A stretch of DNA of 64,000 nucleotides from Bacilli bacterium (GTDB lineage: Bacteria; Bacillota_I; Bacilli_A; ML615J-28; CAG-313). The notes beneath the pieces are model-generated. The model worked only from the letters and a program-made list of their open reading frames with translations. It did not search any database and was not told the DNA's origin. Made by a program: the position numbers and the translations under genes. The DNA lies in NCBI GenBank assembly GCA_017463365.1, contig JAFTPH010000028.1, positions 268 to 64,267 of the forward strand, in the 5' to 3' direction. Below, one piece after another: positions 1 to 64,000 of the stretch. Position 1 is the first letter of the stretch; each line of letters opens with the position of its first letter.

Positions 1-79
1 CAACTCCTGTCACCCGCACCATTGTTATATTTATGGTCTTTTTTTGTAAAAGGCTTTTTTATTTTATGTAGAGGTTTTT

Positions 80-541
80 ATGGCATATTTAAAGGCGAAA
101 GAACATTTAGAAAAATATAATTTAGAGAATCGAATTATTGAATTTCCTATTTCTACTGCTACTGTTAAAGAAGCAGCAAATGCTTTAGAGGTAAGTGATG
201 GGGAAATTGCGAAAAGCATGGCCTTTGTGGTAAAAGAAGAATATATCTTAGTTTTAGCTGCAGGAGATAAAAAAATCAATAATGCTCTTTTTAAACAAGA
301 GTTTGGCACAAAAGCTAAAATGATTCCCTTTGATTTATTAGAAGAAGTAATAGGTCATGCGGGAGGAGGAGTATGTCCTTTTGGAATAAAAGAAGGGGTA
401 AAAGTATATTTAGATGAATCACTAAAAGTGTATGATATTGTATATCCTGCTTGTGGAACTGCTAATACGGCAGTAAAACTAAGTATTGAAGAATTAGAAA
501 AAGCTTCTAATTATTTAAAATGGGTAAATATTTGTAATTAA
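80..541 (+). CDS. ybaK: YbaK/ProX-family aminoacyl-tRNA editing deacylase (Cys-tRNA(Pro) deacylase-like)
   Basis: 153 aa; HAGGGVCPFG motif and YbaK/ProX editing-domain pattern; GAGGT RBS upstream of ATG at 80. Confidence 0.7.
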   Translation: MAYLKAKEHLEKYNLENRIIEFPISTATVKEAANALEVSDGEIAKSMAFVVKEEYILVLAAGDKKINNALFKQEFGTKAKMIPFDLLEEVIGHAGGGVCPFGIKEGVKVYLDESLKVYDIVYPACGTANTAVKLSIEELEKASNYLKWVNICN

Positions 542-569
542 TTGTAAGAATTATTCTTACAATTTTTTT
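381..569 (+). repeat. Left copy of duplicated ybaK 3' end + terminator (473-569 identical to 2392-2488; 381-418 about 90% identical to 2324-2360)
   Basis: direct comparison of the two sequence stretches in the window. Confidence 0.85.
543..569 (+). terminator. Rho-independent terminator of ybaK (ttgtaagaat/attcttacaa palindrome + T7)
   Basis: perfect 9-10 bp inverted repeat followed by TTTTTTT. Confidence 0.7.
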
Positions 570-805
570 CTTAAATCAATGAAAAAACTTTAGACATTTA
601 GTTGAATTAATTTCTAATGATTTGTTTTTATTAAATAGAACACTAAAAAGAAGTATTATTAAAAATTGATTCTAAGAAAACGAAAAGTTGCAAAGTTATT
701 GATTGATATTTTTGAGAATATGTTTTTTATTATCTCATGCGTCTGAATAATGAATAGGTATCATAGAAGTCAGGATTTGAAAGTTTAAAATTTATAATAT
801 AATAT

Positions 806-880
806 TCTTGAAATAAATTAAAATTTATTGTATACTTTATTGTATACTTTTTTAGAAAAAATGGTATACTATAAGTATAC
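806..880 (+). promoter_or_regulatory. Promoter region with four GTATAC palindromic boxes (830-835, 842-847, 864-869, 875-880) arranged as a tandem TTTATTGTATACTTT direct repeat plus a GTATAC-N5-GTATAC pair; TTGAAA (808-813) -17- TATACT (831-836)
   Basis: seen directly; located immediately upstream of the GGAGGG RBS (884-889) and ATG 898. Confidence 0.5.
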
Positions 881-897
881 TAATGGAGGGTTTGAAA

Positions 898-2288
898 TGA
901 ATAAAATAATTGATATATTTGAAAATCTTATGACATTTAAGGATGAATACGAATGGTTAGATTTTAAAGAAAATTGGTTTTCTAAGGATGAAATAGGAGA
1001 ATACATATCAGCTCTTTCTAATGGTGCAGCACTATGCGGGAAAGAATTTGGATATATTGTTTGGGGAATCAAAGATAATACCAAGGAAATTTCAGGTACA
1101 ACAATTAATTTTGATAAAGATATAGATGGAGAACCGTATAAACATTATTTAGCCAGAAAACTAAAACCAAGTATTGCTTTTGAGGTTCAAGAGTTTGAGT
1201 ATAATAAAAAGAGAATTGTAATGTTAGTTATACCTGCAGCTAAATCAGTAAAAACAAAATTTGATGGTGTTGATTATATAAGAATTGGTTCAAGTAAGGA
1301 AAAACTAAATAAATTTCCTGAGTATGAGATAAGACTAAATAATATATTAGTGAATGGTTTCCCTACAATTGTAAATATGCCAGCTCCTGATTATGCTCAA
1401 GAATTAACATTTCAAAAACTTTTTGTTTATTATGCATCAAAGGGGATTATTTTAAGGGATGAATCTTTTGAAAAAACCTTAAAATTGAAAACAAAAAATG
1501 ACTTATATAATATTATGGCATATATATTATCGGATCAAAATAATGTTCCAATGAGAGTATCAGTGTTTAGTGGAGTCGATAAAGCATCACCTCTTTATTC
1601 AGTAAAGGAATTTGGTAATACCTGTATATTTTACACAATAGATAAAATATTAGAATATGGTGATACAATTAATATTATTCAAGCAGATGAGAGAAATAGA
1701 ATTACATCAAGAAAAGATATTCCTTTATTTGATTTTGATGTATATCGTGAAGCAATATTAAATGCATTCATTCATAACAAATGGTTAACACTTAATGCAC
1801 CAGCTATTACGATTTATACAGATAGGATTGAAATATTATCTCATGGTGGATTAGCAATAGACCAAGATATAGAAGGATTTTATAGTGGTTCAAGTTTGCC
1901 TGTCAATGAAATTCTTGCAACTTTGTTTTTACAATTAAGAATTTCTGAACGCTCAGGCAGAGGTGTTCCTAAAATAATATCTGTTTATGGAAAAGAATCA
2001 ATTAAAATAGAAAAGAATAGAATAACAATAACTATTCCTTTTAATAAAATTGATGTAAATGAATTTCATATAGTATCTAATAAAGTATCTCCTAAAGTAA
2101 CCAATAAAACTGAAGATTTAATCCTAGAGTTAATTAGGGATAATCCAAATATTACAATAGCACAACTTATGATTAAAACTAGTTTATCTGAACCAGGAAT
2201 AAAGAAAAATCTAAAGAAACTAAAAGATAAAAATTTAATTCGAAGAGTTGGCGCAAACAAAGATGGTTATTGGGAAATAATAGAATAG
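898..2288 (+). CDS. AlbA_2 (Schlafen-like, formerly 'divergent AAA/AAA_4') + HATPase_c_4 + C-terminal winged-HTH protein (family often mis-annotated as RecG C-terminal-like putative transcriptional regulator)
   Basis: N-terminal ...LDFKENWFSKDEIGEYISALSNGAALCGKEFGYIVWGIKD... AlbA_2 pattern; C-terminal REAILNAFIHNKW...DRIEILSHGGL...ERSGRGVPKI HATPase_c_4 pattern; terminal wHTH. Start moved from track 828 to ATG 898 (RBS GGAGGG 8 nt upstream; the 828 extension runs through the operator repeats). Confidence 0.6.
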
Positions 2289-2323
2289 TTTGGCCTGACT
2301 ACCGAAATGCATATTAATTTTTG

Positions 2324-2488
2324 TTGGATAAAAGAAGGTGTAAAAGTATATTTAGATAAACAAGCCAAAGTTATTGAAGAAGAAATAGATAGTAAAACTA
2401 AGTATTGAAGAATTAGAAAAAGCTTCTAATTATTTAAAATGGGTAAATATTTGTAATTAATTGTAAGAATTATTCTTACAATTTTTTT
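2324..2488 (+). repeat. Right, partly degenerate copy of ybaK 3' end + terminator (remnant reading ..IKEGVKVYLDKQAKVIEEEIDSKTKY*)
   Basis: 97-bp exact match 2392-2488 to 473-569 incl. terminator hairpin 2462-2488; 2361-2391 diverged. Confidence 0.85.
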
Positions 2489-2562
2489 ATATGATATATT
2501 GTTTTATAAAAATTTATTTGATATAATATTATTAGAAATTAAATATCTCAGGAGGTAATTGT

Positions 2563-4851
2563 ATGCGCAAGATGTTGGTTTTAACATCGCTTTTTTTGGC
2601 TTTATTTGCTATTGTTAAATTTGGTAGCGAAATGAGTGTTTCCGCAAATGGAAATGAAAACAATTATGGAGATGTAAATGAAGACGGGGTAGCTAACACA
2701 AGTGATGTAATTTATATGTTATATCACGTAATGTTTGGTAAAGATGGTTATCCGTTATATCAAGGAAATAAAACTGAAATTAATGGATTAACAGTTGGTG
2801 ACTTTAATGGTGACAAAACAGTTAATACTAAAGATGTTACTCATTTACTTTATAATGTAATGTTTGGTGATAGTAGTTATCCACTATATGTTGAAAGTAG
2901 TGAAGATAATGTTGCGCCAGAAATTATCCTTGATGGAGTAACCCAAAATGTTAATTTAAATTGGAATACCACTTTTGATCCACTTAAAGGGGTAAAAGCG
3001 ATCGATAATGTAGATGGTGATATAACAAGTGACATTGTAGTTACTCATAATATTGATAATAAAACATATGGAACATATGATGTAAAATATACAGTATCTG
3101 ATAAAGCTGGTAATAAAACGGAGTATGTTCGAAAGGTAACAGTTATGTGGAATTATGGAGTAGAATTTATTGGTCATGCGGGAAGCTATTATGGACTTAT
3201 GAATTCCGAAGAAGCAATTCTTTACGCAATCAAGAATTTAAAATATCAAGCCGTCGAAGTAGATTTAAAACAAACTAAGGATGGGGTATTTGTATTATGT
3301 CATGATGATACTTTTGCGGGATACACAATAGCTTCAACTAATTGGAGTGAATTAAAAGATGTAACTCGTACTGCCCCAAGAAGTGGAGGAATTCCTTCTC
3401 AAAATGGTTCAGTTACAAAAGATTCATATACAACTGGTTTATGTACATTAGAACGATTCTTAGAAATTTGTCGTGATAATAATGTAAAAGCGGTCATTGA
3501 ATTAAAATATTCTAATGGAATAAATAATAATGATCAATCACGTATGCAAGCTTTAATGAATATGATTGAAAATTATAATATGCGTGAAAATACTATTTTA
3601 CTTGCATCGCAATATAAATGTTTAATTTGGACAAGAGAAAATGGTTATGATGATATTGAATGTCAATATTTAGTAAATTCATGTGAAAGTGAAACAACAT
3701 TAAATAGATGTAAAGAATATAATTTTACAGTAAGTATCAATACAACTGGTAATTATTCAAATAGTGATGAATGGTTAGCTAAATACCAAGAAGCAGGTTT
3801 AAAAATCTCTACATACACATATACTCAATGGGTTGATTATAACGTTGTTCAATCATGGATTGATAAAGGGGTAGATTATGTAACTTGTGATTGGCACTTA
3901 ATGGATCAATTAGAATTACCTGTAAATTCTGGTGATGAGGTTAAAACTTATACGGTAACGTTTAAAGACCATGATGGAACAGTTTTAAAAACAGCCACTG
4001 TTAAAGAAGGACGTACTGCGGCAGCCCCTAGTGATCCACAAAGATTAGGTTATGAGTTTGCTGGTTGGGATAAGAGTATTAATAATGTAAGAGAAGACTA
4101 TGAAGTATATGCAACATACAACTTAGTTACTTATACAATTACTTATGTAAATACTTTAAATACTTTAGTTGAAAGTGAATGGGCATCAAAAGATGCATTT
4201 GCACAAGAATTCTATAGTGATTTCTTTAATTGGTTAGTAAGCAAAGCAGGAGTTCTTCCAGATATAACAAAAACAGGAGATACATATAAAATTGTTAAAA
4301 ATGGGGTAACTGTTACATTTACAAATGTAAGTGATATTTTAGGTAGTGATATATATGTTTTTGAAAAAACATTCTCTAATTATATTTATAAACCAGTTAC
4401 AAGAACAAGTGATGGAACATGTGTTATTGAAGCATCTGAAGATTATTTCTTAAATAGTGATGCTTACCGCGATAAATACAAAGAAGTAGACACAATGTTA
4501 TATAGATGTATTAAAAATCGCTATACAGGATATGATGCAACATATACACCAACATCAGCTGGAAAAATCCAAATCTTCTTTAGATTCCATCAATGGATAA
4601 AAGGAACAACAATTAATGAATTCTTACCACTTCCAAAAAAATATACTTCAACTGGAAGTAATACAGATATCGTTTTACCAACAAATCCAATTACTTATAC
4701 AATCTTAGATGAAATAGTTTTACCAAATCCAACCTCATCTTTAGAATTCTTAGGTTGGTATAGCAATGCTGATTTCACTGGTTCAAAAATCGAAAAGATT
4801 GAAAACGGAACAACTGGTAATATTGTTTTATACGGAAAATGGAATGAATAA
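2563..4851 (+). CDS. Secreted multidomain glycerophosphodiester phosphodiesterase: signal peptide, dockerin-like double Ca-loop module, DUF5011/Ig-like domain, GDPD domain, two Listeria-Bacteroides (Flg_new) repeats
   Basis: 762 aa; N-terminal hydrophobic leader; DVNEDGVANTSD and DFNGDKTVNTKD loops; HAGSYYGLMNSEEA...DLKQTKDGVFVLCHDDTF GDPD motifs; LGYEFAGWD and LEFLGWYSNADFTG Flg_new motifs; RBS GGAGG 8 nt upstream. Confidence 0.7.
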   Translation: MRKMLVLTSLFLALFAIVKFGSEMSVSANGNENNYGDVNEDGVANTSDVIYMLYHVMFGKDGYPLYQGNKTEINGLTVGDFNGDKTVNTKDVTHLLYNVMFGDSSYPLYVESSEDNVAPEIILDGVTQNVNLNWNTTFDPLKGVKAIDNVDGDITSDIVVTHNIDNKTYGTYDVKYTVSDKAGNKTEYVRKVTVMWNYGVEFIGHAGSYYGLMNSEEAILYAIKNLKYQAVEVDLKQTKDGVFVLCHDDTFAGYTIASTNWSELKDVTRTAPRSGGIPSQNGSVTKDSYTTGLCTLERFLEICRDNNVKAVIELKYSNGINNNDQSRMQALMNMIENYNMRENTILLASQYKCLIWTRENGYDDIECQYLVNSCESETTLNRCKEYNFTVSINTTGNYSNSDEWLAKYQEAGLKISTYTYTQWVDYNVVQSWIDKGVDYVTCDWHLMDQLELPVNSGDEVKTYTVTFKDHDGTVLKTATVKEGRTAAAPSDPQRLGYEFAGWDKSINNVREDYEVYATYNLVTYTITYVNTLNTLVESEWASKDAFAQEFYSDFFNWLVSKAGVLPDITKTGDTYKIVKNGVTVTFTNVSDILGSDIYVFEKTFSNYIYKPVTRTSDGTCVIEASEDYFLNSDAYRDKYKEVDTMLYRCIKNRYTGYDATYTPTSAGKIQIFFRFHQWIKGTTINEFLPLPKKYTSTGSNTDIVLPTNPITYTILDEIVLPNPTSSLEFLGWYSNADFTGSKIEKIENGTTGNIVLYGKWNE
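2671..2889 (+). other. Dockerin-like module (two DxNxDGxxNxxD loops each followed by a YMLYHVMFG-type helix and YPLY)
   Basis: residues 37-109 of the 762-aa protein. Confidence 0.6.
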
Positions 4852-4855
4852 TTTT

Positions 4856-4890
4856 AAAACACTTATCTCTAATAGAGATAAGTGTTTTTA
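4856..4890 (+). terminator. Rho-independent terminator (aaacacttatctct/agagataagtgttt stem, T-run)
   Basis: 14-bp perfect inverted repeat with 3-nt loop. Confidence 0.75.
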
Positions 4891-4958
4891 TTGGTGCAAT
4901 AAGTTGAATTAATAATCATAAAGTGGTAAAATTATTATATAAAACAAGAGGTGAGATT

Positions 4959-6314
4959 ATGAAAATAGTAGTAATTGGAGATGGAAAAGTAGGACGAGCA
5001 ATCGTTGAACATACATGTCAAGAAGGACATGAAGTAGTAGTAATTGATAACAAGGCTGATGTAATTGAAGAACTTGTAAACCAATATGACGTAATGGGGA
5101 TTTGTGGTAATGGAGCAAGTTATGAAATTCAAAGTAATGCGGGAGTAGATAAAGCTGATTTAGTTGTTGCTGCGACATCTAGTGATGAAACTAACGTTTT
5201 ATCATGTATGATTGCTAAAAAATTAGGAGCAAAATCAACAGTTGCGAGAATCCGTAGTTATGAATATAATAATCAAATTAATATGATGAAACGTGACTTT
5301 GGGATTACAATGACTATTAATCCAGAAAAAGAAGCATCATTAGAAATTATGAAAATTCTAAACTTCCCAGAAGCTATTAGAGTTGATACTTTCGCGAAAG
5401 GAAATGTAGACTTAGTTGAATTATATATTCCTGAAAACAGTCCCCTTATTGGTCAATCCCTTGCTTCAATTCATCAAAAATATCAAGTTAGGGTTTTAGT
5501 ATGTGCTGTACAAAGAAATGAAGAAGTCTTTATTCCAACTGGGAATTTTACTTTCCAAGCTAAAGACAAAGTACATATTACAGCAAGTCGCTCAACTGTA
5601 AAACAATTCTTAAATAAACTCGGTTTAATTGAATCAAAAATAAAGAATGTGTTAATTATTGGGGGAGGTAAAATTGCTGTATACTTAGGGGAACAATTAT
5701 TAAAGAGTAAATATCAAGTAAAAATTATTGAAAAGAATTATGAACGTTGTGTAGAATTAAGTCAAATTCTACCAAATGCCACTATTATTCATGGTGATGC
5801 ATCTGATCAAAGAGTACTTGATGAAGAAGGTTTAACAAATAGTGATGCAGTAGTTTGTTTAACTGGAATAGATGAAGAAAACATTATTATCTCAATGTAT
5901 GCTTATAAACAAAATGTTCATAAGATTGTTACTAAAATTAATAAAACATCATTAATTGGGTTAATTGATTCAATTAATATGGTAAGTACAATTGCTCCTA
6001 AAGAAATTACCGCTTCACGAATTGTTAGTTATATTCGTGCTACTAATAACTCTCGTGGAAGTAATGTTATCACTTTATATAAACTTGTTAATAATAAAGT
6101 AGAAGCTTTAGAATTTAAAGCAAGTGAAAAATCAAAAGTTTTAAATATTGCGTTTAAAAATCTAAAAATTAAGAAGAACATCTTGATTGCGGGAATCATT
6201 CGTGAAGGTGAAGTTATTATTCCTAGTGGGGACGATATGATTCAAGCAGGAGATAATGTTATTGTTGTAACTACTAATTCTTATCTAGACGATTTAGATA
6301 ATATTAGGGAGTAG
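4959..6314 (+). CDS. trkA: Trk potassium uptake system NAD-binding subunit TrkA (two TrkA-N/TrkA-C units)
   Basis: MKIVVIGDGKVGRAIV Rossmann N-terminus, second Rossmann LIIGGGKIAVYLG; ATG 4959 preferred over track start 4923 (RBS AGAGGTGAG). Confidence 0.8.
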   Translation: MKIVVIGDGKVGRAIVEHTCQEGHEVVVIDNKADVIEELVNQYDVMGICGNGASYEIQSNAGVDKADLVVAATSSDETNVLSCMIAKKLGAKSTVARIRSYEYNNQINMMKRDFGITMTINPEKEASLEIMKILNFPEAIRVDTFAKGNVDLVELYIPENSPLIGQSLASIHQKYQVRVLVCAVQRNEEVFIPTGNFTFQAKDKVHITASRSTVKQFLNKLGLIESKIKNVLIIGGGKIAVYLGEQLLKSKYQVKIIEKNYERCVELSQILPNATIIHGDASDQRVLDEEGLTNSDAVVCLTGIDEENIIISMYAYKQNVHKIVTKINKTSLIGLIDSINMVSTIAPKEITASRIVSYIRATNNSRGSNVITLYKLVNNKVEALEFKASEKSKVLNIAFKNLKIKKNILIAGIIREGEVIIPSGDDMIQAGDNVIVVTTNSYLDDLDNIRE

Positions 6315-6317
6315 TTT

Positions 6318-7814
6318 ATGAATTACGCGATTATTAGAAATATTCTTGGTAAATTGATGGTTTTAATCGCGGGTTTAATGGTTTTCCCGTTAATTGTTAG
6401 TATTATTTATCAAGAAGGTATAAGACATTATTTAGCATTTATTATTCCGATAATATTGTTATTATTATTCGGAGTATTGTTTAACATAAAAAAACCTAAA
6501 AACACAAATATTGTAGCAAGAGAAGGATTAATTATTGCCGGTGTATCTTGGTTATTATTATCGCTTTTTGGCTGCATTCCGTTTATGATTTCCGGAGAAA
6601 TTCCAAATTTCTTTGATGCCTTTTTTGAAATTGTTTCTGGATTTACCACAACTGGAGCGAGTGTAGTAACAGATGTAACAGCTCTTAGTCACAGTGTATT
6701 ATTTTGGAGAAGTTTTTCACATTGGATTGGAGGAATGGGGGTTCTAGTCTTTATTCTCGCAATTATTCCTGAAAGTAAAGATGGATCTTCAATGCATATT
6801 TTAAGAGCGGAATCTCCAGGACCACAAGTAGGTAAGTTAGTATCAAAGATGAGAGTTACTTCTCGTATTCTTTATCTAATATATATGATTTTAACAATCA
6901 TTCAATTCTTATTCTTATGGCTTGGACCAGATGAACAAATGACAGCGTTTAATAGTATTATTTATACTTTAGGAACAGCTGGTACTGGTGGATTCTCAAT
7001 GGATCCTCAAAGTTTAGAATATTACTTGCCATATTCACAATATGTAATTGCGATATTCATGTTTATATTTGGGGTAAATTTTTCTTTATATTATTTAATT
7101 CTTATTGGTAATATTAAAGAAGTATTTAGAAATGAAGAATTAAAATGGTATTTTGCGATTGTAGTAATTGCGGTAACACTATTATGTATTAATACTTTCA
7201 AGATTTATGATACTTTTGAAGAAACATTTAGACATGCACTTTTCCAAGTAACTTCCATTATTTCAACAACGGGATATTCAAGTACCGGATATTCAACATA
7301 TGAAGTTGTTGATGGTCTAGCAAAGGTTGGAGGATGGCCAGTCTTCTCACAAGTACTAATATTCATAATTATGTTCTTTGGAGCATGTGCTGGATCAACT
7401 GCAGGAGGATTAAAAATTACTCGTATTAATATTTTAGTTAAATCAATGATTTTAAAAATAAAGAACATTATTAATCCTAGAAAAGTAGAAGTGTTATCGA
7501 TTGATAAAAGACCAGCGGATAATAAAACAGTTGAAGTAATTCAAAATTTCTTTGTTTTATATATAATGATTTTCTTAATTTGTTCTTTAGTTATATCGCT
7601 TGATGGAAATGATTTTGTCACAAACATTTCAGCATCTCTTTCATGTATTAGTAATGTTGGACCAGGTTTAAATGCGGTTGGTCCATATGGTTCATATTCA
7701 GTTTTCTCATCATTCTCAAAGTTTATTTTATCTTTAGAAATGATTGCGGGAAGATTAGAACTTTTCCCATTATTAGTATTATTTAGTCCTAAAACATGGG
7801 CTAGACATAATTAA
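6318..7814 (+). CDS. trkH: TrkH/KtrB-family potassium transporter membrane subunit
   Basis: 498 aa polytopic; four selectivity-loop-like glycine motifs (TTGAS, GTAGTGG, TTGYS, GSTAGG); directly downstream of trkA. Confidence 0.8.
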   Translation: MNYAIIRNILGKLMVLIAGLMVFPLIVSIIYQEGIRHYLAFIIPIILLLLFGVLFNIKKPKNTNIVAREGLIIAGVSWLLLSLFGCIPFMISGEIPNFFDAFFEIVSGFTTTGASVVTDVTALSHSVLFWRSFSHWIGGMGVLVFILAIIPESKDGSSMHILRAESPGPQVGKLVSKMRVTSRILYLIYMILTIIQFLFLWLGPDEQMTAFNSIIYTLGTAGTGGFSMDPQSLEYYLPYSQYVIAIFMFIFGVNFSLYYLILIGNIKEVFRNEELKWYFAIVVIAVTLLCINTFKIYDTFEETFRHALFQVTSIISTTGYSSTGYSTYEVVDGLAKVGGWPVFSQVLIFIIMFFGACAGSTAGGLKITRINILVKSMILKIKNIINPRKVEVLSIDKRPADNKTVEVIQNFFVLYIMIFLICSLVISLDGNDFVTNISASLSCISNVGPGLNAVGPYGSYSVFSSFSKFILSLEMIAGRLELFPLLVLFSPKTWARHN

Positions 7815-7825
7815 GGAATATATAT

Positions 7826-8422
7826 ATGACAGAAAAAGAAAAAATGCTTAAAGGTGAGTATTATAACGCTTTAGATGAAGAACTGACTAATGAGCGTATT
7901 TATATTCAAAAAATGATGCGTAAATATAATAAAACTTATCCCAAACAAATAAAAAGAAGAACAAAACTGCTAACTAAAATGATTGGTAAATTTGAAGATA
8001 GTATTTGCATTATGCCCCCAGTATATTTTGATTATGGGCGAAATACTTATATTGGTAAAAATTTTTATGCCAATTATGATTGTATCTTTTTAGATGTTAA
8101 CAAAATCACAATTGGTGATAATGTTTTATTAGGACCAAGGGTTTGTCTTTTTACAGCGACTCATCCTTTAGATGCTGAAGAACGAAAATCAGGTTTAGAA
8201 TATGGTAAACCAATCACAATTGGTAATGATGTTTGGATTGGTGGCAATACCGTAATTAATCCTGGTGTTACCATTGGCGATAATGTGGTTATTGGTTCTG
8301 GATCAGTGGTAACAAAAGATATTCCAAGCGGCGTTATTGCTTGTGGAAATCCTTGTAAAATAATTAGAGAAAACAAAAGAATGACTGAGATAAATGATTC
8401 AATAAATTCTTTATTATTATAA
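7826..8422 (+). CDS. maa: Maltose/galactoside O-acetyltransferase (hexapeptide-repeat, Mac N-terminal domain)
   Basis: 198 aa; left-handed beta-helix hexapeptide repeats IGDNVLLG / IGNDVWIGGNTVINPGVTIGDNVVIGSGSVV. Confidence 0.7.
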   Translation: MTEKEKMLKGEYYNALDEELTNERIYIQKMMRKYNKTYPKQIKRRTKLLTKMIGKFEDSICIMPPVYFDYGRNTYIGKNFYANYDCIFLDVNKITIGDNVLLGPRVCLFTATHPLDAEERKSGLEYGKPITIGNDVWIGGNTVINPGVTIGDNVVIGSGSVVTKDIPSGVIACGNPCKIIRENKRMTEINDSINSLLL

Positions 8423-8526
8423 TAAAGGATGAACAAAAAGGTCTAGCTAGAATTAGAGACTAGATAGAATCTGTTGAGGTTTATAAAAAACCTATAGATT
8501 TAGTTGGAGTCTAAAAAGCAATATAA

Positions 8527-8561
8527 AAGCGATAATAGAGAAATCTATTACCGCTTTTTTT
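8527..8561 (+). terminator. Probable rho-independent terminator about 100 bp downstream of maa
   Basis: gcgataataga/tctattaccgc stem (one mismatch) + T7. Confidence 0.45.
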
Positions 8562-8824
8562 GTGCTTTCCTTTGATATAATAATATTGCCGTATCACTTA
8601 TAGAAAGGAAATTTATTAAATAATATGATTTAGGTTGGGGAAACATATCAATAATGTTAGATGAATATTGTGATTTTCTTTTTGGTCAAGCTATTGAATG
8701 AATTATAAAAGTTAAAGTCAAATAATAAAATGCAAAGATTTTAATAAAAACAAAAAATGACATATTTCACCTTAAAGTTAAACTCAATATGTAAAAAGTT
8801 TAAGGTAAAAACGTGTTATTTTTA

Positions 8825-8853
8825 TTGACAATTTTATTTTAAAATGATAAAAT
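8825..8853 (+). promoter_or_regulatory. Consensus sigma-A-type promoter TTGACA-17-TAAAAT for the AAA ATPase gene
   Basis: TTGACA 8825-8830, 17-nt spacer, TAAAAT 8848-8853, about 30 nt before ATG 8886. Confidence 0.55.
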
Positions 8854-8885
8854 AAAGTATCTTTAATATATTTTGGAGTGTTAAT

Positions 8886-10160
8886 ATGATAAAAAGAGAT
8901 TATTATTTAAATCAAATTATAAAAAGAGAATGGGATGGAAACATTAAAGTAATTACTGGTATTAGAAGATGTGGTAAATCTGTTTTATTATTTGAATTAT
9001 TTAAAGATTATTTAACGTCTAAAGGAATAGAGACATCTCAAATTATCGAAATTAAATTAGATAAAATGGATTATATTAAATATCGTAATCCTTTTTATCT
9101 TTATAAACAAATTAATAAAATTATAACTTTAAAAAAATATGATAAATATTATTTATTTATAGATGAAATTCAAATGGCTATTAAGAAAAAAGATAGACAA
9201 AGTGGTGTTACAGCAACAATCTATGATATATTAAATGGATTTAGAGATAATAAACTGCTTGATGTTTATGTTACCGGAAGTAACTCTAAAATGTTATCAA
9301 CTGATATCGCAACAGAGTTTAGAGGTAGATCTAGTAGAATTAATGTTCATCCCCTCTCATTTAAAGAATACTTTGAATATATAGGCGGAGATGAACAAAA
9401 AGCACTTAATGAATATATGATATTAGGTGGTATGCCTGGATTAATACATGAACAAACTGAAGAAGATAAAAAAATGTATTTAAAAAACTTGTATGATGAA
9501 ATTTATATTAAAGACATTGTTGAAAGAAATAAAATAAAAAGAGAAGATATTTTAAATGATATTCTTAATTATTTAGCTTCTCAGATTTCATCACTTACAA
9601 ACATTACAAGAATTGCTAATGCCATATCGTCTTTTAAAAAAGAAAATATAACCCATGAAATGGTTGATAACTATGTAAAACATATTAAAAATTCTATGTT
9701 AATTAGTGAATCACAAAGATATGATATTAAAGGTAAATCATTTTTTAGCTATCCAAGTAAATTTTATTATGAAGATACAGGACTTAGAAACGCAAGATTA
9801 AATTATAGACAAATAGAACCTGGACATTTAATGGAAAATATTCTATATAATGAGTTAATTAGAAGAGGCTTCACAGTAGATGTAGGAGCGGTTCCTATTA
9901 GAGAAGCAAATAATGTAGAATATGTGGAAATTGATTTTATTGTAAATAAATTAGATACAAAAATTTATATTCAATCAGCTTTTCAAATGTTAGATGCTAA
10001 TAAAGTAAATCAAGAAACTAGACCCTTTATGCTAACTAATGATTTCTTTAAAAAAGTTATTATTAGAAATGATATAATAAATAGTTTTTATGATGAACAA
10101 GGTATTTATCATTGTAGATTAATAGATTTTCTATTAGATAAAGTAGATTTTTTAAATTAA
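8886..10160 (+). CDS. AAA_14 + DUF4143 family ATPase (function unknown)
   Basis: 424 aa; Walker A GIRRCGKSVLL, Walker B LFIDEIQ; architecture typical of AAA_14/DUF4143 singletons. Confidence 0.6.
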   Translation: MIKRDYYLNQIIKREWDGNIKVITGIRRCGKSVLLFELFKDYLTSKGIETSQIIEIKLDKMDYIKYRNPFYLYKQINKIITLKKYDKYYLFIDEIQMAIKKKDRQSGVTATIYDILNGFRDNKLLDVYVTGSNSKMLSTDIATEFRGRSSRINVHPLSFKEYFEYIGGDEQKALNEYMILGGMPGLIHEQTEEDKKMYLKNLYDEIYIKDIVERNKIKREDILNDILNYLASQISSLTNITRIANAISSFKKENITHEMVDNYVKHIKNSMLISESQRYDIKGKSFFSYPSKFYYEDTGLRNARLNYRQIEPGHLMENILYNELIRRGFTVDVGAVPIREANNVEYVEIDFIVNKLDTKIYIQSAFQMLDANKVNQETRPFMLTNDFFKKVIIRNDIINSFYDEQGIYHCRLIDFLLDKVDFLN

Positions 10161-10214
10161 AAAGGATAATCAAGATTATGACGTCGAATTATTAATAAGT
10201 TGAGGTATTAAAAT

Positions 10215-11591
10215 ATGAGTAAATTTATCGGAAATAAAAAGTTTTATCGTTTATTATTGGCAATTTTAATACCAATAGTATTACAACAATTATTAACACA
10301 ATTTGTTAACTTATTAGATAATATTATGATTGGTATTGTTGGAAATAATGAAATGACAGGAGTTTCCATTGCCAACCAAATATTATTTGTATATAACCTA
10401 TGTGTGTTTGGATCGCTTTCAGGGGCATCGATATTTGCGACACAATATTATGGAGCTCGTAATAAAGAAGGTTATCAAGAGTCATTTAGATTTAAACTTA
10501 TGATGGGGCTTATTATTTTTGCTGTTTTTACAGTAATTATAATTATTTTTAAAGAACCATTATTAAACGCATTTATTAATACTAACGAAGGAGATTTTAC
10601 AAATCCAGATGTTGTTTTAGCAGAAGGTAAAAAATATTTAATGATAATGCTTGTGGGGAATTTATTCTTTGCTTTAAAAGAAATATATGCCACATCTCTA
10701 AGAGAAATGAGAGAAACCCTCTTTCCAATGATTTGTGGAATAATCGCTATTTTAGTAAATTTAGTTTTTAACTATTTATTAATTTATGGAAAATTTGGTT
10801 TCCCAGCATTAGGTGTATCTGGAGCTGCTCTCGCAACAGTACTTAGTAGAGTGGTAGAATTTTTAATTATTGTTATTTACGCAAGTGTTAAAAAACATAA
10901 ATTTGATTATTTGGTGGGTATTTTTAAAAGACCTATTCCAAAATTTTCATCAATTAAATTATTTTTACCTAAAACAGTTTTGCTCTTATCTAATGAGTTT
11001 TTCTGGTCACTAGGATTAACGGTTATTGTAAGTTGTTATTCATTAAGAGGACTAGATTCTATGGCCGCTTTAAATATCGCTAATACCGTTTGTAATTTAT
11101 TTATTACTTTAGGAACTGCTCTTGGTAATGCGACAGGAATTGTAATTGGTAATCTTCTTGGTGCAAATAAAACCTTAGAAGCCAAGGAAGCTAGTTATAA
11201 AATTCTCTTTTTCTCATTCTTTGTATCATTGATATTCACAGCTTCAATGATAGTATCATCATTTATTATTCCGAACATATATGATACTTCTGAGGGAATA
11301 AGAGAAGTTGCTAAAGAACTAATTATTATTGGGGCGTGTTTCTTACCAATTCAAGCATTTAATACATGTAGTTATTTTATATTAAGGGCTGGAGGTAAAG
11401 TATTATTAACTATTATTTTTGATAGTGCCTATGTTTGGTTAATAAGACTTCCGCTTGCTTTTGCTCTAGCTAGTTTTACGGGATTATCAATTGTTTGGTT
11501 ATATTTTTTAGTAAATCTAACTGACGTTGTAAAAGTGCTTGCGGGATATATTTTAGTAGATAAAGGAATTTGGTTAAAACAAATTGTTTAA
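10215..11591 (+). CDS. MATE-family multidrug/oligosaccharidyl-lipid efflux transporter
   Basis: 458 aa, about 12 predicted TM helices, MATE-type N-terminus LLAILIPIVLQQLLTQFVNLLDNIMIG. Confidence 0.7.
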   Translation: MSKFIGNKKFYRLLLAILIPIVLQQLLTQFVNLLDNIMIGIVGNNEMTGVSIANQILFVYNLCVFGSLSGASIFATQYYGARNKEGYQESFRFKLMMGLIIFAVFTVIIIIFKEPLLNAFINTNEGDFTNPDVVLAEGKKYLMIMLVGNLFFALKEIYATSLREMRETLFPMICGIIAILVNLVFNYLLIYGKFGFPALGVSGAALATVLSRVVEFLIIVIYASVKKHKFDYLVGIFKRPIPKFSSIKLFLPKTVLLLSNEFFWSLGLTVIVSCYSLRGLDSMAALNIANTVCNLFITLGTALGNATGIVIGNLLGANKTLEAKEASYKILFFSFFVSLIFTASMIVSSFIIPNIYDTSEGIREVAKELIIIGACFLPIQAFNTCSYFILRAGGKVLLTIIFDSAYVWLIRLPLAFALASFTGLSIVWLYFLVNLTDVVKVLAGYILVDKGIWLKQIV

Positions 11592-11603
11592 AAAGAGGGA
11601 AAT

Positions 11604-12962
11604 ATGAAAAAAATAATTATAACGTTAATATTATGTTTCTTAAGTGTTTTTATCACATCATGTAAAAAAACATATCTTATTACTTTAGATTACCAAGATG
11701 AACGAGGAATTGTTGAACTTCAATTGTCTGGGACTGTTGAGTTAGAAGAACCAATTAGGGAAGGTTATAAATTTCTAGGTTGGTTAACTGAAGATGGAAC
11801 ATATTTCGAAGAAGATGTTTTTACAGAAGATACACACCTTACAGCAGATTGGTTTGAATTAAATAAAAAGTATGGATTATTTTACGATCCTAAAGGTGGT
11901 ACTTTACCAAGTGAATATGCTAAAAGTTATTTAAGTGGAACAAAAACTATTCTCCCAATTCCAACCAAAGAATATCATGAATTTGAGGGATGGTATTTCG
12001 ATGAAGAGTTTACTGATGGACCATACTATGAAATACCTGAATTAACAAGCAGTTCTAAAACATTATATGCCAAATGGATAGATGTTGCGGAATACAAAAC
12101 TATTGAGTATGTATTAAAAGATGGGAATTTACCAGAAGAAGCAATTCATAAGTATATTCCTGGAAAAACATATGAAATATTACCAGCATCTAAAGATGGT
12201 TATTTTTTCAGAGGATGGTATGATAATCCTGCATATAAAGGTAATGTTTACCGTCTAATTGATGAAACTTTTAATGAAGATTTAAAACTATATGCGAAAT
12301 GGGAAGAAGAAACCTTAGAAAATGCGTATATATCTATTTATGGAGATAGTATTTCGACATTTGAAGGATATTTACCAAAGGGCTATGCGGCATACTATCC
12401 AATCAATCCAATTAATGTTTTAACAGTTGAAGATACTTGGTGGTATAGTGCGATTATGAGATTAAACGCAAGATACTTGTCAAATGCTTCTTATAGTAAT
12501 ACAGGAGTAGTTACAACGGGATCAGCAGAAGCATTAAAAGGAACAGAAACCTCAAGAATAGAAATAATGCGTATAAATGATCAAGATCCAGATATAATTA
12601 TTATTTTCCTAGGAGTTAATGATTGTAAGCGAGGAATTAAAAAAGATTCATTTAAAGAAGGTTATATGTTAATGATTGATAGAATGCAAACTATATACCC
12701 TTCTACAAAAATTGTTCTTTGTACTTTAAATGCATGTAGTTTTGTAGAAACAAAATATCAAGCTTTAAAAGATGAATACAACGAAGCAATTACTGAACTT
12801 GCAAATACATATGATTTACCACTTGTCAAGTTACATGAAGTAATTACTAATGAGACAAAAGATTTACATATGGCAAATATGCTACATCCAAATAGAATTG
12901 GGATGGAAGCAATTGCTGATGAAGTAGTTAAAGTTTTAAAAGAGGAGTTTAAAAATGAGTAA
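11604..12962 (+). CDS. Lipoprotein with three Listeria-Bacteroides repeats and C-terminal SGNH/GDSL hydrolase domain
   Basis: lipobox FITSC; repeats YKFLGWLTEDG, HEFEGWYFD, YFFRGWYDN; GDS(I) block ISIYGDSIST and GVNDC block. Confidence 0.65.
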   Translation: MKKIIITLILCFLSVFITSCKKTYLITLDYQDERGIVELQLSGTVELEEPIREGYKFLGWLTEDGTYFEEDVFTEDTHLTADWFELNKKYGLFYDPKGGTLPSEYAKSYLSGTKTILPIPTKEYHEFEGWYFDEEFTDGPYYEIPELTSSSKTLYAKWIDVAEYKTIEYVLKDGNLPEEAIHKYIPGKTYEILPASKDGYFFRGWYDNPAYKGNVYRLIDETFNEDLKLYAKWEEETLENAYISIYGDSISTFEGYLPKGYAAYYPINPINVLTVEDTWWYSAIMRLNARYLSNASYSNTGVVTTGSAEALKGTETSRIEIMRINDQDPDIIIIFLGVNDCKRGIKKDSFKEGYMLMIDRMQTIYPSTKIVLCTLNACSFVETKYQALKDEYNEAITELANTYDLPLVKLHEVITNETKDLHMANMLHPNRIGMEAIADEVVKVLKEEFKNE

Positions 12963-13830
12963 AGTATATTTTATTAAAGAGATTAATGAAACAAATCTAG
13001 TTAAAATATTTGAAAAATTATCTTTTGAATTAAAAGGTAAAGTTGCTGTTAAAGTTCATTCAGGTGAAAAAGGGAATCAAAACTTTTTACATCCAGAATT
13101 TGTTAGACCTTTAGTTGAAAAAGTTAATGGAACAATTGTTGAATGTAATACCGCATATGGTGGAGAACGAAATGAAACAAAAAAACACCAAGAATTAATG
13201 GACTATCATGGTTGGACAAAATATTTTGATGTTGATATTATGGACGCCGAAGGAGAAGATCTAGTTTTACAAATTCCAAATGGAAAACAAATTAAACAAA
13301 ATTATGTAGGTAAGAACTTACAAAATTATGATTCAATGTTGGTTATTTCTCATTTTAAAGGTCATCCAATGGGAGGATATGGTGGAGCAATCAAACAACT
13401 TTCAATTGGTTGTGCATCATCTGCTGGTAAAAGTTACATTCATTCAGCGGGTAAAGTTACTGATCAAAATATTCTTTGGTCTAATATCGCAAAACAAAAT
13501 GATTTCTTAGAAGCAATGGCTGATTCAGCTTTATCAATTGTTGACTATTTTAAAGGTAATATTGCTTATGTTAATATTATGTGCAACATGTCAGTTGACT
13601 GTGATTGTTGTAGTGTAGCAGAAGACCCATGTATGAAAGATATTGGTATTTTAGCATCTCTTGATCCGGTTGCGATTGATAAAGCATGTATTGATTTAGT
13701 ATACAATTCAGAAGATCCTGGAAAAGAACATTTTCTAGAAAGAGTTACCTCAAGAAACGGAACTCATACAATCGATGCCTCTACAGAAATTGGACTTGGA
13801 AGTAAGGAATACGAATTAATCGAAATATAA
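12955..13830 (+). CDS. DUF362-like cysteine-rich protein (putative Fe-S/metal-binding), translationally coupled to the SGNH lipoprotein gene
   Basis: 291 aa; CDCCSVAEDPC cluster; 8-nt overlap with upstream gene; family assignment from memory only. Confidence 0.35.
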   Translation: MSKVYFIKEINETNLVKIFEKLSFELKGKVAVKVHSGEKGNQNFLHPEFVRPLVEKVNGTIVECNTAYGGERNETKKHQELMDYHGWTKYFDVDIMDAEGEDLVLQIPNGKQIKQNYVGKNLQNYDSMLVISHFKGHPMGGYGGAIKQLSIGCASSAGKSYIHSAGKVTDQNILWSNIAKQNDFLEAMADSALSIVDYFKGNIAYVNIMCNMSVDCDCCSVAEDPCMKDIGILASLDPVAIDKACIDLVYNSEDPGKEHFLERVTSRNGTHTIDASTEIGLGSKEYELIEI

Positions 13831-13831
13831 T

Positions 13832-13856
13832 AAAAAAGGCTTAAAAAGCCTTTTTT
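13832..13856. terminator. Bidirectional terminator hairpin (aaaaaaggctt/aagcctttttt) between convergent genes
   Basis: 11-bp perfect stem, 3-nt loop, A-run and T-run on either side. Confidence 0.8.
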
Positions 13857-13859
13857 GTT

Positions 13860-14207
13860 TTATAATTCATTTATCGAAATAATACCTGAAGTTTCAGGAA
13901 AAGAAGGATAATTTTTAGTAATAGAAAGTAAGCGACATGCAGATCCATCAGGATGATTTCTACCACTTTCCCAAGCTTCAACAGTTTTAACTGATACGCC
14001 CATGAATTTTGCAAATAAAACTTGAGTTAGTCCCGTACTTTTTCTAATTTCTTTAATATCATTAGCTGAAAAACGATCAAGTGGAAGAATGTTTAAAGTG
14101 CTTTTTTTAGCTTTAATATTTCCTTTTTCATATTCAATGGCTTGGGTTAAACCAAGTTTAATTTCATCATATATACTCATATGGTCCTCCTTTTTGAAAA
14201 TTATCAA
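13860..14207 (-). CDS. higA: HigA-like antitoxin, XRE-family HTH
   Basis: TGLTQVLFAKFMGVSVKTVEAWESGRNHPDG HTH; ATGA overlap with upstream toxin gene. Confidence 0.7.
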   Translation of the reverse strand: MIIFKKEDHMSIYDEIKLGLTQAIEYEKGNIKAKKSTLNILPLDRFSANDIKEIRKSTGLTQVLFAKFMGVSVKTVEAWESGRNHPDGSACRLLSITKNYPSFPETSGIISINEL

Positions 14208-14545
14208 TTGTTTTTTAACTGATTTTCTAAAATAGTAATTAATTTACGAATTTCATTACGTTCTTCATTAGATAAATTATCCTTTTCATTTTTAGTATAT
14301 GCAGTTAATAAGTAAATTTTTTCATAAATTTCAAAATCTACGTATATGATACGGATGCTTCCAGTTTTTCCACAATGCTTAAAAGCAAAACGCATCTTTC
14401 TAACTCCACCTGTACCTCTCATAACTGCACCTATTTTGGGATTGGAAAGAAGTTCTATTTGTAGTCTGTGTAGATCGTCGTCTGTTAATCCTAGTTTTTC
14501 CCATTTAGTGCGAAATAATGGCAATTCGATAAAATTACGTTTCAT
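14204..14545 (-). CDS. higB: RelE/HigB-family type II toxin (PF06296-like)
   Basis: 113 aa; ...LSNPKIGAVMRGTGGVRKMRFAFKHCGKTGSIRIIYV...YLLTAYTKNEKDNLS pattern; toxin-first gene order. Confidence 0.65.
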   Translation of the reverse strand: MKRNFIELPLFRTKWEKLGLTDDDLHRLQIELLSNPKIGAVMRGTGGVRKMRFAFKHCGKTGSIRIIYVDFEIYEKIYLLTAYTKNEKDNLSNEERNEIRKLITILENQLKNN

Positions 14546-14599
14546 AACAATCCCCCCTTCTTGATAATTATACCATATTTAATAGGGGTTGTCAATAAT

Positions 14600-14621
14600 A
14601 AAAAGGCTTAAAAGCCTTTTT
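14600..14621. terminator. Terminator hairpin (aaaaaggctt/aagccttttt), near-identical to the 13832-13856 hairpin
   Basis: 10-bp perfect stem, 2-nt loop; terminates hsp20 (minus). Confidence 0.75.
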
Positions 14622-14624
14622 GTT

Positions 14625-15032
14625 TTATTTGATTTGAACGAATTTTCTATTTTCTTTTTTACAACAATCTTTAGGAATGCTTACATATAATACACCATCA
14701 TGAAGACCTGCTTCAATACATTCTAGATCAAAGTTTCCAACATAAAAACTTCTAGTGTATGTACCATAGAAACGTTCTTTTCTAAGATAAGTGTTGTGGT
14801 TTTCATGTGGAGCTTTCTTTATTTGGGCTTTGATAACTAAATATCCATCATCTAAAGAGATTTCAATATCTTCTTTTTTAAAACCTGGAACGTCAATAGA
14901 TAATAAATAATTTGTATCGTTTTCTTCAATATCTGTTTTCATTGTTTGGTGATGATTAACTTTATCAAAAAAAGGAAAGTTAAATAAGTCTTCATATAAT
15001 GGACTTAATGAATAAAAATTTTTATTTTCCAT
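14625..15032 (-). CDS. Hsp20/alpha-crystallin family small heat-shock protein
   Basis: 135 aa; alpha-crystallin domain IDVPGFKKEDIEISLDDGYLVIKAQ. Confidence 0.75.
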   Translation of the reverse strand: MENKNFYSLSPLYEDLFNFPFFDKVNHHQTMKTDIEENDTNYLLSIDVPGFKKEDIEISLDDGYLVIKAQIKKAPHENHNTYLRKERFYGTYTRSFYVGNFDLECIEAGLHDGVLYVSIPKDCCKKENRKFVQIK

Positions 15033-15142
15033 AAAATACCTCCAATTATATTATTTGTAAAAATGGTTTTTACATACATTTTCTTTGTTAAAAAATAAAA
15101 AATATGATATAATATTTTTAAAAAATTTAGGAGGTGTTACAT

Positions 15143-15655
15143 ATGAAAATTCAAGTTTGTGGTTTTTCAGCTAGTGGAAAATCTACATTTTCTAAAGCTT
15201 TATCATCATATTATAATACTCCTGTTTTACATTTGGATACTATTCATTTTGGGCCTAATTGGGAAATAATTCCTGATAGTGTAATGGATGAAAAAATTAA
15301 AGAATTTTTAAAAAATAATGATTCATGGGTAATAGATGGTAATTATAAAAATGCTGCTCCAGTTAGATTTGAAGAGTGTGATTTATTATTTTACTTTGAT
15401 TTTAATCGGTTTACTTGCATATATAATGCCTATAAGAGATATCGAAAATATCGTAATGTAGTGCGTGATGATATGGCGGCTGGATGTGATGAAACATTAG
15501 ATTTTGAGTTTATTACGTGGATTTTATTTAGAAGTAGAATAAGAAGAAGAAAGAAATACTTTAAAGAGTTAGGTCGTAAATATAAAGATAAATTTGTTGT
15601 CTTTAAAAATCATAAACAAGTGGATAAATATTTAGAAAATTTAATTAAAAAGTAG
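15143..15655 (+). CDS. P-loop NTPase of the topology-modulation/adenylate-kinase-like family
   Basis: MKIQVCGFSASGKSTFSKAL Walker A at N-terminus; ATG 15143 chosen (GGAGG 9 nt upstream) over in-RBS GTG 15134. Confidence 0.55.
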   Translation: MKIQVCGFSASGKSTFSKALSSYYNTPVLHLDTIHFGPNWEIIPDSVMDEKIKEFLKNNDSWVIDGNYKNAAPVRFEECDLLFYFDFNRFTCIYNAYKRYRKYRNVVRDDMAAGCDETLDFEFITWILFRSRIRRRKKYFKELGRKYKDKFVVFKNHKQVDKYLENLIKK

Positions 15656-15696
15656 GAAATATTTATTTAATAAAAATATGTATTAAAAATAAGAAA

Positions 15697-15730
15697 AAAT
15701 AAATTGTGTTTATACACAATTTTTTCTTTT
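15697..15730 (+). terminator. Rho-independent terminator (aaattgtgt/acacaattt + T-run)
   Basis: inverted repeat followed by TTTTTTCTTTTT. Confidence 0.65.
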
Positions 15731-15772
15731 TATGTAAAAAAGTAAACGTTTTCAAAAAAAAGATATGTTTTG

Positions 15773-15801
15773 TTGAAAATTATATATTAGTGTGGTAAAA
15801 T
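15773..15801 (+). promoter_or_regulatory. Promoter TTGAAA-17-TAAAAT (with TGG extended -10) for the BMP/ABC operon
   Basis: seen directly about 50 nt before ATG 15854. Confidence 0.5.
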
Positions 15802-15853
15802 TAATATGTGTTAAAGACACGAATAATACATATTCATTCACGGGAGGAAAAAG

Positions 15854-16966
15854 ATGAAGAAAGTATTTTTATTTTTATTTGTTTTAATGTGCGCTCTTAC
15901 TCTTGCTGCATGTGGTGGTGAAGAAAGTAAAGGTGGTTATGATTATGATGCTATCAGTGATACAATTGAAGCTGATTCATACCAAATTGCGTTTGTAACT
16001 GATATTGGTCAATTAAAAGACAAATCTTTCAACCAAGGAACTTGGGAAGGATTAAAGAGATATGCTTATGAAAATAATAAGACATATAAATATTATCAAC
16101 CAGCAAATGGTAATGCTGCAACAGATGATGATAGATATGATGCTATGAAAGCCGCTGTTGATGGTGGAGCTGAAATCGTTGTTTGTGCAGGATTCATGCA
16201 ATTTAATGCATTACAAAAAGCAGCTACTGAATTTACAAATGTTAAATTCGTATTCGTTGACGGATGGAACTTTGGATTACAAAACGTTACTGCTATTATT
16301 TTCCAAGAAGAACAAGCTGGTTACTTAGCTGGTTATGCAGCTGTTAAAGAAGGATTCACTAAACTAGGATTCTCTGGTGGTGGTGGAGGTACTAACCCTG
16401 CTTGCCAAAGATTTGGTTATGGTTATATTCAAGGTGCTAACGCAGCAGCTGAAGAATTAGGTATTAAAGTTTCTATGAAATATAGCTGGAACTATGGTGC
16501 AGCATTCTCAGCATCAGCTGAATTACAAGCAATGCTTGAAGGTTGGTATTCAACAGGAACTGAAATCGTATTCTCTTGTGGTGGTTCAATGTGTACAAGT
16601 GCATTCTCTGCAGCAAGTGCTAATAATGGTAAAGTTATTGGTGTTGACGTTGACCAAGCTAACGACAGCCCAACTGTTATCACTTCAGCTATGAAAGGAT
16701 TAAGAGAAGGTACAATGTATGCTTTAGAAAAATTCTATAAAGGTGAATGGGCAGATATCGCTGACAAATCTGAAACTTTAGGTGCAGCTGATAACGCAGT
16801 AGGTCTTCCAACTGAAGAAGCATCTTGGGGATTCAAGAAATTCACTGTTGAAGAATACAATGAATTATTCGCTAAATTACAAAATGGTACAATCAAAGTT
16901 GATACAAACGTTGAAGGTGCTGAAACTAAGACTTATTCTAACGTTACATTAGAGTATATTCAATAG
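15854..16966 (+). CDS. BMP-family (PnrA/Med-like) ABC transporter substrate-binding lipoprotein, probably nucleoside-binding
   Basis: lipobox LAACGG; BMP-family size/composition; first gene of 4-gene ABC operon. Confidence 0.7.
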   Translation: MKKVFLFLFVLMCALTLAACGGEESKGGYDYDAISDTIEADSYQIAFVTDIGQLKDKSFNQGTWEGLKRYAYENNKTYKYYQPANGNAATDDDRYDAMKAAVDGGAEIVVCAGFMQFNALQKAATEFTNVKFVFVDGWNFGLQNVTAIIFQEEQAGYLAGYAAVKEGFTKLGFSGGGGGTNPACQRFGYGYIQGANAAAEELGIKVSMKYSWNYGAAFSASAELQAMLEGWYSTGTEIVFSCGGSMCTSAFSAASANNGKVIGVDVDQANDSPTVITSAMKGLREGTMYALEKFYKGEWADIADKSETLGAADNAVGLPTEEASWGFKKFTVEEYNELFAKLQNGTIKVDTNVEGAETKTYSNVTLEYIQ

Positions 16967-17045
16967 TTTACTAATTGATAATCTAACTACTTAATGTAGT
17001 TAGATTATCTTCTTATTAAAACGTAAAAATAATGGATGGTGACAT

Positions 17046-18581
17046 ATGGAAAATTATGCAATCGAAATGTTAAATATCACCAAAAACTTTTCTGGTAATC
17101 TTGCGAATGACAATATTACTTTACAAGTTAAAAAAGGTGAAATCCACGCTTTACTTGGTGAAAATGGAGCTGGTAAATCAACTTTAATGAGTATATTATT
17201 CGGGTTATATCGCGCTGATAATGGGGTAATTAAAAAAGATGGAGAAATCATCGATGTTAAGGATCCTAAAGATGCAACACGTTTTAAAATCGGAATGGTT
17301 CATCAGCACTTTAAATTAATCGAAAACTTCTCAGTTATTGATAATATTATTTTAGGAGCTGAAACTACTAAGTACGGTTTTATTCTAAAGAAAGAATCAA
17401 AAGAAAAAGTAAAAGCTTTATCAGAACAATATGGTCTACATGTTGACTTAGATGCGATTGTGGAAAATATTACCGTTGGTATGCAACAAAGAGTAGAAAT
17501 ATTAAAAATGTTATATCGAGAAAATGACATTTTAATTTTTGATGAACCAACTGCGGTACTTACTCCTCAAGAAATTGAAGAATTATTAAAGATTATGAAA
17601 AATCTTGCTAATAGCGGAAAATCAATTATCTTTATTACTCACAAAATCAACGAAATTTTAAGTGTAGCAGATCGTTGTAGTGTTCTACGTAAAGGTAAAT
17701 ATATTGGGACAGTTAATATAAGCGAAACATCAAAAGAAGAATTATCTGAAATGATGGTTGGACGTAAAGTTAACTTTGTTACAGAAAAGAAAGAATCAAG
17801 TCCAACTGATGTAGTACTAGAGGTGGAAAACTTATGTGTATCATCAGGAAGAAAAGGTAAAAATAGTGTAAATGATGTTTCTTTTAAAGTACGAAGAGGA
17901 GAAATCGTTTGTATTGCTGGTATTGATGGAAATGGTCAAAGTGAGTTAGTTTATAGTTTAACAGGACTTAAGAAAATTAATTCTGGTAATGTGTTATTAA
18001 ACGGTGTTGATTTAAAACGTTTAAGCATTGATAAACGTAACAAACTTGGAATAGCTCATATTCCAGAAGACCGTCATAAACATGGTTTAGTATTAGACTT
18101 CTCATTAGGAGATAATTTAGTATTAAAGAGATTTAGAGAAAATCAATTCCAAAAATTTGGATTTATTAAAAAAGAAGAAGTTAAAGTTTATTCTGATCAA
18201 TTAATTGAAAAATTTGATGTTCGTAGTGGAGAAGGAGCATTTAGTATTGTTCGTTCAATGTCTGGAGGAAATCAACAAAAAGCAATTATTGCCAGAGAAT
18301 TAGACTTAAACTATGAATTATTAATTGCTGTTCAACCAACAAGAGGATTAGACGTTGGAGCAATTGAATACATTCATAAACAAATTGTTGAACAAAGGGA
18401 TGCTGGAAAAGCAGTATTACTAGTATCACTTGAATTAGATGAAGTAATGAATTTAAGTGATAGAATTCTAGTAATGTATGAAGGGGAAATTGTTGGAGAA
18501 TTTAATCCTAAAGAAACAACTGTCAATGAATTAGGTTTATATATGGCAGGATCTAAAAAACAAACAAAGGAGATGAAGTAG
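17046..18581 (+). CDS. ABC transporter ATP-binding protein with two fused NBDs (sugar/nucleoside type)
   Basis: Walker A GENGAGKST and GIDGNGQSEL; signature LSGGNQQK; 511 aa. Confidence 0.85.
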   Translation: MENYAIEMLNITKNFSGNLANDNITLQVKKGEIHALLGENGAGKSTLMSILFGLYRADNGVIKKDGEIIDVKDPKDATRFKIGMVHQHFKLIENFSVIDNIILGAETTKYGFILKKESKEKVKALSEQYGLHVDLDAIVENITVGMQQRVEILKMLYRENDILIFDEPTAVLTPQEIEELLKIMKNLANSGKSIIFITHKINEILSVADRCSVLRKGKYIGTVNISETSKEELSEMMVGRKVNFVTEKKESSPTDVVLEVENLCVSSGRKGKNSVNDVSFKVRRGEIVCIAGIDGNGQSELVYSLTGLKKINSGNVLLNGVDLKRLSIDKRNKLGIAHIPEDRHKHGLVLDFSLGDNLVLKRFRENQFQKFGFIKKEEVKVYSDQLIEKFDVRSGEGAFSIVRSMSGGNQQKAIIARELDLNYELLIAVQPTRGLDVGAIEYIHKQIVEQRDAGKAVLLVSLELDEVMNLSDRILVMYEGEIVGEFNPKETTVNELGLYMAGSKKQTKEMK

Positions 18582-18582
18582 T

Positions 18583-19941
18583 ATGAAAAGTTGGACTCTA
18601 TTTTTAATACTATTTTTATTAATTGGTGCCTTTGTCGGATATGCTTATTTAACAACTAAAAAAGCTAAACAAGAGAATAAGAAAACATGGTTAATGAAAT
18701 TTTGGGAAAAACCATCAGTTAAATCAATTGCTTCTTCATTAACATCAATTATTTTTGGTTTAGTAATTGGTTGTATCATTTTATTTGTAGTTGGACTTGT
18801 CCCTACGAAAGGAATGACTATTACCGCTGGAACAATTGCTGATGGAATAGAACTAGTTTTCTTTGGTTTTATGAATATTGGTAAAGAAAGTTCAGAATTA
18901 TTATTTGGATTCAATGGAACAAGTATTGGTAATATTCTATTCAAAGCTATGCCGTTAATTATGACAGGTTTATCAGTAGCGTTAGCTTTTAAAACAGGTT
19001 TATTTAATATTGGTACTCCGGGACAATATTTATGTAGTACGGCTGTAACCTTAATTTTAGCCTTATCAATCCCAACGGAAGTAGTGCCACCTTTCTTGGT
19101 ATGGATTATTGCTTTCTTAGGAGGAATGCTTGCGGGGGCACTTGCGGGTGTAATACCGGGAGTCTTTAAAGCTTACTTAAATGTAAATGAAGTTATTACT
19201 TGTATTATGATGAACTGGATTTCAGCTAATCTTGTAACAATGCTATTTGATAAAAATACTGGTCCTTTTAAACACTTACTAGATCCAAGTGGAACAAAGA
19301 ACTTTGCTTATGTATTTAAAACAACAGAAAATGGTGTTGCTACAGCAAAACTTGGACTTGATAAGATATTTGAAGGATCACAAGTAAATGCGGGAATTAT
19401 TATTGCGATTATTATTGCGATTGTAGTTTATATTATTCTTAATAAAACAACATTTGGTTACCAATTAAAAGCTTGTGGAAGTAATAAACATGCCGCAAAA
19501 TATGCAGGTATTAGTGAAAACCGTAATATTATTTTCTCAATGGCCATCGCCGGAGCCTTAGCTGGTGCAGGGGCAAGTTTATATTATTTATCAGGTAACA
19601 CTGAATTTGCCTGGGAAACATATCAAACTCTTCCAGCAGCCGGATTTAATGGAATTCCTGTTGCTCTTCTTGCATGTAATAATCCGATTGGGGTAATATT
19701 CTCAGCATCATTTATTTCTTTACTTGATGTAAATGGTATGCAAATTAAATATATGACTTCATATAATGAACAAATTACAAGTATCATTACCGCAATCATT
19801 GTATACTTTAGTGCCTTCAGTTTATTATTTAGACAAGTATATGAAGGAAAGATTAAAATTAACCTTAAAGGTATTTTCCAAAAAAATAAAAAAGCAACCG
19901 TTGAGACAGTTACAGATAAAGTAGAGAAGGAGGATAAATAA
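18583..19941 (+). CDS. ABC transporter permease (BPD_transp_2 type)
   Basis: 452 aa polytopic membrane protein directly after ATPase. Confidence 0.7.
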   Translation: MKSWTLFLILFLLIGAFVGYAYLTTKKAKQENKKTWLMKFWEKPSVKSIASSLTSIIFGLVIGCIILFVVGLVPTKGMTITAGTIADGIELVFFGFMNIGKESSELLFGFNGTSIGNILFKAMPLIMTGLSVALAFKTGLFNIGTPGQYLCSTAVTLILALSIPTEVVPPFLVWIIAFLGGMLAGALAGVIPGVFKAYLNVNEVITCIMMNWISANLVTMLFDKNTGPFKHLLDPSGTKNFAYVFKTTENGVATAKLGLDKIFEGSQVNAGIIIAIIIAIVVYIILNKTTFGYQLKACGSNKHAAKYAGISENRNIIFSMAIAGALAGAGASLYYLSGNTEFAWETYQTLPAAGFNGIPVALLACNNPIGVIFSASFISLLDVNGMQIKYMTSYNEQITSIITAIIVYFSAFSLLFRQVYEGKIKINLKGIFQKNKKATVETVTDKVEKEDK

Positions 19942-20954
19942 TGGCATATTTTATTCAACAAACCATGGTTTTCTGTATCCCTCTAATGATTGTTGCTTTA
20001 GCGGGAGTCTTTGCTGAACGAAGTGGTATTATCAATATTGCTTTAGAAGGGATAATGGTATTTGGAGCTTTTATTGGGGTTCTTACTTTGAGATTATTGT
20101 TAGCCCTTAGATTTGGTCCTGAACAAGGACAGTTACTATTAATAATTGTTATAATTGTGACGATAATTATGGGTGGAGTTTTTGCGTTGCTACTAGCATA
20201 TGCATCGATAAATTTAAAAGCTGACCAAACAATCGGTGGTACAGCGTTAAACTTACTTGCTCCAGCTTTAGTATTGTTCTTAGTTTTAATGATTAATCAA
20301 CAAAATGATTTAAATATTGATTCTAAATATACAGCTGCTAATTTATTTATGTTCTTTTTAGAAGATTTTGGACTTGAAGCTTTTAAAAATGATACAAGTT
20401 TCTTAGGAGTTATTGTAAATGTTTTATTTAATAAACTTTATTTAACAAATCTTTACGCGATTCTTATTTATGTAGGATTATCAATTGTTTTATATAAAAC
20501 TAAATTTGGATTACGTCTTAGAGCTTGTGGGGAAAACCCTCACGCGGCTGATTCACTAGGAATAAATGTTGTTAAAATGCGATATATTGGAACAATCATT
20601 TCTGGTTGTCTTGCTTCATTTGGAGGTTTTATCTATGCTTTAACAGCAGCAGGATGTACATCAAATGGAGATGTTGCAGGACTAGGGTTCTTAGCTTTAG
20701 CTGTAATGATTTTTGGTAACTGGAAACCAGTTTCAATTTTCCTTGCTGCCCTATTATTTGGTGCGTTAAAATGTATATCAGTTGGATATCAATATATTGA
20801 TTTCTTAAGTTTCTTAACAGAATGGAATATTAGTTCACACGCATATCGTGTATTACCATACTTTATTACTTTAGTAGTTCTTGCCTTTACATCGAAAAGA
20901 TCAAGAGCTCCAAAAGCAGAAGGTATTCCATACGATAAAGAAGCAAGGTATTAA
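19941..20954 (+). CDS. ABC transporter permease (second BPD_transp_2 subunit)
   Basis: 337 aa polytopic; start overlaps upstream stop (ATAATGG). Confidence 0.7.
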   Translation: MAYFIQQTMVFCIPLMIVALAGVFAERSGIINIALEGIMVFGAFIGVLTLRLLLALRFGPEQGQLLLIIVIIVTIIMGGVFALLLAYASINLKADQTIGGTALNLLAPALVLFLVLMINQQNDLNIDSKYTAANLFMFFLEDFGLEAFKNDTSFLGVIVNVLFNKLYLTNLYAILIYVGLSIVLYKTKFGLRLRACGENPHAADSLGINVVKMRYIGTIISGCLASFGGFIYALTAAGCTSNGDVAGLGFLALAVMIFGNWKPVSIFLAALLFGALKCISVGYQYIDFLSFLTEWNISSHAYRVLPYFITLVVLAFTSKRSRAPKAEGIPYDKEARY

Positions 20955-20988
20955 GGAGAAAGCCCATTGGGCTTTCTCTTTGCTTTTT
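20955..20988 (+). terminator. Rho-independent terminator (gagaaagccc/gggctttctc + T-run)
   Basis: 10-bp perfect stem, 3-nt loop, TTTGCTTTTTT. Confidence 0.75.
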
Positions 20989-21035
20989 TCTTTGATTTAT
21001 GATATATTATATATAGTTAATACTAGAGGTGCAAT

Positions 21036-21566
21036 ATGAAAGTTTTAGTTTCGGCATTTAAACCTTTTTATAAATCTGTTAATAATTACTCAAGTGAAGT
21101 ATTAGAATATATAACTGGTGTAGATAAGGTTATATTAGATGTGGTATATGATGAGTGTTATAAAGAACTTAGTTCTAAATATAATTTATCAGAATTTGAC
21201 TTAATTATAGCTTTAGGCGAAGCAAGATCAAGAAAAATATTAACGCTAGAAGTGGAAGCTAAAAATATTGCGAGTTGTAGTATTGCCGATAACGCTGGAA
21301 TTATTAAAAAAGATGAAAAGATAATAAATGAAGCTTTAGAGGTTTTATCCACAAAAGTTAATTTAGATAATGTTAAAAATTATGTCGAATTATCGTATGA
21401 TGCGGGAAAATTTGTATGTAATAATATCTATTTTCATTTATTATATAATTATCCTACAAAATCGCTGTTCATTCATATTCCTGAATGTCATAATGATGTT
21501 AAGATGTATCAAGAATATGCGGGAGTTATTAATAAAATTATATTAGATTTGGAGAGTGTTTTATGA
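21036..21566 (+). CDS. pcp: Pyroglutamyl-peptidase I (peptidase C15)
   Basis: MKVLVSAFKPF N-terminus; GEARSRKILTLEVEAKNI (Glu region), AGKFVCNNIYFH (Cys) and IHIPE (His) catalytic-triad context. Confidence 0.6.
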   Translation: MKVLVSAFKPFYKSVNNYSSEVLEYITGVDKVILDVVYDECYKELSSKYNLSEFDLIIALGEARSRKILTLEVEAKNIASCSIADNAGIIKKDEKIINEALEVLSTKVNLDNVKNYVELSYDAGKFVCNNIYFHLLYNYPTKSLFIHIPECHNDVKMYQEYAGVINKIILDLESVL

Positions 21567-22096
21567 AATATTTAGTTGTATCAGATATTCATGGCTCATT
21601 ATTTTATACTAAAAAGTTAGTTGAAATAATTAAACAAGAAAAACCAAATAAAATTATTTTACTAGGAGACTTATATTATCATGGACCTAGAAATGGTTTA
21701 TTTTCTGGATATGATCCAATGGAAGTATCTAAAATTTTAAACAGTTATAAAGATGAATTAATTGTATGTAGAGGAAACTGTGATGCGGAAGTTGATGAAA
21801 TGATTTCAGAATTTACTTTTAGTGATCATCATCAATTTGAAATTGGGAATAAAGTGTTTTATTTTACGCATGGTCACCATCAAAATATTGATAATATTCC
21901 TGAAGGAATTGATGTGCTTGTTTATGGTCATTTTCATACTGGTTTTATTAAAGAAAATAAAGGGGTTATTTGTGTAAATTCAGGTTCAATATCATTACCT
22001 AAAAACAATACTGCTCATAGTTATTTAGTGATTGATGAAGAACTTATTTCATTAAAAGATATCGAAGGAAATATAATTGAAGAAGTTAAGTATTAA
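21563..22096 (+). CDS. YfcE/MJ0936-family metallophosphoesterase
   Basis: VSDIHGS, GDLYYHGPRN, GNCD, THGH, GHFH metallophosphatase motifs; ATGA overlap with pcp. Confidence 0.7.
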   Translation: MKYLVVSDIHGSLFYTKKLVEIIKQEKPNKIILLGDLYYHGPRNGLFSGYDPMEVSKILNSYKDELIVCRGNCDAEVDEMISEFTFSDHHQFEIGNKVFYFTHGHHQNIDNIPEGIDVLVYGHFHTGFIKENKGVICVNSGSISLPKNNTAHSYLVIDEELISLKDIEGNIIEEVKY

Positions 22097-22097
22097 T

Positions 22098-22128
22098 GAA
22101 TAAAACTTTTGGTTTTATTCATTTTTTT
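22098..22128 (+). terminator. Rho-independent terminator (gaataaaac/gttttattc + T7)
   Basis: seen directly. Confidence 0.6.
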
Positions 22129-22154
22129 AATTTTAAATTTAAATATATCTATTC

Positions 22155-22183
22155 TTGAAAATTGTGGTAACTTGTGCTATAAT
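22155..22183 (+). promoter_or_regulatory. Perfect-consensus promoter TTGAAA-17-TATAAT upstream of groES; no CIRCE element detected
   Basis: TTGAAA 22155-22160, TATAAT 22178-22183. Confidence 0.6.
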
Positions 22184-22221
22184 TATTATTAAGAAGAATT
22201 TAAAAAAAAGGAGCGAGAATT

Positions 22222-22464
22222 ATGATTCAAGCTATGCCTGGTAAAGTAGTAGTAAAAAAAGTAAAAGAAGAGTCCTTAATTAAAGGAATCTATATGAATA
22301 CTACTAATTATTATTACGAAATAAAAAGTGTATTAACTAACGAATATGGTTTACAAATTGGGGATAAAATCATTGTTCGTGATGAAGATATATATATGGT
22401 TATTAATGATAATGAAGAAGTTGGAATTATCGATATAACTAAGGTTTTAGCAGTAATTAAGTAG
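22222..22464 (+). CDS. groES: Divergent, shortened co-chaperonin GroES (80 aa)
   Basis: [12 protein letters not shown]... and C-terminal [34 protein letters not shown] align to GroES ends; 8 nt upstream of groEL. Confidence 0.6.
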
Positions 22465-22471
22465 GTGGATT

Positions 22472-24043
22472 ATGTCTAAAGTAATTAAGTTTAAAGATGA
22501 TGCTAAAAAAGCAATGCTTAGAGGGATTGATACTTTATATGACGCGGTAAGAATAACTCTAGGGCCAAAAGGGCGAAATGTTATTATTGAACAAGATTTT
22601 GGATACCCATTAATTATTAATGATGGGGTTACGATTGCTAAAGCGATTGAACTAGAAGATCATTTTGAAAATATGGGAGCTAGTTTAATAATTGAGGCTG
22701 CTACTAAAACTAATGATTTAGTTGGTGATGGTACCACTACCGCAATCATTCTAGCTTGTAAATTAATTAAAGGTGGAGTAGAGTTAATTAAGCAAGGTGT
22801 AAGTCCAGTTGAGGTAAGAAAAGCATTTGATGATGCATTGCCAAAATTATTACAATATATTGATGATCATAGTACAATGATTAGCAGTGTTGAAGATTTA
22901 AAGAAAATAGCCTATATTTCTTCTAATGATGAACATATCGCTGAAATTTTAAAAGAAGCGTTTATGGTGGTAGGAAATAACGGAATTATTAATATTGAAG
23001 AATCAAAAACAAGTGAAACTTATTTAGAAGTAGTTCATGGTTATATGTATGACAAAGGTTATGCATCACCATATATGGTTAATAATACAGAAAAAAATAT
23101 TGCTGAATTGATTAATCCTTTTGTATTAATTATTAATCATAAAGTTACAACAATGAATGAACTAGTACCTTTTTTAGAAGTAGCTATCAGTAAAAATGCT
23201 CCAATTTTAGTTATCGTAGAAGATTTAGAATCAGAAGTTTTAAATACGGTGGTGTTAAATAAACTTCGTGGAGTATTTAATTGTGTAGTAACAAAAGCCC
23301 CATATTATGGTGAAAAACAACGAAAGACTTTAGAGGATTTAGCAATTGTTACGGGTGCTACGATTGTTAATTCAAATTTAGTAACAAGCAACCCTGAAAA
23401 TCTTCTAGGAAGATGTTCAAAAGCGATTGTTAAAAAAGATACAACTACTATCTTAGAAGGTAGTGGTGATAGAGCTGTTATCGATGAACGAATTGAAAGC
23501 TTAAAACAACAATTAATTCAAGAAACCAGTAATTATGAAAAAGACCAATTAGAAAACCGTATTGCTAAAATAAATGGTGTTGCGGGAATCATTAAAGTTG
23601 GTGCTACAACCGAAACAGAACTTGAAGAATTACGACTTCGTGCTGAAGATGCGCTAAATGCTTGTTTTGCCGCATCAACTTCAGGTATTGTTGAAGGCGG
23701 AGGAAAAGTATTCTATGAACTTTCTTTAGTTCTTGAAAAACTAAATATTAAAAAAATAATTCTTCCGTTATTAGAAGAAACTTTAAAACAACCATTTTAC
23801 CAAATATTAGAAAATGCCGGTTTAGATAAAGAAGAAGTATTAAGTAAACTTGATGGAACAACTTGGTATAATGCGGAAAAAGATATATATGGATCAAATA
23901 TTCAAATGGGTATAATCGATCCAACAAGTGTTGAAAAAATATGTTTAACGAATGCTTGTAAGATTGCGGGAATATTCCTTACAACTGAATGCGCAATCAC
24001 AAATGGTGTTAATCACAAAAAAGAAGATAATGAATTAATATAG
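22472..24043 (+). CDS. groEL: Chaperonin GroEL (Cpn60), divergent, no C-terminal GGM tail
   Basis: [37 protein letters not shown] blocks collinear with canonical GroEL. Confidence 0.85.
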
Positions 24044-24059
24044 AAAGGGGGCTTGTGCT

Positions 24060-25553
24060 ATGGCTAATCCCAACGATTTAATGAATAGAATTCATGAACT
24101 GGAAAGACAAGTAAAAGCTTTAGAAGAAAAATTATCGGAATATACGAATATTGAAGGGTATTATTTAGAAAAATATCAGGAAATATTCGCTGAGATAAGA
24201 AAATCAAGGGATGAAGAAATTAAACAAGAACTTGAAAATATGGCTGTTGAAATTTCTGTTTTAAAACAAGAAAAAGAAGATAAAACTAAAGCTTTAGAAT
24301 CAAAAGTTGAAATTGATAAAAAATTAAAAGAAATTGAAATTCATTTAAGCGAGTTATATCATCAAACTGAAGTTATTACCTTAGATAGTGAAAGTGAAAT
24401 AACTGAACTTGAACAAATAGGATTACAGATGCTTGAACAGCATAAAGAACAAGTACATAAATTTGTAAGAAAAATTTATAAATTAATGGTTCCCCCATAT
24501 AATACAGAAAATATTCTTTTCTTAAAAGATGCGATTATTAATTATTTACGTGGTGAAGGATTTGATAGTGTAAAAACTAAAAAAGAAAATCATCGTAAAT
24601 CTTTAGACATCAAAAAGAATTATGAAAAGAATAATAAAGAATTCCAAGAAACAATTGTACAGTTAAAACTTGATCGTGAATCATTACTCGCAAACGCAAG
24701 AGAAATTGAAAATATTGATATTAATCATATTCAAGATGAAATTACAAGATTTACTATTCATCATGAAAATTATTTACGAGAAATGATGGCATCTTTAGAT
24801 CAGATTAAAGAAGATCATGAAAGTATTATTGTTGATAAGGTTAAGAAACTTAGTATTTTAGGTTATACTAAAAAAGAAATTGGTGAAATTCTAGATGATC
24901 AATTAGTCGTTTTCTCTCAAGAGTTATTAACAGTTGATTCTGTAGAAAACAAAACATATCAGAAAGAAAAACGCTTAAAGAAACTTGAAGCCGAAGCTGA
25001 AAAATTAAAAGTATTAGATATTGAAAAAGAAACAGTTAATGCGGAATACAAAGAGTTACAGACACGTTATCTAGCAATGCAGAAACAAGTTCAAACAATT
25101 GAAGACTTTAATGCGAAAGTTCATGATATTATTGACAATAACAATCAATATCATAATTTTGCGGAAAACTATATTAGCTTTATGAATTTTGAAAAAGAAG
25201 TAAAAGGAATGAGACAAGCTAAAGTTGAAGAATATAATAGTTTAGATGATTCAATTGAAACATTAGAAACGAAAAAAGCATTAAAAGCAGAAATTGATGG
25301 ATTAGACCGTTCTTTAGAAGAAGCTAATATGAAAATTTCTGAATTTAAACAAAATCCAGAAAACGAAAAAGTTTTAAAAATGTTACTATCAGTAATCGAA
25401 TATGAAACTAATTTACCATTAATTTATGATACATTAAATAAACTTAAAAAACAAATTGATGAAAAATATGAAAGATTAACTTACTTAAAAGAACAGTTAA
25501 TTGAGTATCAAAGTATTCTAATGCAGATAGAAGGATTAACTGATGAAAATTAA
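24060..25553 (+). CDS. Long coiled-coil protein (E/K-rich), function unknown
   Basis: 497 aa, heptad-rich, no TM or signal peptide. Confidence 0.5.
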   Translation: MANPNDLMNRIHELERQVKALEEKLSEYTNIEGYYLEKYQEIFAEIRKSRDEEIKQELENMAVEISVLKQEKEDKTKALESKVEIDKKLKEIEIHLSELYHQTEVITLDSESEITELEQIGLQMLEQHKEQVHKFVRKIYKLMVPPYNTENILFLKDAIINYLRGEGFDSVKTKKENHRKSLDIKKNYEKNNKEFQETIVQLKLDRESLLANAREIENIDINHIQDEITRFTIHHENYLREMMASLDQIKEDHESIIVDKVKKLSILGYTKKEIGEILDDQLVVFSQELLTVDSVENKTYQKEKRLKKLEAEAEKLKVLDIEKETVNAEYKELQTRYLAMQKQVQTIEDFNAKVHDIIDNNNQYHNFAENYISFMNFEKEVKGMRQAKVEEYNSLDDSIETLETKKALKAEIDGLDRSLEEANMKISEFKQNPENEKVLKMLLSVIEYETNLPLIYDTLNKLKKQIDEKYERLTYLKEQLIEYQSILMQIEGLTDEN

Positions 25554-26196
25554 GATAGCTAGTGAACTTTTAGAAAAAGTTAAGGAGTTCAGCGTTATTG
25601 GTTATACTATGGAAGTAGATAATTTAACTACTAAAGAAGTAGATGAATTATTATCCCAAATGAAAGAAGAATACTATAATTACGTAGAAGCTAAAGATAT
25701 TGTACAAATTCCCAAACTAAAAGTTTCTCGTGATGGATATAAAAAATTAGGAAAAGATCCAAGTCATACCCGTTTAGCGTGTGAGGCATTACTTAGAAGA
25801 GTGATTAAAGGAAGTGAACTTTATCGTTTAGGTGATATCATTGATTTGGGCAATGTCTTATCAATTAAAACAATGCGTAGTGTTTGCGTTGTTGATGCTG
25901 ATAAAATAATAGGTGATGTTGATATCCGCATTGGTACAAAAGATGATGTCTATTATGGAATTAATCGTGGAGTTATTAATGTTGATAAAATCCCGTTATA
26001 TGTTGACCAAGTATCACCCTTTGGTAATCCAACAAGCGATACTGATCGTACAAAAGTAACTAGTGAAACAAAAAATATTTTAATCATGATTATTTGTTTT
26101 GATCAAAGTGATATAGATAGTGATGAACAAATAATGTTAGAATTATATCAAAAATATGCAAACGCAAGAAATATCAAAAAACTAGAGGTGAGATAA
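25543..26196 (+). CDS. B3/4 (tRNA-binding, PheT-beta-like) domain protein
   Basis: 217 aa; family recalled from overall pattern; 11-nt overlap with upstream gene. Confidence 0.4.
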
Positions 26197-26197
26197 A

Positions 26198-27841
26198 ATG
26201 ATGGAGAACACATCAAATTTTATAAAAACAATCATGAAACAAGAGCTTGAAAATGGAGTGGTAGATCATATCTTAACAAGATTCCCTCCTGAACCAAATG
26301 CTTATTTACATATTGGACATGCTCGTGCTATTATTACTAACTTTGAACTAGCAAAGAGTTTTGGTGGTAAAACAAATCTTCGTTTTGATGATACAAATCC
26401 CGTTAAAGAAGATGTTGAATTTGTTGAAGCTATTAAGGAAGATTTAGCGTGGCTTGGTTATACGCCTGAAATCGTAGTGTATGGATCAAGTTATTTTGAA
26501 GAAACATATGAAAAAGCTATTCTATTAATCAAAAAAGGTTTAGCATTCGTTTGTGACTTATCACAAGAAGAAGTTTCAGCTTATCGTGGAGATACTAATA
26601 ATCCAGGTAAAAACTCTCCTTATCGTGATCGTTCAATCGAAGAAAACTTAAAATTATTTGAAGAAATGAAAAATGGAGTTTATCCAAATGGATCAAAAAC
26701 TCTAAGAGCAAAAATTGATATGAGTAGTCCAAATATCAATATGCGTGACCCAGTAATATATCGTATCATTCATATTAATCACCATCAAACAGGAGATAAG
26801 TGGTGTATTTACCCAATGTATGACTTTGCTCATCCATTACAAGATTCATTTGAAGGAATTACTCATTCACTTTGTAGTTTAGAATACGAAGATCACCGCC
26901 CATTATATGACTGGGTAATTAATAATTGTGATGTAAAACATAAACCTCGCCAAATTGAATTTGGACGTTTAGGTATCACAAATATGATTATGAGTAAACG
27001 TTACTTAAAACAACTTGTTGATGAAGGTTATGTTAAAGGATATGATGATCCACGTATGCCTACTTTAACAGGACTTCGTCGTCGTGGATTTACTCCTAAT
27101 GCGATTAAAAACTTTATTTTATCAACAGGACTTTCAAAAATCAATTCAACAATTGATTATGAAATGTTGGAACATTTCTTACGTGACGATTTAAAAATGA
27201 AGAGTGCTCGTCCAATGGCAGTTATTGATCCATTAAAGGTAGTAATTACTAACTATCCGGAAGGAAAAGTTGAAGAATTACCAGTATTAAATAATATGGA
27301 AAATCCTGAACTTGGAAGTCATACAATTACATTCTCACGTAACCTATATATCGAAAAAGAAGATTTCTTAGAAGAGAAACCAAACAAACATTGGAAACGT
27401 TTATCAAAAGGATTAGAGGTTCGTTTAATGAATGCTTACTTCATTAAATGTGAAGAAGTAATTTATGATGAAAAAGGTGAAATTGTTGAATTACATTGTA
27501 CATACGATGAAAAAACAAAAAATGGAACTGGATTCAATGAACGTAAACCAAATGGAACAATTCATTTCGTTGATGCAGCGACAGCACAAAGTGCAACATT
27601 TAACTTATTTGAGCCACTAATCTTAGATAGTGTTGTTTCAAGTGAAAACTTTAAAGAACGCCTTAACCCTAATTCTTGGGTAACTAAAGAAGGATTTGTT
27701 GAAGCATGGTTAAAAGATACTAAACCAATGGACAAATATCAATTTGTTCGTAATGGTTATTTTACTACTGACTATGAATCGAAAGGAAATAAGTTGATTT
27801 TTAATCGAATTGTTAATTTAAAATCATCTTTCACAAAATAA
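26198..27841 (+). CDS. glnS: Glutaminyl-tRNA synthetase
   Basis: [14 protein letters not shown] (HIGH), IMSKR (KMSKS), class I GlnRS collinearity. Confidence 0.85.
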
Positions 27842-27843
27842 AT

Positions 27844-29946
27844 ATGGATACTATGGAAGGTTTATTAGATAATTTAAATAAAGAACAACTAGAAGCAGTA
27901 AAAGCTGTTGAAGGACCAGTAATGGTTTTTGCGGGAGCGGGGACTGGTAAAACTAGAGCCTTAACCGCAAGAATTGCTTACATGATCAAAGAAAAAAATA
28001 TAATGCCGTATAATATTTTAGCTATTACCTTCACAAAAAAAGCCACTAATGAAATGCGCGAAAGAGTTGCTAAAATTGTCGGAGACGGAGCTAAATATAT
28101 CAATATCTCTACAATTCATGCTCTTTGTGCGAAAATTTTAAGAAGAGGGATAGAAGTATTAGGGTATAAAAAAGATTTTGAAATTATTGATGATGAAGAT
28201 GCTTTAAAAATAATTAATGAAGTTTATAAAGATGAAAACATCGATCGTAAATATTTCGCCCCAAAATCAGCTTTAAATCTTATTGGTAGTTACAAAATAA
28301 ATAATAGTATGAAACTATTTGCTTTACAAGAAAAAGTATATAATAGCTATCAAAAATATTTAAAAGAACACAATTTAGTAGATTTTGAAGACTTACTTGT
28401 TTTAACAAAAGAAGTATTATTAAAAGATCAAAAATATTTAAAATTCTTACAAGATAAATATCAATATATTTTAGTGGATGAGTTCCAAGATACTAATCCA
28501 ATACAATATGATATTGTTAAAATGCTTGCGGGAGAAAAAGAAAACCTATTTGTGGTAGGTGATGATGATCAAAGTATTTATTCATTCACTGGGGCAACTG
28601 TGGATAATATGTATTTATTCTTAGATGATTATCCAAAATCACAAAAAATTATTCTTGATCAAAACTATCGTTCAAGTAATGCCATTCTTAAGGGCGCAAA
28701 TAGTGTAATTGCTCATAATAACAATCGAGAAAAGAAGAGCCTAAAAGGTCAAACTGAAGGGTCATATAAAGATGTAATTATTAATGAAGCATACTATTTT
28801 GAGGATGAAGCAAGATATGTTGCGGGTGAAATTAAAAGTTTAATCAAAAAAGGTTATGATTATCAAGATATCGCGGTTGTATATCGAAATAATGTAATTT
28901 CTCGTAACTTTGAACTTGCCTTTATTGAAAACAAAATCCCATATTCTATTTATGGGGGAACATCATATTTAAAACGTCGTGAAATTAAAGATATTGTTAG
29001 TTATTTAAAATATATTGTTGATTCAAATAATATTACTCATTTTAAACGTGTAATTAATCAACCAGCAAGAGGAATTGGAGAAAAGACAATTGTTAAAGTT
29101 TTAGATACAATGGCAATTAATAATTGTACGCTTTTTGAAGCAATTGATAATGTACATAATAGTTCACCTTCAACTAAAACTAATGCTTTAGTTGAGTTTA
29201 AAAATATGATTGTTGATTTCCAAGAAAAAATTAATACTTTACCACTTCAAGAATTCTACGATTATCTATTAGATAAAACAGGATATTTAGAAATGGCCAA
29301 AGTAGAAGATGAAAATAATGAAACAAATCGCGTTGGAAACTTACAAGAATTTAAATCAATTTTACTTCGTGTAGAAGTTAACTTCTTAGATGAAGAATTA
29401 ACAAATGTTGAAAAACTAAAACGTAGTTTTGATGAAATTATTTTAGATGAATCATTAGGTGATTCAGATAATAAAAAAGGTGTTGTTTTATCAACCATTC
29501 ATTCTGTAAAAGGTTTAGAATTTAAAGTTGTATTTGTTACAGCTTTAGAAGAAGGAATTTTCCCAGCCTTAAGAGAAGAATCAGATGTTGATGAAGAACG
29601 TCGTGTTGCATATGTTGCTTTCACAAGAGCAAAAGAAAAAATATACTTGACTTGTGCAACTCGTAGATTAATCTATGGTCGAGTAGTTAAAAATCCAAAA
29701 TCACGTTTCTTAACAGAATATTTAGAAAATCCTGAACTTGAAGAACACTTAAAAGTTGAGAAGAAAAAATCAAGTGAAGATTTAGGTGAAATTCATGTAG
29801 GAGAACATTTATATCACAGTAATTTTGGAGCAGGTATTGTAATATCTGTTGATGATTTGACTGCTCAAATCTTATTTGAAAAAGATAATAGTTTAAGAAA
29901 AATCTTAAAAAATCATCCAGCTATTATTAGAGGGAACGAAGAATAG
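27844..29946 (+). CDS. pcrA: UvrD/PcrA-type ATP-dependent DNA helicase
   Basis: GAGTGKTR Walker A, DEFQDTN motif II, VGDDDQSIY, 700 aa. Confidence 0.85.
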   Translation: MDTMEGLLDNLNKEQLEAVKAVEGPVMVFAGAGTGKTRALTARIAYMIKEKNIMPYNILAITFTKKATNEMRERVAKIVGDGAKYINISTIHALCAKILRRGIEVLGYKKDFEIIDDEDALKIINEVYKDENIDRKYFAPKSALNLIGSYKINNSMKLFALQEKVYNSYQKYLKEHNLVDFEDLLVLTKEVLLKDQKYLKFLQDKYQYILVDEFQDTNPIQYDIVKMLAGEKENLFVVGDDDQSIYSFTGATVDNMYLFLDDYPKSQKIILDQNYRSSNAILKGANSVIAHNNNREKKSLKGQTEGSYKDVIINEAYYFEDEARYVAGEIKSLIKKGYDYQDIAVVYRNNVISRNFELAFIENKIPYSIYGGTSYLKRREIKDIVSYLKYIVDSNNITHFKRVINQPARGIGEKTIVKVLDTMAINNCTLFEAIDNVHNSSPSTKTNALVEFKNMIVDFQEKINTLPLQEFYDYLLDKTGYLEMAKVEDENNETNRVGNLQEFKSILLRVEVNFLDEELTNVEKLKRSFDEIILDESLGDSDNKKGVVLSTIHSVKGLEFKVVFVTALEEGIFPALREESDVDEERRVAYVAFTRAKEKIYLTCATRRLIYGRVVKNPKSRFLTEYLENPELEEHLKVEKKKSSEDLGEIHVGEHLYHSNFGAGIVISVDDLTAQILFEKDNSLRKILKNHPAIIRGNEE

Positions 29947-29954
29947 GAAGGTAA

Positions 29955-31943
<1,989 letters not shown>

Positions 31944-31947
31944 AAAG

Positions 31948-31973
31948 ATAGGAATGAGGTAACTCATTCCTAT
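31948..31973 (+). terminator. Hairpin after ligA (ataggaatgag/ctcattcctat), weak U-tract
   Basis: 11-bp perfect stem, 4-nt loop. Confidence 0.4.
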
Positions 31974-31997
31974 AATTATAAAGAGGTGTTTAAAAAT

Positions 31998-34073
31998 ATG
32001 AAAAAGAAGATAATATTGTTAATCATATTGTTATTAGGATTTTTTCTAACATCATGTATTGGTGGTAATAATAATCAAGAATATATTGAAAATCCTGATG
32101 GAACAATAACTTTACAAAATTTTCAAAATATTAAAGATAAAGAATTTATTGTTCCTGAAACTTACGATGGATTAACAGTTTCCGCTATAGGAGCTAGATG
32201 TTTTCAAAATAATATAAATATTGAATCAGTTGTTTTGCCAAATACTATTAAGTCAATAGGAGCAAATGCATTTAAAGGATGTTCATCTTTGAAAAATATA
32301 AATTTACCAGATGACTTAAAATCTATTGGGGTAAGCGCTTTTTCGGATACCGATTTAGAAAATGTTGTAATACCTAATGATACTGTATTTATTGGAATGG
32401 CAGCTTTCAATGGTTGTAAAAATTTAAAAGAACTAATTCTTCCAAGTAATGTTGAAATCGAAATTGAAGATTCAGCTTTTGGTAGTTGTACATCTCTTGA
32501 AAAAATCTTTATTCCAAAGAATATCATAAAAATGGGACAATGTATATTTACAAATTGCACAGTATTAAAAGAAGTTGAAATTGAAGATGGGTTAACAATG
32601 CTTGGTTATGGAATGTTTGAAAACTGTGTGGCGCTAGAATCTATATCACTACCTAATTCTGTAAAAACAGTTGAAGCAAATGTATTTGCTGGCTGTACAA
32701 ATCTTAAAAATGTAAAATTATCTCAAAATTTACAAAATATTAGCTATGGGATGTTTTCAAGATGTACAAGTTTGACAAATATCGACATTCCTAATAATGT
32801 TACTGTAATTGAAGACAATGCTTTTGCTAATTGCATAAATTTAACTGACATTACTATTTCAGATAGCGTTAATAAAATTGGAAGAGAAGTTTTTTATGGC
32901 TGTGAAAAACTTTTAAATATTAATATTGGTAAGGGTGTTAGAGAAATTGGTTTATATGCTTTTTATAATTGCCCATCGCTTAAGATGATAAATGTTAATG
33001 AACAAAATAGTATGTATAGTTCACATGAAGGGGTATTATTCAATAAATTACAAACAAATTTAATATTATTCCCTCAATCAAAAGAAGTGAATACTTACAT
33101 TGTTCCTTCAACTGTAATAGAAATTAGTAATCTGGCATTCTGCAAAAATAATAATTTAACAACTATTATTCTCGAAGATAATTTGTTAAAAATTGGTGCT
33201 GAAGCTTTTATGGAAGCAAAAATTGAATCAATAACTCTTCCTAAAACATTAGTAGATTTAGATTTTTCAGCATTTAATGGTTGTGAATTACTACGAGAGA
33301 TTAAGGTTGATGAGGGAAACAAAACATATCATTCTGTTAATGGTAATTTATATGCTTATGGCACAATATTAGTAAAATATGTATCTAAAAATGAAAAAGT
33401 TTATGAAGTTCCTGAAGGTATTACTCACATGTTATATTGGTATAATTCTGTGGGTGAATGTCCAGAATTGGAAACAGTGTATTTACCTGAAACAATAGAA
33501 GACGTTTCTTATAAATTATTTGAGGGTTGTACATCTTTAAAATATAATGAATACGAAGGTGGGTATTATTTAGGAAGTAAAAATAATCCATATTTAGCGT
33601 TAATGTATGTAGGTAACAATAATATTACTACTTTTAAGGTTCATGATAATACAAGAATAGTTTGTAAAGATGTTTTTAAAGATTGTATAAATCTAACAGA
33701 TGTAACATTGCCTAGTAATCTTAAATTTATTGGTGAAGGAGCCTTTGAAGGTTGTACCTCGCTTGTAAAAATTGATATACCTAATTCTGTTACATATATC
33801 TATGATTGGGCATTTAGAAATTGTACCTCACTTACTACTATAACATTTCCTGAAGGAATTAATGTGGTAGAAAGAGACGTTGTAGCTGGATGTACTTCAT
33901 TAAAAGAAATTAATTTGCCAAAATCAGTAGAATTTATTTTTGAATTTGCTTTTGGAGATTGCACATCACTCGAAAAAATTAATTACCATGGTTCAATAAA
34001 TAAATGGAATGAAGTACAAAAATTTAATGATTGGGACTATAATACTGGTAATTATGTAGTTATTTATAAATAG
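31998..34073 (+). CDS. BspA-type leucine-rich-repeat (LRR_5) surface lipoprotein
   Basis: lipobox LTSC; about 20 repeats of ..C.SL..I.IP.SV..IG..AF..C; ATG 31998 preferred over in-RBS GTG 31986. Confidence 0.7.
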   Translation: MKKKIILLIILLLGFFLTSCIGGNNNQEYIENPDGTITLQNFQNIKDKEFIVPETYDGLTVSAIGARCFQNNINIESVVLPNTIKSIGANAFKGCSSLKNINLPDDLKSIGVSAFSDTDLENVVIPNDTVFIGMAAFNGCKNLKELILPSNVEIEIEDSAFGSCTSLEKIFIPKNIIKMGQCIFTNCTVLKEVEIEDGLTMLGYGMFENCVALESISLPNSVKTVEANVFAGCTNLKNVKLSQNLQNISYGMFSRCTSLTNIDIPNNVTVIEDNAFANCINLTDITISDSVNKIGREVFYGCEKLLNINIGKGVREIGLYAFYNCPSLKMINVNEQNSMYSSHEGVLFNKLQTNLILFPQSKEVNTYIVPSTVIEISNLAFCKNNNLTTIILEDNLLKIGAEAFMEAKIESITLPKTLVDLDFSAFNGCELLREIKVDEGNKTYHSVNGNLYAYGTILVKYVSKNEKVYEVPEGITHMLYWYNSVGECPELETVYLPETIEDVSYKLFEGCTSLKYNEYEGGYYLGSKNNPYLALMYVGNNNITTFKVHDNTRIVCKDVFKDCINLTDVTLPSNLKFIGEGAFEGCTSLVKIDIPNSVTYIYDWAFRNCTSLTTITFPEGINVVERDVVAGCTSLKEINLPKSVEFIFEFAFGDCTSLEKINYHGSINKWNEVQKFNDWDYNTGNYVVIYK

Positions 34074-34086
34074 TCAAGGAGATTAT

Positions 34087-35022
34087 ATGTCAATCTTAAA
34101 AAATAGTTTAATAGGTTTTGTTATTGGCGATGCGATGGGAGTTCCAATTGAATTTGAAGAAAGAGAAACACTAAAATCATATCCACTAACCGAAATGGTT
34201 GGGTATGGAAGTTATGATGAACCAGCTGGTACTTGGAGTGATGATACCTCAATGACACTTGCAACCATTGATTCAATTATAGAGAAGAAAACCATTGATT
34301 ATTATGATATCGCAACAAAGTTTTGTGAATGGGTTAATAATGCTAAATATACAGCAACCAATCATATTTTTGATATTGGTATTACCACTAAATATGCATT
34401 GGTTAGATTTTTTGTTGATAAAATTGAACCAACAAAATGTGGTGGAGTACTAGACTCAGAAAATGGTAATGGTTCATTGATGAGAATAATGCCGATAGCG
34501 TTATATGCATACTATAATAAATTAGATGATAACCTAATTTTTGATATAGTAAAAAATACTTCATCAATAACTCATGCTAATGATCAAAGTATTTTAGGTT
34601 GCTATATATATGTAAAATATCTTTTAAAATTAATTGAAACAAACGATTTATTAATTAGTTATGAATATATAAAATCCCTTGATTATAATAAATATTTTAG
34701 CAATGAGATAATTAATTTATATCAAAGAATTTTAAAAAATGATATATATAAATATCCTCTTGAAGAAATAAAATCTAGTGGTTATATTATTCATACATTA
34801 GAAGCAGTGTTATGGGTAGTTTTAAATACAAAAAAATTTAAAGAGTCAATTGTTTCAGCAATTAATTTAGGAGAAGATACCGATACTGTAGGAGCAATTG
34901 TGGGATCAATTACAGGAATTAAATACGGATTTGACTCTATGCCTACGGAATGGATAAGTAAAATTCAAAATCTTAATTATATTTATTCTTTAATTGAGAA
35001 ATGGGATCAAATTTATAATTAA
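34087..35022 (+). CDS. ADP-ribosylglycohydrolase family protein (ARH/DraG-like)
   Basis: GFVIGDAMGVPIEFEE N-terminal metal-site motif and C-terminal GEDTDTVGAIVGSITG motif. Confidence 0.7.
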   Translation: MSILKNSLIGFVIGDAMGVPIEFEERETLKSYPLTEMVGYGSYDEPAGTWSDDTSMTLATIDSIIEKKTIDYYDIATKFCEWVNNAKYTATNHIFDIGITTKYALVRFFVDKIEPTKCGGVLDSENGNGSLMRIMPIALYAYYNKLDDNLIFDIVKNTSSITHANDQSILGCYIYVKYLLKLIETNDLLISYEYIKSLDYNKYFSNEIINLYQRILKNDIYKYPLEEIKSSGYIIHTLEAVLWVVLNTKKFKESIVSAINLGEDTDTVGAIVGSITGIKYGFDSMPTEWISKIQNLNYIYSLIEKWDQIYN

Positions 35023-35087
35023 AAAATTATTAAAGTTCTTGACTATAAACAAGGTTTATACTGTATAAACTTCTTGAGGTGATTAAA

Positions 35088-35852
35088 ATGAAAATCAAAG
35101 AAGTAGAAGAATTATTATCTATATCTCGTTCAAATATTCGTTTCTATGAAAAAGAAGGATTATTGAAGGTAGAAAGACAAAATAATAATTATCGTGAATA
35201 TAATGAAAAAGATATTGAAATGCTAAAAAAAATTCTAATCCTAAGAAAATTAGGATTTACAATAGAAGAAATAAAAGACTTACAAGAAGAAAAAAGTGAT
35301 TTTCATATAGTAACAAGGGCCAATGTTGAAAGACTAGAAAAACAAATTGAATGTTTAAAAGGGGCATTAGAAATAAATAAAAGTCTTTTAAAAAATAATA
35401 TTTCATACAAAGAAATAAACCAAGAAGAATTATGGGATGAAATAATAAAAGTTGAAAACAAAGGTCAAAAATTTGTTGATATATGTAAAGATTATCTTAA
35501 TTTCGAAAAAGAAATGTTTAGTAGCACTTTAAAATATTTTGGCTTTAATTTTAAAAAAATTAACAAAAAATATGGATTGATATTTGCTTTAATATTATTA
35601 TTTTCTTTTTTGACGATTAGAGGTATTGTACAAATGACTTTGTGGGATAAAACTTTTGTCGAAGGATTTGGCTCTCCATTATTAATCTTTATTATAGCCA
35701 GTATTATTGTAACTCCGATATTTTTAATTAATAAAAAACATCCTAAAGTAGCATCAATAATTTCTGGTTTACTATTAGTGTTAATAGTGTTATTTTTGGC
35801 TCTAATTGTGTTAACTCTATTAATTGGTTTATTCGCAACAATATTTAGCTAA
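35088..35852 (+). CDS. MerR-family transcriptional regulator with C-terminal transmembrane anchor
   Basis: MKIKEVEELLSISRSNIRFYEKEGLL HTH, coiled-coil linker, two hydrophobic helices at C-terminus; ATG 35088 (GAGGTG 6 nt upstream). Confidence 0.65.
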   Translation: MKIKEVEELLSISRSNIRFYEKEGLLKVERQNNNYREYNEKDIEMLKKILILRKLGFTIEEIKDLQEEKSDFHIVTRANVERLEKQIECLKGALEINKSLLKNNISYKEINQEELWDEIIKVENKGQKFVDICKDYLNFEKEMFSSTLKYFGFNFKKINKKYGLIFALILLFSFLTIRGIVQMTLWDKTFVEGFGSPLLIFIIASIIVTPIFLINKKHPKVASIISGLLLVLIVLFLALIVLTLLIGLFATIFS

Positions 35853-35886
35853 AAACTCTTCCCATTTGGGAAGAGTTTTTCTTTTG
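35852..35886. terminator. Bidirectional terminator (aaaactcttccc/gggaagagtttt)
   Basis: 12-bp perfect stem, 4-nt loop, flanked by A- and T-runs between convergent genes. Confidence 0.8.
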
Positions 35887-35951
35887 ATTAAAAATTTAAA
35901 AAAGATGATTGTTTATTATAGCATTTTTATTCTCCGTTTGATAGATAATTA

Positions 35952-37076
35952 TTATATATTTGTTTTTTCAACTAAGAATTTGATTACTTTTTCTTGAAGA
36001 ATTGTCATATGTTCTTCATCAGATAAGAAGTTAGCGCCGTTACATAAGAAAATTAAACCACCGTTTTTATTATACAACATAAAACTTCTTAGACCGTAAG
36101 CATTACCAAAATGACCATATAGAGGGTCTTTAGTAAATTCGTCCATAATAATCATTTGTAGACCCTTTTTATGATATGTTGGGTCAGTTGGATTACCACT
36201 CCACTGTACTTTTTCCATTTCTTGTACTGTTTCTTCATTTAAGATTCTAATGTTATTATATATACCTTTATTCATTAACATAATCATGATTTTAGCAAGG
36301 TTTTCAGCAGATATATATAATCCACCCGCAACACCTCTGAAGTTTTCTCCAAGTGGGTATTTTAGACATTGAACTTCTTTGAATAAATCATAGTTTCGAT
36401 ATAGTACAAATTTGTTGTTTTGATATTTATAGTGAGAAACTAAATTTTCTGGTTCAGCTAAATCTTCTAAACGGAAACCACTATAAATTCTAAGTGGGTG
36501 AAGAAGAACTTGTTTAATATATTCAGGGAAGTAAATACCAGTTATTTTTTCCACAATACAAGCAAGTAATCCACAACCAAAGTTTGAATAAATAAAGTTA
36601 GTACCTGGTTCATAATCACTATAGCCTGTATAATATCTTTTACTACCAGGTGTTAATAATTCTTTAGCTTCAATAAAATCGTCAGTACAGTTAGATCCAT
36701 CATATCCTTTCCAAATATCATCAACAAACTCACCATCATCGACAATACTTGATGTTTGCGTCATTAACATTCGAATAGTGATAGGAATATCTTTATATTT
36801 TGGGTTGCGTACATCAAATCCTAAATAAGTTTTGATATCTTCATCTAAGTCTACTAAACCTTGTTCGTAAAGTTTTAGTACACCAATTGCCACGATAACT
36901 TTGGAAATTGATGCGATACGATATATTGATTTGGTAGATGTTTCTTTATGTTCTTCTAAAGAACTAAATCCACTTGTAACATTTTCAATATTACCATCTT
37001 TATCCACAAAGATAACATTTGATCCAACCATTTCAAACTGTTTAATAAATTCATTATATTCATTTAAGTGTTTCAT
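35952..37076 (-). CDS. Serine hydrolase of the beta-lactamase/transpeptidase superfamily (class C beta-lactamase/esterase-like)
   Basis: S-x-x-K motif in IASISKVIVAIG; 374 aa. Confidence 0.65.
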   Translation of the reverse strand: MKHLNEYNEFIKQFEMVGSNVIFVDKDGNIENVTSGFSSLEEHKETSTKSIYRIASISKVIVAIGVLKLYEQGLVDLDEDIKTYLGFDVRNPKYKDIPITIRMLMTQTSSIVDDGEFVDDIWKGYDGSNCTDDFIEAKELLTPGSKRYYTGYSDYEPGTNFIYSNFGCGLLACIVEKITGIYFPEYIKQVLLHPLRIYSGFRLEDLAEPENLVSHYKYQNNKFVLYRNYDLFKEVQCLKYPLGENFRGVAGGLYISAENLAKIMIMLMNKGIYNNIRILNEETVQEMEKVQWSGNPTDPTYHKKGLQMIIMDEFTKDPLYGHFGNAYGLRSFMLYNKNGGLIFLCNGANFLSDEEHMTILQEKVIKFLVEKTNI

Positions 37077-37284
37077 ATTTTTACCTTCTTTTGGTAGTAA
37101 TTATATCACATATTTAACTATAATCACATTTTTTTGATTATTTTTAAAATAAAAATTATATTTTTCTAAGTTATTAAAAAAAAATTAATGATATAAAAAA
37201 TAGGTAAATATTATAAAAGATAAAACGTTTGCATTTTAATGTAAAAAATGGTAAAATGATATATGTAAAGAAAGGTGTGAAATT

Positions 37285-38406
37285 ATGGCTTATATTAATT
37301 ATTCTCGTGAATTATTAGACAAATTTTGTATGGAAGCATTCCAAAAATTTGGATTTACAAAAGATGAAAGTAGAATTATATCTGACGTATTATTAATGTC
37401 AGATGACTTTGGAATTGAATCACATGGTATGCAACGTTTAGTTAGATATCATAAAGGTATTGAAAGTGGTTTAATTAAAGTAGACGCAAAACCTGAAGTA
37501 GTATTTGATACTCCAATCAGTGCAGTTATTGATGGACATTCTGGAATGGGTCAATTAATTGGACAATATGCGATGGAACTTGCTATTGAAAAAGCAAAGA
37601 AAACTGGTGTTGGTATTGTTTCAGTTCGTAACTCTAACCACTATGGTATTGCTGGTTACTATGCAAGAATGGCAATGGATCAAGGTTTAATTGGTTTCTC
37701 TTGTACTAACTCAGAAGCAATCATGGTTCCAACATTTGGTAAAAAAGCAATGTTAGGATCTAACCCTATTGCTGTATCAGCTCCTGCTGATCCTTATCCA
37801 TTCTTCTTTGATGCATCAACTACAGTTGTAACTCGTGGTAAGTTAGAAATGTATAATAAAATGGACAAGCCTACTCCAACTGGTTGGGCAGTTAACAAAG
37901 AAGGTTTATCATCAAATAGTGCAGCTGAAGTATTAGGAAATATTAAAGCTCATGAAGGTGGAGGTATCGTTCCTCTTGGTGGAGATACTGAACAACTTGG
38001 TGGACATAAAGGATATGGTTATGGTATGCTTTGTGAATTATTCGCTTCAATCTTATCTCAAGGTTATACATCAGCTCATACAATGCAAAATGGATTCAGT
38101 GGAATTTGTCATGGATTTATGGCAATCAATCCTGCATACTTTGGTGATGCTGAAGCAATTAAAAATCATTTCAGTACATATTTAACTGAATTACGTGAAA
38201 GTCCAAAAGCTAATGGTGCAGAACGTATCTACACTCATGGTGAAAAAGAAATGGAAGCTATTAAGAAAGTTCAAAAAGAAGGTGTTCCAGTAAATGTTAA
38301 CACTGTTAAAGAAATGATCGATATGGCTGAATACTTAGGTATGGATGTTAAAGAATACTTTGGAGATTTCAAAGTAGAAAATACTAATTTCAAGAGTAGT
38401 TATTAA
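37285..38406 (+). CDS. Ldh_2-family malate/L-lactate/(sulfo)lactate dehydrogenase
   Basis: 373 aa; Ldh_2-type composition with HGMQRL and GHKGYGYGM blocks. Confidence 0.65.
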   Translation: MAYINYSRELLDKFCMEAFQKFGFTKDESRIISDVLLMSDDFGIESHGMQRLVRYHKGIESGLIKVDAKPEVVFDTPISAVIDGHSGMGQLIGQYAMELAIEKAKKTGVGIVSVRNSNHYGIAGYYARMAMDQGLIGFSCTNSEAIMVPTFGKKAMLGSNPIAVSAPADPYPFFFDASTTVVTRGKLEMYNKMDKPTPTGWAVNKEGLSSNSAAEVLGNIKAHEGGGIVPLGGDTEQLGGHKGYGYGMLCELFASILSQGYTSAHTMQNGFSGICHGFMAINPAYFGDAEAIKNHFSTYLTELRESPKANGAERIYTHGEKEMEAIKKVQKEGVPVNVNTVKEMIDMAEYLGMDVKEYFGDFKVENTNFKSSY

Positions 38407-38426
38407 TAAGTAGAGGTATATATATT

Positions 38427-39608
38427 ATGGCAGAAAAAACTGTTTATGAAAAAAGCTTAGAACTTCATGAAAAAGGTCCTGGTAAAATTGAAGTTTTATC
38501 AAAAGTAGTTGTTGAAAATAAAGATCAATTAGCACAAGCATATTCTCCAGGGGTTGCTGAACCTTGTCGTAAAATTGCTGCTAATCCTGCTGATGTTTAT
38601 AAATATACATCTAAAGGGAATTTAGTTGCGGTAGTATCAGATGGTACTGCAGTATTAGGACTTGGAGATATCGGACCACTTGGTGCGATGCCAGTTATGG
38701 AAGGTAAAGCAATTTTATTCAAGAATTTCGCAAACGTTGATGCTTTCCCTATTTGCTTAGATACTAAAGATACAGAAGAAATCATTGAAACAGTTAAGAG
38801 AATTGCTCCATGTTTTGGTGGTATCAACTTAGAAGATATTTCAGCTCCAAGATGTTTTGAAATTGAAGCTCGTTTAAAGAAAGAATTAGATATTCCAGTA
38901 TTCCATGATGACCAACATGGTACAGCTATCGTTGTATGTGCAGGTTTAATCAATGCATTAAAACTTGTTGGTAAGAAAATGGAAGATATTCATGTTGTTA
39001 TTAATGGTGCAGGTTCTGCAGGTATTTCAATTTGTAAATTAATTTTACAATTTGGAGTAAAAGATGTTGTATTAGTTGACCGTCAAGGTGCTTTATGCCC
39101 AGGTGAAGAATGGATGAATCCAGCTCAAGCAGCTATGGCTGAAATCACTAACCCTAATAAACAAAGAGGACCATTAACTGAAATTATTAAAGATAAAGAT
39201 GTATTCATCGGTGTTTCTGCACCTAACATCGTTACTGCTGAAATGGTTTCAACAATGGCAGATGACGCTATCGTATTTGCAATGGCTAACCCTACTCCAG
39301 AAATTATGCCTGATCTTGCAAAACAAGGTGGAGCAAGAATCGTTGCTACTGGAAGAAGTGACTTCCCTAACCAAATCAATAACGTTTTAGTATTCCCTGG
39401 TATTTTCCGTGGAGCATTAGATGCTAAAGCAACAGACATTACTGAAGAAATGAAACTTGCTGCATCAAGAGCAATCGCTTCTTTAGTTACTGATGAAGAA
39501 TTAAATGAAGAATACATTATTCCTTCTCCATTCGACAAACGTGTAGCTCCAGTTGTTGCAGCAGAAGTTGCAAGAGTTGCTAAAGAACAAGGAATTACAA
39601 AAGAGTAA
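38427..39608 (+). CDS. NAD(P)-dependent malic enzyme (oxaloacetate-decarboxylating malate dehydrogenase), short bacterial form
   Basis: LAQAYSPGVAEPC, NGAGSAGISI Rossmann, FAMANPTPE blocks. Confidence 0.8.
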   Translation: MAEKTVYEKSLELHEKGPGKIEVLSKVVVENKDQLAQAYSPGVAEPCRKIAANPADVYKYTSKGNLVAVVSDGTAVLGLGDIGPLGAMPVMEGKAILFKNFANVDAFPICLDTKDTEEIIETVKRIAPCFGGINLEDISAPRCFEIEARLKKELDIPVFHDDQHGTAIVVCAGLINALKLVGKKMEDIHVVINGAGSAGISICKLILQFGVKDVVLVDRQGALCPGEEWMNPAQAAMAEITNPNKQRGPLTEIIKDKDVFIGVSAPNIVTAEMVSTMADDAIVFAMANPTPEIMPDLAKQGGARIVATGRSDFPNQINNVLVFPGIFRGALDAKATDITEEMKLAASRAIASLVTDEELNEEYIIPSPFDKRVAPVVAAEVARVAKEQGITKE

Positions 39609-39666
39609 TAGAAATAATGTGCAATGAATAATTGCACATTTTCTTAAAAAAGAAAGAGGATAAATT

Positions 39667-40938
39667 ATGGCTAATTTAAAATTACCTTATTATAAAGGAC
39701 ATATTGATTGTAATATACCTGATGATTTAGTAGCAGCTGTTCTAACATCAAAAACTGAACACTATGTTCCAGAAAAGAGTGAATCAGATTTAGTTAGAGA
39801 TGCATTAGTTAATCCAATCGCATCTTTACCACTTTCTGAACTTGCGAAAGACAAAAAACATGTTGTGGTTATCTCTAGTGACCATACACGTCCTGTACCA
39901 AGTCATATTACAATGCCAATTATTTTAGAAGAAATTAGAAAATATAATAAAGATGTTAAAATCTCTATTCTAATTGCTACAGGAATGCACCGTGCTTCAA
40001 CTCATGAAGAATTAGTTAACAAATACGGAGAAAAGATTGTTAAAGAAGAAACAATTGTTATGCATGATGCGTATGTTGATGAAGATATGACTTTTAAAGG
40101 AATCTTACCATCTGGTGGAGAACTTTGGGTTAATAAACTTATTGACAGTGCGGATTTATTAATTTCTGAAGGATTTATTGAACCACATTTCTTTGCGGGA
40201 TTCAGTGGTGGAAGAAAATCGGTTTTACCTGGTATTGCATCTAAAAAGACAGTTTTATGGAATCATAATGCGAAATTTATTGCGAATAAAAATGCAAGAG
40301 CTGGTAACTTACAAGATAATCCAATTCACCAAGATATGCTTTTTGCAGCAAAAGCTGCTAACTTACAGTTCATTTTAAATGTTGTTATTAATGGTGAAAA
40401 GAAAGTAATTAAGGCTTTCGCAGGAGACTTAGAAGAAGCACATGCTCATGGATGTAAACTTGTTAAAGAAATTGCGCATGTTGATCCAGTTTATTCAGAT
40501 ATTGTTATTACAACTAATGGAGGATATCCGCTAGATCAAAATATCTATCAAACAGTTAAAGGGATGACAGCAGGAGAAGCGTGTGTAAATCCTGGAGGAG
40601 TAATCATTATTTGTTCATCATGTGCTGATGGAACAGGTGGAGAATTCTTCTATAAATTACTTGCTGATAACCCTTCTGCTGAAGTGGCTTATCAAAAACT
40701 AAATGATGTAGAACCAAGTGATACAGAGTTTGACCAATGGGAAGCACAAATTTTAGCTCGAATCTTATGTAAAGCTCATGTAATCATTGTATCTGAACAT
40801 TGTGACCCAGCAATCATTAAAGGTATGCATATTGATCATGCTTATACATTAGATGAAGCCCTTAATAAAGCAAGAGAATTAAAAGGTGCTGATAAAAAAA
40901 TTACTATTATTCCTGATGGAATTAGTGTAATATTCTAA
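39667..40938 (+). CDS. LarA-family (lactate racemase-like, DUF2088) protein
   Basis: 423 aa; FAGFSGGRKSVLPG lysine motif and overall LarA N/C-domain pattern; no larB/C/E nearby. Confidence 0.6.
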   Translation: MANLKLPYYKGHIDCNIPDDLVAAVLTSKTEHYVPEKSESDLVRDALVNPIASLPLSELAKDKKHVVVISSDHTRPVPSHITMPIILEEIRKYNKDVKISILIATGMHRASTHEELVNKYGEKIVKEETIVMHDAYVDEDMTFKGILPSGGELWVNKLIDSADLLISEGFIEPHFFAGFSGGRKSVLPGIASKKTVLWNHNAKFIANKNARAGNLQDNPIHQDMLFAAKAANLQFILNVVINGEKKVIKAFAGDLEEAHAHGCKLVKEIAHVDPVYSDIVITTNGGYPLDQNIYQTVKGMTAGEACVNPGGVIIICSSCADGTGGEFFYKLLADNPSAEVAYQKLNDVEPSDTEFDQWEAQILARILCKAHVIIVSEHCDPAIIKGMHIDHAYTLDEALNKARELKGADKKITIIPDGISVIF

Positions 40939-40967
40939 TTAATAATTTAAAATATTATAAAATAAAT

Positions 40968-41005
40968 GATGAAGTTTAAATTTATAGTTAAACTTCATCT
41001 TTTTA
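40968..41005 (+). terminator. Rho-independent terminator (gatgaagtttaa/ttaaacttcatc + T5)
   Basis: 12-bp perfect stem. Confidence 0.7.
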
Positions 41006-41159
41006 TATATAGATAAGATTTATAAAAAGCTTGCATAATGTATAACAAATGTGATACATTTGAAAAATAACGCTCTTATTTTAAAAATTAATTAAAGTGC
41101 AAAAATTGCACTTTAACAAAAATTATGTTATAATATATAATTATTAAGGAGCCTATAGT

Positions 41160-41576
41160 ATGATTAAAGAAAAAAGCTGTGGAGCAGTCGTATATAAAAA
41201 AGAAAATGGACAAATATATATTTTAATTGAAAAGATGAAAAAAGGACACTATTCAATCCCTAAAGGTCATGTTGAAAATAATGAAACAGAAATTGAAACA
41301 GCTACAAGAGAAATAAAAGAAGAAACTAATTTAGAAGTAGAAATTGATACTAACTTTAAAGAAGTGGTAAGTTATTCACCATATGAAGGATGTATCAAAG
41401 ACGTAGTCTTTTTTGTGGCAGAAGCCAAAACTTTTGATTTAATTAATCAAGAAGTAGAAGTTAGTAACTTACTATGGTTAAAACCGGTAGAGGCCATAGA
41501 AATTCTTACTTTTGGTAGTGATAAAGAAGTAGTGAAAAAAGCTTTAAAATATTTAGGAGATGGTATTAATGAATAA
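41160..41576 (+). CDS. NUDIX hydrolase (Ap4A-hydrolase-like)
   Basis: Nudix box GHVENNETEIETATREIKEETNL. Confidence 0.75.
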   Translation: MIKEKSCGAVVYKKENGQIYILIEKMKKGHYSIPKGHVENNETEIETATREIKEETNLEVEIDTNFKEVVSYSPYEGCIKDVVFFVAEAKTFDLINQEVEVSNLLWLKPVEAIEILTFGSDKEVVKKALKYLGDGINE

Positions 41577-42414
41577 AAAGATTTTAACAATTCAAGATAT
41601 TTCATGTTTTGGACAATGTTCTTTAACTGTTGCTTTACCAATCATTTCAGCAATGGGAATAGAAGCATGTATTTTACCTTCAGCAATTCTTTCAACGCAT
41701 ACTTACCAATTTAAAGGTTATACATTTAGAGATTTAACCGAAGATTTACCATTAATCAGCAAACATTGGAAACAAGAAAAATTAACTTTTGATGGAATCT
41801 ATACTGGTTATATTGGTTCTACGAAACAAATTGGATATATTAAACAAATTATCAAAGATTTTAAAAAGAATGGTGATATTGTTTGTGTTGATCCAGCCAT
41901 GGCTGATCATGGTAAATTATATCCGGGATTTGATAACGAATTTGTAAAAGAAATGAAAACTCTTTGTGCGATGGCCGACTATATTGTACCTAATATTACG
42001 GAAGCTTGTTATTTACTTGAAAAACCATATATGGCTGAATATACTAAGGAAGATATTGAGGCTTTATTAAAAGAGCTTGCTAGTATTGGTTGTCCAAATG
42101 TATTATTAACAGGGGTTAGTTTTAAAAAAGGTGAATTAGGAGTTGCTTCATATAATAAGGAAAAAGATGAAATAAATTATTATTTTAGAGATCAAGTACC
42201 TTATTTCTTCCATGGAACAGGGGATGTTTACGCTAGTTGTTTCTTTGGAGCTTTAATAAAAGGTTTTAATTTACAAAAAGCAATGAAGATTGCGACTGAC
42301 TTTACAGTTGATTCAATTTTAGAAACAGTAGAAGATCGTGATGAACATTGGTATGGTGTTCATTTCGAATCAGCATTACCAAAATTAATTACATCATTAA
42401 AAGGTAATGAATAA
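41569..42414 (+). CDS. pdxK: Pyridoxal/pyridoxamine kinase (PdxK/PdxY, ribokinase superfamily)
   Basis: ISCFGQCSLTVALPIISAMG N-terminus, GTGD anion hole (HGTGDVYASCF); ATG 41569 preferred (AGGAGA 8 nt upstream). Confidence 0.7.
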   Translation: MNKKILTIQDISCFGQCSLTVALPIISAMGIEACILPSAILSTHTYQFKGYTFRDLTEDLPLISKHWKQEKLTFDGIYTGYIGSTKQIGYIKQIIKDFKKNGDIVCVDPAMADHGKLYPGFDNEFVKEMKTLCAMADYIVPNITEACYLLEKPYMAEYTKEDIEALLKELASIGCPNVLLTGVSFKKGELGVASYNKEKDEINYYFRDQVPYFFHGTGDVYASCFFGALIKGFNLQKAMKIATDFTVDSILETVEDRDEHWYGVHFESALPKLITSLKGNE

Positions 42415-42426
42415 AAGGGAATATAA

Positions 42427-43176
42427 GTGAAATACGTTGTAACCAAAAAGAAACCAAAACTTTTTAAACTAGTTAGAATGTCAGTTCGACTCTTTTTCCA
42501 CAAGCGTACCTTTATTGGTCTTGAAAATCTACCTAAAGAACCATCTTTAATAATTGGTAATCATGCTCAATTATATGGCCCAATTACTTGTGAAATATAT
42601 TTTCCAGCTAAAAAATATATTTGGTGTACAGGCGAAATGATGAAATTGAGTGAGGTTCCCGCATATGCTTTTCAAGATTTTTGGTCATTAAAACCGAAAT
42701 ATACTAAATGGTTTTACAAAATATTATCATATCTTATTGCGCCAATTTCCGCATATATTTTTACAAGAGCTGATACAATTCCCGTATATCGTGATACGAG
42801 ATTAATTAGAACTTATAAAGAAAGTCTTACTAAAATGAATGAGGGTGCACATATTATAATTTTCCCAGAATGCCCTGATGAATATAATAATATCATCAAT
42901 GAGTTTCAAGATAAATATATTGATACAGCAAGACTGTATTATAAAAAAACGGGAAAATGTATTGACTTTGTCCCAATGTATAATGCGGTAAAGTTAAAGA
43001 AAATATTACTTGGAAAACCAATTAAGTTTAATCCAAATAATCCAATTGAAGAAGAACGTAAAAGAATAAATGATTATTTAAAACAAGAAATAACTACTTT
43101 AGCTATAAGTTTACCAGTTCATACTGTTATTCCATATAGTAATATTAAAAAGAAAGAATACCCTAAATCAAAATAA
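42427..43176 (+). CDS. Putative lysophospholipid acyltransferase-like protein (divergent; GTG start)
   Basis: IGNHAQLYGP and IIIFPEC blocks resemble PlsC motifs I and III but canonical HX4D is not intact. Confidence 0.35.
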   Translation: MKYVVTKKKPKLFKLVRMSVRLFFHKRTFIGLENLPKEPSLIIGNHAQLYGPITCEIYFPAKKYIWCTGEMMKLSEVPAYAFQDFWSLKPKYTKWFYKILSYLIAPISAYIFTRADTIPVYRDTRLIRTYKESLTKMNEGAHIIIFPECPDEYNNIINEFQDKYIDTARLYYKKTGKCIDFVPMYNAVKLKKILLGKPIKFNPNNPIEEERKRINDYLKQEITTLAISLPVHTVIPYSNIKKKEYPKSK

Positions 43177-43282
43177 ACAAGAGCAATGAATTTCATTGCT
43201 CTTTTATGTTCTATTTTTTAACTTTAACTTTGACATCAAATTAATTAAGTGGTATTATAATCATATAAGGATGGAATAAATT

Positions 43283-46200
43283 ATGAAGTTGTTAAAAAGA
43301 ATTTTTATTATATTAATGATATTAACAAGTATCTTATTAATTAAACCAATTAGTAAGGTAGAAGCGGAAAGTGAATCTACGGGAAGTGTTGGTTTACAAT
43401 ATACGCTTAATTCAGGTGGTGCATCATATGCTGTAACAGGTATAGGTACTTGTACTGATACAAACGTTGTTATCCCAAATGAATATAATGGGTTACCGGT
43501 TACTAGTATAGAAGCAAATGCTTTTAAACATTGTAAAGATATTATAACTGTGGAAATTCCTGAGAATATAGTTGAGATTGGTGACGATGCATTTTATAGT
43601 TGTCTAAAATTGAAAGATTTAATTATTGAAGGTAATAATAATTCAATGACTATTGGTAGTTATGCATTTTATTATTGTCGCGTTTTAAATAATGTTTACT
43701 TTAAAGGAACAGTAGAAGAATGGTGTAAAATTTCTTTCAAAGACAGTTATTCAAATCCGATGAATTATACTAGTAACTTTTATATGTTAAATGAAAAAGG
43801 AGAATATAAAAAAGTTACTAAATTAGAAATTCCTAGTACTGTTACAAGTATAGGAAACTATCAATTTGCTGGTTTATATGATTTAAGGGAAGTTATTATT
43901 CCGAATACTGTAACAAGTATAGGAGATAGTGCATTTGCTGGTTGTTATAGTTTAACAAGTATTGAAATTCCTGAAAGTATAACTAAAATTAGTGATTATG
44001 CATTTTCGAGTTGTTATATTTATAATTTGGTAAACAATAGTAATTTAGGAATTAGCATAGGTTCTAGTAATTATGGAAACATTGCACATTATACGATTAA
44101 ACTAACAAATAAAGATGGTAGTGTTAAACAAAAAAATGGGGTTATGGAATATATCGAAAAAGATGGTTTTGTATTTATCAAAGAAAAAGAAGTTTATAAA
44201 TTGATAAATTATGTAGGATCTGAAGAAACAGTAACTTTGCCACTTGATATAAACGGTAATAAATATACAATATTTCAAATGAGAGGTGTTAAAAACTTAA
44301 TAATACCTGAAGGATTTACGGAAATTAATGATTATGCGTTTTATGATTGTTCAACTTTAGAAAGTGTCAAAATTCCGACAAGTGTTACTAGAATTGGCAA
44401 TTATGCTTTTAATGGATGTAAAAATTTAACAGAATTATTTATACCAAATAGCGTTGAAAATCTTGGTTCATCTGCTTTTAGTTATTGTAATAACTTAAAT
44501 AAGGTGATATTTGAAGAAAACAGCAAAATCACTTATTTTTCAGATAGACTTTTTGAAGGGAGTAAAAATTTAATTGAAATATCAATTCCTAAAGGAGTTA
44601 CTGATATTTATGGTTTATACTCTTATTGTTTTTCTACTTGTTTCGGATTAGAATCTATTGAAATACCTAGTAGTGTAAAATATATAGGAGGTCAGGCGTT
44701 TAACTATTGTGTGAGTTTAACAAATGTATATTATCAAGGGACAATTGAAGATTGGTGTAATATCTATTTTGATTCAGGAATGTTCTCAACTCCAATGCAA
44801 TGGGCAACTCATTTTTACATGTTAGATGAAAATAATGATTATTATGAAGTTACAGAAATTTTTATTCCTGATACTATAAATAGAATAAAAAACTGTCAAT
44901 TTTATGGATTTACTAATTTAGAAAAAATATATATCCCAAAAAGTGTTACATATATAGGAGATGATGCGTTATATTTTGGTTCTAATTCAACAATATATTG
45001 TGAATCTAGTTCTAAACCAAGTGAATGGAGTACCAATTGGAATCGAAGAAATTATCCTGTTGTTTGGAATAGTTGCATGCATAGATCTTGTGAGTGGATT
45101 GTTGAGAGTGAACAATCTTGTACTGAAGCAGGTTATAAGTATAAAAAATGTTCTATATGTAATTTAATTGTAGAAGAAAATAATGCTCCCGCATTAGGCC
45201 ATAATTACAATGAAAATAATAAATGTACTAATTGTGGTGATGTTAAGATAAGCGAAGGTTTGGAATATAGATATGACAAAGAAACCAATACTTATTCTGT
45301 AAAAGGTATTGGAACATGTACTGATTCAGTAATTGTTATACCAAGTGTTTATAATGAATTACCAGTAACTGAAATTTTTGAATGTGCTTTTATGAATATG
45401 ACTAACATTAAAAAGGTTATTCTTCCAGAAACAATTACGCATATAAGTTTATGGGCTTTTGATAATTGTCAAGGTTTGGAAAGTATTGTTCTTCCTAAGA
45501 GCCTTGAAAATATATCTGATAGTGCTTTTAGAGATTGTTTAAATTTAAAAAATGTTTATTATAATGGAACAATTGAAGACTGGTGTAATATTGTCCTAGA
45601 AGATACTCCTATGAATAATGGGGAATTCTTCTATATGTTAAATGAAGAAGGAGAGTACTACGAAGTAACAGAAATAGTTATTCCAGATGGTATTACGAGT
45701 ATTGGACTTAATCAATTCTATTCATTTGATAATATTACGAAAGTAACAATTCCTAATGGGGTTACAGACATAAAAATAAATGCTTTTGCTAAGTGTAAAA
45801 ATTTAATTAGTGTTAATGTGCCAAATAGTGTTACATATCTTGGTGATTACGCATTCTCCGAATGTACAAGTTTAAAAAATATTGATCTACCTAATAGTAT
45901 AAAATCTATGGGCGCAAATGTTTTCTCTTTATCTACAAGTTTAGAACAAATTGAAATACCAACAGGCCTTGAAAAAATAACGATGGGAACTTTTGCTGGA
46001 TGCACAAGTTTGACTAGTGTCGTAATACCTGATAATATCTATAAAATTGGTACTGCTGCATTCTCAGGATGTACAGGACTTACTAATGTGGAAATCTCTG
46101 GCAAAACAGAAGAAATTGAAGATTCAGTTTTCCTTCAATGTACAAGTTTAGCAAAAATTGTTATCCCATTTAGTGTTAGAATTATCGGCAGATATGCTTT

Positions 46201-47875
46201 TTCTGAATGTGAAAATTTAACAATTTATTGTGAAGCCAAATCTAAACTAGTTGGATGGGATGAAAAATGGAATGCATCTAATTGTCCGGTTGTTTGGAGT
46301 TATTGTTTACATAACTTAAGTGATTGGACAATTGATTTAGAACCGACATGCGCATTAGTTGGTCACAAATATAAGACATGTACGAAATGTAATAATGTTG
46401 TCGAAGAAGCAGAAATTGAAAAGGTTGATCATAATTTTGATGAATTAAATAAATGTGAGGTTTGTGGGGATTATAAAGAACATGTTGGGTTAAATTATAC
46501 TATCAATGCATCATCTGATGGGTATATTTTAACTAGTCTTGGAACATGTACTGATACTGTAATTAATATTCCAAGTATGTATAATGGTTTACCAGTTGTC
46601 GAAATCGGTAATAATGCCTTTGAATATAGTTCAGTCACTCTAATTAATATTCCAAATAGTGTTGTTAAGATTGGCGATTATGTCTTCCATGCAAGTAAAA
46701 ATCTTGAACAAGTATTAGTTGATACTGAAAATGAATATTATGTTAGTGTTGATGGTATCTTATTTGATAAAGCAATTACAGAATTAATTGTTTATCCAGC
46801 TAAGAAAACAGGTAGTGAATATAATATTCCAAATACGGTAACTAATATTAAAGATTCCGCTTTTGCTTATAATGGACAATTAACTAAAATTACTATTCCT
46901 GAAAGTGTAAAGACGATTACTGATTATGCATTCTATAGATGTATATTATTAATTGAAATTATTATTCCAAATAGTGTTGAATCAATTGGTTCAAATGCAT
47001 TTGGTGAATGTCAAAATTTAGAAAAAATTACTTTTAAAGAAAACTCTAAAATAACAGAGATAGCTGATTGGTCTTTCTATAATTGTAAAAAATTAACAAG
47101 TTTTGAAATTCCAGAAAATGTTACTAAAATTGGAGTAAATGCGTTTGGAAATTGTAGCAGTTTAATCGAAATTATAATTGTAATAAAAATTACAATCATT
47201 AAGAATAATGCATTCTCAAACTGTAAAAATCTTAAAATTTTATGTGAAGCAGAAATGCAACCGAGTGGTTTCGAAAGTAACTGGAATAAGAGTGGTTGTG
47301 AAACAGTTTGGGGTTATTGTGAGCATATAATAAGTGATTGGATTATTGATAAAAAAGCAACATGTAAGGAACAAGGACATAAATATCAAGAATGTACAAA
47401 ATGTCATGATGTATTAAATGAAGAAAAAATTTCGATTTTAGATCATACTTATGATCAATATGTTGTAGCTGATAAATATTTAGCTAGTAAAGCTGATTGT
47501 TTAAATAAAGCTAAGTATTACTTTAGTTGTGTATGTGGTGAAAAGGGAACTACAACATTTAATTACGGTGAACTTGGAGAGCATAACTATGTTGATAGAA
47601 AATGTACAGTATGTAATATCGACGAATATACATTAGGTGATGTAGACAATAATGGAAATATCAGTACAAGTGATGTAACATATTTACTATATCATTTAAT
47701 GTTTGGTGAGGCAATGTATCCTGTAAATCAACCAGTTGATTACAATAATGATGGATTAACAAATACAAATGATGTAATCTATTTGTTATATCATATAATG
47801 TTTGGAGAAACACAATATCCATTATATCTTCCTAAAACTAATTCATTTGAAATAAAAGATGAGGAAGAAGAATAA
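43283..47875 (+). CDS. Giant secreted BspA-type LRR protein built of three super-repeats, each ending in a Cys-rich knot, with C-terminal dockerin-like module
   Basis: signal peptide ...KPISKVEA/ESE; three modules starting GLQYTLNSGG (43390), GLEYRYDKET (45254), GLNYTINASS (46486) each with GTCTD; Cys-rich blocks about 45060-45250, 46285-46480, 47305-47600. Confidence 0.75.
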   Translation: MKLLKRIFIILMILTSILLIKPISKVEAESESTGSVGLQYTLNSGGASYAVTGIGTCTDTNVVIPNEYNGLPVTSIEANAFKHCKDIITVEIPENIVEIGDDAFYSCLKLKDLIIEGNNNSMTIGSYAFYYCRVLNNVYFKGTVEEWCKISFKDSYSNPMNYTSNFYMLNEKGEYKKVTKLEIPSTVTSIGNYQFAGLYDLREVIIPNTVTSIGDSAFAGCYSLTSIEIPESITKISDYAFSSCYIYNLVNNSNLGISIGSSNYGNIAHYTIKLTNKDGSVKQKNGVMEYIEKDGFVFIKEKEVYKLINYVGSEETVTLPLDINGNKYTIFQMRGVKNLIIPEGFTEINDYAFYDCSTLESVKIPTSVTRIGNYAFNGCKNLTELFIPNSVENLGSSAFSYCNNLNKVIFEENSKITYFSDRLFEGSKNLIEISIPKGVTDIYGLYSYCFSTCFGLESIEIPSSVKYIGGQAFNYCVSLTNVYYQGTIEDWCNIYFDSGMFSTPMQWATHFYMLDENNDYYEVTEIFIPDTINRIKNCQFYGFTNLEKIYIPKSVTYIGDDALYFGSNSTIYCESSSKPSEWSTNWNRRNYPVVWNSCMHRSCEWIVESEQSCTEAGYKYKKCSICNLIVEENNAPALGHNYNENNKCTNCGDVKISEGLEYRYDKETNTYSVKGIGTCTDSVIVIPSVYNELPVTEIFECAFMNMTNIKKVILPETITHISLWAFDNCQGLESIVLPKSLENISDSAFRDCLNLKNVYYNGTIEDWCNIVLEDTPMNNGEFFYMLNEEGEYYEVTEIVIPDGITSIGLNQFYSFDNITKVTIPNGVTDIKINAFAKCKNLISVNVPNSVTYLGDYAFSECTSLKNIDLPNSIKSMGANVFSLSTSLEQIEIPTGLEKITMGTFAGCTSLTSVVIPDNIYKIGTAAFSGCTGLTNVEISGKTEEIEDSVFLQCTSLAKIVIPFSVRIIGRYAFSECENLTIYCEAKSKLVGWDEKWNASNCPVVWSYCLHNLSDWTIDLEPTCALVGHKYKTCTKCNNVVEEAEIEKVDHNFDELNKCEVCGDYKEHVGLNYTINASSDGYILTSLGTCTDTVINIPSMYNGLPVVEIGNNAFEYSSVTLINIPNSVVKIGDYVFHASKNLEQVLVDTENEYYVSVDGILFDKAITELIVYPAKKTGSEYNIPNTVTNIKDSAFAYNGQLTKITIPESVKTITDYAFYRCILLIEIIIPNSVESIGSNAFGECQNLEKITFKENSKITEIADWSFYNCKKLTSFEIPENVTKIGVNAFGNCSSLIEIIIVIKITIIKNNAFSNCKNLKILCEAEMQPSGFESNWNKSGCETVWGYCEHIISDWIIDKKATCKEQGHKYQECTKCHDVLNEEKISILDHTYDQYVVADKYLASKADCLNKAKYYFSCVCGEKGTTTFNYGELGEHNYVDRKCTVCNIDEYTLGDVDNNGNISTSDVTYLLYHLMFGEAMYPVNQPVDYNNDGLTNTNDVIYLLYHIMFGETQYPLYLPKTNSFEIKDEEEE
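47633..47872 (+). other. C-terminal dockerin-like module of the 1530-aa protein (DVDNNGNISTSD...YLLYHLMFG..YPV / DYNNDGLTNTND...YLLYHIMFG..YPLY)
   Basis: two EF-hand-like 12-residue loops with D/N at 1,3,5,9,12 each followed by helix. Confidence 0.6.
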
Positions 47876-47891
47876 AATTATGATGAATAAA

Positions 47892-47925
47892 AAGGGCTAA
47901 CATATTAGTTAGCCCTTAATTTTTA
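47892..47925 (+). terminator. Rho-independent terminator (aagggctaac/gttagccctt)
   Basis: 10-bp perfect stem, 6-nt loop, T-run. Confidence 0.75.
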
Positions 47926-48156
47926 AAATGTAAACATATATAAATTAATAATTTTGTTAAATTATAGCATATATTTTATAATTTGTAATCTAAAATACTC
48001 AGTTTTTACTTAACTTTAGCGATTTTTCTTAATTTCCATAAATGTTTACTTTTATAGAATTTTTATTATTTTTTAACTATAAAAAATAAAATATTTGTCA
48101 TATGAATATAAATATGATACAATATAATTAATTAGATATACAAGGAGGATTACAAG

Positions 48157-51100
48157 ATGAAAAAAGTATTAAAAGTTTTTATTTGTATGTTTATGATATC
48201 TTTAGGATTTTTAATTTCAGAGGTCATTTTAAAAGTAAATGCTGAAACAGTTGATATCAAAGGAGTGGAGTATACCTTTGAGTTAAGTGAGGATGGTACT
48301 TATTATATTATGACAGATGTTGATATTGATTCATCTTTAGGTTCAATAACAATTCCATCTAAGTATAATGGTCTTCCAATTAAGGAAATAAAAGGAGATG
48401 CTAAATTTTCTAATTGGAATATAAAAAGCTATTATTTTGAAGGAACATTTACCGATTGGTGTAATATTTCCTTTGAAAATGCAGGTAATAATCCATGTTT
48501 TCATTCTGGTGATATCTATATGTTAAACAAAACAGGGGATTATGAGTTATTAACCGAAATAAATATACCTGATGGTACCACAAAGATTAGTAAATATCAA
48601 TTTTGTGGTTTTTATGATAATTTAAATAAAATTATCCTTCCTAAAAGTTTAAAAAGTATAGGGGAGTCGGCTTTTAATGGGTTAGGTAAATGTGATGTTT
48701 ACTATCAAGGAACAATTGAAGATTGGTTAAAAATTGATTTTTCTAATGCATCAGCTAATCCATTATATTCATCTGGTTATAGATTATATGTTAAAAATAG
48801 TTTAAATGAATATCATATTGTGACAGATATTACAATACCAAGTGATATAACAGAGGTGTCAGTTGTTAATTTTATTGGTCTAAATGATGTAGTAAATTTA
48901 ACAATTCCCAAAAGTGTTGTAAAATTTGAAAAAAATTTTGGTTATGAACTTGATGAGTTAAAAAATGTTTATTATGAGGGAACAATTGAAGATTGGTGTA
49001 ATATTACTTTTGAAGATAATAGTAATCCTATGGGTTATGGAGATAACTTTTATTTAAAAACAGGTTCTTATTATTATAAACCAACCGATTTAGTTATTCC
49101 AAATACAGTTAAAATAATTAATCAATATCAATTTTATGGTTTTTCACAAATAGAAAAGATAACTATTTCTAGTGGTGTAACCGAAATAAAGCAATATGCG
49201 TTTACTAATTGTACAAAAGTAAAAGAAATAAGTCTTCCAAATACTTTAACAATGGTTGGGAGAAGTGCATTTTATGATTGTGATAATTTATCTATGTTAG
49301 TATTCCCTGAAGGGGTAAAAACAATTGATAGTAATGCTTTTGGAAATTGTACAAAATTAAAAACCGTTTATTTACCAAGTACTCTTGAAAAAATTGATAA
49401 CTCTTATGTTCCAGCCACAACGCTATATTATAATGGAACAGTTGACAAATGGTTAGAAGTAGATGATCGAATAACTGGTAGTTATGTAAAAGAGTTATAT
49501 TGTTTAGATAGTAAAGGGGTTTATCAATCAACTAGTAATTTAGTAATTCCGGAGGGAGTAACTTCAATTAAAGCTAGCGCATTTGATTATTGTCAATGGA
49601 TTAAAACTGTTACTCTTCCAAGTAGCTTAGTTTCAATTGATAAAAATGCTTTCTATGAGTCTTCATTTATTACAGATGTATATTATGAAGGAACAATTGA
49701 TGATTGGTTTAATTTAACAATTGATGTTGGTGGTAATCCTGTAGAATGGGCCGACAATATCCATTTTAAAGATGAAAATGGAGAATATCAAAAAGTAGTT
49801 AATCTAGTAATTCCTGAGGGAATAACAGAAATAAAAGGTCCAGGAGTATCATATTTTTATAATTTAAAAAGTATTACATTGCCGAAGAGTTTGAAAAAAA
49901 TTGATGGAAAGGTGTTTTTATACTGTAGTAATTTAGAAACAGTATATTATAATGGAACAATTGAAGATTGGTGCGCCATCGAATTAGGAATAACACCAAT
50001 GGGTTTTGCCGAAGAGTTTTATTTTCTTAATAATGGTACATATGAAAAAGTAACTGAAATTGAAATACCGGAATCGGTAAAAAATATTGGTAAATATCAA
50101 TTTTATGGTTTTTATGATGTTAAATGTGTTACAATTTCAAGTAATGTAGAAAGTATTGGTGAAAAAGCCTTTGCTTATATGACGGATCTTGTAAAAGTGG
50201 TATTCAAAAAAAATAATAATTCCGTTAAGATTGATTCTTATGCTTTTGCTTCTCAAAATTTAATTGATGTTTATTATGATGGTACAATAGAAGATTGGTG
50301 TAAAATAGAATTTGATGATTATTATTCAAATCCGCTATATTATGCTAAGTATTTTTTTATGAAAGATCAAATGAATGAATATTATGAAGTAACAGAATTG
50401 GAAATTCCAAAAACAGTAACGAATATTGGTGATTATCAATTCTATGGATTTGATTACTTAAAGAAAGTCACTATTCCAAGTGGAATAACAAGTATTGATG
50501 ATGGTGCTTTCTGTAATAGTGGAAATTTAAGAGAAATTATTTTTGAAGATGTAAATTCCTTGGAATATTTAAGTGAAAGTGCTTTTTATAATTGTAATAA
50601 ATTGGAAAATGTTTATATTAATAAATATAGTGAAAAATGGGCATCTTTAATTGGCTTTACTTATTTAAATAGTTCAACAATAAATGTTTATTTTAAAAAC
50701 GATCAAGGAGAATACATAACTAAAAATGAAATTATTATTCCTAACGGAGTAGAAGAGATTAAAGAAAGAGAATTTGCTAATGCGGAAAAATTAGAAAAAA
50801 TTGTAATTTCAAATAGTGTTAAGAAGATTTCAAAAGGAGCCTTCTATAATAATATTTCTTTGAAAGATGTTTATTATAATGGCACAATAGAAGAATGGTG
50901 TAATATTACATTTGAAGATTACATGGCTAATCCAATGTCTTATGCTGAACACTTTTATATGTTAAATGATAATAATGAATATTATGAAGTAACAGAAATA
51001 GTAATCCCAGATACGATAACTTCTATAAAAGAATGCATATTCTTTGGATTTAATAATGTAACAAAAGTTGTAATTCCAAACAATATTACTAGCATTGAAA

Positions 51101-54100
51101 AAAATGCATTCACAGGATGTACATCGCTAATTGATATAGAGATACCAAATAGTATTAAAAGTATTGGTAATTATGCTTTTTCAGGATGTACTAGCTTAAT
51201 AAGTATTGTTTTACCGAACAGCCTTGAGGCTATTGGTGAGTTTGCATTTAGTAGTTGTACTAATTTAAAAAATATTGAATTCCAACAAGGAACATTGTTA
51301 AAAATATTAGAAAGAGGTATTTTTAATAGTTGTGCTTTAGAAAAAATAGAAATTCCAAGCTCTATTGAAAAAATTGCTAATGGCGCATTTAGAAATTGCT
51401 CTTCACTTAAAGAAATAATTTTTAGCGAAGATGGTAGTTTGCTTAGTATAGATTCTTATGCATTTGAAGGATTAACATCTTTAGAAAAAATTGTTTTACC
51501 TAAAACAATTGAAGAACTAGGTGGATATATTTTTTCTGAGTGTACAAGTTTGAAAGAAATATATATATCAAACAACATTACAGATGTTAAATCAAGTTTT
51601 GATGATTGTGAAGATCTTGAAAAAGTATATTTTGATGGTGATATAACAGACTGGATTAAAATAAATTACAATGATTTTTGGGATGTATATAAGGGGGAAT
51701 TTGAATTATATCTTCCAAATGAAGAAGGAGTTTATGAATTAGTTACTGATTTGGTTATACCAGAAGGTATACAAATATTGGTTAATGGATCGCTAATTAA
51801 CAATTTAAAAAATATAAATAGTGTTACTATTCCAAAAGGAATGGTAGTAGAAAAAGCTATTTTTGGTACTACAAAAACAATAAATTCACTTTACTATAAT
51901 GGTACAGTTAGGGATTGGTTATTAAATAATACGCGTGAAAATTATTACGGAAGTTTAGAAAAGATTGAACATATCTATTTTAAAGATTTAACTGGAAATT
52001 ATTATGAAGTAACTGAGTTAGTAATTCCATCAGGAATTGAAAAAATATCATATCGAGCATTTTATGGTATGAAAAACTTGAAAAAAGTTGTAATATCTAG
52101 TAGTGTTACTTCAATTGAACCTTACGCTTTCTGTTATTGTACAAATCTTGAAGAGGTAGTTTTTGAAGAAAATAGTAGTTTAAAGAATCTTGCCGGATAT
52201 GCGTTTAGAGAATGTACAAATCTGAGAAATATTGTTTTACCTGATAGTTTAGAGAATATTAATTGGGAAGCTTTTCAACAATGTAGTTCGCTTTATTATA
52301 TTAATATTCCTCAAAATCTAAAAAATGTTAGTAATAGTTATACATATGGAGTTCAGTTAAAAGGAATATATAATCCATACAATGTGTCTACTGATATTCT
52401 TGGAGATATTGTAAATTATTTAACAGTTGTTTGTAATAGAAAAGTATCTGATTTTATAGTAGTAGATGAAGATGGTTATGTATTTATTAATGATGGATAC
52501 CAATATGTACTAATTGATTACCTTGGTGAAGGTGGTGAAATAACCTTACCATCGTTTGTTAAAGGGCAAACTTATTATGTTAAAAGTAGTGTCTTCAAAG
52601 GAAGAGAAGATATTACGAAAGTTGTGCTTCCAAAAACAGTTACAAAGTACGGATATTTATTGTTTGAAAGATGCGCTAATTTGAAGGAAGTGGTAATTCC
52701 TAAGACATTAAAAGAAATTCCAGAAGGCATGTTCTATGGTTGTAAATCATTAGAAAGTGTTGTTATTTCTGAAGATAGTATGTTAGAAATAATTGGTGAT
52801 GATGCATTCTGGGGTTGTGAAAATCTAAGAGAGTTTGTTTTACCGAAAAATTTAAAAGAAATTGGAGTTGCTGCTTTTAGTGATTGTAATAAGTTGCGGG
52901 TAATATATAATTTCTCAACGTATGAGGTAAAAATAGGAGCATCATTCCAAGCAGGTTATTTAAGTCATTATGTTGATGTTATTTGTACATCATATAATGA
53001 TGAAGGATACATGGAAACCGATGATGGATTTGTATTCTTAAAATTAGATGGTGAATATATTTTAATTGATTACCGTGGAACTAGTACAGAAGTATCATTG
53101 CCAAGAGATTTTAGAGGTAATTCATATAAAATTGAAAAGCCAATTTTATCAGGAAATCAAGCGATTGAAACAGTTTATATTCCAAATACTATTACGGAAT
53201 TAAATCATGCATTCTTCGAAAATTGTGCAAATCTAAAAAAGATAGTTTTTGAAACAGGAAGTAGCATTACTAAATTTGGTAGTTACACTTTCATAAATTG
53301 TAAAAGTTTGAAAGAGGTAATATTACCGGAAGGATTAATTGATTTAGGCGAATATACTTTCCAAGGTTGTCAAAGTTTAGAAACAATTGATTTACCAGAA
53401 AGTCTAGAAATCATTAGAACATCGGCATTTTATAATTGTACTAGTTTAAAAGAAATTATAATTCCTAATAACGTTAATACTATGTATGTATATGTTTTCA
53501 GTGAATGTACAAGTTTAGAAAAAGTTAAATTACCAGATAATCTAAAAGACATTAATTACAGTTTATTCAGAAACTGTTCAAGTTTAACAAATATTGAACT
53601 TCCAAATGGTTTAGAAGAAATAGATGATTATGCTTTCTCTGGATGTACAGGCTTAAAATCAATAGTTATTCCTAATACGGTTACAAGTTTAGGAATGGAA
53701 TGCTTTAAAGATTGTACAAATTTAGAGTATGTTAATATGTCGGATGGTCTTACAGAAGGAGCTCAAGCATTATTTTCAGGATGTACAAGTCTTGTAGAAA
53801 TTGTTTTCCCACAAAATATTGAATATATTTCTGGATCAATGTTTAGGGGATGTACAAGTTTAACAGAAATCATTCTTCCTAGTACTGTTACATCAATTGG
53901 TTGGAATGCTTTTTCGGGATGTACAAATTTATCAAATGTTGTAATCTCTCAAAATGTTAAAACTATTGGTGAAAAAGCATTTATTAATTGTACAAATTTA
54001 AATAGTATTGTAATTCCTAATTCAGTTAAAGTAATAAATAATTTAGGAATTACTGATAAGGATTCAATAAATTTATATTACGATGGAACATTAGAAGAAT

Positions 54101-54864
54101 GGTTTAAAGTAGATGTTGAAGCTCAACTAATTGATAGTTTCAATGTAAATCATCATTTCTATATCAAAAATGAAAATAACGAATATATTGAATTATTAGA
54201 ATTAATACTTCCAAATGGTATTGAAGCACTTAAGAAAAATAATTTATCAGTATTTAAGAATGTTAATAAATTGGTTATTTCAAAGGATGTAAAGGCGTTT
54301 TCAGCAAGTACACTGGATGTATTACCAAATCTTAAAGAATTAGAAGTTGTTGAAGATAATGAATATATCACAATGGTAGATGGTAATCTATATACAAAAA
54401 ATTTATCTGAATTAATTAGATATTTTGATAAAGAAGATGTTAAAACCTTCGTAATTCCAGAAGAAGTTAGAGAGATTGAAAGTTATGCCTTTAAAGGTAA
54501 TCAATATTTAGAAGAAATTACTATTCAGCATAAAGTGTATTATATAAATAGTAATGCTTTTGAAAAAGATAATAATATTTTATTTAAAGTATACCGAGAT
54601 ACATATGCATTTGATAGAGTAAAGGATCTAAAATTTAGATATGAATTTATTAAGTCTTCTGATGAAATTGGTGATATTGATGGAAGTTTAGGAATTACTA
54701 TTAATGATGCGGTATATATGTTATATCACACAATGTTTGGTCAAAAATCATATCCAGTAAATCAAAGATTAGATTTTAATGATGACGGAACACCAGATGT
54801 AAATGATGCAGTATATATGTTATATAATGTATTGTTTGGAGAAGAACAATATCCATTATATTAA
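48157..54864 (+). CDS. Giant (2235 aa) secreted BspA-type LRR protein with about 12-15 copies of a YYNGTIEDWCNIxFED..NPM..FYML unit and C-terminal dockerin-like module
   Basis: N-terminal hydrophobic leader; repeated unit seen at protein and DNA level; C-terminal DIDGSLGITIND...YMLYHTMFG / DFNDDGTPDVND...YMLYNVLFG. Confidence 0.75.
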   Translation: MKKVLKVFICMFMISLGFLISEVILKVNAETVDIKGVEYTFELSEDGTYYIMTDVDIDSSLGSITIPSKYNGLPIKEIKGDAKFSNWNIKSYYFEGTFTDWCNISFENAGNNPCFHSGDIYMLNKTGDYELLTEINIPDGTTKISKYQFCGFYDNLNKIILPKSLKSIGESAFNGLGKCDVYYQGTIEDWLKIDFSNASANPLYSSGYRLYVKNSLNEYHIVTDITIPSDITEVSVVNFIGLNDVVNLTIPKSVVKFEKNFGYELDELKNVYYEGTIEDWCNITFEDNSNPMGYGDNFYLKTGSYYYKPTDLVIPNTVKIINQYQFYGFSQIEKITISSGVTEIKQYAFTNCTKVKEISLPNTLTMVGRSAFYDCDNLSMLVFPEGVKTIDSNAFGNCTKLKTVYLPSTLEKIDNSYVPATTLYYNGTVDKWLEVDDRITGSYVKELYCLDSKGVYQSTSNLVIPEGVTSIKASAFDYCQWIKTVTLPSSLVSIDKNAFYESSFITDVYYEGTIDDWFNLTIDVGGNPVEWADNIHFKDENGEYQKVVNLVIPEGITEIKGPGVSYFYNLKSITLPKSLKKIDGKVFLYCSNLETVYYNGTIEDWCAIELGITPMGFAEEFYFLNNGTYEKVTEIEIPESVKNIGKYQFYGFYDVKCVTISSNVESIGEKAFAYMTDLVKVVFKKNNNSVKIDSYAFASQNLIDVYYDGTIEDWCKIEFDDYYSNPLYYAKYFFMKDQMNEYYEVTELEIPKTVTNIGDYQFYGFDYLKKVTIPSGITSIDDGAFCNSGNLREIIFEDVNSLEYLSESAFYNCNKLENVYINKYSEKWASLIGFTYLNSSTINVYFKNDQGEYITKNEIIIPNGVEEIKEREFANAEKLEKIVISNSVKKISKGAFYNNISLKDVYYNGTIEEWCNITFEDYMANPMSYAEHFYMLNDNNEYYEVTEIVIPDTITSIKECIFFGFNNVTKVVIPNNITSIEKNAFTGCTSLIDIEIPNSIKSIGNYAFSGCTSLISIVLPNSLEAIGEFAFSSCTNLKNIEFQQGTLLKILERGIFNSCALEKIEIPSSIEKIANGAFRNCSSLKEIIFSEDGSLLSIDSYAFEGLTSLEKIVLPKTIEELGGYIFSECTSLKEIYISNNITDVKSSFDDCEDLEKVYFDGDITDWIKINYNDFWDVYKGEFELYLPNEEGVYELVTDLVIPEGIQILVNGSLINNLKNINSVTIPKGMVVEKAIFGTTKTINSLYYNGTVRDWLLNNTRENYYGSLEKIEHIYFKDLTGNYYEVTELVIPSGIEKISYRAFYGMKNLKKVVISSSVTSIEPYAFCYCTNLEEVVFEENSSLKNLAGYAFRECTNLRNIVLPDSLENINWEAFQQCSSLYYINIPQNLKNVSNSYTYGVQLKGIYNPYNVSTDILGDIVNYLTVVCNRKVSDFIVVDEDGYVFINDGYQYVLIDYLGEGGEITLPSFVKGQTYYVKSSVFKGREDITKVVLPKTVTKYGYLLFERCANLKEVVIPKTLKEIPEGMFYGCKSLESVVISEDSMLEIIGDDAFWGCENLREFVLPKNLKEIGVAAFSDCNKLRVIYNFSTYEVKIGASFQAGYLSHYVDVICTSYNDEGYMETDDGFVFLKLDGEYILIDYRGTSTEVSLPRDFRGNSYKIEKPILSGNQAIETVYIPNTITELNHAFFENCANLKKIVFETGSSITKFGSYTFINCKSLKEVILPEGLIDLGEYTFQGCQSLETIDLPESLEIIRTSAFYNCTSLKEIIIPNNVNTMYVYVFSECTSLEKVKLPDNLKDINYSLFRNCSSLTNIELPNGLEEIDDYAFSGCTGLKSIVIPNTVTSLGMECFKDCTNLEYVNMSDGLTEGAQALFSGCTSLVEIVFPQNIEYISGSMFRGCTSLTEIILPSTVTSIGWNAFSGCTNLSNVVISQNVKTIGEKAFINCTNLNSIVIPNSVKVINNLGITDKDSINLYYDGTLEEWFKVDVEAQLIDSFNVNHHFYIKNENNEYIELLELILPNGIEALKKNNLSVFKNVNKLVISKDVKAFSASTLDVLPNLKELEVVEDNEYITMVDGNLYTKNLSELIRYFDKEDVKTFVIPEEVREIESYAFKGNQYLEEITIQHKVYYINSNAFEKDNNILFKVYRDTYAFDRVKDLKFRYEFIKSSDEIGDIDGSLGITINDAVYMLYHTMFGQKSYPVNQRLDFNDDGTPDVNDAVYMLYNVLFGEEQYPLY
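54654..54861 (+). other. C-terminal dockerin-like module of the 2235-aa protein
   Basis: as above. Confidence 0.6.
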
Positions 54865-54869
54865 AATGT

Positions 54870-54903
54870 AAAAACGAACTAGAATTTCTAGTTCGTTTTC
54901 TTA
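54870..54903 (+). terminator. Rho-independent terminator (aacgaactag/ctagttcgtt + T-run)
   Basis: 10-bp perfect stem, 5-nt loop. Confidence 0.8.
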
Positions 54904-55173
54904 TAAAGGTTAATTTTTTATCCCTTTTAATGTTGAGCGAGAAGATAGTTATAAAGGGTTAAAATAACTATCTTGGTATAATATAACAATTGTAAGTATA
55001 AAATAAGAATTAACTATTTCATAGGTCAAAGCTCTAGTAAGCCTTAACTGACTATATTATATCATTATCAAAAAAGTTTGTCAAGAAAAATGAGTAAGTT
55101 TATGCTGACTGGGCATATCGCTTTAAAAAATAAATAAAATATGATAAAATATTAGAGTATAAGAGGTGCGAAT

Positions 55174-55548
55174 ATGAAAATTTATGAATCAGCTCAAGAT
55201 TATTTAGAACGAATATTAATGTTAAGTAAAAAAAGTAATGTGGTTAGATCAATTGATATCGCCTCAGATATGAAAGTTACTAAACAAAGTGTAAGTAGAG
55301 CTATGAAAAACTTGCGAGTGGATGGCTACATTAATGTTGATGAGAATGGATATATTACGCTTACTTCAAAAGGTTTAGAAGTAGCTAACCATATGTATGA
55401 ACGACATACAACAATTACAAAGTTTTTAACTACTATTGGAGTGCCGGTTGATTTAGCTTTAAAAGATGCTTGTAAAATGGAACATGATATAAGTAATGAA
55501 ACTTTTTCAGCAATTAAAGAATTACTAGTAAAACTTGAACAAGAATAA
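55174..55548 (+). CDS. DtxR/MntR-family metal-dependent transcriptional regulator (short form)
   Basis: 124 aa; AQDYLERILML...SIDIASDMKVTKQSVSRAMKNL HTH and ERHTTITKFL metal-site region. Confidence 0.65.
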   Translation: MKIYESAQDYLERILMLSKKSNVVRSIDIASDMKVTKQSVSRAMKNLRVDGYINVDENGYITLTSKGLEVANHMYERHTTITKFLTTIGVPVDLALKDACKMEHDISNETFSAIKELLVKLEQE

Positions 55549-55578
55549 TTTTTAACTAATATAATATAAGGAGAAGGT

Positions 55579-56085
55579 ATGATTAATCTTGGTATTTTAA
55601 ATATATATACTGGGCCTAATAACCCTTATATTTTTAAGCGTACTGCGGTAAGAGGAATAATTAAAAGAGAAGAAAAGTTTCTTTTTGTCGAAAGCATGAA
55701 ATATCATGATGTTAAATTTCCTGGTGGAGGGCTAGAAAAAAACGAAAGTCAAATTGAAGCATTGGAAAGAGAAATTAGGGAAGAAACGGGTTATGAATTA
55801 ATTTTAGAATCAGTTAAAGAATACGCCTGGATTAAAGAATATCGTAATGTTCAAGAAGAAAACTCAATGCTTGATATGACAAACTATTATTATGTATGTG
55901 AAGTTGGAACGCTTAAAGATAGAGCTTTAGATGACTATGAACAAGAGTATGATTATCAAGTTGTTTTTTTAACGCTTGATGAGGCGATTGAAAAAAATGA
56001 AGGAGTGTTAAAAGAAAAAATGACCCCGTGGGTCAAAAGAGAATTGACAGTATTAAAATATATTAAGAAAGAAGGTATTTTGTGA
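55579..56085 (+). CDS. NUDIX hydrolase
   Basis: Nudix box GGGLEKNESQIEALEREIREETGY. Confidence 0.7.
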   Translation: MINLGILNIYTGPNNPYIFKRTAVRGIIKREEKFLFVESMKYHDVKFPGGGLEKNESQIEALEREIREETGYELILESVKEYAWIKEYRNVQEENSMLDMTNYYYVCEVGTLKDRALDDYEQEYDYQVVFLTLDEAIEKNEGVLKEKMTPWVKRELTVLKYIKKEGIL

Positions 56086-56939
56086 AAATAATTAAAGACA
56101 TCACTTCCGATCAAGAAAGAGCATTTTATTCAGAAAGTAATACCGTTTTTCAAAATATTAAAATTAAGGGACCTGAAGATGGTGAATCAGCATTTAAAGA
56201 ATGTCAAAATATTGTGATAGAAGAATCAGTATTTGATTTACGTTATCCGTTTTGGCATAACGATTTGCTCGCAATCAATGAATCAGAATTAACATCAAAT
56301 TGTCGGGCTGCTTTGTGGTACTCTAAAAATATATCTATGAGTGATAGTATTATTGATGGGGTAAAAGTATATCGAGAATGCCAAAAAATTAAAGTGAAAG
56401 ATTCAAAAATAAATTCCCCTGAACCATTTTGGTTCTGCCAAGATATTTTAATTAACGGTGGTTCATTAGCTGGTGAATATGCATTTTTTAAAAGTGAAAA
56501 TATCGAAATTCATAACTTAAATTTTAAGGGAAAATATTCTTTTCAATATGTTAAAAATTTAACAATTTATGATTCATATTTAGATACTAAAGATGCATTC
56601 TGGCACGCAGAAAACGTCACAGTTTATAACAGCATAATTATTGGAGCTTATCTTGCTTGGTATGGAAAAAATATTAAACTTGTTAATTGTAAAATAATTG
56701 GAACTCAACCTATTTGTTATACCGATAATATTTTGATGGAAAATTGTACAATGGAAGAAACAGATTATTCATTTGAATATTCAACAGTATATGCGGAAAT
56801 TAAAGGAGAAATAGAAAGTATTAAGAATCCATATAAAGGGCGTATTAAAGCTGGTAATATTAAAGAAATTATAATTGATGAATATGCTAAACCTGATTCA
56901 CAAGTGGAAATAATCGCTAAGAATAAAAATGTTGCTTAA
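56082..56939 (+). CDS. DUF3737-like beta-helix repeat protein (GTG start overlapping upstream stop)
   Basis: 285 aa with internal 20-25-aa beta-strand repeats (..NI.I.DS.I..); family name from memory. Confidence 0.35.
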   Translation: MKIIKDITSDQERAFYSESNTVFQNIKIKGPEDGESAFKECQNIVIEESVFDLRYPFWHNDLLAINESELTSNCRAALWYSKNISMSDSIIDGVKVYRECQKIKVKDSKINSPEPFWFCQDILINGGSLAGEYAFFKSENIEIHNLNFKGKYSFQYVKNLTIYDSYLDTKDAFWHAENVTVYNSIIIGAYLAWYGKNIKLVNCKIIGTQPICYTDNILMENCTMEETDYSFEYSTVYAEIKGEIESIKNPYKGRIKAGNIKEIIIDEYAKPDSQVEIIAKNKNVA

Positions 56940-56962
56940 AGGGACTGTTGTCCCTTTTTTTG
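56939..56962 (+). terminator. Rho-independent terminator (aagggac/gtccctt + T7)
   Basis: seen directly. Confidence 0.75.
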
Positions 56963-57053
56963 TACATATAGATTCATTCGACACCTTTCATCTTGACTAA
57001 AAAAATACTTTAAGGTAAAATGGTGATACTAGAAAAGAAGGAGGAAGGAAATA

Positions 57054-57695
57054 ATGAATTTTGAAATAAGCAATAATATGATTATAAAATATATCGGATC
57101 TGATTCAAGTTTTATAATACCAAATACTTATAATGTTGATGGTATTGAAACAGATATTTTAATGTTGAAAGATTCAATTTTTAAATGTTGTCGAAAAATA
57201 GAAAATATTGTCATCTCGGAAGGAATTCAAATTATTGAAAAAGAAGCATTTTCGAATTGTGGAAATTTAATAACAATTACAATTCCTGAAAGTATTAAAA
57301 TAATTGGGAAAAGAGCTTTTTATGGATGCTCAAATTTGAATATGATTACAATTCCTAAAAATGTTGAAATTATCGAAGAGAGAACATTTAGTTTTTGTCA
57401 TAAATTAAAAGTAGTAAATTTCGCTGAAAATAGTCGTTTATTTAAAATAAGTTCGTCAGCTTTTAGATGCTGCGATAATTTAGAAGAAATAATACTCCCT
57501 AAGACGCTAGAAAGTATAGAAAGCAATGCTTTTTCTTATTGTGAAAAATTATTAAAAATTGTTATTCCTCCAAGTGTAACATTAATAAAAGAAGATGTAT
57601 TTTTAGAATCTAATAAAGTAACGCTTTATGTAACAAAAGGAACATATGCTGAAGAATATGCGAAAAAATATAATTTAAAACACGTATTACAATAA
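57054..57695 (+). CDS. Small BspA-type LRR protein without signal peptide
   Basis: 213 aa; 6-7 LRR_5 units; strong RBS GAAGGAGGAAGG. Confidence 0.6.
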   Translation: MNFEISNNMIIKYIGSDSSFIIPNTYNVDGIETDILMLKDSIFKCCRKIENIVISEGIQIIEKEAFSNCGNLITITIPESIKIIGKRAFYGCSNLNMITIPKNVEIIEERTFSFCHKLKVVNFAENSRLFKISSSAFRCCDNLEEIILPKTLESIESNAFSYCEKLLKIVIPPSVTLIKEDVFLESNKVTLYVTKGTYAEEYAKKYNLKHVLQ

Positions 57696-57734
57696 AAATG
57701 ATATAATATACTTAGAAGTAAAGGAGTATCCAAA

Positions 57735-58343
57735 ATGAAAAATTTAGTATTAGAATTAAAAAATAAATTACAAGAGAAAAATAAAGATTTAAATATTTTA
57801 GGAAGCGAATTAATGAGCCTCTTTAATATAACTGAAGGTGATCTTTATGATGAATGGGTAAAAATTGGATATGATGTAAAACTTTACGATAATGTTTGGA
57901 TTGAAAGTCCGACAAAATATGCGGGAAAAGTAAAAAAAGAATTTTTCTTAGATGAAGAAGTTTATTGGTACAAAAAAGCCGATGATGAAATGCCAGTACA
58001 TGAAATGTCTGATTTTAATGTTATTTTTGATGACTGTGAAGTGTTTACAGGTAGTGTTTATCGTGATGGGCCATTTGAATCATATTCAGCAACTTTAATT
58101 GAAATGGTTGATGTCTTAAAAGAAATTATTGTAGATGAACCAATTAAATTATCTGTTGTTTATTTAGCAGAGTGCTTATTGTTGCTTGAAGTGAATAAAG
58201 AAAAAGAAGTTAATGTTCATTTTGAAATTAGTGAATTTAAAGATCTAAGTAAAGAAGATAAAAACTTGTTATTATATCAACTAATTGTTTTATCGTATGA
58301 TAAACCGCTTATTGATACTTTAAAATTATTAAAATTGTGTTAA
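57735..58343 (+). CDS. Acidic cytoplasmic hypothetical protein (candidate RNase immunity protein)
   Basis: 202 aa, D/E-rich, no TM/signal; immediately upstream of the barnase-like lipoprotein. Confidence 0.4.
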   Translation: MKNLVLELKNKLQEKNKDLNILGSELMSLFNITEGDLYDEWVKIGYDVKLYDNVWIESPTKYAGKVKKEFFLDEEVYWYKKADDEMPVHEMSDFNVIFDDCEVFTGSVYRDGPFESYSATLIEMVDVLKEIIVDEPIKLSVVYLAECLLLLEVNKEKEVNVHFEISEFKDLSKEDKNLLLYQLIVLSYDKPLIDTLKLLKLC

Positions 58344-58357
58344 TTATAATAATAGTT

Positions 58358-58392
58358 GAAACGGTAATAGATTTATTACCGTTTTTAATATT
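58358..58392 (+). terminator. Rho-independent terminator (aaacggtaat/attaccgttt + T-run)
   Basis: 10-bp perfect stem, 6-nt loop. Confidence 0.7.
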
Positions 58393-58488
58393 TAAGATAG
58401 TATTTAAAATTAAATATGTCATTTGGTTTTAAATATTGGAGATTTTTGGTATAATATATGAAGATATATTAGAAAGAGGGTAATACTT

Positions 58489-59931
58489 TTGAAAAATAGT
58501 AGAAAAGTACTAATATTTTTATTATTAATATTTATATTTGTGCTATCAGGATGTTTTGTTGATAATGGATATATTGATATAACAAATGGTGACTATCAAA
58601 TTATTAATGTTGGAGAAGTAATTCAATTAGATATTGACAAAAGCGAAGATTTAACTGGCGATATTAAGTGGTTAATTGAAGGAGATAGTGTAACTATTAG
58701 TGTTGATGGTATGGTTACCGGAATTAAAGAAGGAATATCAACTATTACGGTAAATCTTGATGGTGAAACTGATATGATTACTTTTGAAGTAAAAGCCTCT
58801 GAAGAAATAGATATTACTTTAATAACTCCAAGTAATAATTTAGAAATTGGTAGTAGTTTATCAGTAGAAGCAATTTTAAGCAATGAAGAATTCCTTGATG
58901 AGGTAAGTTATTACATTGTGAGTGGAACAGAATATGCTAGTTTAGAGGGGGATGTATTAACTGGTATTAGTGAAGGTAAAGTAGTTATTGAATCTAAAGT
59001 ATTTGGAACTACTAGTAATCAAGTTACTATTTTTGTGGAAGCAATTTTAACAGACCCTTATGAAGGAATGTCAAAAGAAGAATTCTATGCTAATTATACT
59101 GAAGCAACAAGTTATATGGATGCATATTACCGTTCTTTACATGGATTTATGTCTGGATCAATTGCTGAACAAGATCAAGAACCAACGCTTGCTGAAGAAC
59201 GTCCAATGGAAGACGGGAAGTATTTAAAAAATAGTAATTGTTATTATTCTGAAGATGGAAATACTTATTTAGTTGTTGATGAGACAGGTAAAGTTGTAGA
59301 TATGGTATTCAAAGGTGGTGGGTATGTTACATTAGAAGATGTAGCCGCATACGTATTTGCTTTTGGTGATGTTCCAGCAAACTATAACCCAAGTAAAAAA
59401 GCTAAACCAACAAGTAGTATTTGGAAAGAATATTTGCGGGTAAATAATACCCAATTTAGTGGAAGTACCTCTAAATATCCATATGAACCTGAACTTCCAA
59501 ATATCAGTGGCTGTGGTGGAGATTTAAAATACTATGAAATTGACTTAGGAACAACTGGAACTGATTGTGATCCTAAATATCCAGCAATCCCGTATAATAA
59601 TGGTCAAAGTATTGAACGAGGAGCCGCTCGTATTGTATATAGCAGATATGACCAAAATGGTAATCAAATTATTGATATTAATGAAAAATATGTTTTCTAT
59701 ACTTATAATCACTATAATGATTTCCAAGAATATCTAAACTATGTTGGTGGTTGGGGAGAAATGTTTGGAAATGTCACAGGTGGTGGAACTTTATCTAGCA
59801 AAAAAGATTATAATCCAACTCCATATGTTGATATTATCTTAAAAGATTTCACTAAAGATTTAAAGATAAATAAAAATAATTTAAGCATCCCTGTTGTTTA
59901 CAAAAAAGAAGAGGAATTAGCTTTATTTTAA
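58489..59931 (+). CDS. Surface lipoprotein with Big_2 Ig-like domains and C-terminal barnase-family (RNase N1/T1/barnase) ribonuclease domain (TTG start)
   Basis: lipobox VLSGC. C-terminal blocks align to barnase: DVAAYVFAFGDVPANYNPSKKAKPTSSIW (barnase GVADYLQTYHKLPDNYITKSEAQALGW), GGDL...E (general acid), RGAARIVYS (RNSDRILYS) and YTYNHYNDFQEY (YKTTDHYQTFTKI). Confidence 0.65.
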   Translation: MKNSRKVLIFLLLIFIFVLSGCFVDNGYIDITNGDYQIINVGEVIQLDIDKSEDLTGDIKWLIEGDSVTISVDGMVTGIKEGISTITVNLDGETDMITFEVKASEEIDITLITPSNNLEIGSSLSVEAILSNEEFLDEVSYYIVSGTEYASLEGDVLTGISEGKVVIESKVFGTTSNQVTIFVEAILTDPYEGMSKEEFYANYTEATSYMDAYYRSLHGFMSGSIAEQDQEPTLAEERPMEDGKYLKNSNCYYSEDGNTYLVVDETGKVVDMVFKGGGYVTLEDVAAYVFAFGDVPANYNPSKKAKPTSSIWKEYLRVNNTQFSGSTSKYPYEPELPNISGCGGDLKYYEIDLGTTGTDCDPKYPAIPYNNGQSIERGAARIVYSRYDQNGNQIIDINEKYVFYTYNHYNDFQEYLNYVGGWGEMFGNVTGGGTLSSKKDYNPTPYVDIILKDFTKDLKINKNNLSIPVVYKKEEELALF

Positions 59932-59940
59932 ATATAATGC

Positions 59941-59969
59941 TTGATAAAAGTTAAAAAAAGTGGTATTAT
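59941..59969 (+). promoter_or_regulatory. Promoter TTGATA-17-TATTAT for secA
   Basis: seen directly, about 28 nt before ATG 59997. Confidence 0.5.
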
Positions 59970-59996
59970 ATATATTAGATAGAAAGGTAGGTATAT

Positions 59997-62516
59997 ATGT
60001 TCAAAAAATTATTTGATCCTACATATAAAGAATTTAAAAAATGTGAAGAAATAGCAGATAAAGTTTTAAAACTTGAAGAAGAATATAAAAACTTAAGTGA
60101 AGAAGCTTTAAAAAACAAAACTGTTGAATTTAAAGCAATGCTTGCTGATGGTAAAACTTTAGATGATATTATTGTTCCTGCTTTCGCAACAGCTCGTGAA
60201 GCCGCTGCTAGAGTTTTAGGATTAAGAGCATACAAAGTGCAAATTATTGGGGCTGCCGCAATGCATTATGGTAATATTGCGGAAATGAAAACTGGTGAAG
60301 GTAAAACTTTAACTTCTGTTCTTGTCGCATACCTTAATGCTTTAAGTGGACTTGGAGTTCATATTGTTACTGTTAACGAATACTTAGCAAATCGTGATGC
60401 TACAGAAATGGGTGAAGTTCACCGTTATTTAGGTTTAACAGTTGGGTTAAACTTACGTGATATGTCTAGTGAAGAAAAGCAAGAACAATATCGCTGTGAT
60501 ATAACATATTCAACTAATAACGAACTTGGATTTGACTACTTAAGAGACCATATGGTAATTCATGGAGAAAAAATGGTTCAACGTCCATTGAACTTTGCGA
60601 TTGTCGATGAAGTAGACTCAATCTTGGTCGATGAAGCAAGAACGCCATTAATCATCTCTGGGGGAGAAAAAGCCGGAGCTAATCTTTATGCGCAAGCTAA
60701 TACTTTCGCTAGAGGGTTAAAAGAAGAAGATTACGATATTGATATCAAATCAAAACATATCTCTTTAAATGAAAGTGGTATGGAAAAAGCAGAAAAGTTC
60801 TTTGGTCTTGAAAACCTATATGATGTTAAATATGTTAACCTTTTACACCGTATTAATAATGCCTTAAAAGCTAACTATACAATGTTTAATGATGTTGACT
60901 ATGTTGTTCAAGATGGAACAGTTGTTATCGTTGACCCATTTACTGGTCGTTTAATGCATGGTCGTCAATGGAGTGAAGGGTTACACCAAGCCATTGAAGC
61001 AAAAGAACATGTTGAAATTAAAAAAGAAACAAGAACTTTAGCGACTATCACATTCCAAAACTACTTTAGAATGTATCATAAACTTGCTGGAATGACTGGG
61101 ACAGCTAAAACGGAAGAAGAAGAATTTAGAAATATTTATAATATGTTTGTTGTGGAAATTCCAACAAATGCACCAATTCGAAGAATTGATGATGAAGACG
61201 TTATGTTTGCGACTATGGAAGGTAAATATAAAGCAATCGCTAAAGATATTGCTGAACGTCATAAAAAAGGACAACCAGTTCTTGTTGGGACAATTTCTAT
61301 TGAATCAAGTGAATTATTATCAAGTTTACTTAAAAAACGTGGAATTCCTCATAACGTATTAAATGCGAAACAACATGAACGTGAAGCAGAGATAGTCGCA
61401 AAAGCCGGGGAAAAAGGTGCCGTTACTATCGCAACCAACATGGCTGGACGTGGTACGGACATCAAACTTGGTGAAGGTGTTGTCGAACTTGGGGGACTTG
61501 CGGTTATCGGAACTGAACGTCATGAATCACGTCGTATTGATAACCAGTTAAGAGGACGTAGTGGGCGTCAAGGAGATCCAGGATATAGCTGCTTCTACCT
61601 ATCAGCAGAAGATGATCTATTAAAACGTTTCGGTAGTGATCGTTTTAAAATGATTGTTAATATGGGTACTGGTAAAGAAACTGATGAAGAAGGTAATGAA
61701 TTACCACTTCAAATGAAAGTTTTATCTAAATTTATTGAAGGCGCTCAACGTAAAGTTGAAGGATATAACTTTGATAATCGTAAGAGTGTTGTTGAATATG
61801 ACGAAGTATTACGTAAACAAAGAGAAGTTATTTACAAACAACGTAATGATGTATTATTCTTAGATGATATGGAACCACTTGTATTAAAAATGATGGAATC
61901 AGTGGTTACAAGAAAAATCCCTACTTATTTTGAAGTAGATAAAAAAACTGAAACTTTAGATAAAACTCGCTTTAACAATGAATTTGTAAGAATGTTCTTT
62001 AACCTTACAGCAGTTGAAGAAGATGAATTTGATGATAAAAATATTCAAGAATTACAACAATATGTTCTTGATAAATTCCATCAAGGTTTAGAAGAAAAGA
62101 AAGAAATTGTACCAATGGAACAATTCCGTGAATTCTTAAAAGTAGTATTATTAAGAATTATTGACCGTTTCTGGATGGAACATATTGACCAAATGAGCTC
62201 TTTACGTCAAAGTGTTCGCTTACAATCTTATGCTCAATTAAATCCACTTCGTGAATATCAAGAAATTGGATTTGAGATGTTTAATAATATGATTTGTGGT
62301 ATTGAAGATCAAGTTGTTCAACTTGTAAACCGTGCCCAAGTTCAACAAAATCTACAACGTGAAGAAGTAGCCAAACCTACTGGAACATCAGGTGGAAGTG
62401 AAGAAGTAACAAAACGTAAACCTGTTAAAGCTTCAGAAAAAGTAGGCCGTAATGATCCATGTCCATGTGGGTCAGGACGTAAATACAAACATTGTTGTGG
62501 AGCTAATCAAAAATAG
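59997..62516 (+). CDS. secA: Preprotein translocase ATPase SecA
   Basis: MKTGEGKTL Walker A, DEVDSILVDEARTPLIISG, C-terminal zinc motif CPCGSGRKYKHCCG; 839 aa. Confidence 0.95.
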   Translation: MFKKLFDPTYKEFKKCEEIADKVLKLEEEYKNLSEEALKNKTVEFKAMLADGKTLDDIIVPAFATAREAAARVLGLRAYKVQIIGAAAMHYGNIAEMKTGEGKTLTSVLVAYLNALSGLGVHIVTVNEYLANRDATEMGEVHRYLGLTVGLNLRDMSSEEKQEQYRCDITYSTNNELGFDYLRDHMVIHGEKMVQRPLNFAIVDEVDSILVDEARTPLIISGGEKAGANLYAQANTFARGLKEEDYDIDIKSKHISLNESGMEKAEKFFGLENLYDVKYVNLLHRINNALKANYTMFNDVDYVVQDGTVVIVDPFTGRLMHGRQWSEGLHQAIEAKEHVEIKKETRTLATITFQNYFRMYHKLAGMTGTAKTEEEEFRNIYNMFVVEIPTNAPIRRIDDEDVMFATMEGKYKAIAKDIAERHKKGQPVLVGTISIESSELLSSLLKKRGIPHNVLNAKQHEREAEIVAKAGEKGAVTIATNMAGRGTDIKLGEGVVELGGLAVIGTERHESRRIDNQLRGRSGRQGDPGYSCFYLSAEDDLLKRFGSDRFKMIVNMGTGKETDEEGNELPLQMKVLSKFIEGAQRKVEGYNFDNRKSVVEYDEVLRKQREVIYKQRNDVLFLDDMEPLVLKMMESVVTRKIPTYFEVDKKTETLDKTRFNNEFVRMFFNLTAVEEDEFDDKNIQELQQYVLDKFHQGLEEKKEIVPMEQFREFLKVVLLRIIDRFWMEHIDQMSSLRQSVRLQSYAQLNPLREYQEIGFEMFNNMICGIEDQVVQLVNRAQVQQNLQREEVAKPTGTSGGSEEVTKRKPVKASEKVGRNDPCPCGSGRKYKHCCGANQK

Positions 62517-62527
62517 ACTTACAAGAT

Positions 62528-62557
62528 GAAACTCAAAGATTTCTTTGAGTTTTCTTT
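62528..62557 (+). terminator. Rho-independent terminator (aaactcaaaga/tctttgagttt)
   Basis: 11-bp perfect stem, 2-nt loop, T-rich tail. Confidence 0.7.
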
Positions 62558-62577
62558 AGGAAAAGAAAGGAGAAGTT

Positions 62578-63669
62578 ATGGAAAAATTTGAAATTGTGAA
62601 ATACACAAACGAATTAAAAATAAAAATCGTATCAATTGAAAAAGTAATAAAACCAGCTTCTCTAAAAGAAGAAATTAGTAGTTTAGAAGCCCAAATGTCA
62701 AAAAGTGATTTCTGGGATGATGCTGCTAATGCGACAAAAACGATTAATAAAAGTAATGAATGTAAAGAAACACTAGCATCTTTTGAGGAATTAAATAATT
62801 ACTATGAAGAACTTCAAATGATGTTAGAATTAGATGATGAAGAATTATATCAAGATGCGGATAATTTAATCAAAAAAATTGATCAAGCTATGCATAGTTT
62901 TGAAGAGAAACTATTGTTAAATGGAGAATATGATTCTAATAATGCCATTATTGAATTACATCCAGGAGCTGGTGGAACTGAATCTCAAGATTGGACCCTA
63001 ATGCTTTACCGAATGTATAAACGCTTCTCTGAAAGAAGAGGTTTTGTTTTTGAACTTCTAGATTATCAAGAAGCAATAGATGCGGGTATTAAAAGCGTTT
63101 CATTCTTAATTAAAGGTTCTAATGCATATGGTATTTTAAAATCAGAACATGGAGTTCACCGTTTAGTTAGAATTTCACCATTTGATTCTAACGCTAGACG
63201 TCATACGAGTTTTTCAGCGTGTCATGTAACACCGGAAATAGATGATAATATTGATATTGAAATAAATGAAAATGATTTAAGAATTGATACTTACCGTTCA
63301 AGTGGAGCAGGTGGACAACATGTAAACAAAACTGATTCGGCAGTACGAATTACCCATTTACCTACAGGAATTGTTGTATCTTGTCAAAATCAACGAAGCC
63401 AAATTCAAAACCGGGAAAAGGCGATGCAAGTTTTGAAAACTAAACTTTACTTATTAGAAGAAGCTTCTCGTAAAGCAAAAATTTCGGGAATTAGTGGGAA
63501 TAATAGTGACAATGCGTTTGGAAGTCAAATTAGAAGCTATGTTTTACATCCTTACGCAATGGTTAAAGATCATCGAACAAATGTTGAATCATCGAATCCC
63601 AATAATGTATTAGATGGTGATTTAGATATTTTTATTGATGCATATTTAAAATATAATGCGTCAAAATAA
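62578..63669 (+). CDS. prfB: Peptide chain release factor 2 (single continuous ORF, no programmed +1 frameshift)
   Basis: SPF tripeptide (ISPFDSNARRHTSF) and GGQ motif (SGAGGQHVNKT); 363 aa uninterrupted. Confidence 0.9.
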   Translation: MEKFEIVKYTNELKIKIVSIEKVIKPASLKEEISSLEAQMSKSDFWDDAANATKTINKSNECKETLASFEELNNYYEELQMMLELDDEELYQDADNLIKKIDQAMHSFEEKLLLNGEYDSNNAIIELHPGAGGTESQDWTLMLYRMYKRFSERRGFVFELLDYQEAIDAGIKSVSFLIKGSNAYGILKSEHGVHRLVRISPFDSNARRHTSFSACHVTPEIDDNIDIEINENDLRIDTYRSSGAGGQHVNKTDSAVRITHLPTGIVVSCQNQRSQIQNREKAMQVLKTKLYLLEEASRKAKISGISGNNSDNAFGSQIRSYVLHPYAMVKDHRTNVESSNPNNVLDGDLDIFIDAYLKYNASK

Positions 63670-63684
63670 TTAATAGGTGAAAAT

Positions 63685-64000
63685 ATGAAATTACAATTAA
63701 AGAAATATTTAAACAAAAAACGTATTAAAGAATTTTTAATAATTAATCTAGGAGTTTTATTAATATCAATAACATTCACTTTTTTCCTTGATAAAAACAA
63801 CTTTATCTTTGGTGGAGTAAGTGGAATAGGAGTTATTTTAAAAAATGTCTTTGGGGAAAAAGTACCATCTTCATTTATTTTATTAGTTGTTAACTTGGTG
63901 CTATTATTAATTGGATTAATTTTCTTAGGTAAGAGTTTCTTCTTTAAAACAATTTATGGAACCGTAATGTATCCGGTATATAGTTTCTTACTTGAACAAA
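63685..64000 (+). CDS. YitT/DUF161-family membrane protein, 5' part (continues beyond window)
   Basis: MKLQLKKYLNKKRIKEF..., GGVSGIGVIL motif; ORF open at window end. Confidence 0.55.
   Translation, partial: MKLQLKKYLNKKRIKEFLIINLGVLLISITFTFFLDKNNFIFGGVSGIGVILKNVFGEKVPSSFILLVVNLVLLLIGLIFLGKSFFFKTIYGTVMYPVYSFLLEQ

Follow-up and report, generated by a model that had tools for sequence, protein, structure and literature searches.

A foreign single-gene islet behind ybaK, bracketed by a duplicated gene end, resembles an integrase-less integration relic

In the 64-kb stretch of Bacilli DNA analyzed here (the window), foreign DNA with a single intact gene lies directly behind an intact ybaK and is followed by a broken copy of the ybaK end, an arrangement proposed in the initial annotation and supported by our analysis (Table 1). 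In kind the locus appears familiar, a genomic islet reduced to a minimum, and not a new mobility system. Our leading reading, held tentatively and at slightly less than even confidence, is that positions 570–2390 are an integrase-less, decayed (CIME-like) islet that arose by one crossover in the ybaK end.

Table 1. Features of the ybaK locus, with positions in the window.
Feature	Position	Strand	Details
ybaK, intact target, Cys-tRNA(Pro) deacylase family	80..541	+	PF04073, E 5.5e-26
Outer near-identical duplication, left copy	381..416	+	codons FGIKEGVKVYLD; aligns to 2323–2357
ybaK segment without counterpart in right copy	417..471	+	55 nt, ESLKVYDIVYPACGTANT; from alignments
Perfect core, left copy (attL-like)	472..569	+	98 nt
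ybaK terminator	540..569	+	11-bp perfect stem, 3-nt loop, T7 run
Left insert arm	570..775	.	AT-rich 206-nt stretch; non-coding, no relative detected
Cargo promoter and 5' region	776..896	+	four GTATAC motifs; conserved in L002, L003, L004, L007 and L009
Cargo gene	897..2288	+	463 aa; AlbA_2 (Schlafen-type), HATPase_c_4, winged HTH
Spacer, cargo stop codon to ybaK-like remnant	2289..2322	.	no relatives
ybaK remnant ORF, dead fragment	2307..2408	+	33 codons, MHINFCWIKEGVKVYLDKQAKVIEEEIDSKTKY*; no Pfam match
Outer near-identical duplication, right copy	2323..2357	+	from alignments
Patch of unknown origin	2358..2390	+	33 nt for 55 nt of ybaK; frameshifting
Perfect core, right copy (attR-like)	2391..2488	+	hairpin 2459–2483
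Secreted GDPD / Ig-like / Listeria-Bacteroides-repeat protein, host right flank, outside insert	2563..4851	+	profile search

The insert is bracketed by a direct repeat with 100% identity over 98 nt (472–569 versus 2391–2488); the repeat first recorded from 473 and 2392 is real, and its length of 97 nt was off by one. The core comprises the final 23 codons of ybaK, its stop codon, and the 11-bp hairpin plus T-run, and none of 100 dinucleotide-preserving shuffles gave any match of this kind. A search of the window for further copies of the core found it to be the sole long repeat of high identity; the remaining repeat families are protein-repeat modules at 60–87%. Similarity does resume upstream, with 2 mismatches and 2 single-base gaps between 379–418 and 2321–2360, and a ~35-nt part of this extension (381–416 versus 2323–2357) differs by 1 mismatch and a one-base indel. 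Between extension and core, the replaced segment that had been noticed is present, with borders that we now place at 2358–2390 (33 nt) for 417–471 (55 nt). The 33-nt patch has no significant similarity to ybaK, and 55 of 2,000 shuffles scored as well, so that a copy from elsewhere in the gene is not supported. The repeats take in the 3' end of ybaK and its terminator (98 nt perfect plus ~35 nt), the duplicated end spans ~190 nt in total, and the perfect block has sharp ends on both sides, the right-hand one falling directly after the terminator T-run. With the patch excluded, the two copies agree at ~99% (1 mismatch and 1 indel in ~133 nt), contrary to the earlier proposal that a diverged copy of the gene end had been imported; this identity points to a probable duplicate of the lineage's own ybaK end rather than an import from another species.

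An alignment of the left ybaK copy with 26 homologues runs over its whole length, so the gene is intact. Its score against TIGR00011 falls under the family cut-off. On the right, the remnant ORF lacks the invariant YPACG segment, which in the left copy lies within 417–471 by homologue alignment, so that the intact gene and the decayed remnant described at the outset were both borne out. Folding of the ybaK hairpin (540–564, with its T-run extending to 569) gave a dG of -9.2 kcal/mol (z = -2.1); with just 2 G-C pairs in its stem, the hairpin escaped a generic terminator scan. An exact look-up of the YbaK protein found no record, likely because Logan contigs break inside ybaK.

Between the repeats lie 1,821 nt (570–2390) in which the cargo gene is the sole ORF of at least 72 aa, all shorter ORFs falling inside it. 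The ORF list and Pfam searches revealed no recombinase domain within the bracket, as had been claimed, the cargo containing only AlbA_2, HATPase_c_4 and HTH domains. Integrase, excisionase and transfer genes are likewise absent from the bracket, neither an integrase nor a remnant of one was found in or beside it, and none of the 10 further ORFs checked elsewhere in the window encodes a recombinase. A transposon or insertion sequence was rejected, since there is no transposase domain, terminal inverted repeats are absent at 570/2390, and the duplication of 98–190 nt is not short. The left arm contains no ORF of at least 30 aa and has no significant match to the flanks of cargo relatives or to the rest of the window; the spacer shows no significant similarity to the DNA 3' of the cargo in relatives, and the arms match no Rfam family. 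Remnants of a 154-aa partner ORF, or of the arms seen in relatives, were also sought in 2289–2395 and 570–776 and rejected, the alignment scores being no better than those of shuffles.

Both inner junctions find independent support in a k=31 assembly: a Logan contig found in 3 samples (L001) covers exactly 540–2420, and contigs of the downstream gene in two runs begin exactly 30 nt inside the core end. These breaks, exactly at the repeat borders, are also what would be seen if the contig path through the repeat were wrong or held for only part of the population, with a chromosome reading ybaK-core-GDPD and the 1,919-bp unit (core plus 570–2390) existing as a separate circle or in another strain; a k=31 graph is blind to the difference between an integrated state and a circle plus an empty site. 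We regard this as extremely unlikely, given that the MAG contig crosses both copies, that ordinary 150-nt reads exceed the 98-nt repeat in length, and that the breakpoints are identical in 2–3 runs. Furthermore, lacking a replication gene, a 1.9-kb circle could exist only transiently, as a product of excision, which would itself confirm mobility.

The cargo gene, whose start was moved from 898 to 897 by ORF calling, is intact and has its own promoter. Its Pfam matches, all above the gathering cut-offs, are in order AlbA_2 (E 1.1e-19, 71.5 bits versus 25.3), HATPase_c_4 (E 5.2e-12, 46.0 versus 26) and a winged HTH (E 4.1e-07, 29.9 versus 21.9). The protein matches phrog_12156 over its full length (E 3.5e-54), while its best PADLOC match is a weak one to PDC-S50 (E 1.7e-05) limited to the N-terminal 115 residues, accompanied by weak HTH matches; no solved structure was found by sequence search. 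The same three domains occur in the same order in COG2865-type proteins, including a prophage protein from phiMFV1 of Mycoplasma, to which the cargo is 34% identical across 96% of the protein. COG2865-type proteins are annotated as "putative DNA-binding domain-containing", "ATP-binding" or "RecG-like helicase", and we know of no demonstrated function for any member with this architecture. The family is linked to defence islands and prophages, and bacterial AlbA_2 domains are statistically associated with defence islands (PMC12680541). Upstream of the gene, the promoter region is conserved with relatives; a promoter scan gave candidate -35/-10 pairs at 808–836 and 853–881, GGAGG stands at 885–889, and the GTATAC motifs (repeats at 829–881) may act as an operator. 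Downstream, the duplicated hairpin (2459–2483) now lies ~170 nt 3' of the cargo gene, a position from which the ybaK terminator could terminate it as well.

The cargo is foreign to its surroundings. Its nearest relative is 93% identical, and relatives at 87–93% identity are located in unrelated genomic contexts, whereas in a set of 5.8 billion proteins no YbaK comes closer than 72% identity; the 90% cluster of the cargo has 42 members, and the YbaK and GDPD proteins on either side have single-member clusters. DNA homology with the relatives runs from the promoter (~776) to the stop codon and is confined to that interval, codon differences from the relative in L007 being synonymous only in 122 cases and amino-acid-changing in 30. 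Moreover, neither the cargo nor a ybaK remnant was present at any of 82 related ybaK loci. On these comparisons the gene looks horizontally acquired, and its horizontal mobility is probable and supported. The identity to proteins in unrelated contexts, the absence from all 82 loci and the confined homology stand against an account without horizontal transfer, in which the cargo is ancestral here and the ybaK end was simply duplicated in place; to this account we assign a minimal probability. That account would agree with the GC profile, which shows no compositional sign of foreignness (~27% for the cargo region, roughly 26–33% for the flanking genes), and with our finding no cargo-free conspecific genome. 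Plasmid matches to the cargo reach at most 32% identity. A phage origin of the cargo or islet was not supported: viral contigs contained neither a close cargo relative nor the core sequence, and the phage homologue, that of phiMFV1, is just 34% identical.

In the CIME-like reading, incoming DNA, presumably circular, would have carried ~190 nt of the same ybaK end and undergone one reciprocal crossover with the chromosomal copy. The left copy would then complete ybaK and retain its terminator, while the right copy would be stranded 3' of the cargo and later lose 55 nt to a 33-nt scar. The crossover enzyme would most likely have been the site-specific integrase of a larger parent element with the ybaK end or the terminator hairpin as its target, the integrase having since been deleted or acting from elsewhere. 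The resulting relic would consist of attL-/attR-like repeats and one cargo gene with no mobility genes, and at present it could be lost only by recombination between the 98-nt repeats or move with help in trans. The anatomy, the foreign nature of the cargo and the lack of a recombinase in the bracket are shown; the circular form, the integrase and the parent element we infer. A single crossover necessarily leaves two copies of the shared segment, and the intact left copy with a remnant on the right has that topology, which supports this explanation, as do the sharp-ended perfect repeat, the foreign cargo and its absence from the 82 loci.

The explanation is further supported by the occurrence of the cargo family in phiMFV1 and by cargo relatives at tRNA integration sites. 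In L009 an intact tRNA-Arg(CCT) has the cargo module at its 3' end, in L007 and L008 the module adjoins a partial tRNA-Arg 3' half, and in L004 and L005 the order is tRNA-Arg(TCT), 1.4 kb of decayed DNA, a partial tRNA copy and then the cargo module. These loci (L004, L005 and L007–L009) show that tandem, decayed, integrase-less islets exist in the same gene pool, and such arrays recall CIME accretion. Islands and prophages at tRNA 3' ends, in which a partial tRNA represents attR, have the same topology as the ybaK islet, an undamaged target to the left and part of it repeated to the right, and the closest cargo relatives sit at tRNA-Arg CCT and TCT as such islands do. Unlike them, the ybaK islet targets a protein gene and its terminator, measures 1.8 kb and contains one gene and no integrase.

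CIMEs have lost their integration and transfer genes, keep attL and attR, and arise by decay (PMC5704250). Similar to CIMEs of the ICESt1/ICESt3 group, the islet follows a housekeeping protein gene at its 3' end and leaves it intact, is bracketed by direct repeats that include the gene end, and carries cargo only, with no integrase or transfer genes. In Streptococcus thermophilus, CIMEs of that group reportedly lie at the 3' end of fda, as Pavlovic et al. are said to have described in 2004. The likeness has limits: no cognate integrase-bearing element is known for the ybaK site, the islet's repeats (98 nt perfect, ~190 nt in all) are far longer than short att cores, and there are no gene relics of an ICE or IME. 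Descent from either gains no support from the arms (570–775, 2289–2322), which are non-coding and have no relatives; such arms, together with the lack of any integrase or remnant, count against the CIME-like reading. A perfect 98 nt plus 35 nt is long for an att core and suits RecA equally.

Other ybaK loci add to the case against it. Neither a duplicated ybaK end nor an integrase-bearing element was present at the 80 ybaK loci of related genomes compared for such ends, and no integrase-bearing element was found at the ybaK end among 82 relatives; 2 of the 134 ORFs 3' of ybaK encode tyrosine recombinases, at loci that both lack a duplicated ybaK end. With no duplicated end at the 80 loci and integrases this rare downstream, ybaK was rejected as a general att hot spot. 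A single match in L075 proved to be a repeat in intergenic DNA 3' of ybaK, not a duplicated ybaK end. The nearest YbaK relatives (71–72% identity) have other genes downstream, a scan of one genome per species returned ybaK relatives only 53–67% identical and with no synteny, and a degenerate ybaK-tail pattern had no match in a metagenome collection. No donor element for the islet was found. Empty-site alleles, with ybaK followed by the right flank, and different cargo between the same repeats had both been envisaged; searches among relatives found neither, and no excised circle has been shown. Of the site-specific attL/attR footprint first proposed, the bracketing repeats stand; the site-specific event itself we infer, with no integrase-bearing ybaK element among the 82 relatives.

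A close rival, possible but on balance unlikely, involves homology only: a circle made by RecA from the two repeats of a conspecific donor, containing the cargo and one ybaK end and entering by transformation or transduction, would reinsert by a single homologous crossover in the recipient's identical ybaK end, with no site-specific recombinase involved after the first event. The long shared segment (98 nt perfect, ~190 nt in total) fits this route, as do the missing recombinase, a ybaK that is not a recurrent att site, and the ~99% identity to the host gene outside the patch, which is expected if both copies are conspecific. It also draws on two cargo homologues bracketed by host-sequence repeats of 307 nt (95%) in L143 and 167 nt (92%) in L127, too long and too diverged for att cores. 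In its layout, L143 also speaks for the CIME-like reading, since PFOR, likewise a housekeeping gene, there takes the place of ybaK: its tail is intact, two genes including the cargo homologue are inserted, and a frameshifted PFOR remnant is present. A SIR2-like identity for the 370-aa neighbour in L143 found no confirmation, the protein having no Pfam match. Yet the route leaves the first linkage of the cargo to a ybaK fragment unexplained, ~100–190 nt is a poor substrate for a RecA single crossover, and no conspecific empty or alternative alleles reveal exchange, a single genome of the species being on record; the end of identity exactly at the terminator end and the cargo relatives at tRNA 3' ends fit site-specific events better. 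Minimal mobile elements of Neisseria are cassettes that lie between conserved genes and are swapped through transformation and homologous recombination, and they are defined by alternative cassettes in conspecific strains. The ybaK islet resembles them as a single-gene cassette that has no mobility genes and could move by flank homology; unlike the islet, they are not bracketed by a duplicated gene end. The initial annotation had offered a decayed or minimal island and a homology-moved cassette side by side; both still lead, and the present data do not separate them.

Illegitimate insertion, which we consider distinctly unlikely, would have attached linear foreign DNA just after the ybaK terminator at a fork that had broken or stalled, through microhomology or template switching, copying ~190 nt of the target twice and leaving the 33-nt patch as a junction scar; there would be no att sites and no circular intermediate, and the islet would not be mobile. 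The patch does look untemplated, the unique arms have no relatives, no recombinase is present, and the duplicated segment is the genome's own sequence (~99%). However, the patch lies inside the right copy and not at a foreign/host junction, the left junction falls cleanly after the terminator with gene and terminator preserved, and target duplications of ~190 nt are unusual in bacterial illegitimate insertion.

A broader proposal, speculative and very doubtful, is that AlbA_2/HATPase_c_4/wHTH genes mark a family of integrase-less cassettes of 1–2 genes that would insert repeatedly at the 3' ends of conserved genes, with the target regenerated. The sites may include tRNA-Arg CCT and TCT, ybaK and PFOR, and movement may rely on integrases pirated in trans, on reinsertion of RecA-made circles or, least likely, on help from the cargo protein. 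Flanking direct repeats as a general trait of the cargo family were rejected: exact direct repeats of at least 25 nt occurred at 4 of 57 loci versus inverted ones at 3 of 57, a result that also weighs against the CIME-like reading.

Although ordinary in kind, the islet is a clean minimal case of a reduced-genome gut Bacilli lineage gaining a single defence-type gene with the target undisrupted, and att-like scars may be all that survives of an integration. Were excision or alternative conspecific cargo to be seen, the ybaK end would become a defined site of accessory-gene exchange in an uncultured lineage. The main present value lies in flagging an AlbA_2/HATPase_c_4/HTH gene as probably recently acquired. 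For annotation, the 33-codon ORF at 2307–2408 should be treated with caution, being a ybaK remnant.

The 3' end of ybaK is present twice in the window. A 98-nt core at 472–569 recurs at 2391–2488 with zero differences and comprises the final 23 ybaK codons, the stop codon, an 11-bp perfect hairpin, and seven T. No comparable match arose in 100 shuffled sequences, and the core is the sole long high-identity repeat of the 64 kb, all other repeats being protein-repeat modules of 60–87% identity. The left-hand ybaK is alignable end to end with 26 homologues. Immediately 5' of the core, 55 nt of ybaK (417–471) stand against 33 nt (2358–2390) in the right copy, a patch with no significant similarity to ybaK or elsewhere in the window; farther out, 381–416 and 2323–2357 differ by one mismatch and one single-base indel. 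With the 33/55-nt patch excluded, the two copies are ∼99% identical, and the right copy is therefore not a diverged orthologue of the gene end, in contrast to the diverged copy that the initial annotation had proposed; the alignment indicates that it duplicates the ybaK end of this same lineage and carries a single internal scar. The earlier description of the locus was otherwise accurate, save that two coordinates were off by one: the core begins at 472/2391, and the inserted gene at 897.

Features of the ybaK locus and the DNA between the two core copies
Feature	Coordinates	Strand	Size	Remarks
ybaK	80–541	+		PF04073, E 5.5e-26; at start of window
ybaK-end hairpin	540–564			11-bp perfect stem, then seven T; dG -9.2 kcal/mol, z = -2.1
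Left arm	570–775		206 nt	AT-rich, non-coding
Cargo promoter region	776–896		120 nt	four GTATAC motifs
Cargo gene	897–2288		463 aa	one intact gene
Spacer	2289–2322		34 nt	followed by ybaK-like remnant 2323–2390
ybaK remnant ORF	2307–2408		33 codons	invariant YPACG segment missing

The DNA bracketed by the core copies (570–2390, 1,821 nt) holds a single gene, the cargo, whose protein combines AlbA_2 (Schlafen-type), HATPase_c_4, and winged-HTH domains, each exceeding its Pfam gathering score. Besides this sole ORF of note, the bracket contains neither transposase nor recombinase; the absence of the latter had been noted from the sequence. We infer that the right-hand hairpin, ∼170 nt 3' of the cargo gene, is positioned as the cargo terminator. 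Four GTATAC palindromes lie at 817–881, with TTGTATAC in tandem twice at 829–848, followed by GGTATACTATAAGTATAC; they overlap candidate cargo promoters, are kept in every relative examined, and possibly form an operator for the cargo protein's own winged-HTH domain.

Three lines of sequence comparison indicate that the cargo is foreign. First, its 90% cluster has 42 members, compared to one each for the flanking YbaK and GDPD proteins; in a set of 5.8 billion proteins, no YbaK relative exceeds 72% identity, and the closest cargo relative is 93% identical. Second, DNA homology with cargo relatives sets in at the promoter (∼776) and ends at the stop codon, and the surroundings of these relatives are unrelated: an island of defence and mobile genes (RelB, RhuM, resolvase, and GmrSD; locus L002), the interval between a surface protein and hydrogenase genes (L003), or a position next to tRNA-Arg genes (L004–L010). 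Third, 80 ybaK loci (one genome per species) all lack a cargo homologue, another ybaK fragment, and the GDPD gene 3' of ybaK, as do the two nearest metagenomic ybaK relatives. The cluster sizes, the unrelated contexts, and the 80 loci together uphold the foreign insertion behind ybaK first suggested from the sequence; an ancestral arrangement, with the cargo always in this place, is less likely. Base composition of the cargo region gives no signal of foreignness. Codon differences between the cargo and its L007 relative are 122 synonymous-only and 30 amino-acid-changing, and the gene is under purifying selection.

The closest cargo relatives lie in a discrete ∼2.3 kb module (L004 7736–9990, L007 206–2460, L009 625 onward, and L010) consisting of a 200-nt arm, promoter, cargo gene, 154-aa ORF, and ∼130 nt more. 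The 154-aa partner ORF has no family match and is missing from the window, L002, and L003. The left edge of the module is exactly a tRNA-Arg 3' end, behind two different isoacceptors: the module follows an intact tRNA-Arg(CCT) in L009, a partial 3' half of tRNA-Arg(CCT) with other foreign DNA 5' of it in L007 and L008, and, in L004 and L005, an intact tRNA-Arg(TCT) with 1.4 kb of gene-less DNA and then a partial tRNA copy behind it. The right edge is equally discrete, with L004, L005, and L007 diverging at one common point, after ...GATATCGTAGCAGTTAG. In this last arrangement (L004 6236–7735; L005 from 1740), the gene-less 1.4 kb holds internal 87-nt repeats, and the partial tRNA copy that follows retains 53 nt of the 3' half with 2 mismatches; the stretch is a second decayed, integrase-less integrated relic directly 5' of the cargo module. 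Decay and accretion of integrative elements have been described as a source of tandem, decayed, integrase-less arrangements (PMC5704250), and those at the tRNA-Arg genes are of this type. The closest relatives adjoin tRNA-Arg 3' ends or partial copies, like tRNA-site islands, whereas the target in the window is ybaK.

When public runs were assembled independently at k=31, one contig, present in three samples, covered exactly 540–2420, and contigs of the downstream gene (two runs) start exactly 30 nt inside the core end. Both inner junctions therefore occur in reads of several samples, with the minor caveat that a k=31 graph does not distinguish integrated DNA from a 1.9-kb circle alongside an empty site; assembly ambiguity is a less likely explanation of the locus.

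With an intact target at the left, a stranded duplicate at the right, and identity ending sharply after the terminator, the locus has the layout left by one reciprocal crossover of the chromosome with a circle bearing the target's end; illegitimate insertion with local duplication is less likely. Circular DNA carrying a ybaK end would have crossed once with the chromosomal ybaK end through a site-specific integrase belonging to a larger parent element, lost afterwards, and the remaining bracket would be a relic resembling a CIME (a cis-mobilizable element without integration or transfer genes that keeps attL and attR). We favor this course because such brackets commonly stem from elements restoring their target's 3' end, because the cargo gene pool is demonstrably present at tRNA integration sites, and because the identity block ends exactly with the gene-plus-terminator unit. 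A close rival is that RecA recombined a circle excised from a conspecific, which is consistent with the length of the shared segment and its virtual identity with the host gene, and with the lack of an integrase or integrase-bearing relative at any ybaK end among the related loci examined. The proposed interpretation is partly supported: a foreign single-gene islet without integrase is borne out, and no integrase-bearing relative was found at a ybaK end among the related loci.

Brackets around two more distant homologues also favor RecA, being too long and too diverged for att cores. L143 (1–4922) resembles the window in architecture with a different housekeeping gene, PFOR: an intact C-terminal part (TPP_enzyme_C) at the left, a 370-aa ORF without family match plus a 60%-identical cargo homologue, and a frameshifted middle part (Fer4 domain) at the right, the contig ends forming a 307-nt direct repeat (95%). 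In L127, downstream of a GmrSD restriction gene, a 167-nt direct repeat (2943–3109/5232–5398, 92%) surrounds a 135-aa ORF together with a 62%-identical homologue. The repeated sequence corresponds to the promoter, 5' UTR, and RBS region of the DUF1016 gene that follows, and with a copy preceding the homologue, a duplicated host promoter appears to drive the inserted gene. Flanking direct repeats do not characterise the family at large: exact ones of at least 25 nt flank 4 of 57 loci, and inverted repeats 3 of 57.

Other repeats were seen near cargo homologues. In L002, an internal part of RhuM recurs as a 232-nt copy of 92% identity (3876–4106/9319–9549) upstream of a 90%-identical homologue, with intact RhuM 5 kb downstream, one AAA_14/DUF4143 gene and one HTH gene in between, and resolvase and GmrSD genes in the vicinity. 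A 40–66-nt element (86–92% identity) occurs in four copies around a 59%-identical homologue in L151 (4003–4084, 11500–11564, 13995–14034, and 17326–17365) and may be an intergenic repeat or att-like site. A G+C-rich 116-nt repeat (78%) directly flanks a 64%-identical homologue in L119 (1403–1516/3157–3272) and may be a structured RNA or intergenic repeat element.

At this locus, a small accessory-gene islet that lacks an integrase lies between the copies of a duplicated gene end; this is a known kind of element, of modest interest so long as neither excision nor other cargo at the ybaK end is shown. The cargo's domain architecture is widespread and uncharacterised, and sequence search revealed no solved structure among its relatives. 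AlbA_2 domains of bacteria show a statistical association with defence systems, and cell killing by Avs9 requires the acidic site of its AlbA_2 domain (PMC12680541). The cargo protein matches the phage family phrog_12156 over its full length (E 3.5e-54), Mycoplasma phage phiMFV1 encodes a 34%-identical homologue, and PADLOC gives a weak match only. Given the AlbA_2 link, a role in defence or regulation, with the gene autoregulated via the GTATAC repeats, is a reasonable inference, nothing more.

Elsewhere in the window, a paired 64-nt motif (2703–2895, 47671–47833, and 54705–54867) encodes a dockerin-type-repeat-like ...DV.YLLYH.MFG...YP... segment, located N-terminally in the GDPD protein and C-terminally in the two giant proteins (43283–47875 and 48157–54864) made of BspA-type LRR and other 60–87% repeat modules.

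What the first reader, a model, noticed from the sequence alone, without database searches (positions are those of the whole stretch)
47633..47872. A shared dockerin-like module on three secreted proteins implies an undescribed cohesin-type surface-display system
Three proteins carry a duplicated segment with EF-hand-like 12-residue loops (D/N at positions 1,3,5,9,12: DVNEDGVANTSD, DFNGDKTVNTKD, DVDNNGNISTSD, DYNNDGLTNTND, DIDGSLGITIND, DFNDDGTPDVND). Each loop is followed by a helix with an unusually conserved signature [VA][IV]Y[ML]LYHxMFGxxxYP[LV]. It lies at the N-terminus (2671-2889) of the GDPD enzyme and at the C-terminus of the 1530-aa (47633-47872) and 2235-aa (54654-54861) LRR giants. 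These giants have signal peptides but no LPXTG, lipobox or C-terminal TM. A dockerin is therefore the only visible anchoring device, which predicts a cohesin-bearing, membrane- or wall-anchored scaffold encoded elsewhere. The host looks like an AT-rich Erysipelotrichia/Mollicute-like organism and not a cellulolytic clostridium. The module pairs catalytic (phosphodiesterase) and adhesin-like (LRR) cargo. It could therefore represent a lineage-specific surface-assembly system and not a cellulosome.
Basis: partly seen in the sequence, partly recalled or inferred. Interest (0 to 1): 0.7.

Follow-up and report, generated by a model that had tools for sequence, protein, structure and literature searches.

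The report
Dockerin anchor modules on secreted proteins
Three secreted proteins of an uncultured rumen bacterium carry a genuine dockerin, a small calcium-binding plug that normally snaps into a cohesin socket. They are probably hung on the cell surface by this well-known connector, but the socket itself was not found in the DNA available.

Summary
Three ORFs carry a duplicated Ca-loop-plus-helix module: a GDPD enzyme (2563-4851) and BspA-type LRR giants (43283-47875, 48157-54864). The module is a real type-I-like dockerin. Its profile hits almost only dockerin chains in the PDB, and an AlphaFold model (pLDDT 95) matches only dockerins.

It belongs to a large, distinctive subfamily (DA[IV]YLLYHxxFGxxxYP; about 2,600 50%-identity clusters at E<=1e-10). 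The ten related genome loci recovered were all gut or rumen Clostridia. The subfamily is physically tied to cohesins:
- 40 of the 130 representatives with a strong dockerin hit carry a cohesin in the same chain.
- A conserved two-gene cassette pairs a membrane-anchored, collagen-like protein ending in a cohesin with a Coh-Doc-LRR giant.

The host is a 29% GC "Bacilli bacterium" MAG. In that MAG a fourth carrier, an Endonuclease I, sits beside a paralogue that has a lipobox instead of the dockerin. This supports an anchoring role.

No cohesin was found in about 120 kb of host DNA, so the partner remains a prediction. Non-cellulosomal cohesin-dockerin systems and LRR-dockerin proteins are already described. 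I rate this a new member of a known kind, of moderate interest.

The parts
2563..4851 (+). Gene for a 762-aa secreted enzyme: signal peptide, N-terminal dockerin, Bact_surface_Ig-like, GDPD phosphodiesterase, Flg_new repeats. NCBI MBQ8292479.1, annotated only as 'InlB B-repeat-containing protein'.
   Evidence: ORF list; translation; Pfam GDPD 48.6 bits, Flg_new 59.2, Ig-like 49.6; accession.
2668..2892 (+). Dockerin module 1. Two Ca-loop-plus-helix repeats joined by a 10-residue longer linker, placed directly after the signal peptide.
   Evidence: Pfam Dockerin_1 25.2 bits against GA 22.9 when scanned alone; family HMM 95.0 bits; loop ligands D-N-D-N-D in both repeats.
43283..47875 (+). Gene for a 1530-aa secreted BspA-type LRR protein with Cys-rich spacers and a C-terminal dockerin. 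NCBI MBQ8292514.1, 'leucine-rich repeat protein'.
   Evidence: Pfam LRR_5 616.7 bits in 10 stretches; translation; signal peptide only, no other anchor.
47633..47830 (+). Dockerin module 2 (the flagged feature): LGDVDNNGNISTSDVTYLLYHLMFGEAMYPVNQPVDYNNDGLTNTNDVIYLLYHIMFGETQYPLY.
   Evidence: Family HMM 108.8 bits; AlphaFold2 pLDDT 95.1 with helices at residues 14-26 and 47-59; Foldseek against PDB gives dockerins for the top 33 hits.
47831..47872 (+). 14-residue acidic tail (LPKTNSFEIKDEEEE) after the dockerin. The LPKTN string is not a sortase signal because no hydrophobic or basic tail follows.
48157..54864 (+). Gene for a 2235-aa secreted BspA-type LRR protein ending in a dockerin.
   Evidence: Pfam LRR_5 949.6 bits in 17 stretches; translation.
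54667..54861 (+). Dockerin module 3, at the extreme C-terminus. Its first loop is degenerate (DIDGSLGITIND; Ser at position 5, Thr at position 9).
   Evidence: Family HMM 101.1 bits; no Pfam Dockerin_1 hit when scanned alone; loop residues.
31986..34073 (+). Comparison feature, not a dockerin carrier: an LRR protein of the same BspA type that is anchored by a lipobox (LTSC) instead of a dockerin.
   Evidence: Translation; lipobox scan.

Best explanation
The segment at 47633-47830 and its siblings at 2668-2892 and 54667-54861 encode a genuine type-I-like dockerin. It has two tandem calcium-binding F-hand loops, each followed by a helix, folded into the compact dockerin module. It belongs to a large, sequence-distinct subfamily with consensus GDvDGDGkVdtdDA[IV]YLLYHv[ML]FGeedYP in both repeats. 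In this rumen 'Bacilli bacterium' MAG the module is attached to secreted proteins that have no other anchor: a glycerophosphodiester phosphodiesterase, two giant BspA-type LRR proteins and, on another contig, an Endonuclease I. The most likely function is a non-covalent, Ca-dependent plug that docks these proteins onto a cohesin-bearing partner at the cell surface, doing the job a lipid anchor does for their paralogues. Because the two repeats resemble each other, either helix face could engage the cohesin (dual binding mode). Shown here: homology and fold identity with dockerins; family-wide physical coupling of this dockerin subtype to cohesins; the lipobox/dockerin swap between paralogues; absence of other anchors. 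Inferred: Ca binding, cohesin binding, surface location, and the existence of a cohesin in this genome.
For: A profile of the module against PDB sequences returns dockerins almost exclusively: every hit at E<0.15, 28 sequences, best 2y3n_B at E=4.6e-7. The AlphaFold2 model has pLDDT 95.1. In Foldseek against PDB the top 33 matches are all dockerins, with prob about 1.0, TM about 0.6 and rmsd 2.0-2.5 A for the best-fitting ones. An exhaustive HMMER search finds 7,848 cluster representatives at E<=1e-3 and 2,607 at E<=1e-10. Of the 152 proteins analysed (the 150 listed plus two earlier hits), 110 have the module at the extreme C-terminus. The consensus comes from 133 modules. Of 130 representatives with a strong dockerin hit, 40 also contain a cohesin, mostly as a contiguous Coh-Doc tandem. 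Pfam Cohesin scores above its gathering threshold in 9 of 10 sampled. The Coh-Doc model's top 50 PDB matches are all cohesins. In 11 loci from Clostridia MAGs and gut metagenomes, a gene with an N-terminal TM segment or lipobox, collagen repeats and a C-terminal cohesin directly precedes a gene with signal peptide, cohesin, this dockerin and LRR_5. In the same MAG as the window (accession MBQ8292244.1 against MBQ82924xx-5xx; same samples; 29.4% GC), tandem Endonuclease_1 paralogues differ in that one has a lipobox (FFITGC) and the other a signal peptide plus N-terminal dockerin. The three window carriers have only a signal peptide.
Against: No cohesin was detected in the window, in the rest of the 71.8/86.5-kb contig, or in the 12.2 kb read (L023) of the 35-kb second contig. 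This holds for precomputed Pfam, for the subfamily HMM and for an iterated cohesin HMM. Pfam Dockerin_1 is below its gathering threshold for two of the three modules. The first loop of the 2235-aa protein's module is degenerate. Orphan dockerins without a known cohesin partner are common in the literature (my recollection of Peer et al. 2009; the paper could not be read, so this is own knowledge). Surface location and Ca dependence were not tested.
Confidence: 0.62

Rival explanations
1. Orphan dockerins used between species. The Bacilli host encodes no cohesin of its own, and its dockerin-tagged adhesin-like LRR proteins and scavenging enzymes plug into cohesins displayed by neighbouring Clostridia, which carry the matching cohesin subfamily on membrane-anchored stalks.
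For: All ten related genome loci recovered for this dockerin subtype are Clostridia, and the cohesins found next to them are clostridial. No cohesin was found in about 120 kb of the host. The LRR giants are absent from the syntenic region of a close relative with 92% identical SecA, so they are accessory genes.
Against: Only about 120 kb of the host genome was examined. The carriers' GC content (27-30%) matches the host. The lipobox/dockerin paralogue swap suggests attachment to the organism's own surface. The genome scan used patterns taken from the window's own variant, so its taxonomic spread is biased.
Confidence: 0.13
2. A dockerin fold without a cohesin partner. The module acts only as a Ca-dependent folding or stability element, or as a self-association element, on secreted proteins.
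For: No partner was found in the available host DNA. A weak EF-hand_1 similarity exists (13 bits). Many dockerin-like modules in non-cellulolytic genomes have no demonstrated partner (own knowledge).
Against: The helix residues are strongly conserved across thousands of proteins and many cargo types (Y15 93%, L16-17 98-99%, F22 91%, Y27/P28 95-98%). The module sits at either terminus. About 31% of the top representatives carry a cohesin in the same chain. These features fit a conserved interaction surface better than a generic stabiliser.
Confidence: 0.12
3. The module binds a non-protein ligand at the envelope or in the environment, such as a membrane glycolipid, wall polymer or host glycan, instead of a cohesin.
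For: Nothing from the tools points to it. It is raised only because no cohesin was seen and the host may be Mollicute-like.
Against: None of the solved dockerin structures matched here is described as a carbohydrate- or lipid-binding module. The subfamily co-occurs with cohesins.
Confidence: 0.05

Closest known systems
Type I dockerin modules of clostridial and ruminococcal cellulosomes (Pfam PF00404; e.g. PDB 1ohz_B, 2vn5_B, 4fl4_A, 6kgc_B)
   Same: Two tandem segments, each with a 12-residue D/N-rich Ca loop (positions 1, 3, 5, 9, 12) and a following helix. The predicted fold matches (TM about 0.6, rmsd 2.0-2.5 A for the best-fitting hits). The position is usually C-terminal. There is internal two-fold sequence symmetry. 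In relatives the module is encoded together with cohesins.
   Different: The helix is one residue longer before the conserved Gly and carries an aromatic-rich signature, A[IV]YLLYHxxFGxxxYP, in both repeats. Pfam scores are near or below the gathering threshold. The cargo is not carbohydrate-active. The host is a low-GC Bacilli MAG. No cohesin is known for this organism yet.
Non-enzymatic dockerin proteins of Ruminococcus flavefaciens FD-1 (28 LRR-dockerin and 10 transglutaminase-dockerin proteins; internally symmetric group 4 dockerins that bind wall-anchored ScaE; PMC2930009)
   Same: A rumen bacterium with the signal peptide-LRR-dockerin architecture and symmetric repeats. The authors already suggested a cell-surface structuring role unrelated to fibre digestion. 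A relative found here (L007) is a transglutaminase-dockerin.
   Different: A different dockerin sequence group and a different class of host. In FD-1 the cohesin partners are known. Here the LRRs are of the BspA (LRR_5) type in 1,500-2,200-aa giants.
Specialised non-cellulosomal cohesin-dockerin assemblies: R. bromii amylosome (PMC4611034) and Limousia mucinolysome (PMC12997984)
   Same: The cohesin-dockerin connector is reused to organise secreted proteins for a task other than cellulose degradation in gut anaerobes.
   Different: Those systems assemble glycoside hydrolases on identified scaffoldins. Here the cargo is a phosphodiesterase, a nuclease and adhesin-like LRR proteins, and no scaffoldin has been identified.
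EF-hand Ca-binding motifs (PF00036)
   Same: A 12-residue D/N-rich loop followed by a helix.
   Different: There is no entering helix. EF-hand_1 scores 13 bits against GA 25.4. The profile hits with E<0.15 are all dockerins, and the structural matches with probability above 0.2 are all dockerins.

Membership tests
Type I dockerin (PF00404) | Two tandem segments of about 22 residues, each a 12-residue Ca-binding loop with D/N/S/T at positions 1, 3, 5, 9, 12 followed by an alpha-helix | tested here: met
   Loop residues are D-N-D-N-D or close variants in 5 of 6 loops, and D-D-S-T-D in the sixth. The AlphaFold2 model shows helices starting at loop position 10 in both repeats.
Type I dockerin (PF00404) | Significant match to the curated family model | tested here: inconclusive
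   Scanned alone, the scores are 25.2 bits (GDPD module, above GA 22.9), 16.6 bits (1530-aa protein) and no hit (2235-aa protein). In the full proteins the scores are 20.6, 14.0 and none. Relatives of the same subfamily reach 30-64 bits.
Type I dockerin (PF00404) | Homology to experimentally solved dockerins | tested here: met
   A profile search against PDB sequences gives dockerin chains for every hit at E<0.15 (28 sequences), best E=4.6e-7.
Type I dockerin (PF00404) | Dockerin three-dimensional fold | tested here: met
   The model has pLDDT 95.1. The Foldseek PDB top 33 matches are all dockerins, with prob 0.9-1.0 for the first 31.
Type I dockerin (PF00404) | Ca-dependent binding to a cohesin | not testable with these tools
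   This needs recombinant protein or a multimer prediction with a candidate partner. The only indirect support is that 40 of 130 subfamily representatives carry a cohesin in the same chain.
Cohesin-dockerin surface-assembly system | A cohesin-bearing scaffold encoded in the same genome | tested here: not met
   No PF00963 hit and no subfamily or iterated cohesin HMM hit in the window, in contig scaffold_799/641, or in the 12.2-kb locus L023 read from scaffold_2646. Only about 120 kb of the MAG was accessible, so this is a negative result for the available DNA and not for the genome.
Cohesin-dockerin surface-assembly system | Scaffold anchored to membrane or wall | tested here: inconclusive
   Met in relatives only. 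The upstream gene in L001, L002 and L003 has an N-terminal TM segment or lipobox, collagen repeats and a C-terminal cohesin. It was not observed in the host.
Cellulosome | Dockerins borne by carbohydrate-active enzymes, and a scaffoldin with CBM | tested here: not met
   The cargo domains are GDPD, Endonuclease_1, LRR_5, Flg_new and an Ig-like domain. No GH, CE, PL or CBM domain occurs on the carriers or among the annotated neighbours.
EF-hand (PF00036/PF13499) | Helix-loop-helix with an entering helix, and a match to the family model | tested here: not met
   EF-hand_1 scores 13.0 bits against GA 25.4 for one module only. The model has no helix before the loops.
Sortase (LPXTG) or lipoprotein anchoring | LPXTG plus a hydrophobic and basic C-terminal tail, or a lipobox Cys after the signal peptide | tested here: not met
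   the three carriers have no lipobox, and LPKTN is followed by SFEIKDEEEE. Lipoboxes are present in neighbouring non-dockerin proteins (31986-34073 and 58489-59931).

The most novel reading that the evidence does not exclude
The YLLYH-type dockerin and its matching cohesin subfamily form a large, so far unnamed, non-cellulosomal surface-assembly network in gut and rumen Firmicutes. Its parts would include membrane-anchored collagen-like stalks tipped with a cohesin, Coh-Doc tandem 'connector' units and giant BspA-LRR cargo. The network would have spread into a reduced, Mollicute-like Bacilli lineage, where it replaces lipoprotein anchoring for scavenging enzymes (a nuclease and a glycerophosphodiesterase). 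Alternatively, it lets that organism plug its adhesins into the cohesins of neighbouring Clostridia. A TAG-recoded, phage-like tail-fibre protein carrying the same dockerin (P0016) would then be exploiting those surface cohesins as receptors.
Probability: 0.2. Interest if true: 0.72.

Novelty: new member of a known kind. Interest (0 to 1): 0.42.

Why it matters
The three window carriers and the nuclease are annotated in GenBank only as 'leucine-rich repeat protein', 'InlB B-repeat-containing protein' or 'endonuclease'. Pfam scores the module near or below threshold, so this dockerin subtype is largely invisible to routine annotation.

Recognising it does three things:
- It gives a testable answer to how giant BspA-type LRR proteins and scavenging enzymes are held on the surface of an uncultured low-GC rumen Bacilli.
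- It points to a specific cohesin subfamily as the partner to look for.
- It adds nuclease and phosphodiesterase cargo to the growing list of non-cellulosomal uses of the cohesin-dockerin connector.

The connector principle itself is well established, so the advance is one of scope and not of kind.

Tried and rejected
- The genome scan with the 8-sequence alignment A2 failed because no stretch was conserved enough. It was repeated with A1, whose patterns are biased towards the window's own variant.
- The JGI metagenome scan returned only six human-gut, UMGS824-like Coh-Doc loci and no low-GC relative.
- I looked for a host cohesin in several ways, all negative: precomputed Pfam for the whole contig, the A3 HMM and a four-round iterated cohesin HMM on six-frame translations of the window and the host loci, and the same models on loci of relatives and other hits.
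- P0112 (TM anchor, two cohesins, dockerin, AT-rich-looking composition) was considered as the host's scaffoldin. I rejected it because its contig has 42.6% GC.
- The loci of two SecA relatives (77% and 92% identity) contain neither dockerin nor cohesin.
- The IMG/VR scan and the INPHARED tblastn search for the module found nothing.
- Rfam found nothing in the window.
- Literature searches pairing dockerin with RF39, Mollicutes or Erysipelotrichaceae, and with collagen-like or BspA, were uninformative. Peer et al. 2009 is not held.
Full report
**Observation**

- 2563-4851, 762 aa
- 43283-47875, 1530 aa
- 48157-54864, 2235 aa

The third range is out of frame. The in-frame module is 54667-54861.

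A six-frame regex for the helix signature hits only these six repeats in the window. An HMM built from the family scores the three modules at 95-109 bits.

Each carrier has a single N-terminal hydrophobic segment that reads as a signal peptide. None has a lipobox or a C-terminal TM segment. The LPKTN string in the tail of the 1530-aa protein is followed by an acidic sequence, not by a sortase-type tail.

**What the module is**

Pfam gives only borderline Dockerin_1 matches: 25.2 bits for the GDPD module alone (GA 22.9), 16.6 bits for the 1530-aa module and none for the third. NCBIfam names no domain there.

Three independent tests settle the question:
- A profile of the module searched against all PDB sequences returns dockerins almost exclusively. 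Every hit at E<0.15 (28 sequences) is a dockerin, the best being 2y3n_B at E=4.6e-7. Calmodulin-type EF-hands appear only at E>0.1.
- An AlphaFold2 model of the 1530-aa protein's module, built on a 59-sequence alignment, is very confident (pLDDT 95.1). It shows two helices, each beginning at loop position 10.
- Foldseek against the PDB gives dockerins for the first 33 matches. The first 31 have prob 0.9-1.0, TM is about 0.6, and rmsd is 2.0-2.5 A for the best-fitting ones.

The module is therefore a type-I-like dockerin and not a generic EF-hand.

**The family**

An exhaustive HMMER search of 1.84 billion cluster representatives finds 7,848 proteins at E<=1e-3 and 2,607 at E<=1e-10. I analysed 152 proteins (the 150 listed plus two earlier hits). 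In 110 the module is at the extreme C-terminus, in 6 it is at the N-terminus, and in 7 it starts near residue 160. Another 24 are low-scoring multi-repeat proteins.

The consensus from 133 modules is strongly conserved in both repeats: GDvDGDGkVdtdDA[IV]YLLYHv[ML]FGeedYP(V/L). A13 is 93-95% conserved, Y15 93-95%, L16 and L17 98-99%, F22 91-93%, and Y27 and P28 95-98%.

By helical periodicity, positions 11, 15, 18 and 22 lie on one face of the helix. In canonical dockerins, as I recall, that face contacts the cohesin, so this last step is inference.

Carriers recovered from GTDB genomes are all Clostridia MAGs (Oscillospiraceae, Acutalibacteraceae, Clostridium sp.). They are mostly BspA-LRR/Flg_new giants, plus a transglutaminase. 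The scan patterns came from the window's own variant, so this taxonomic picture is biased.

**Link to cohesins**

In five genome loci and six metagenome loci, the dockerin follows an N-terminal domain of about 125 aa. A profile of that domain hits only cohesins in the PDB (10 of 10, best E=4.9e-5). It also passes the Pfam Cohesin gathering threshold when the N-terminal fragment is scanned alone (27-32 bits).

The gene immediately upstream in all these loci encodes a protein of about 1,100 aa. In the three read in full it has an N-terminal TM segment or a lipobox (LLGSC in L002), collagen triple-helix repeats, a Flg_new repeat and a C-terminal cohesin-like domain. That domain gives Pfam 17.7-20.2 bits and subfamily HMM E values of 1e-6 to 1e-11.

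Iterating the cohesin HMM over all proteins fetched shows that 40 of 130 representatives with a strong dockerin also contain a cohesin. Usually the cohesin sits directly against the dockerin. Pfam confirms Cohesin above threshold in 9 of 10 sampled.

An AlphaFold2 model of a minimal Coh-Doc protein (P0038; pLDDT 79) matches only cohesins among its top 50 PDB hits.

This dockerin subtype is thus part of real cohesin-dockerin systems.

**The host**

The window is ENA metagenome scaffold_799 (71.8 kb). A twin contig of 86.5 kb occurs in a second sample. Judging by the sample prefix XIEF21 (my inference), both samples are probably ruminant gastro-intestinal metagenomes.

The window's SecA is 100% identical to GenBank MBQ8292522.1, 'MAG ... 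[Bacilli bacterium]'. All named relatives at 70-77% identity carry the same label. prfB (RF2) is present, so UGA is presumably a stop codon.

GenBank annotates the two window carriers looked up merely as 'leucine-rich repeat protein' and 'InlB B-repeat-containing protein'.

A fourth carrier from the same MAG was found among the representatives. P0091 (MBQ8292244.1) is a 310-aa Endonuclease_1 with a signal peptide and an N-terminal dockerin. It lies on a 35-kb contig of 29.4% GC from the same samples. Its tandem paralogue, 264 aa, has a lipobox (FFITGC) and no dockerin. The window shows the same contrast among LRR proteins: 31986-34073 carries the lipobox LTSC, while the two giants carry dockerins.

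I read this exchange of a lipid anchor for a dockerin between paralogues as the best evidence in this organism that the module serves surface retention.

The carriers' GC content (27-30%) matches the host. The LRR giants are missing from the syntenic region upstream of secA in a relative with 92% identical SecA (GCA_054298555.1). They are therefore accessory genes.

**What is missing**

No cohesin was detected in the window, in the remainder of the contig, or in the 12.2 kb read from the second contig. Precomputed Pfam, the subfamily HMM and the iterated HMM all agree on this. One candidate scaffoldin (P0112) belongs to a 42.6% GC organism.

Only about 120 kb of the MAG could be reached with these tools. 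The existence of a host cohesin therefore remains a prediction.

**Mechanism**

I judge the following most likely (confidence about 0.6). The proteins are exported by Sec. The dockerin folds around two Ca ions. It then docks non-covalently onto a cohesin on a membrane-anchored scaffold, displaying nutrient-scavenging enzymes (a phosphodiesterase and a nuclease) and adhesin-like LRR giants.

The rivals are:
- orphan dockerins that plug into the cohesins of neighbouring Clostridia (0.13)
- a partner-less Ca-dependent stability or self-association module (0.12)
- binding to a non-protein ligand (0.05)

**Comparison with what is known**

The cohesin-dockerin connector outside cellulosomes is established. 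R. flavefaciens FD-1 has 28 LRR-dockerin and 10 transglutaminase-dockerin proteins. It also has symmetric group 4 dockerins that bind wall-anchored ScaE, and the authors suggested a surface-structuring role (PMC2930009). R. bromii amylosomes (PMC4611034) and Limousia mucinolysomes (PMC12997984) are further non-cellulosomal uses.

The new elements here are the distinct sequence subtype that annotation misses, the nuclease and GDPD cargo, and the Bacilli host. I found no paper describing the YLLYH signature, the collagen-like cohesin stalk or dockerins in Mollicute-like Bacilli, but the searches covered open-access text only.

**Verdict**

This is a real dockerin, correctly spotted. The surface-display reading is plausible and now has a concrete precedent. 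The partner in this organism is unproven, and the claim of an 'undescribed system' is overstated. I rate it a new member of a known kind, with interest 0.42.

Noticed in passing
L023:455-1249 and L023:1317-2249 (second contig of the same MAG, ERZ28654276 scaffold_2646): Tandem Endonuclease_1 paralogues. The first is a lipoprotein (lipobox FFITGC). The second has a signal peptide plus an N-terminal dockerin of the window's type. It looks like a natural swap of anchoring device.
   Followed up: yes
L001:6168-13978, L002:6130-14053, L003:6085-14665 (also L004, L005, L017-L022): A conserved two-gene cassette in Clostridia MAGs and human-gut contigs. Gene A has a TM segment or lipobox, collagen triple-helix repeats, 'KSAYELAVENGYxGTxxEWL' repeats, Flg_new and a C-terminal cohesin. 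Gene B has a signal peptide, a cohesin, a YLLYH dockerin, a Cys-rich region, a Ser/Thr-rich region, LRR_5 and Flg_new. I found no description of it in the literature searched.
   Followed up: partly
Proteins P0038, P0040, P0059, P0039, P0008, P0063, P0112 and others (representative search): Contiguous Coh-Doc tandems with essentially no linker occur in about 31% of the top representatives of this dockerin subfamily, including a minimal 226-aa protein with only signal peptide, Coh and Doc. Whether they bind within one chain or polymerise head to tail is unresolved.
   Followed up: partly
L031:37-5274 (Logan ERR9717577 contig, 30.8% GC) = P0016: A 1745-aa protein with a C-terminal Peptidase_S74 domain (tail-spike intramolecular chaperone) and an internal YLLYH dockerin (Dockerin_1, 30.5 bits). 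Its gene contains 23 in-frame TAG codons, which suggests a stop-codon-recoded phage whose tail fibre carries a dockerin.
   Followed up: partly
window 43283-54864 compared with L028:1-10000 (GCA_054298555.1): The two LRR-dockerin giants are absent upstream of secA in a relative with 92% identical SecA. That region instead holds the ATP synthase operon and a Big_2 lipoprotein. The giants are a variable, accessory insertion.
   Followed up: partly
window 57054-57695: A 213-aa BspA-type LRR protein with no signal peptide lies just downstream of the giants. It may be a gene fragment or a recombination cassette for LRR variation.
   Followed up: no
window 13860-14545 (minus strand) and 14625-15032: A RelE-family toxin with an HTH_3/MqsA-like antitoxin pair lies next to an HSP20 gene (precomputed Pfam).
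   Followed up: no
window 828-2288: A Schlafen/AlbA_2 plus HATPase_c_4 plus HTH protein lies immediately upstream of the GDPD-dockerin gene.
   Followed up: no
window 22222-25553: The groES-like ORF is unusually short (80 aa) and has no Pfam Cpn10 hit. It precedes a normal GroEL (E=7.7e-134 against PDB GroEL). After GroEL comes a 497-aa coiled-coil protein with no family match.
   Followed up: partly

Follow-up and report, generated by a model that had tools for sequence, protein, structure and literature searches.

A predicted surface lipoprotein of uncultured gut Bacilli with a divergent barnase-fold domain

Near the end of the 64-kb window (the whole stretch of DNA that we analyzed), the plus strand holds a complete open reading frame whose boundaries are exactly those of an earlier sequence-only reading of this DNA. 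Its product is identical to MBQ8292521.1, annotated as “hypothetical protein IJX78_01790” of a Bacilli bacterium metagenome-assembled genome. The locus and its protein domains are laid out as follows, together with an importer operon located elsewhere in the window.

15854..20954, plus strand: BMP/PnrA-type ABC importer operon (lipoprotein, ATPase, two permeases)
58358..58385, plus strand: terminator-like hairpin of the upstream gene, 12-bp stem and T-run, read from the sequence
58428..58455, plus strand: promoter-like site (TTTAAA, 16 nt, TG-TATAAT), consensus match only
58473..58480, plus strand: ribosome-binding site AAAGAGGG, 8 nt before the TTG start, read from the sequence
58489..59931, plus strand: complete open reading frame, 480 aa, TTG start
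58489..58554, plus strand: predicted type-II (lipoprotein) signal peptide, lipobox LSGC, codon of the lipidated Cys22 at 58552-58554
58570..58791, plus strand: Ig-like (Big_2-type) domain 1, residues ~28-101
58792..59043, plus strand: Ig-like (Big_2-type) domain 2, residues ~102-185
59044..59853, plus strand: conserved catalytic module, residues 186-455, 270 aa, predicted as one compact unit
59044..59310, plus strand: N-terminal elaboration of the module, residues 186-274, two helices and three strands
59311..59748, plus strand: barnase-fold core, residues ~275-420, as predicted by AF2, Foldseek and profile
59749..59853, plus strand: conserved C-terminal elaboration, residues 421-455 (GGWGxxFGNxTGGG...YNPTPY)
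59854..59928, plus strand: variable tail, residues 456-480, 25 aa, pLDDT below 50

Because the terminator-like hairpin closes the upstream gene, we regard the putative RNase gene as a transcription unit of its own. Promoter-like sites showed no excess in the AT-rich region (17 observed, 18 expected by chance). Rfam and tRNA scans of the window gave no match, and we therefore place no riboswitch 5′ of the RNase gene. PADLOC defence models also gave no match, and NCBIfam yielded nothing relevant. The secA gene starts 65 nt after the RNase gene, and secA-prfB synteny is limited to the closest relatives (3 of 81 loci).

The N terminus (MKNSRKVLIFLLLIFIFVLSGC) was assigned as a type-II signal peptide, in which a positively charged n-region and a hydrophobic core precede the lipobox L19-S20-G21-C22, satisfying the pattern [LVI][ASTVI][GAS]C. 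A lipobox was found in at least 225 of 273 relatives, making lipoproteins the majority of the family, and we expect the protein to be exposed on the cell surface. For the Ig-like domains, the Big_2 profile (PF02368) matched the query alone only weakly (E 0.0066, 16.8 bits, with a cut-off of 22.8 bits). It matched 40 of 46 relatives with a best E of 1.1e-20, and the family profile matched the two tandem Ig domains of a Hoc-like protein (PDB 7x30, E 3e-14). Judged from the sequences of the whole family, the presence of Big_2 Ig domains is clear. Their number differs from relative to relative, as do the linkers. The architecture proposed by the sequence-only reading, a lipoprotein in which Ig-like spacers precede a barnase-fold domain, is thus supported by the lipobox, by the Ig matches of the family and by the fold comparison described below.

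The barnase assignment itself was examined by profile and by structure. PF00545 did match the query (E 0.0042), with residues 336-414 aligned to profile positions 46-96 of 98, but at 18 bits the match stays below the 24-bit gathering cut-off. The same profile matched all 46 relatives tested, again sub-threshold (E 7.7e-4 to 0.1). A profile of the core searched against 177,635 distinct PDB sequences returned 28 barnase/binase sequences as its top matches (E 0.024-0.75). Trimming to the core region was needed for this retrieval, as a family profile covering the Ig domains and the module found Ig-domain proteins only, with barnase absent. AF2 modeled residues 275-420 with a pLDDT of 84 and a pTM of 0.81. 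Foldseek comparison of this core model with the PDB gave 34 matches, all of them barnase or binase (probability 1.00, E 2.5e-4 to 4e-3, target-normalised TM 0.60-0.68), and the next match appeared only at E ~2. The modeled core consists of one helix and then five strands in the same order as in barnase, while its identity to barnase/binase is just 17-20%. We conclude that residues ~275-420, as modeled, have a barnase fold that is very divergent and enlarged. While the proposed structural likeness to barnase held up well, the likeness to RNase Sa did not, as neither an RNase Sa nor a T1 structure occurred among the 34 significant matches. The domain had been placed in the C-terminal ~150 aa; its existence was borne out but its position was not, since the core lies inside the 270-aa module, which is followed by the 25-aa tail.

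Residue equivalences were derived from an hhalign alignment with barnase, and conservation was counted in 273 relatives, down to ~44% identity. The Glu, Arg and His equivalents named in the sequence-only reading are present in this alignment, with E350, R377, R381 and H408 near-invariant:

59485..59487, plus strand: E333, equivalent of barnase E60 (guanine-contacting Glu), Glu in 262 of 270 relatives
59536..59538, plus strand: E350, equivalent of barnase E73 (general base), Glu in 265 of 265
59617..59619, plus strand: R377, equivalent of barnase R83 (phosphate-binding), conserved in 266 of 266
59629..59631, plus strand: R381, equivalent of barnase R87 (phosphate-binding), conserved in 265 of 266
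59710..59715, plus strand: H408-Y409, equivalents of barnase H102 (general acid) and Y103, conserved in 263 of 265 and 265 of 265

D352 is also invariant or nearly so in the 273 relatives. At K303, 232 of ~267 sequences have Lys and 10 have Arg; this residue stands one position off barnase K27 in the hhalign alignment. The catalytic Glu had been described as the general acid of a “GGD..E” region. The residue was correctly picked, but Glu73 is the general base in barnase, and GCGGDLKYYEID aligns with barnase G65-R69 (GKSGR) rather than with G52-G53-D54. For guanyl specificity, also suggested from the sequence, the guanine-recognition loop (barnase F56-S57-N58-R59-E60) gives a mixed picture: the F-S-G motif and the E60 equivalent are kept, whereas the loop carries a 6-residue insertion and a Tyr at the R59 position.

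The complete module was modeled with a pLDDT of 86.6 and a pTM of 0.86. Insertions specific to the family are located between strands 2 and 3 of the core, between strands 3 and 4, and in the base-recognition loop. For the 125 extra conserved residues outside the core, we detected no relative. Foldseek of the whole 295-aa module model reached at best E 0.7 in the PDB and found nothing among viral structures. This result is uninformative on the core, because the isolated core model alone retrieved barnase. The whole-module model has no solved relative, and the 125 conserved residues could alter or gate activity. The catalytic module is acidic and Tyr-rich, whereas barnase is basic.

The family comprises more than 2,500 proteins, which derive almost entirely from gut metagenome-assembled genomes, and it was found in ~500 places of a one-genome-per-species collection. 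Among 10 members checked, only one (the query protein) carried a source name, which was “hypothetical protein”. Across the family, identity in the catalytic module is 62-75% (median over all pairs 68%); relative to the query it is 62-74% in genomes that range from 25 to 58% GC. The N-terminal stalk, in contrast, is variable. Gene GC follows flank GC (r = 0.96), which indicates resident genes and not recent transfers. Conservation of the module lies above that of the neighboring SurE (68 versus 57%) and below that of Tdk or Xth (79 versus 92-93%). This sequence conservation suggests strong purifying selection on the catalytic module, with a housekeeping-like constraint.

The neighborhoods of relatives hold several nucleic-acid-related genes. 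In ~13 related loci, a co-directional SNase (PF00565) lipoprotein gene and an OB-fold (PF01336) lipoprotein gene precede the RNase gene; SurE and DHH/DHHA1 genes lie nearby in 20 to 24 loci and a thymidine kinase (Tdk) gene in 17, all of which are subsets of related genomes and not independent observations. None of these neighbors occurs in the 64-kb window. A link with the BMP importer had also been proposed. A PnrA-like operon is indeed present, but it lies 37 kb away and is not a conserved neighbor. It is not physically linked to the RNase gene and might, further along the pathway, take up the products.

We also searched for an inhibitor or immunity gene. With one barstar sequence as the query, tblastn and phmmer detected no barstar-like gene in the 64 kb of the window nor, for 81 relatives, within 6 kb. 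No conserved small neighboring ORF was found in the window or in 72-81 related loci, and the position directly downstream of the RNase gene is occupied by secA instead of an immunity gene. In most bacilli, the gene for a barstar-type inhibitor is unlinked (PMC5021464). The upstream ORF (57735-58343), which encodes an acidic protein of 202 aa, was considered as an immunity protein and rejected. It has no Pfam or PDB match, and 5.8 billion proteins contained just 9 homologues of this near-orphan, which do not adjoin RNase genes on other contigs. It is absent from all 81 related loci and is separated from the RNase gene by the terminator-like hairpin.

We propose, with a probability of about 0.6, that the protein is a lipid-anchored surface endoribonuclease that probably degrades extracellular RNA for nucleotide salvage; its enzymatic activity, its base preference, its surface exposure and its nutritional role are what we infer here. 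Following Sec export, lipidation of Cys22 would anchor the protein to the outside of the membrane, with the two Ig-like domains as a stalk. The barnase-fold core of the 270-aa module would then cleave RNA without a metal ion, with E350 as general base and H408 as general acid, and the transition state would be stabilised by R377, R381 and probably K303. The expected products would end in a 2′,3′-cyclic phosphate and then in a 3′-phosphate. Extracellular RNA of the gut would thereby be degraded and its nucleotides and nucleosides salvaged, a route that other nucleases and nucleotidases of the cell surface could complete together with nucleoside importers, the BMP-type ABC system among them. Barnase-type RNases of Bacillus are induced by phosphate starvation (PMC5021464), and membrane nucleases of Mycoplasma supply nucleotide precursors (PMC12115388). 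Nucleoside scavenging was one of two roles suggested by the sequence-only reading, and it is favored by the conserved module, the variable stalk and the nuclease and salvage genes near relatives. The other stalk-borne hydrolases and the PnrA-type importer encoded in the window also fit this role.

The second suggested role, a contact-delivered toxin, fared less well. A displayed or released barnase-type RNase might kill competitor bacteria or damage host cells, comparable to Tox-Barnase and binase. Toxin modules of the barnase type are well established (PMC3482391), the protein has kept its full catalytic set and surface display would permit cell contact; as in Tox-Barnase/Imm-Barstar (Zhang et al. 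2012, PMC3482391), a barnase-clade domain forms the C-terminal part of a larger protein that is exported. Nevertheless, the search described above found neither a barstar-like ORF nor a conserved small neighbor, the 202-aa ORF included, and hence no adjacent immunity gene. Pfam gives Ig-type domains only, with no LXG, RHS, WXG or other trafficking domain and no pre-toxin domain, and a translocation domain is not apparent. Each locus has a single copy, without cassettes or the polymorphism they bring in Tox-Barnase. Further, the C-terminal RNase module is the conserved part and the N terminus the variable one, the reverse of what is seen in polymorphic toxins. Therefore, we consider a toxin distinctly unlikely.

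An active surface RNase might also serve a non-nutritional purpose, such as the destruction of host regulatory or immunostimulatory RNAs (tRNA, miRNA), the remodelling of a matrix that contains RNA or the degradation of phage RNA. The structural evidence for this is the same as for scavenging, and the conserved flanks could give substrate selectivity. The almost exclusive occurrence of the family in host-associated gut genomes would fit as well, and cleavage of host tRNAs is reported for a membrane nuclease of a mycoplasma (PMC12848938). The salvage-type genes near relatives (SurE, DHH, Tdk) and the SNase and OB-fold lipoproteins there point instead to bulk nucleic-acid turnover, and we regard a non-nutritional purpose as rather unlikely. 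We find it very improbable that the core has been re-purposed, binding RNA, nucleotides or another ligand or catalysing a different phosphotransfer in place of endoribonuclease activity. The 125 extra conserved residues that wrap the core, the remodelled base-recognition loop, the sub-threshold Pfam match and an acidic, Tyr-rich module unlike the basic barnase would all be compatible with such a change. However, RNase Sa is acidic yet fully active, and the retention of all catalytic residues in 273 sequences is hard to reconcile with a non-catalytic binder. As a speculative and rather improbable reading, we also consider that within a surface RNase the 270-aa module would represent a new, self-sufficient form of barnase, in which the flanks (186-274 and 421-455) would either gate the active site until export or select particular RNAs (host tRNAs, small RNAs). 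Such gating would stand in for the barstar that classical barnases need.

Barnase of Bacillus amyloliquefaciens and binase of B. pumilus, the sole significant PDB matches, are secreted guanyl-preferring RNases of the N1/T1 family (PF00545). Like the protein described here, they are exported by Firmicutes. They share with it the alpha+beta fold (an N-terminal helix on a five-stranded antiparallel sheet), the motif V-A-x-Y...P-x-N-Y of the N-terminal helix and the active-site residues Glu, Arg, Arg and His-Tyr. In contrast to the free 110-aa enzymes, the present protein has a lipid anchor behind Ig domains, core insertions, the 125 further conserved residues, an acidic module and no barstar detected nearby. 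We found no paper on a lipoprotein-anchored barnase in our literature searches. While barnase is among the best-studied enzymes, this family of more than 2,500 proteins escapes standard annotation. If the protein is active, this would tell what a conserved protein on the surface of abundant, uncultured gut bacteria does. Should the self-sufficient form be real, a large group of the gut's uncultured Firmicutes would possess a conserved RNase on their surface, and it would shape the pool of RNA outside the cells there. The family offers a natural test case for the production of a barnase-type RNase without an evident inhibitor gene nearby. Structural and biochemical studies could start from the 125 conserved residues and from a degree of conservation that is unusually high for an extracellular module.

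The membrane nucleases of Mollicutes (MnuA, SNase-type lipoproteins; PMC12115388, PMC11729948) are similar in their lipoprotein anchor and in their proposed supply of nucleotide precursors, and the bacteria that carry them are reduced-genome, host-associated and Firmicutes-derived. Their folds, however, are of the SNase and EEP types, metal-dependent and sugar-non-specific, and a review of mycoplasma nucleases makes no mention of a barnase-type enzyme. An active family would extend the set of surface nucleases known from Mollicutes by an RNA-specific branch.

YhcR of Bacillus subtilis is a wall-anchored multidomain nuclease with OB-fold, SNase and 5′-nucleotidase domains and a sortase anchor; to our knowledge, it has no barnase domain. 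Common to both would be a machinery for degrading nucleic acids that is itself retained at the cell surface, and the SNase and OB-fold elements of YhcR are found as neighboring lipoproteins in some relatives. Functions that are fused in one protein in YhcR would here be split over several lipoproteins. Other hydrolases on repeat-domain stalks (GDPD, GDSL lipase) are encoded in the same window.

The gene of the barnase-like lipoprotein lies exactly where the sequence-only reading had placed it, and its product matches MBQ8292521.1 ("hypothetical protein IJX78_01790"), from an uncultured "Bacilli bacterium" MAG, at 100% identity. The following features were assigned to the locus and the protein:

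57735-58343: acidic 202-aa ORF lacking a signal peptide, directly upstream of the RNase gene
58358-58385: terminator-like hairpin closing the upstream gene
58428-58455: promoter-like TTTAAA-16-TGnTATAAT, a consensus match (such sites are no commoner here than by chance)
8 nt 5' of the TTG start: ribosome-binding site AAAGAGGG
58489-59931, + strand: barnase-like lipoprotein ORF, 480 aa, TTG start
Residues 1-22: lipoprotein signal peptide ending in the lipobox LSGC
Residues ~28-185: two Ig-like domains (Big_2 in relatives; family profile against PDB)
Residues 186-455 (59044-59853): conserved module, 62-75% identical in all 120 homologues listed
Last 25 residues: variable tail, predicted with low confidence

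No terminator was found between the RNase gene and secA, which starts 65 nt downstream. The GC content of the window is 25-34%.

The proposed lipoprotein with Ig-like domains was recovered, the latter at the family level: Big_2 stays below threshold in the window protein alone (16.8 bits), is matched by 40 of 46 relatives (best E 1.1e-20), and the family profile matches two Ig domains in tandem in a Hoc-like protein of solved structure (E 3e-14). Among the 120 listed homologues, the N-terminal part differs in its length and its number of Ig domains. A lipobox is present in at least 225 of 273 members, most others being truncated or having looser lipoboxes. Two more hydrolases of the window are likewise carried on repeat domains as an "enzyme on a stalk": a secreted GDPD phosphodiesterase (2563-4851; Ig-like and Flg_new repeats) and a GDSL lipase lipoprotein (11604-12962; Flg_new repeats).

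By itself, sequence comparison was suggestive of barnase at sub-threshold level. PF00545 matched the window protein with 18 bits (E 0.0042; cut-off 24) and all 46 relatives at E <= 0.1 (best 7.7e-4). Against reference sequences of barnase, binase and RNase Sa, hhalign paired module positions 96-228 with barnase 6-107 (E 0.012), and the top matches of a core-trimmed profile among 177,635 distinct PDB sequences were 28 barnase/binase sequences (E 0.024-0.75). The predicted structure settles the assignment of the core (residues 275-420) to the barnase fold. The AlphaFold2 model (pLDDT 84, pTM 0.81), built from an alignment free of classical barnase, gave 34 Foldseek matches in the PDB, all of them barnase or binase (probability 1.00, E 2.5e-4 to 4e-3, target-normalised TM 0.60-0.68), with the next match only at E ~2. 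No RNase Sa or T1 structure was among the 34.

The hhalign alignment places the barnase active-site residues as follows, with conservation counted over 273 family members as distant as ~44% identity:

E333 (barnase E60): 262/270
E350 (E73): 265/265
D352 (D75): 265/265
R377 (R83): 266/266
R381 (R87): 265/266
H408 (H102): 263/265
Y409 (Y103): 265/265

The catalytic Glu, Arg and His equivalents (E350, R377, R381, H408) are aligned and conserved. K303, offset by one alignment position from barnase K27 and Lys in 87% of the family, is its probable, though not certain, equivalent. Two details of the sequence-only reading did not survive: its "GGD" block does not pair with barnase G52-D54 in this alignment, and the Glu it took for the general acid is the general base in barnase. 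Because six residues are inserted in the base-recognition loop and Tyr occupies the barnase R59 position, guanine preference is not established and the specificity stays putative.

The barnase core covers only ~145 of the 270 conserved module residues. Residues 186-274 (two helices and three strands) and the Gly-rich residues 421-455 are as conserved as the core, and the predicted structure packs all of them into a single compact unit (pLDDT 86.6, pTM 0.86). Neither segment had a Pfam, NCBIfam or PDB sequence match, and the whole-module model matched none of the solved and viral structures. The module is acidic (39 D+E vs 22 K+R) and unusually rich in Tyr (11%, 30/270 residues), whereas barnase and binase are both basic. 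What is new is an enlarged, lipoprotein-tethered, unannotated barnase clade; the kind of enzyme was already known. It would gain in interest if the extra conserved parts prove to gate or retarget the enzyme.

The family comprises more than 2,555 proteins at E <= 1e-3, with 339 matching cluster representatives (50% identity) among 1.84 billion proteins and 506 matching stretches in a one-genome-per-species collection. The best 80 of these 506 are nearly all labelled animal or human gut MAGs (goat, sheep, yak, cattle, deer, human), carry taxon labels such as Bacilli, Clostridia, Eubacteriales, Oscillospiraceae, Lachnospiraceae, Acholeplasmatales and "Coprobacillus sp. CAG:698", and contain no cultured organism. 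Among ten members checked, only the window protein had a source name ("hypothetical protein"). Identity to the window protein holds at 62-74% across genomes of 25-58% GC (all-pairs median 68%, minimum 54%). Over this range gene GC tracks flank GC (r = 0.96), indicating that the genes are long-resident. Compared within syntenic groups, the module trails Tdk or Xth in conservation (79 vs 92-93%), exceeds SurE (68 vs 57%) and far surpasses the lipoproteins next to it (67 vs 34%).

The position before secA-prfB is common to the three closest relatives only. About 13 higher-GC relatives encode three lipoproteins in a co-directional row: an SNase-family one (PF00565, 37 bits), a large OB-fold one (PF01336) and, last, the barnase-like one (locus L014, 1068-6804; also loci L022, L023, L061, L065, L070, L073 and L080). 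Convergent SurE, a pair of DHH/DHHA1 genes and thymidine kinase come next. The set resembles a gene cluster for nucleic-acid degradation at the cell surface. The SNase and OB-fold neighbours share just 34-49% identity from one relative to another, so the linkage has outlasted considerable divergence. A second recurrent arrangement in higher-GC relatives runs thymidine kinase, exonuclease III (opposite strand), the RNase and then M32 carboxypeptidase; DHH-DHH-SurE frequently lies a few kb farther along. None of these partners occurs in the present window.

Most economically, we propose an endoribonuclease that is lipid-anchored at the cell surface, acts in the manner of barnase and serves extracellular nucleic-acid turnover and salvage (probability about 0.6). 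Catalysis would be metal-independent, with acid-base chemistry by E350 and H408 and phosphate binding by R377 and R381. Mollicute membrane nucleases have an analogous proposed role and a different fold, and a review of mycoplasma nucleases mentions no barnase-type enzyme (PMC12115388); the role would also resemble that of secreted Bacillus RNases, which are induced by phosphate starvation (PMC5021464). A PnrA/BMP-type ABC importer lies at 15854-20954, 37 kb from the RNase gene, and a link to this operon is unproven.

Having recognised the domain correctly, the sequence-only reading is supported in part as to function: it offered both scavenging, which is favoured here, and a toxin, which we regard as quite improbable. 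Barnase toxins typically have an adjacent barstar-type immunity gene and C-terminal polymorphism (PMC3482391), whereas no such gene was detected beside this one, and conservation in the protein is highest in the RNase module. A search with one barstar sequence as query gave no barstar-like match, either in the window or, at 81 loci of relatives, within 6 kb of the gene. No small ORF recurs beside the gene. Such an absence nearby does not prove that no inhibitor exists, since the inhibitor gene is unlinked in most bacilli (PMC5021464). An active surface RNase with a non-nutritional role, for example acting on host RNAs (compare PMC12848938), is rather unlikely, though these data do not tell it apart from scavenging.

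The 202-aa ORF upstream has no Pfam or PDB match and no known domain. Only 9 homologues turned up among 5.8 billion proteins, which makes it a near-orphan; they lie in other contexts, unlinked to RNase genes, and the ORF was rejected as a partner of the family. Four BspA-type leucine-rich-repeat proteins are also encoded (31986-34073, 43283-47875, 48157-54864, 57054-57695), two of them giants (1530 and 2235 aa); the smallest (213 aa, 57054-57695), a little way upstream of the RNase locus, shows no signal peptide and is possibly a fragment. Downstream, prfB (release factor 2, 62578-63669) is one uninterrupted 363-aa ORF and thus apparently lacks the programmed +1 frameshift that is widespread among bacteria; CTTTGA occurs at 62543 in the intergenic spacer before it. 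No tRNA genes or Rfam families at gathering threshold were found in the 64-kb window. Cumulative GC skew climbs throughout and most larger ORFs (>=90 aa) are on the + strand, suggesting that the window lies within a single replichore. Also present are a gene for a Schlafen AlbA_2 + HATPase_c_4 + winged-helix protein (828-2288) and a cluster of Ldh_2-family dehydrogenase, malic enzyme and LarA-type lactate racemase (37285-40938).
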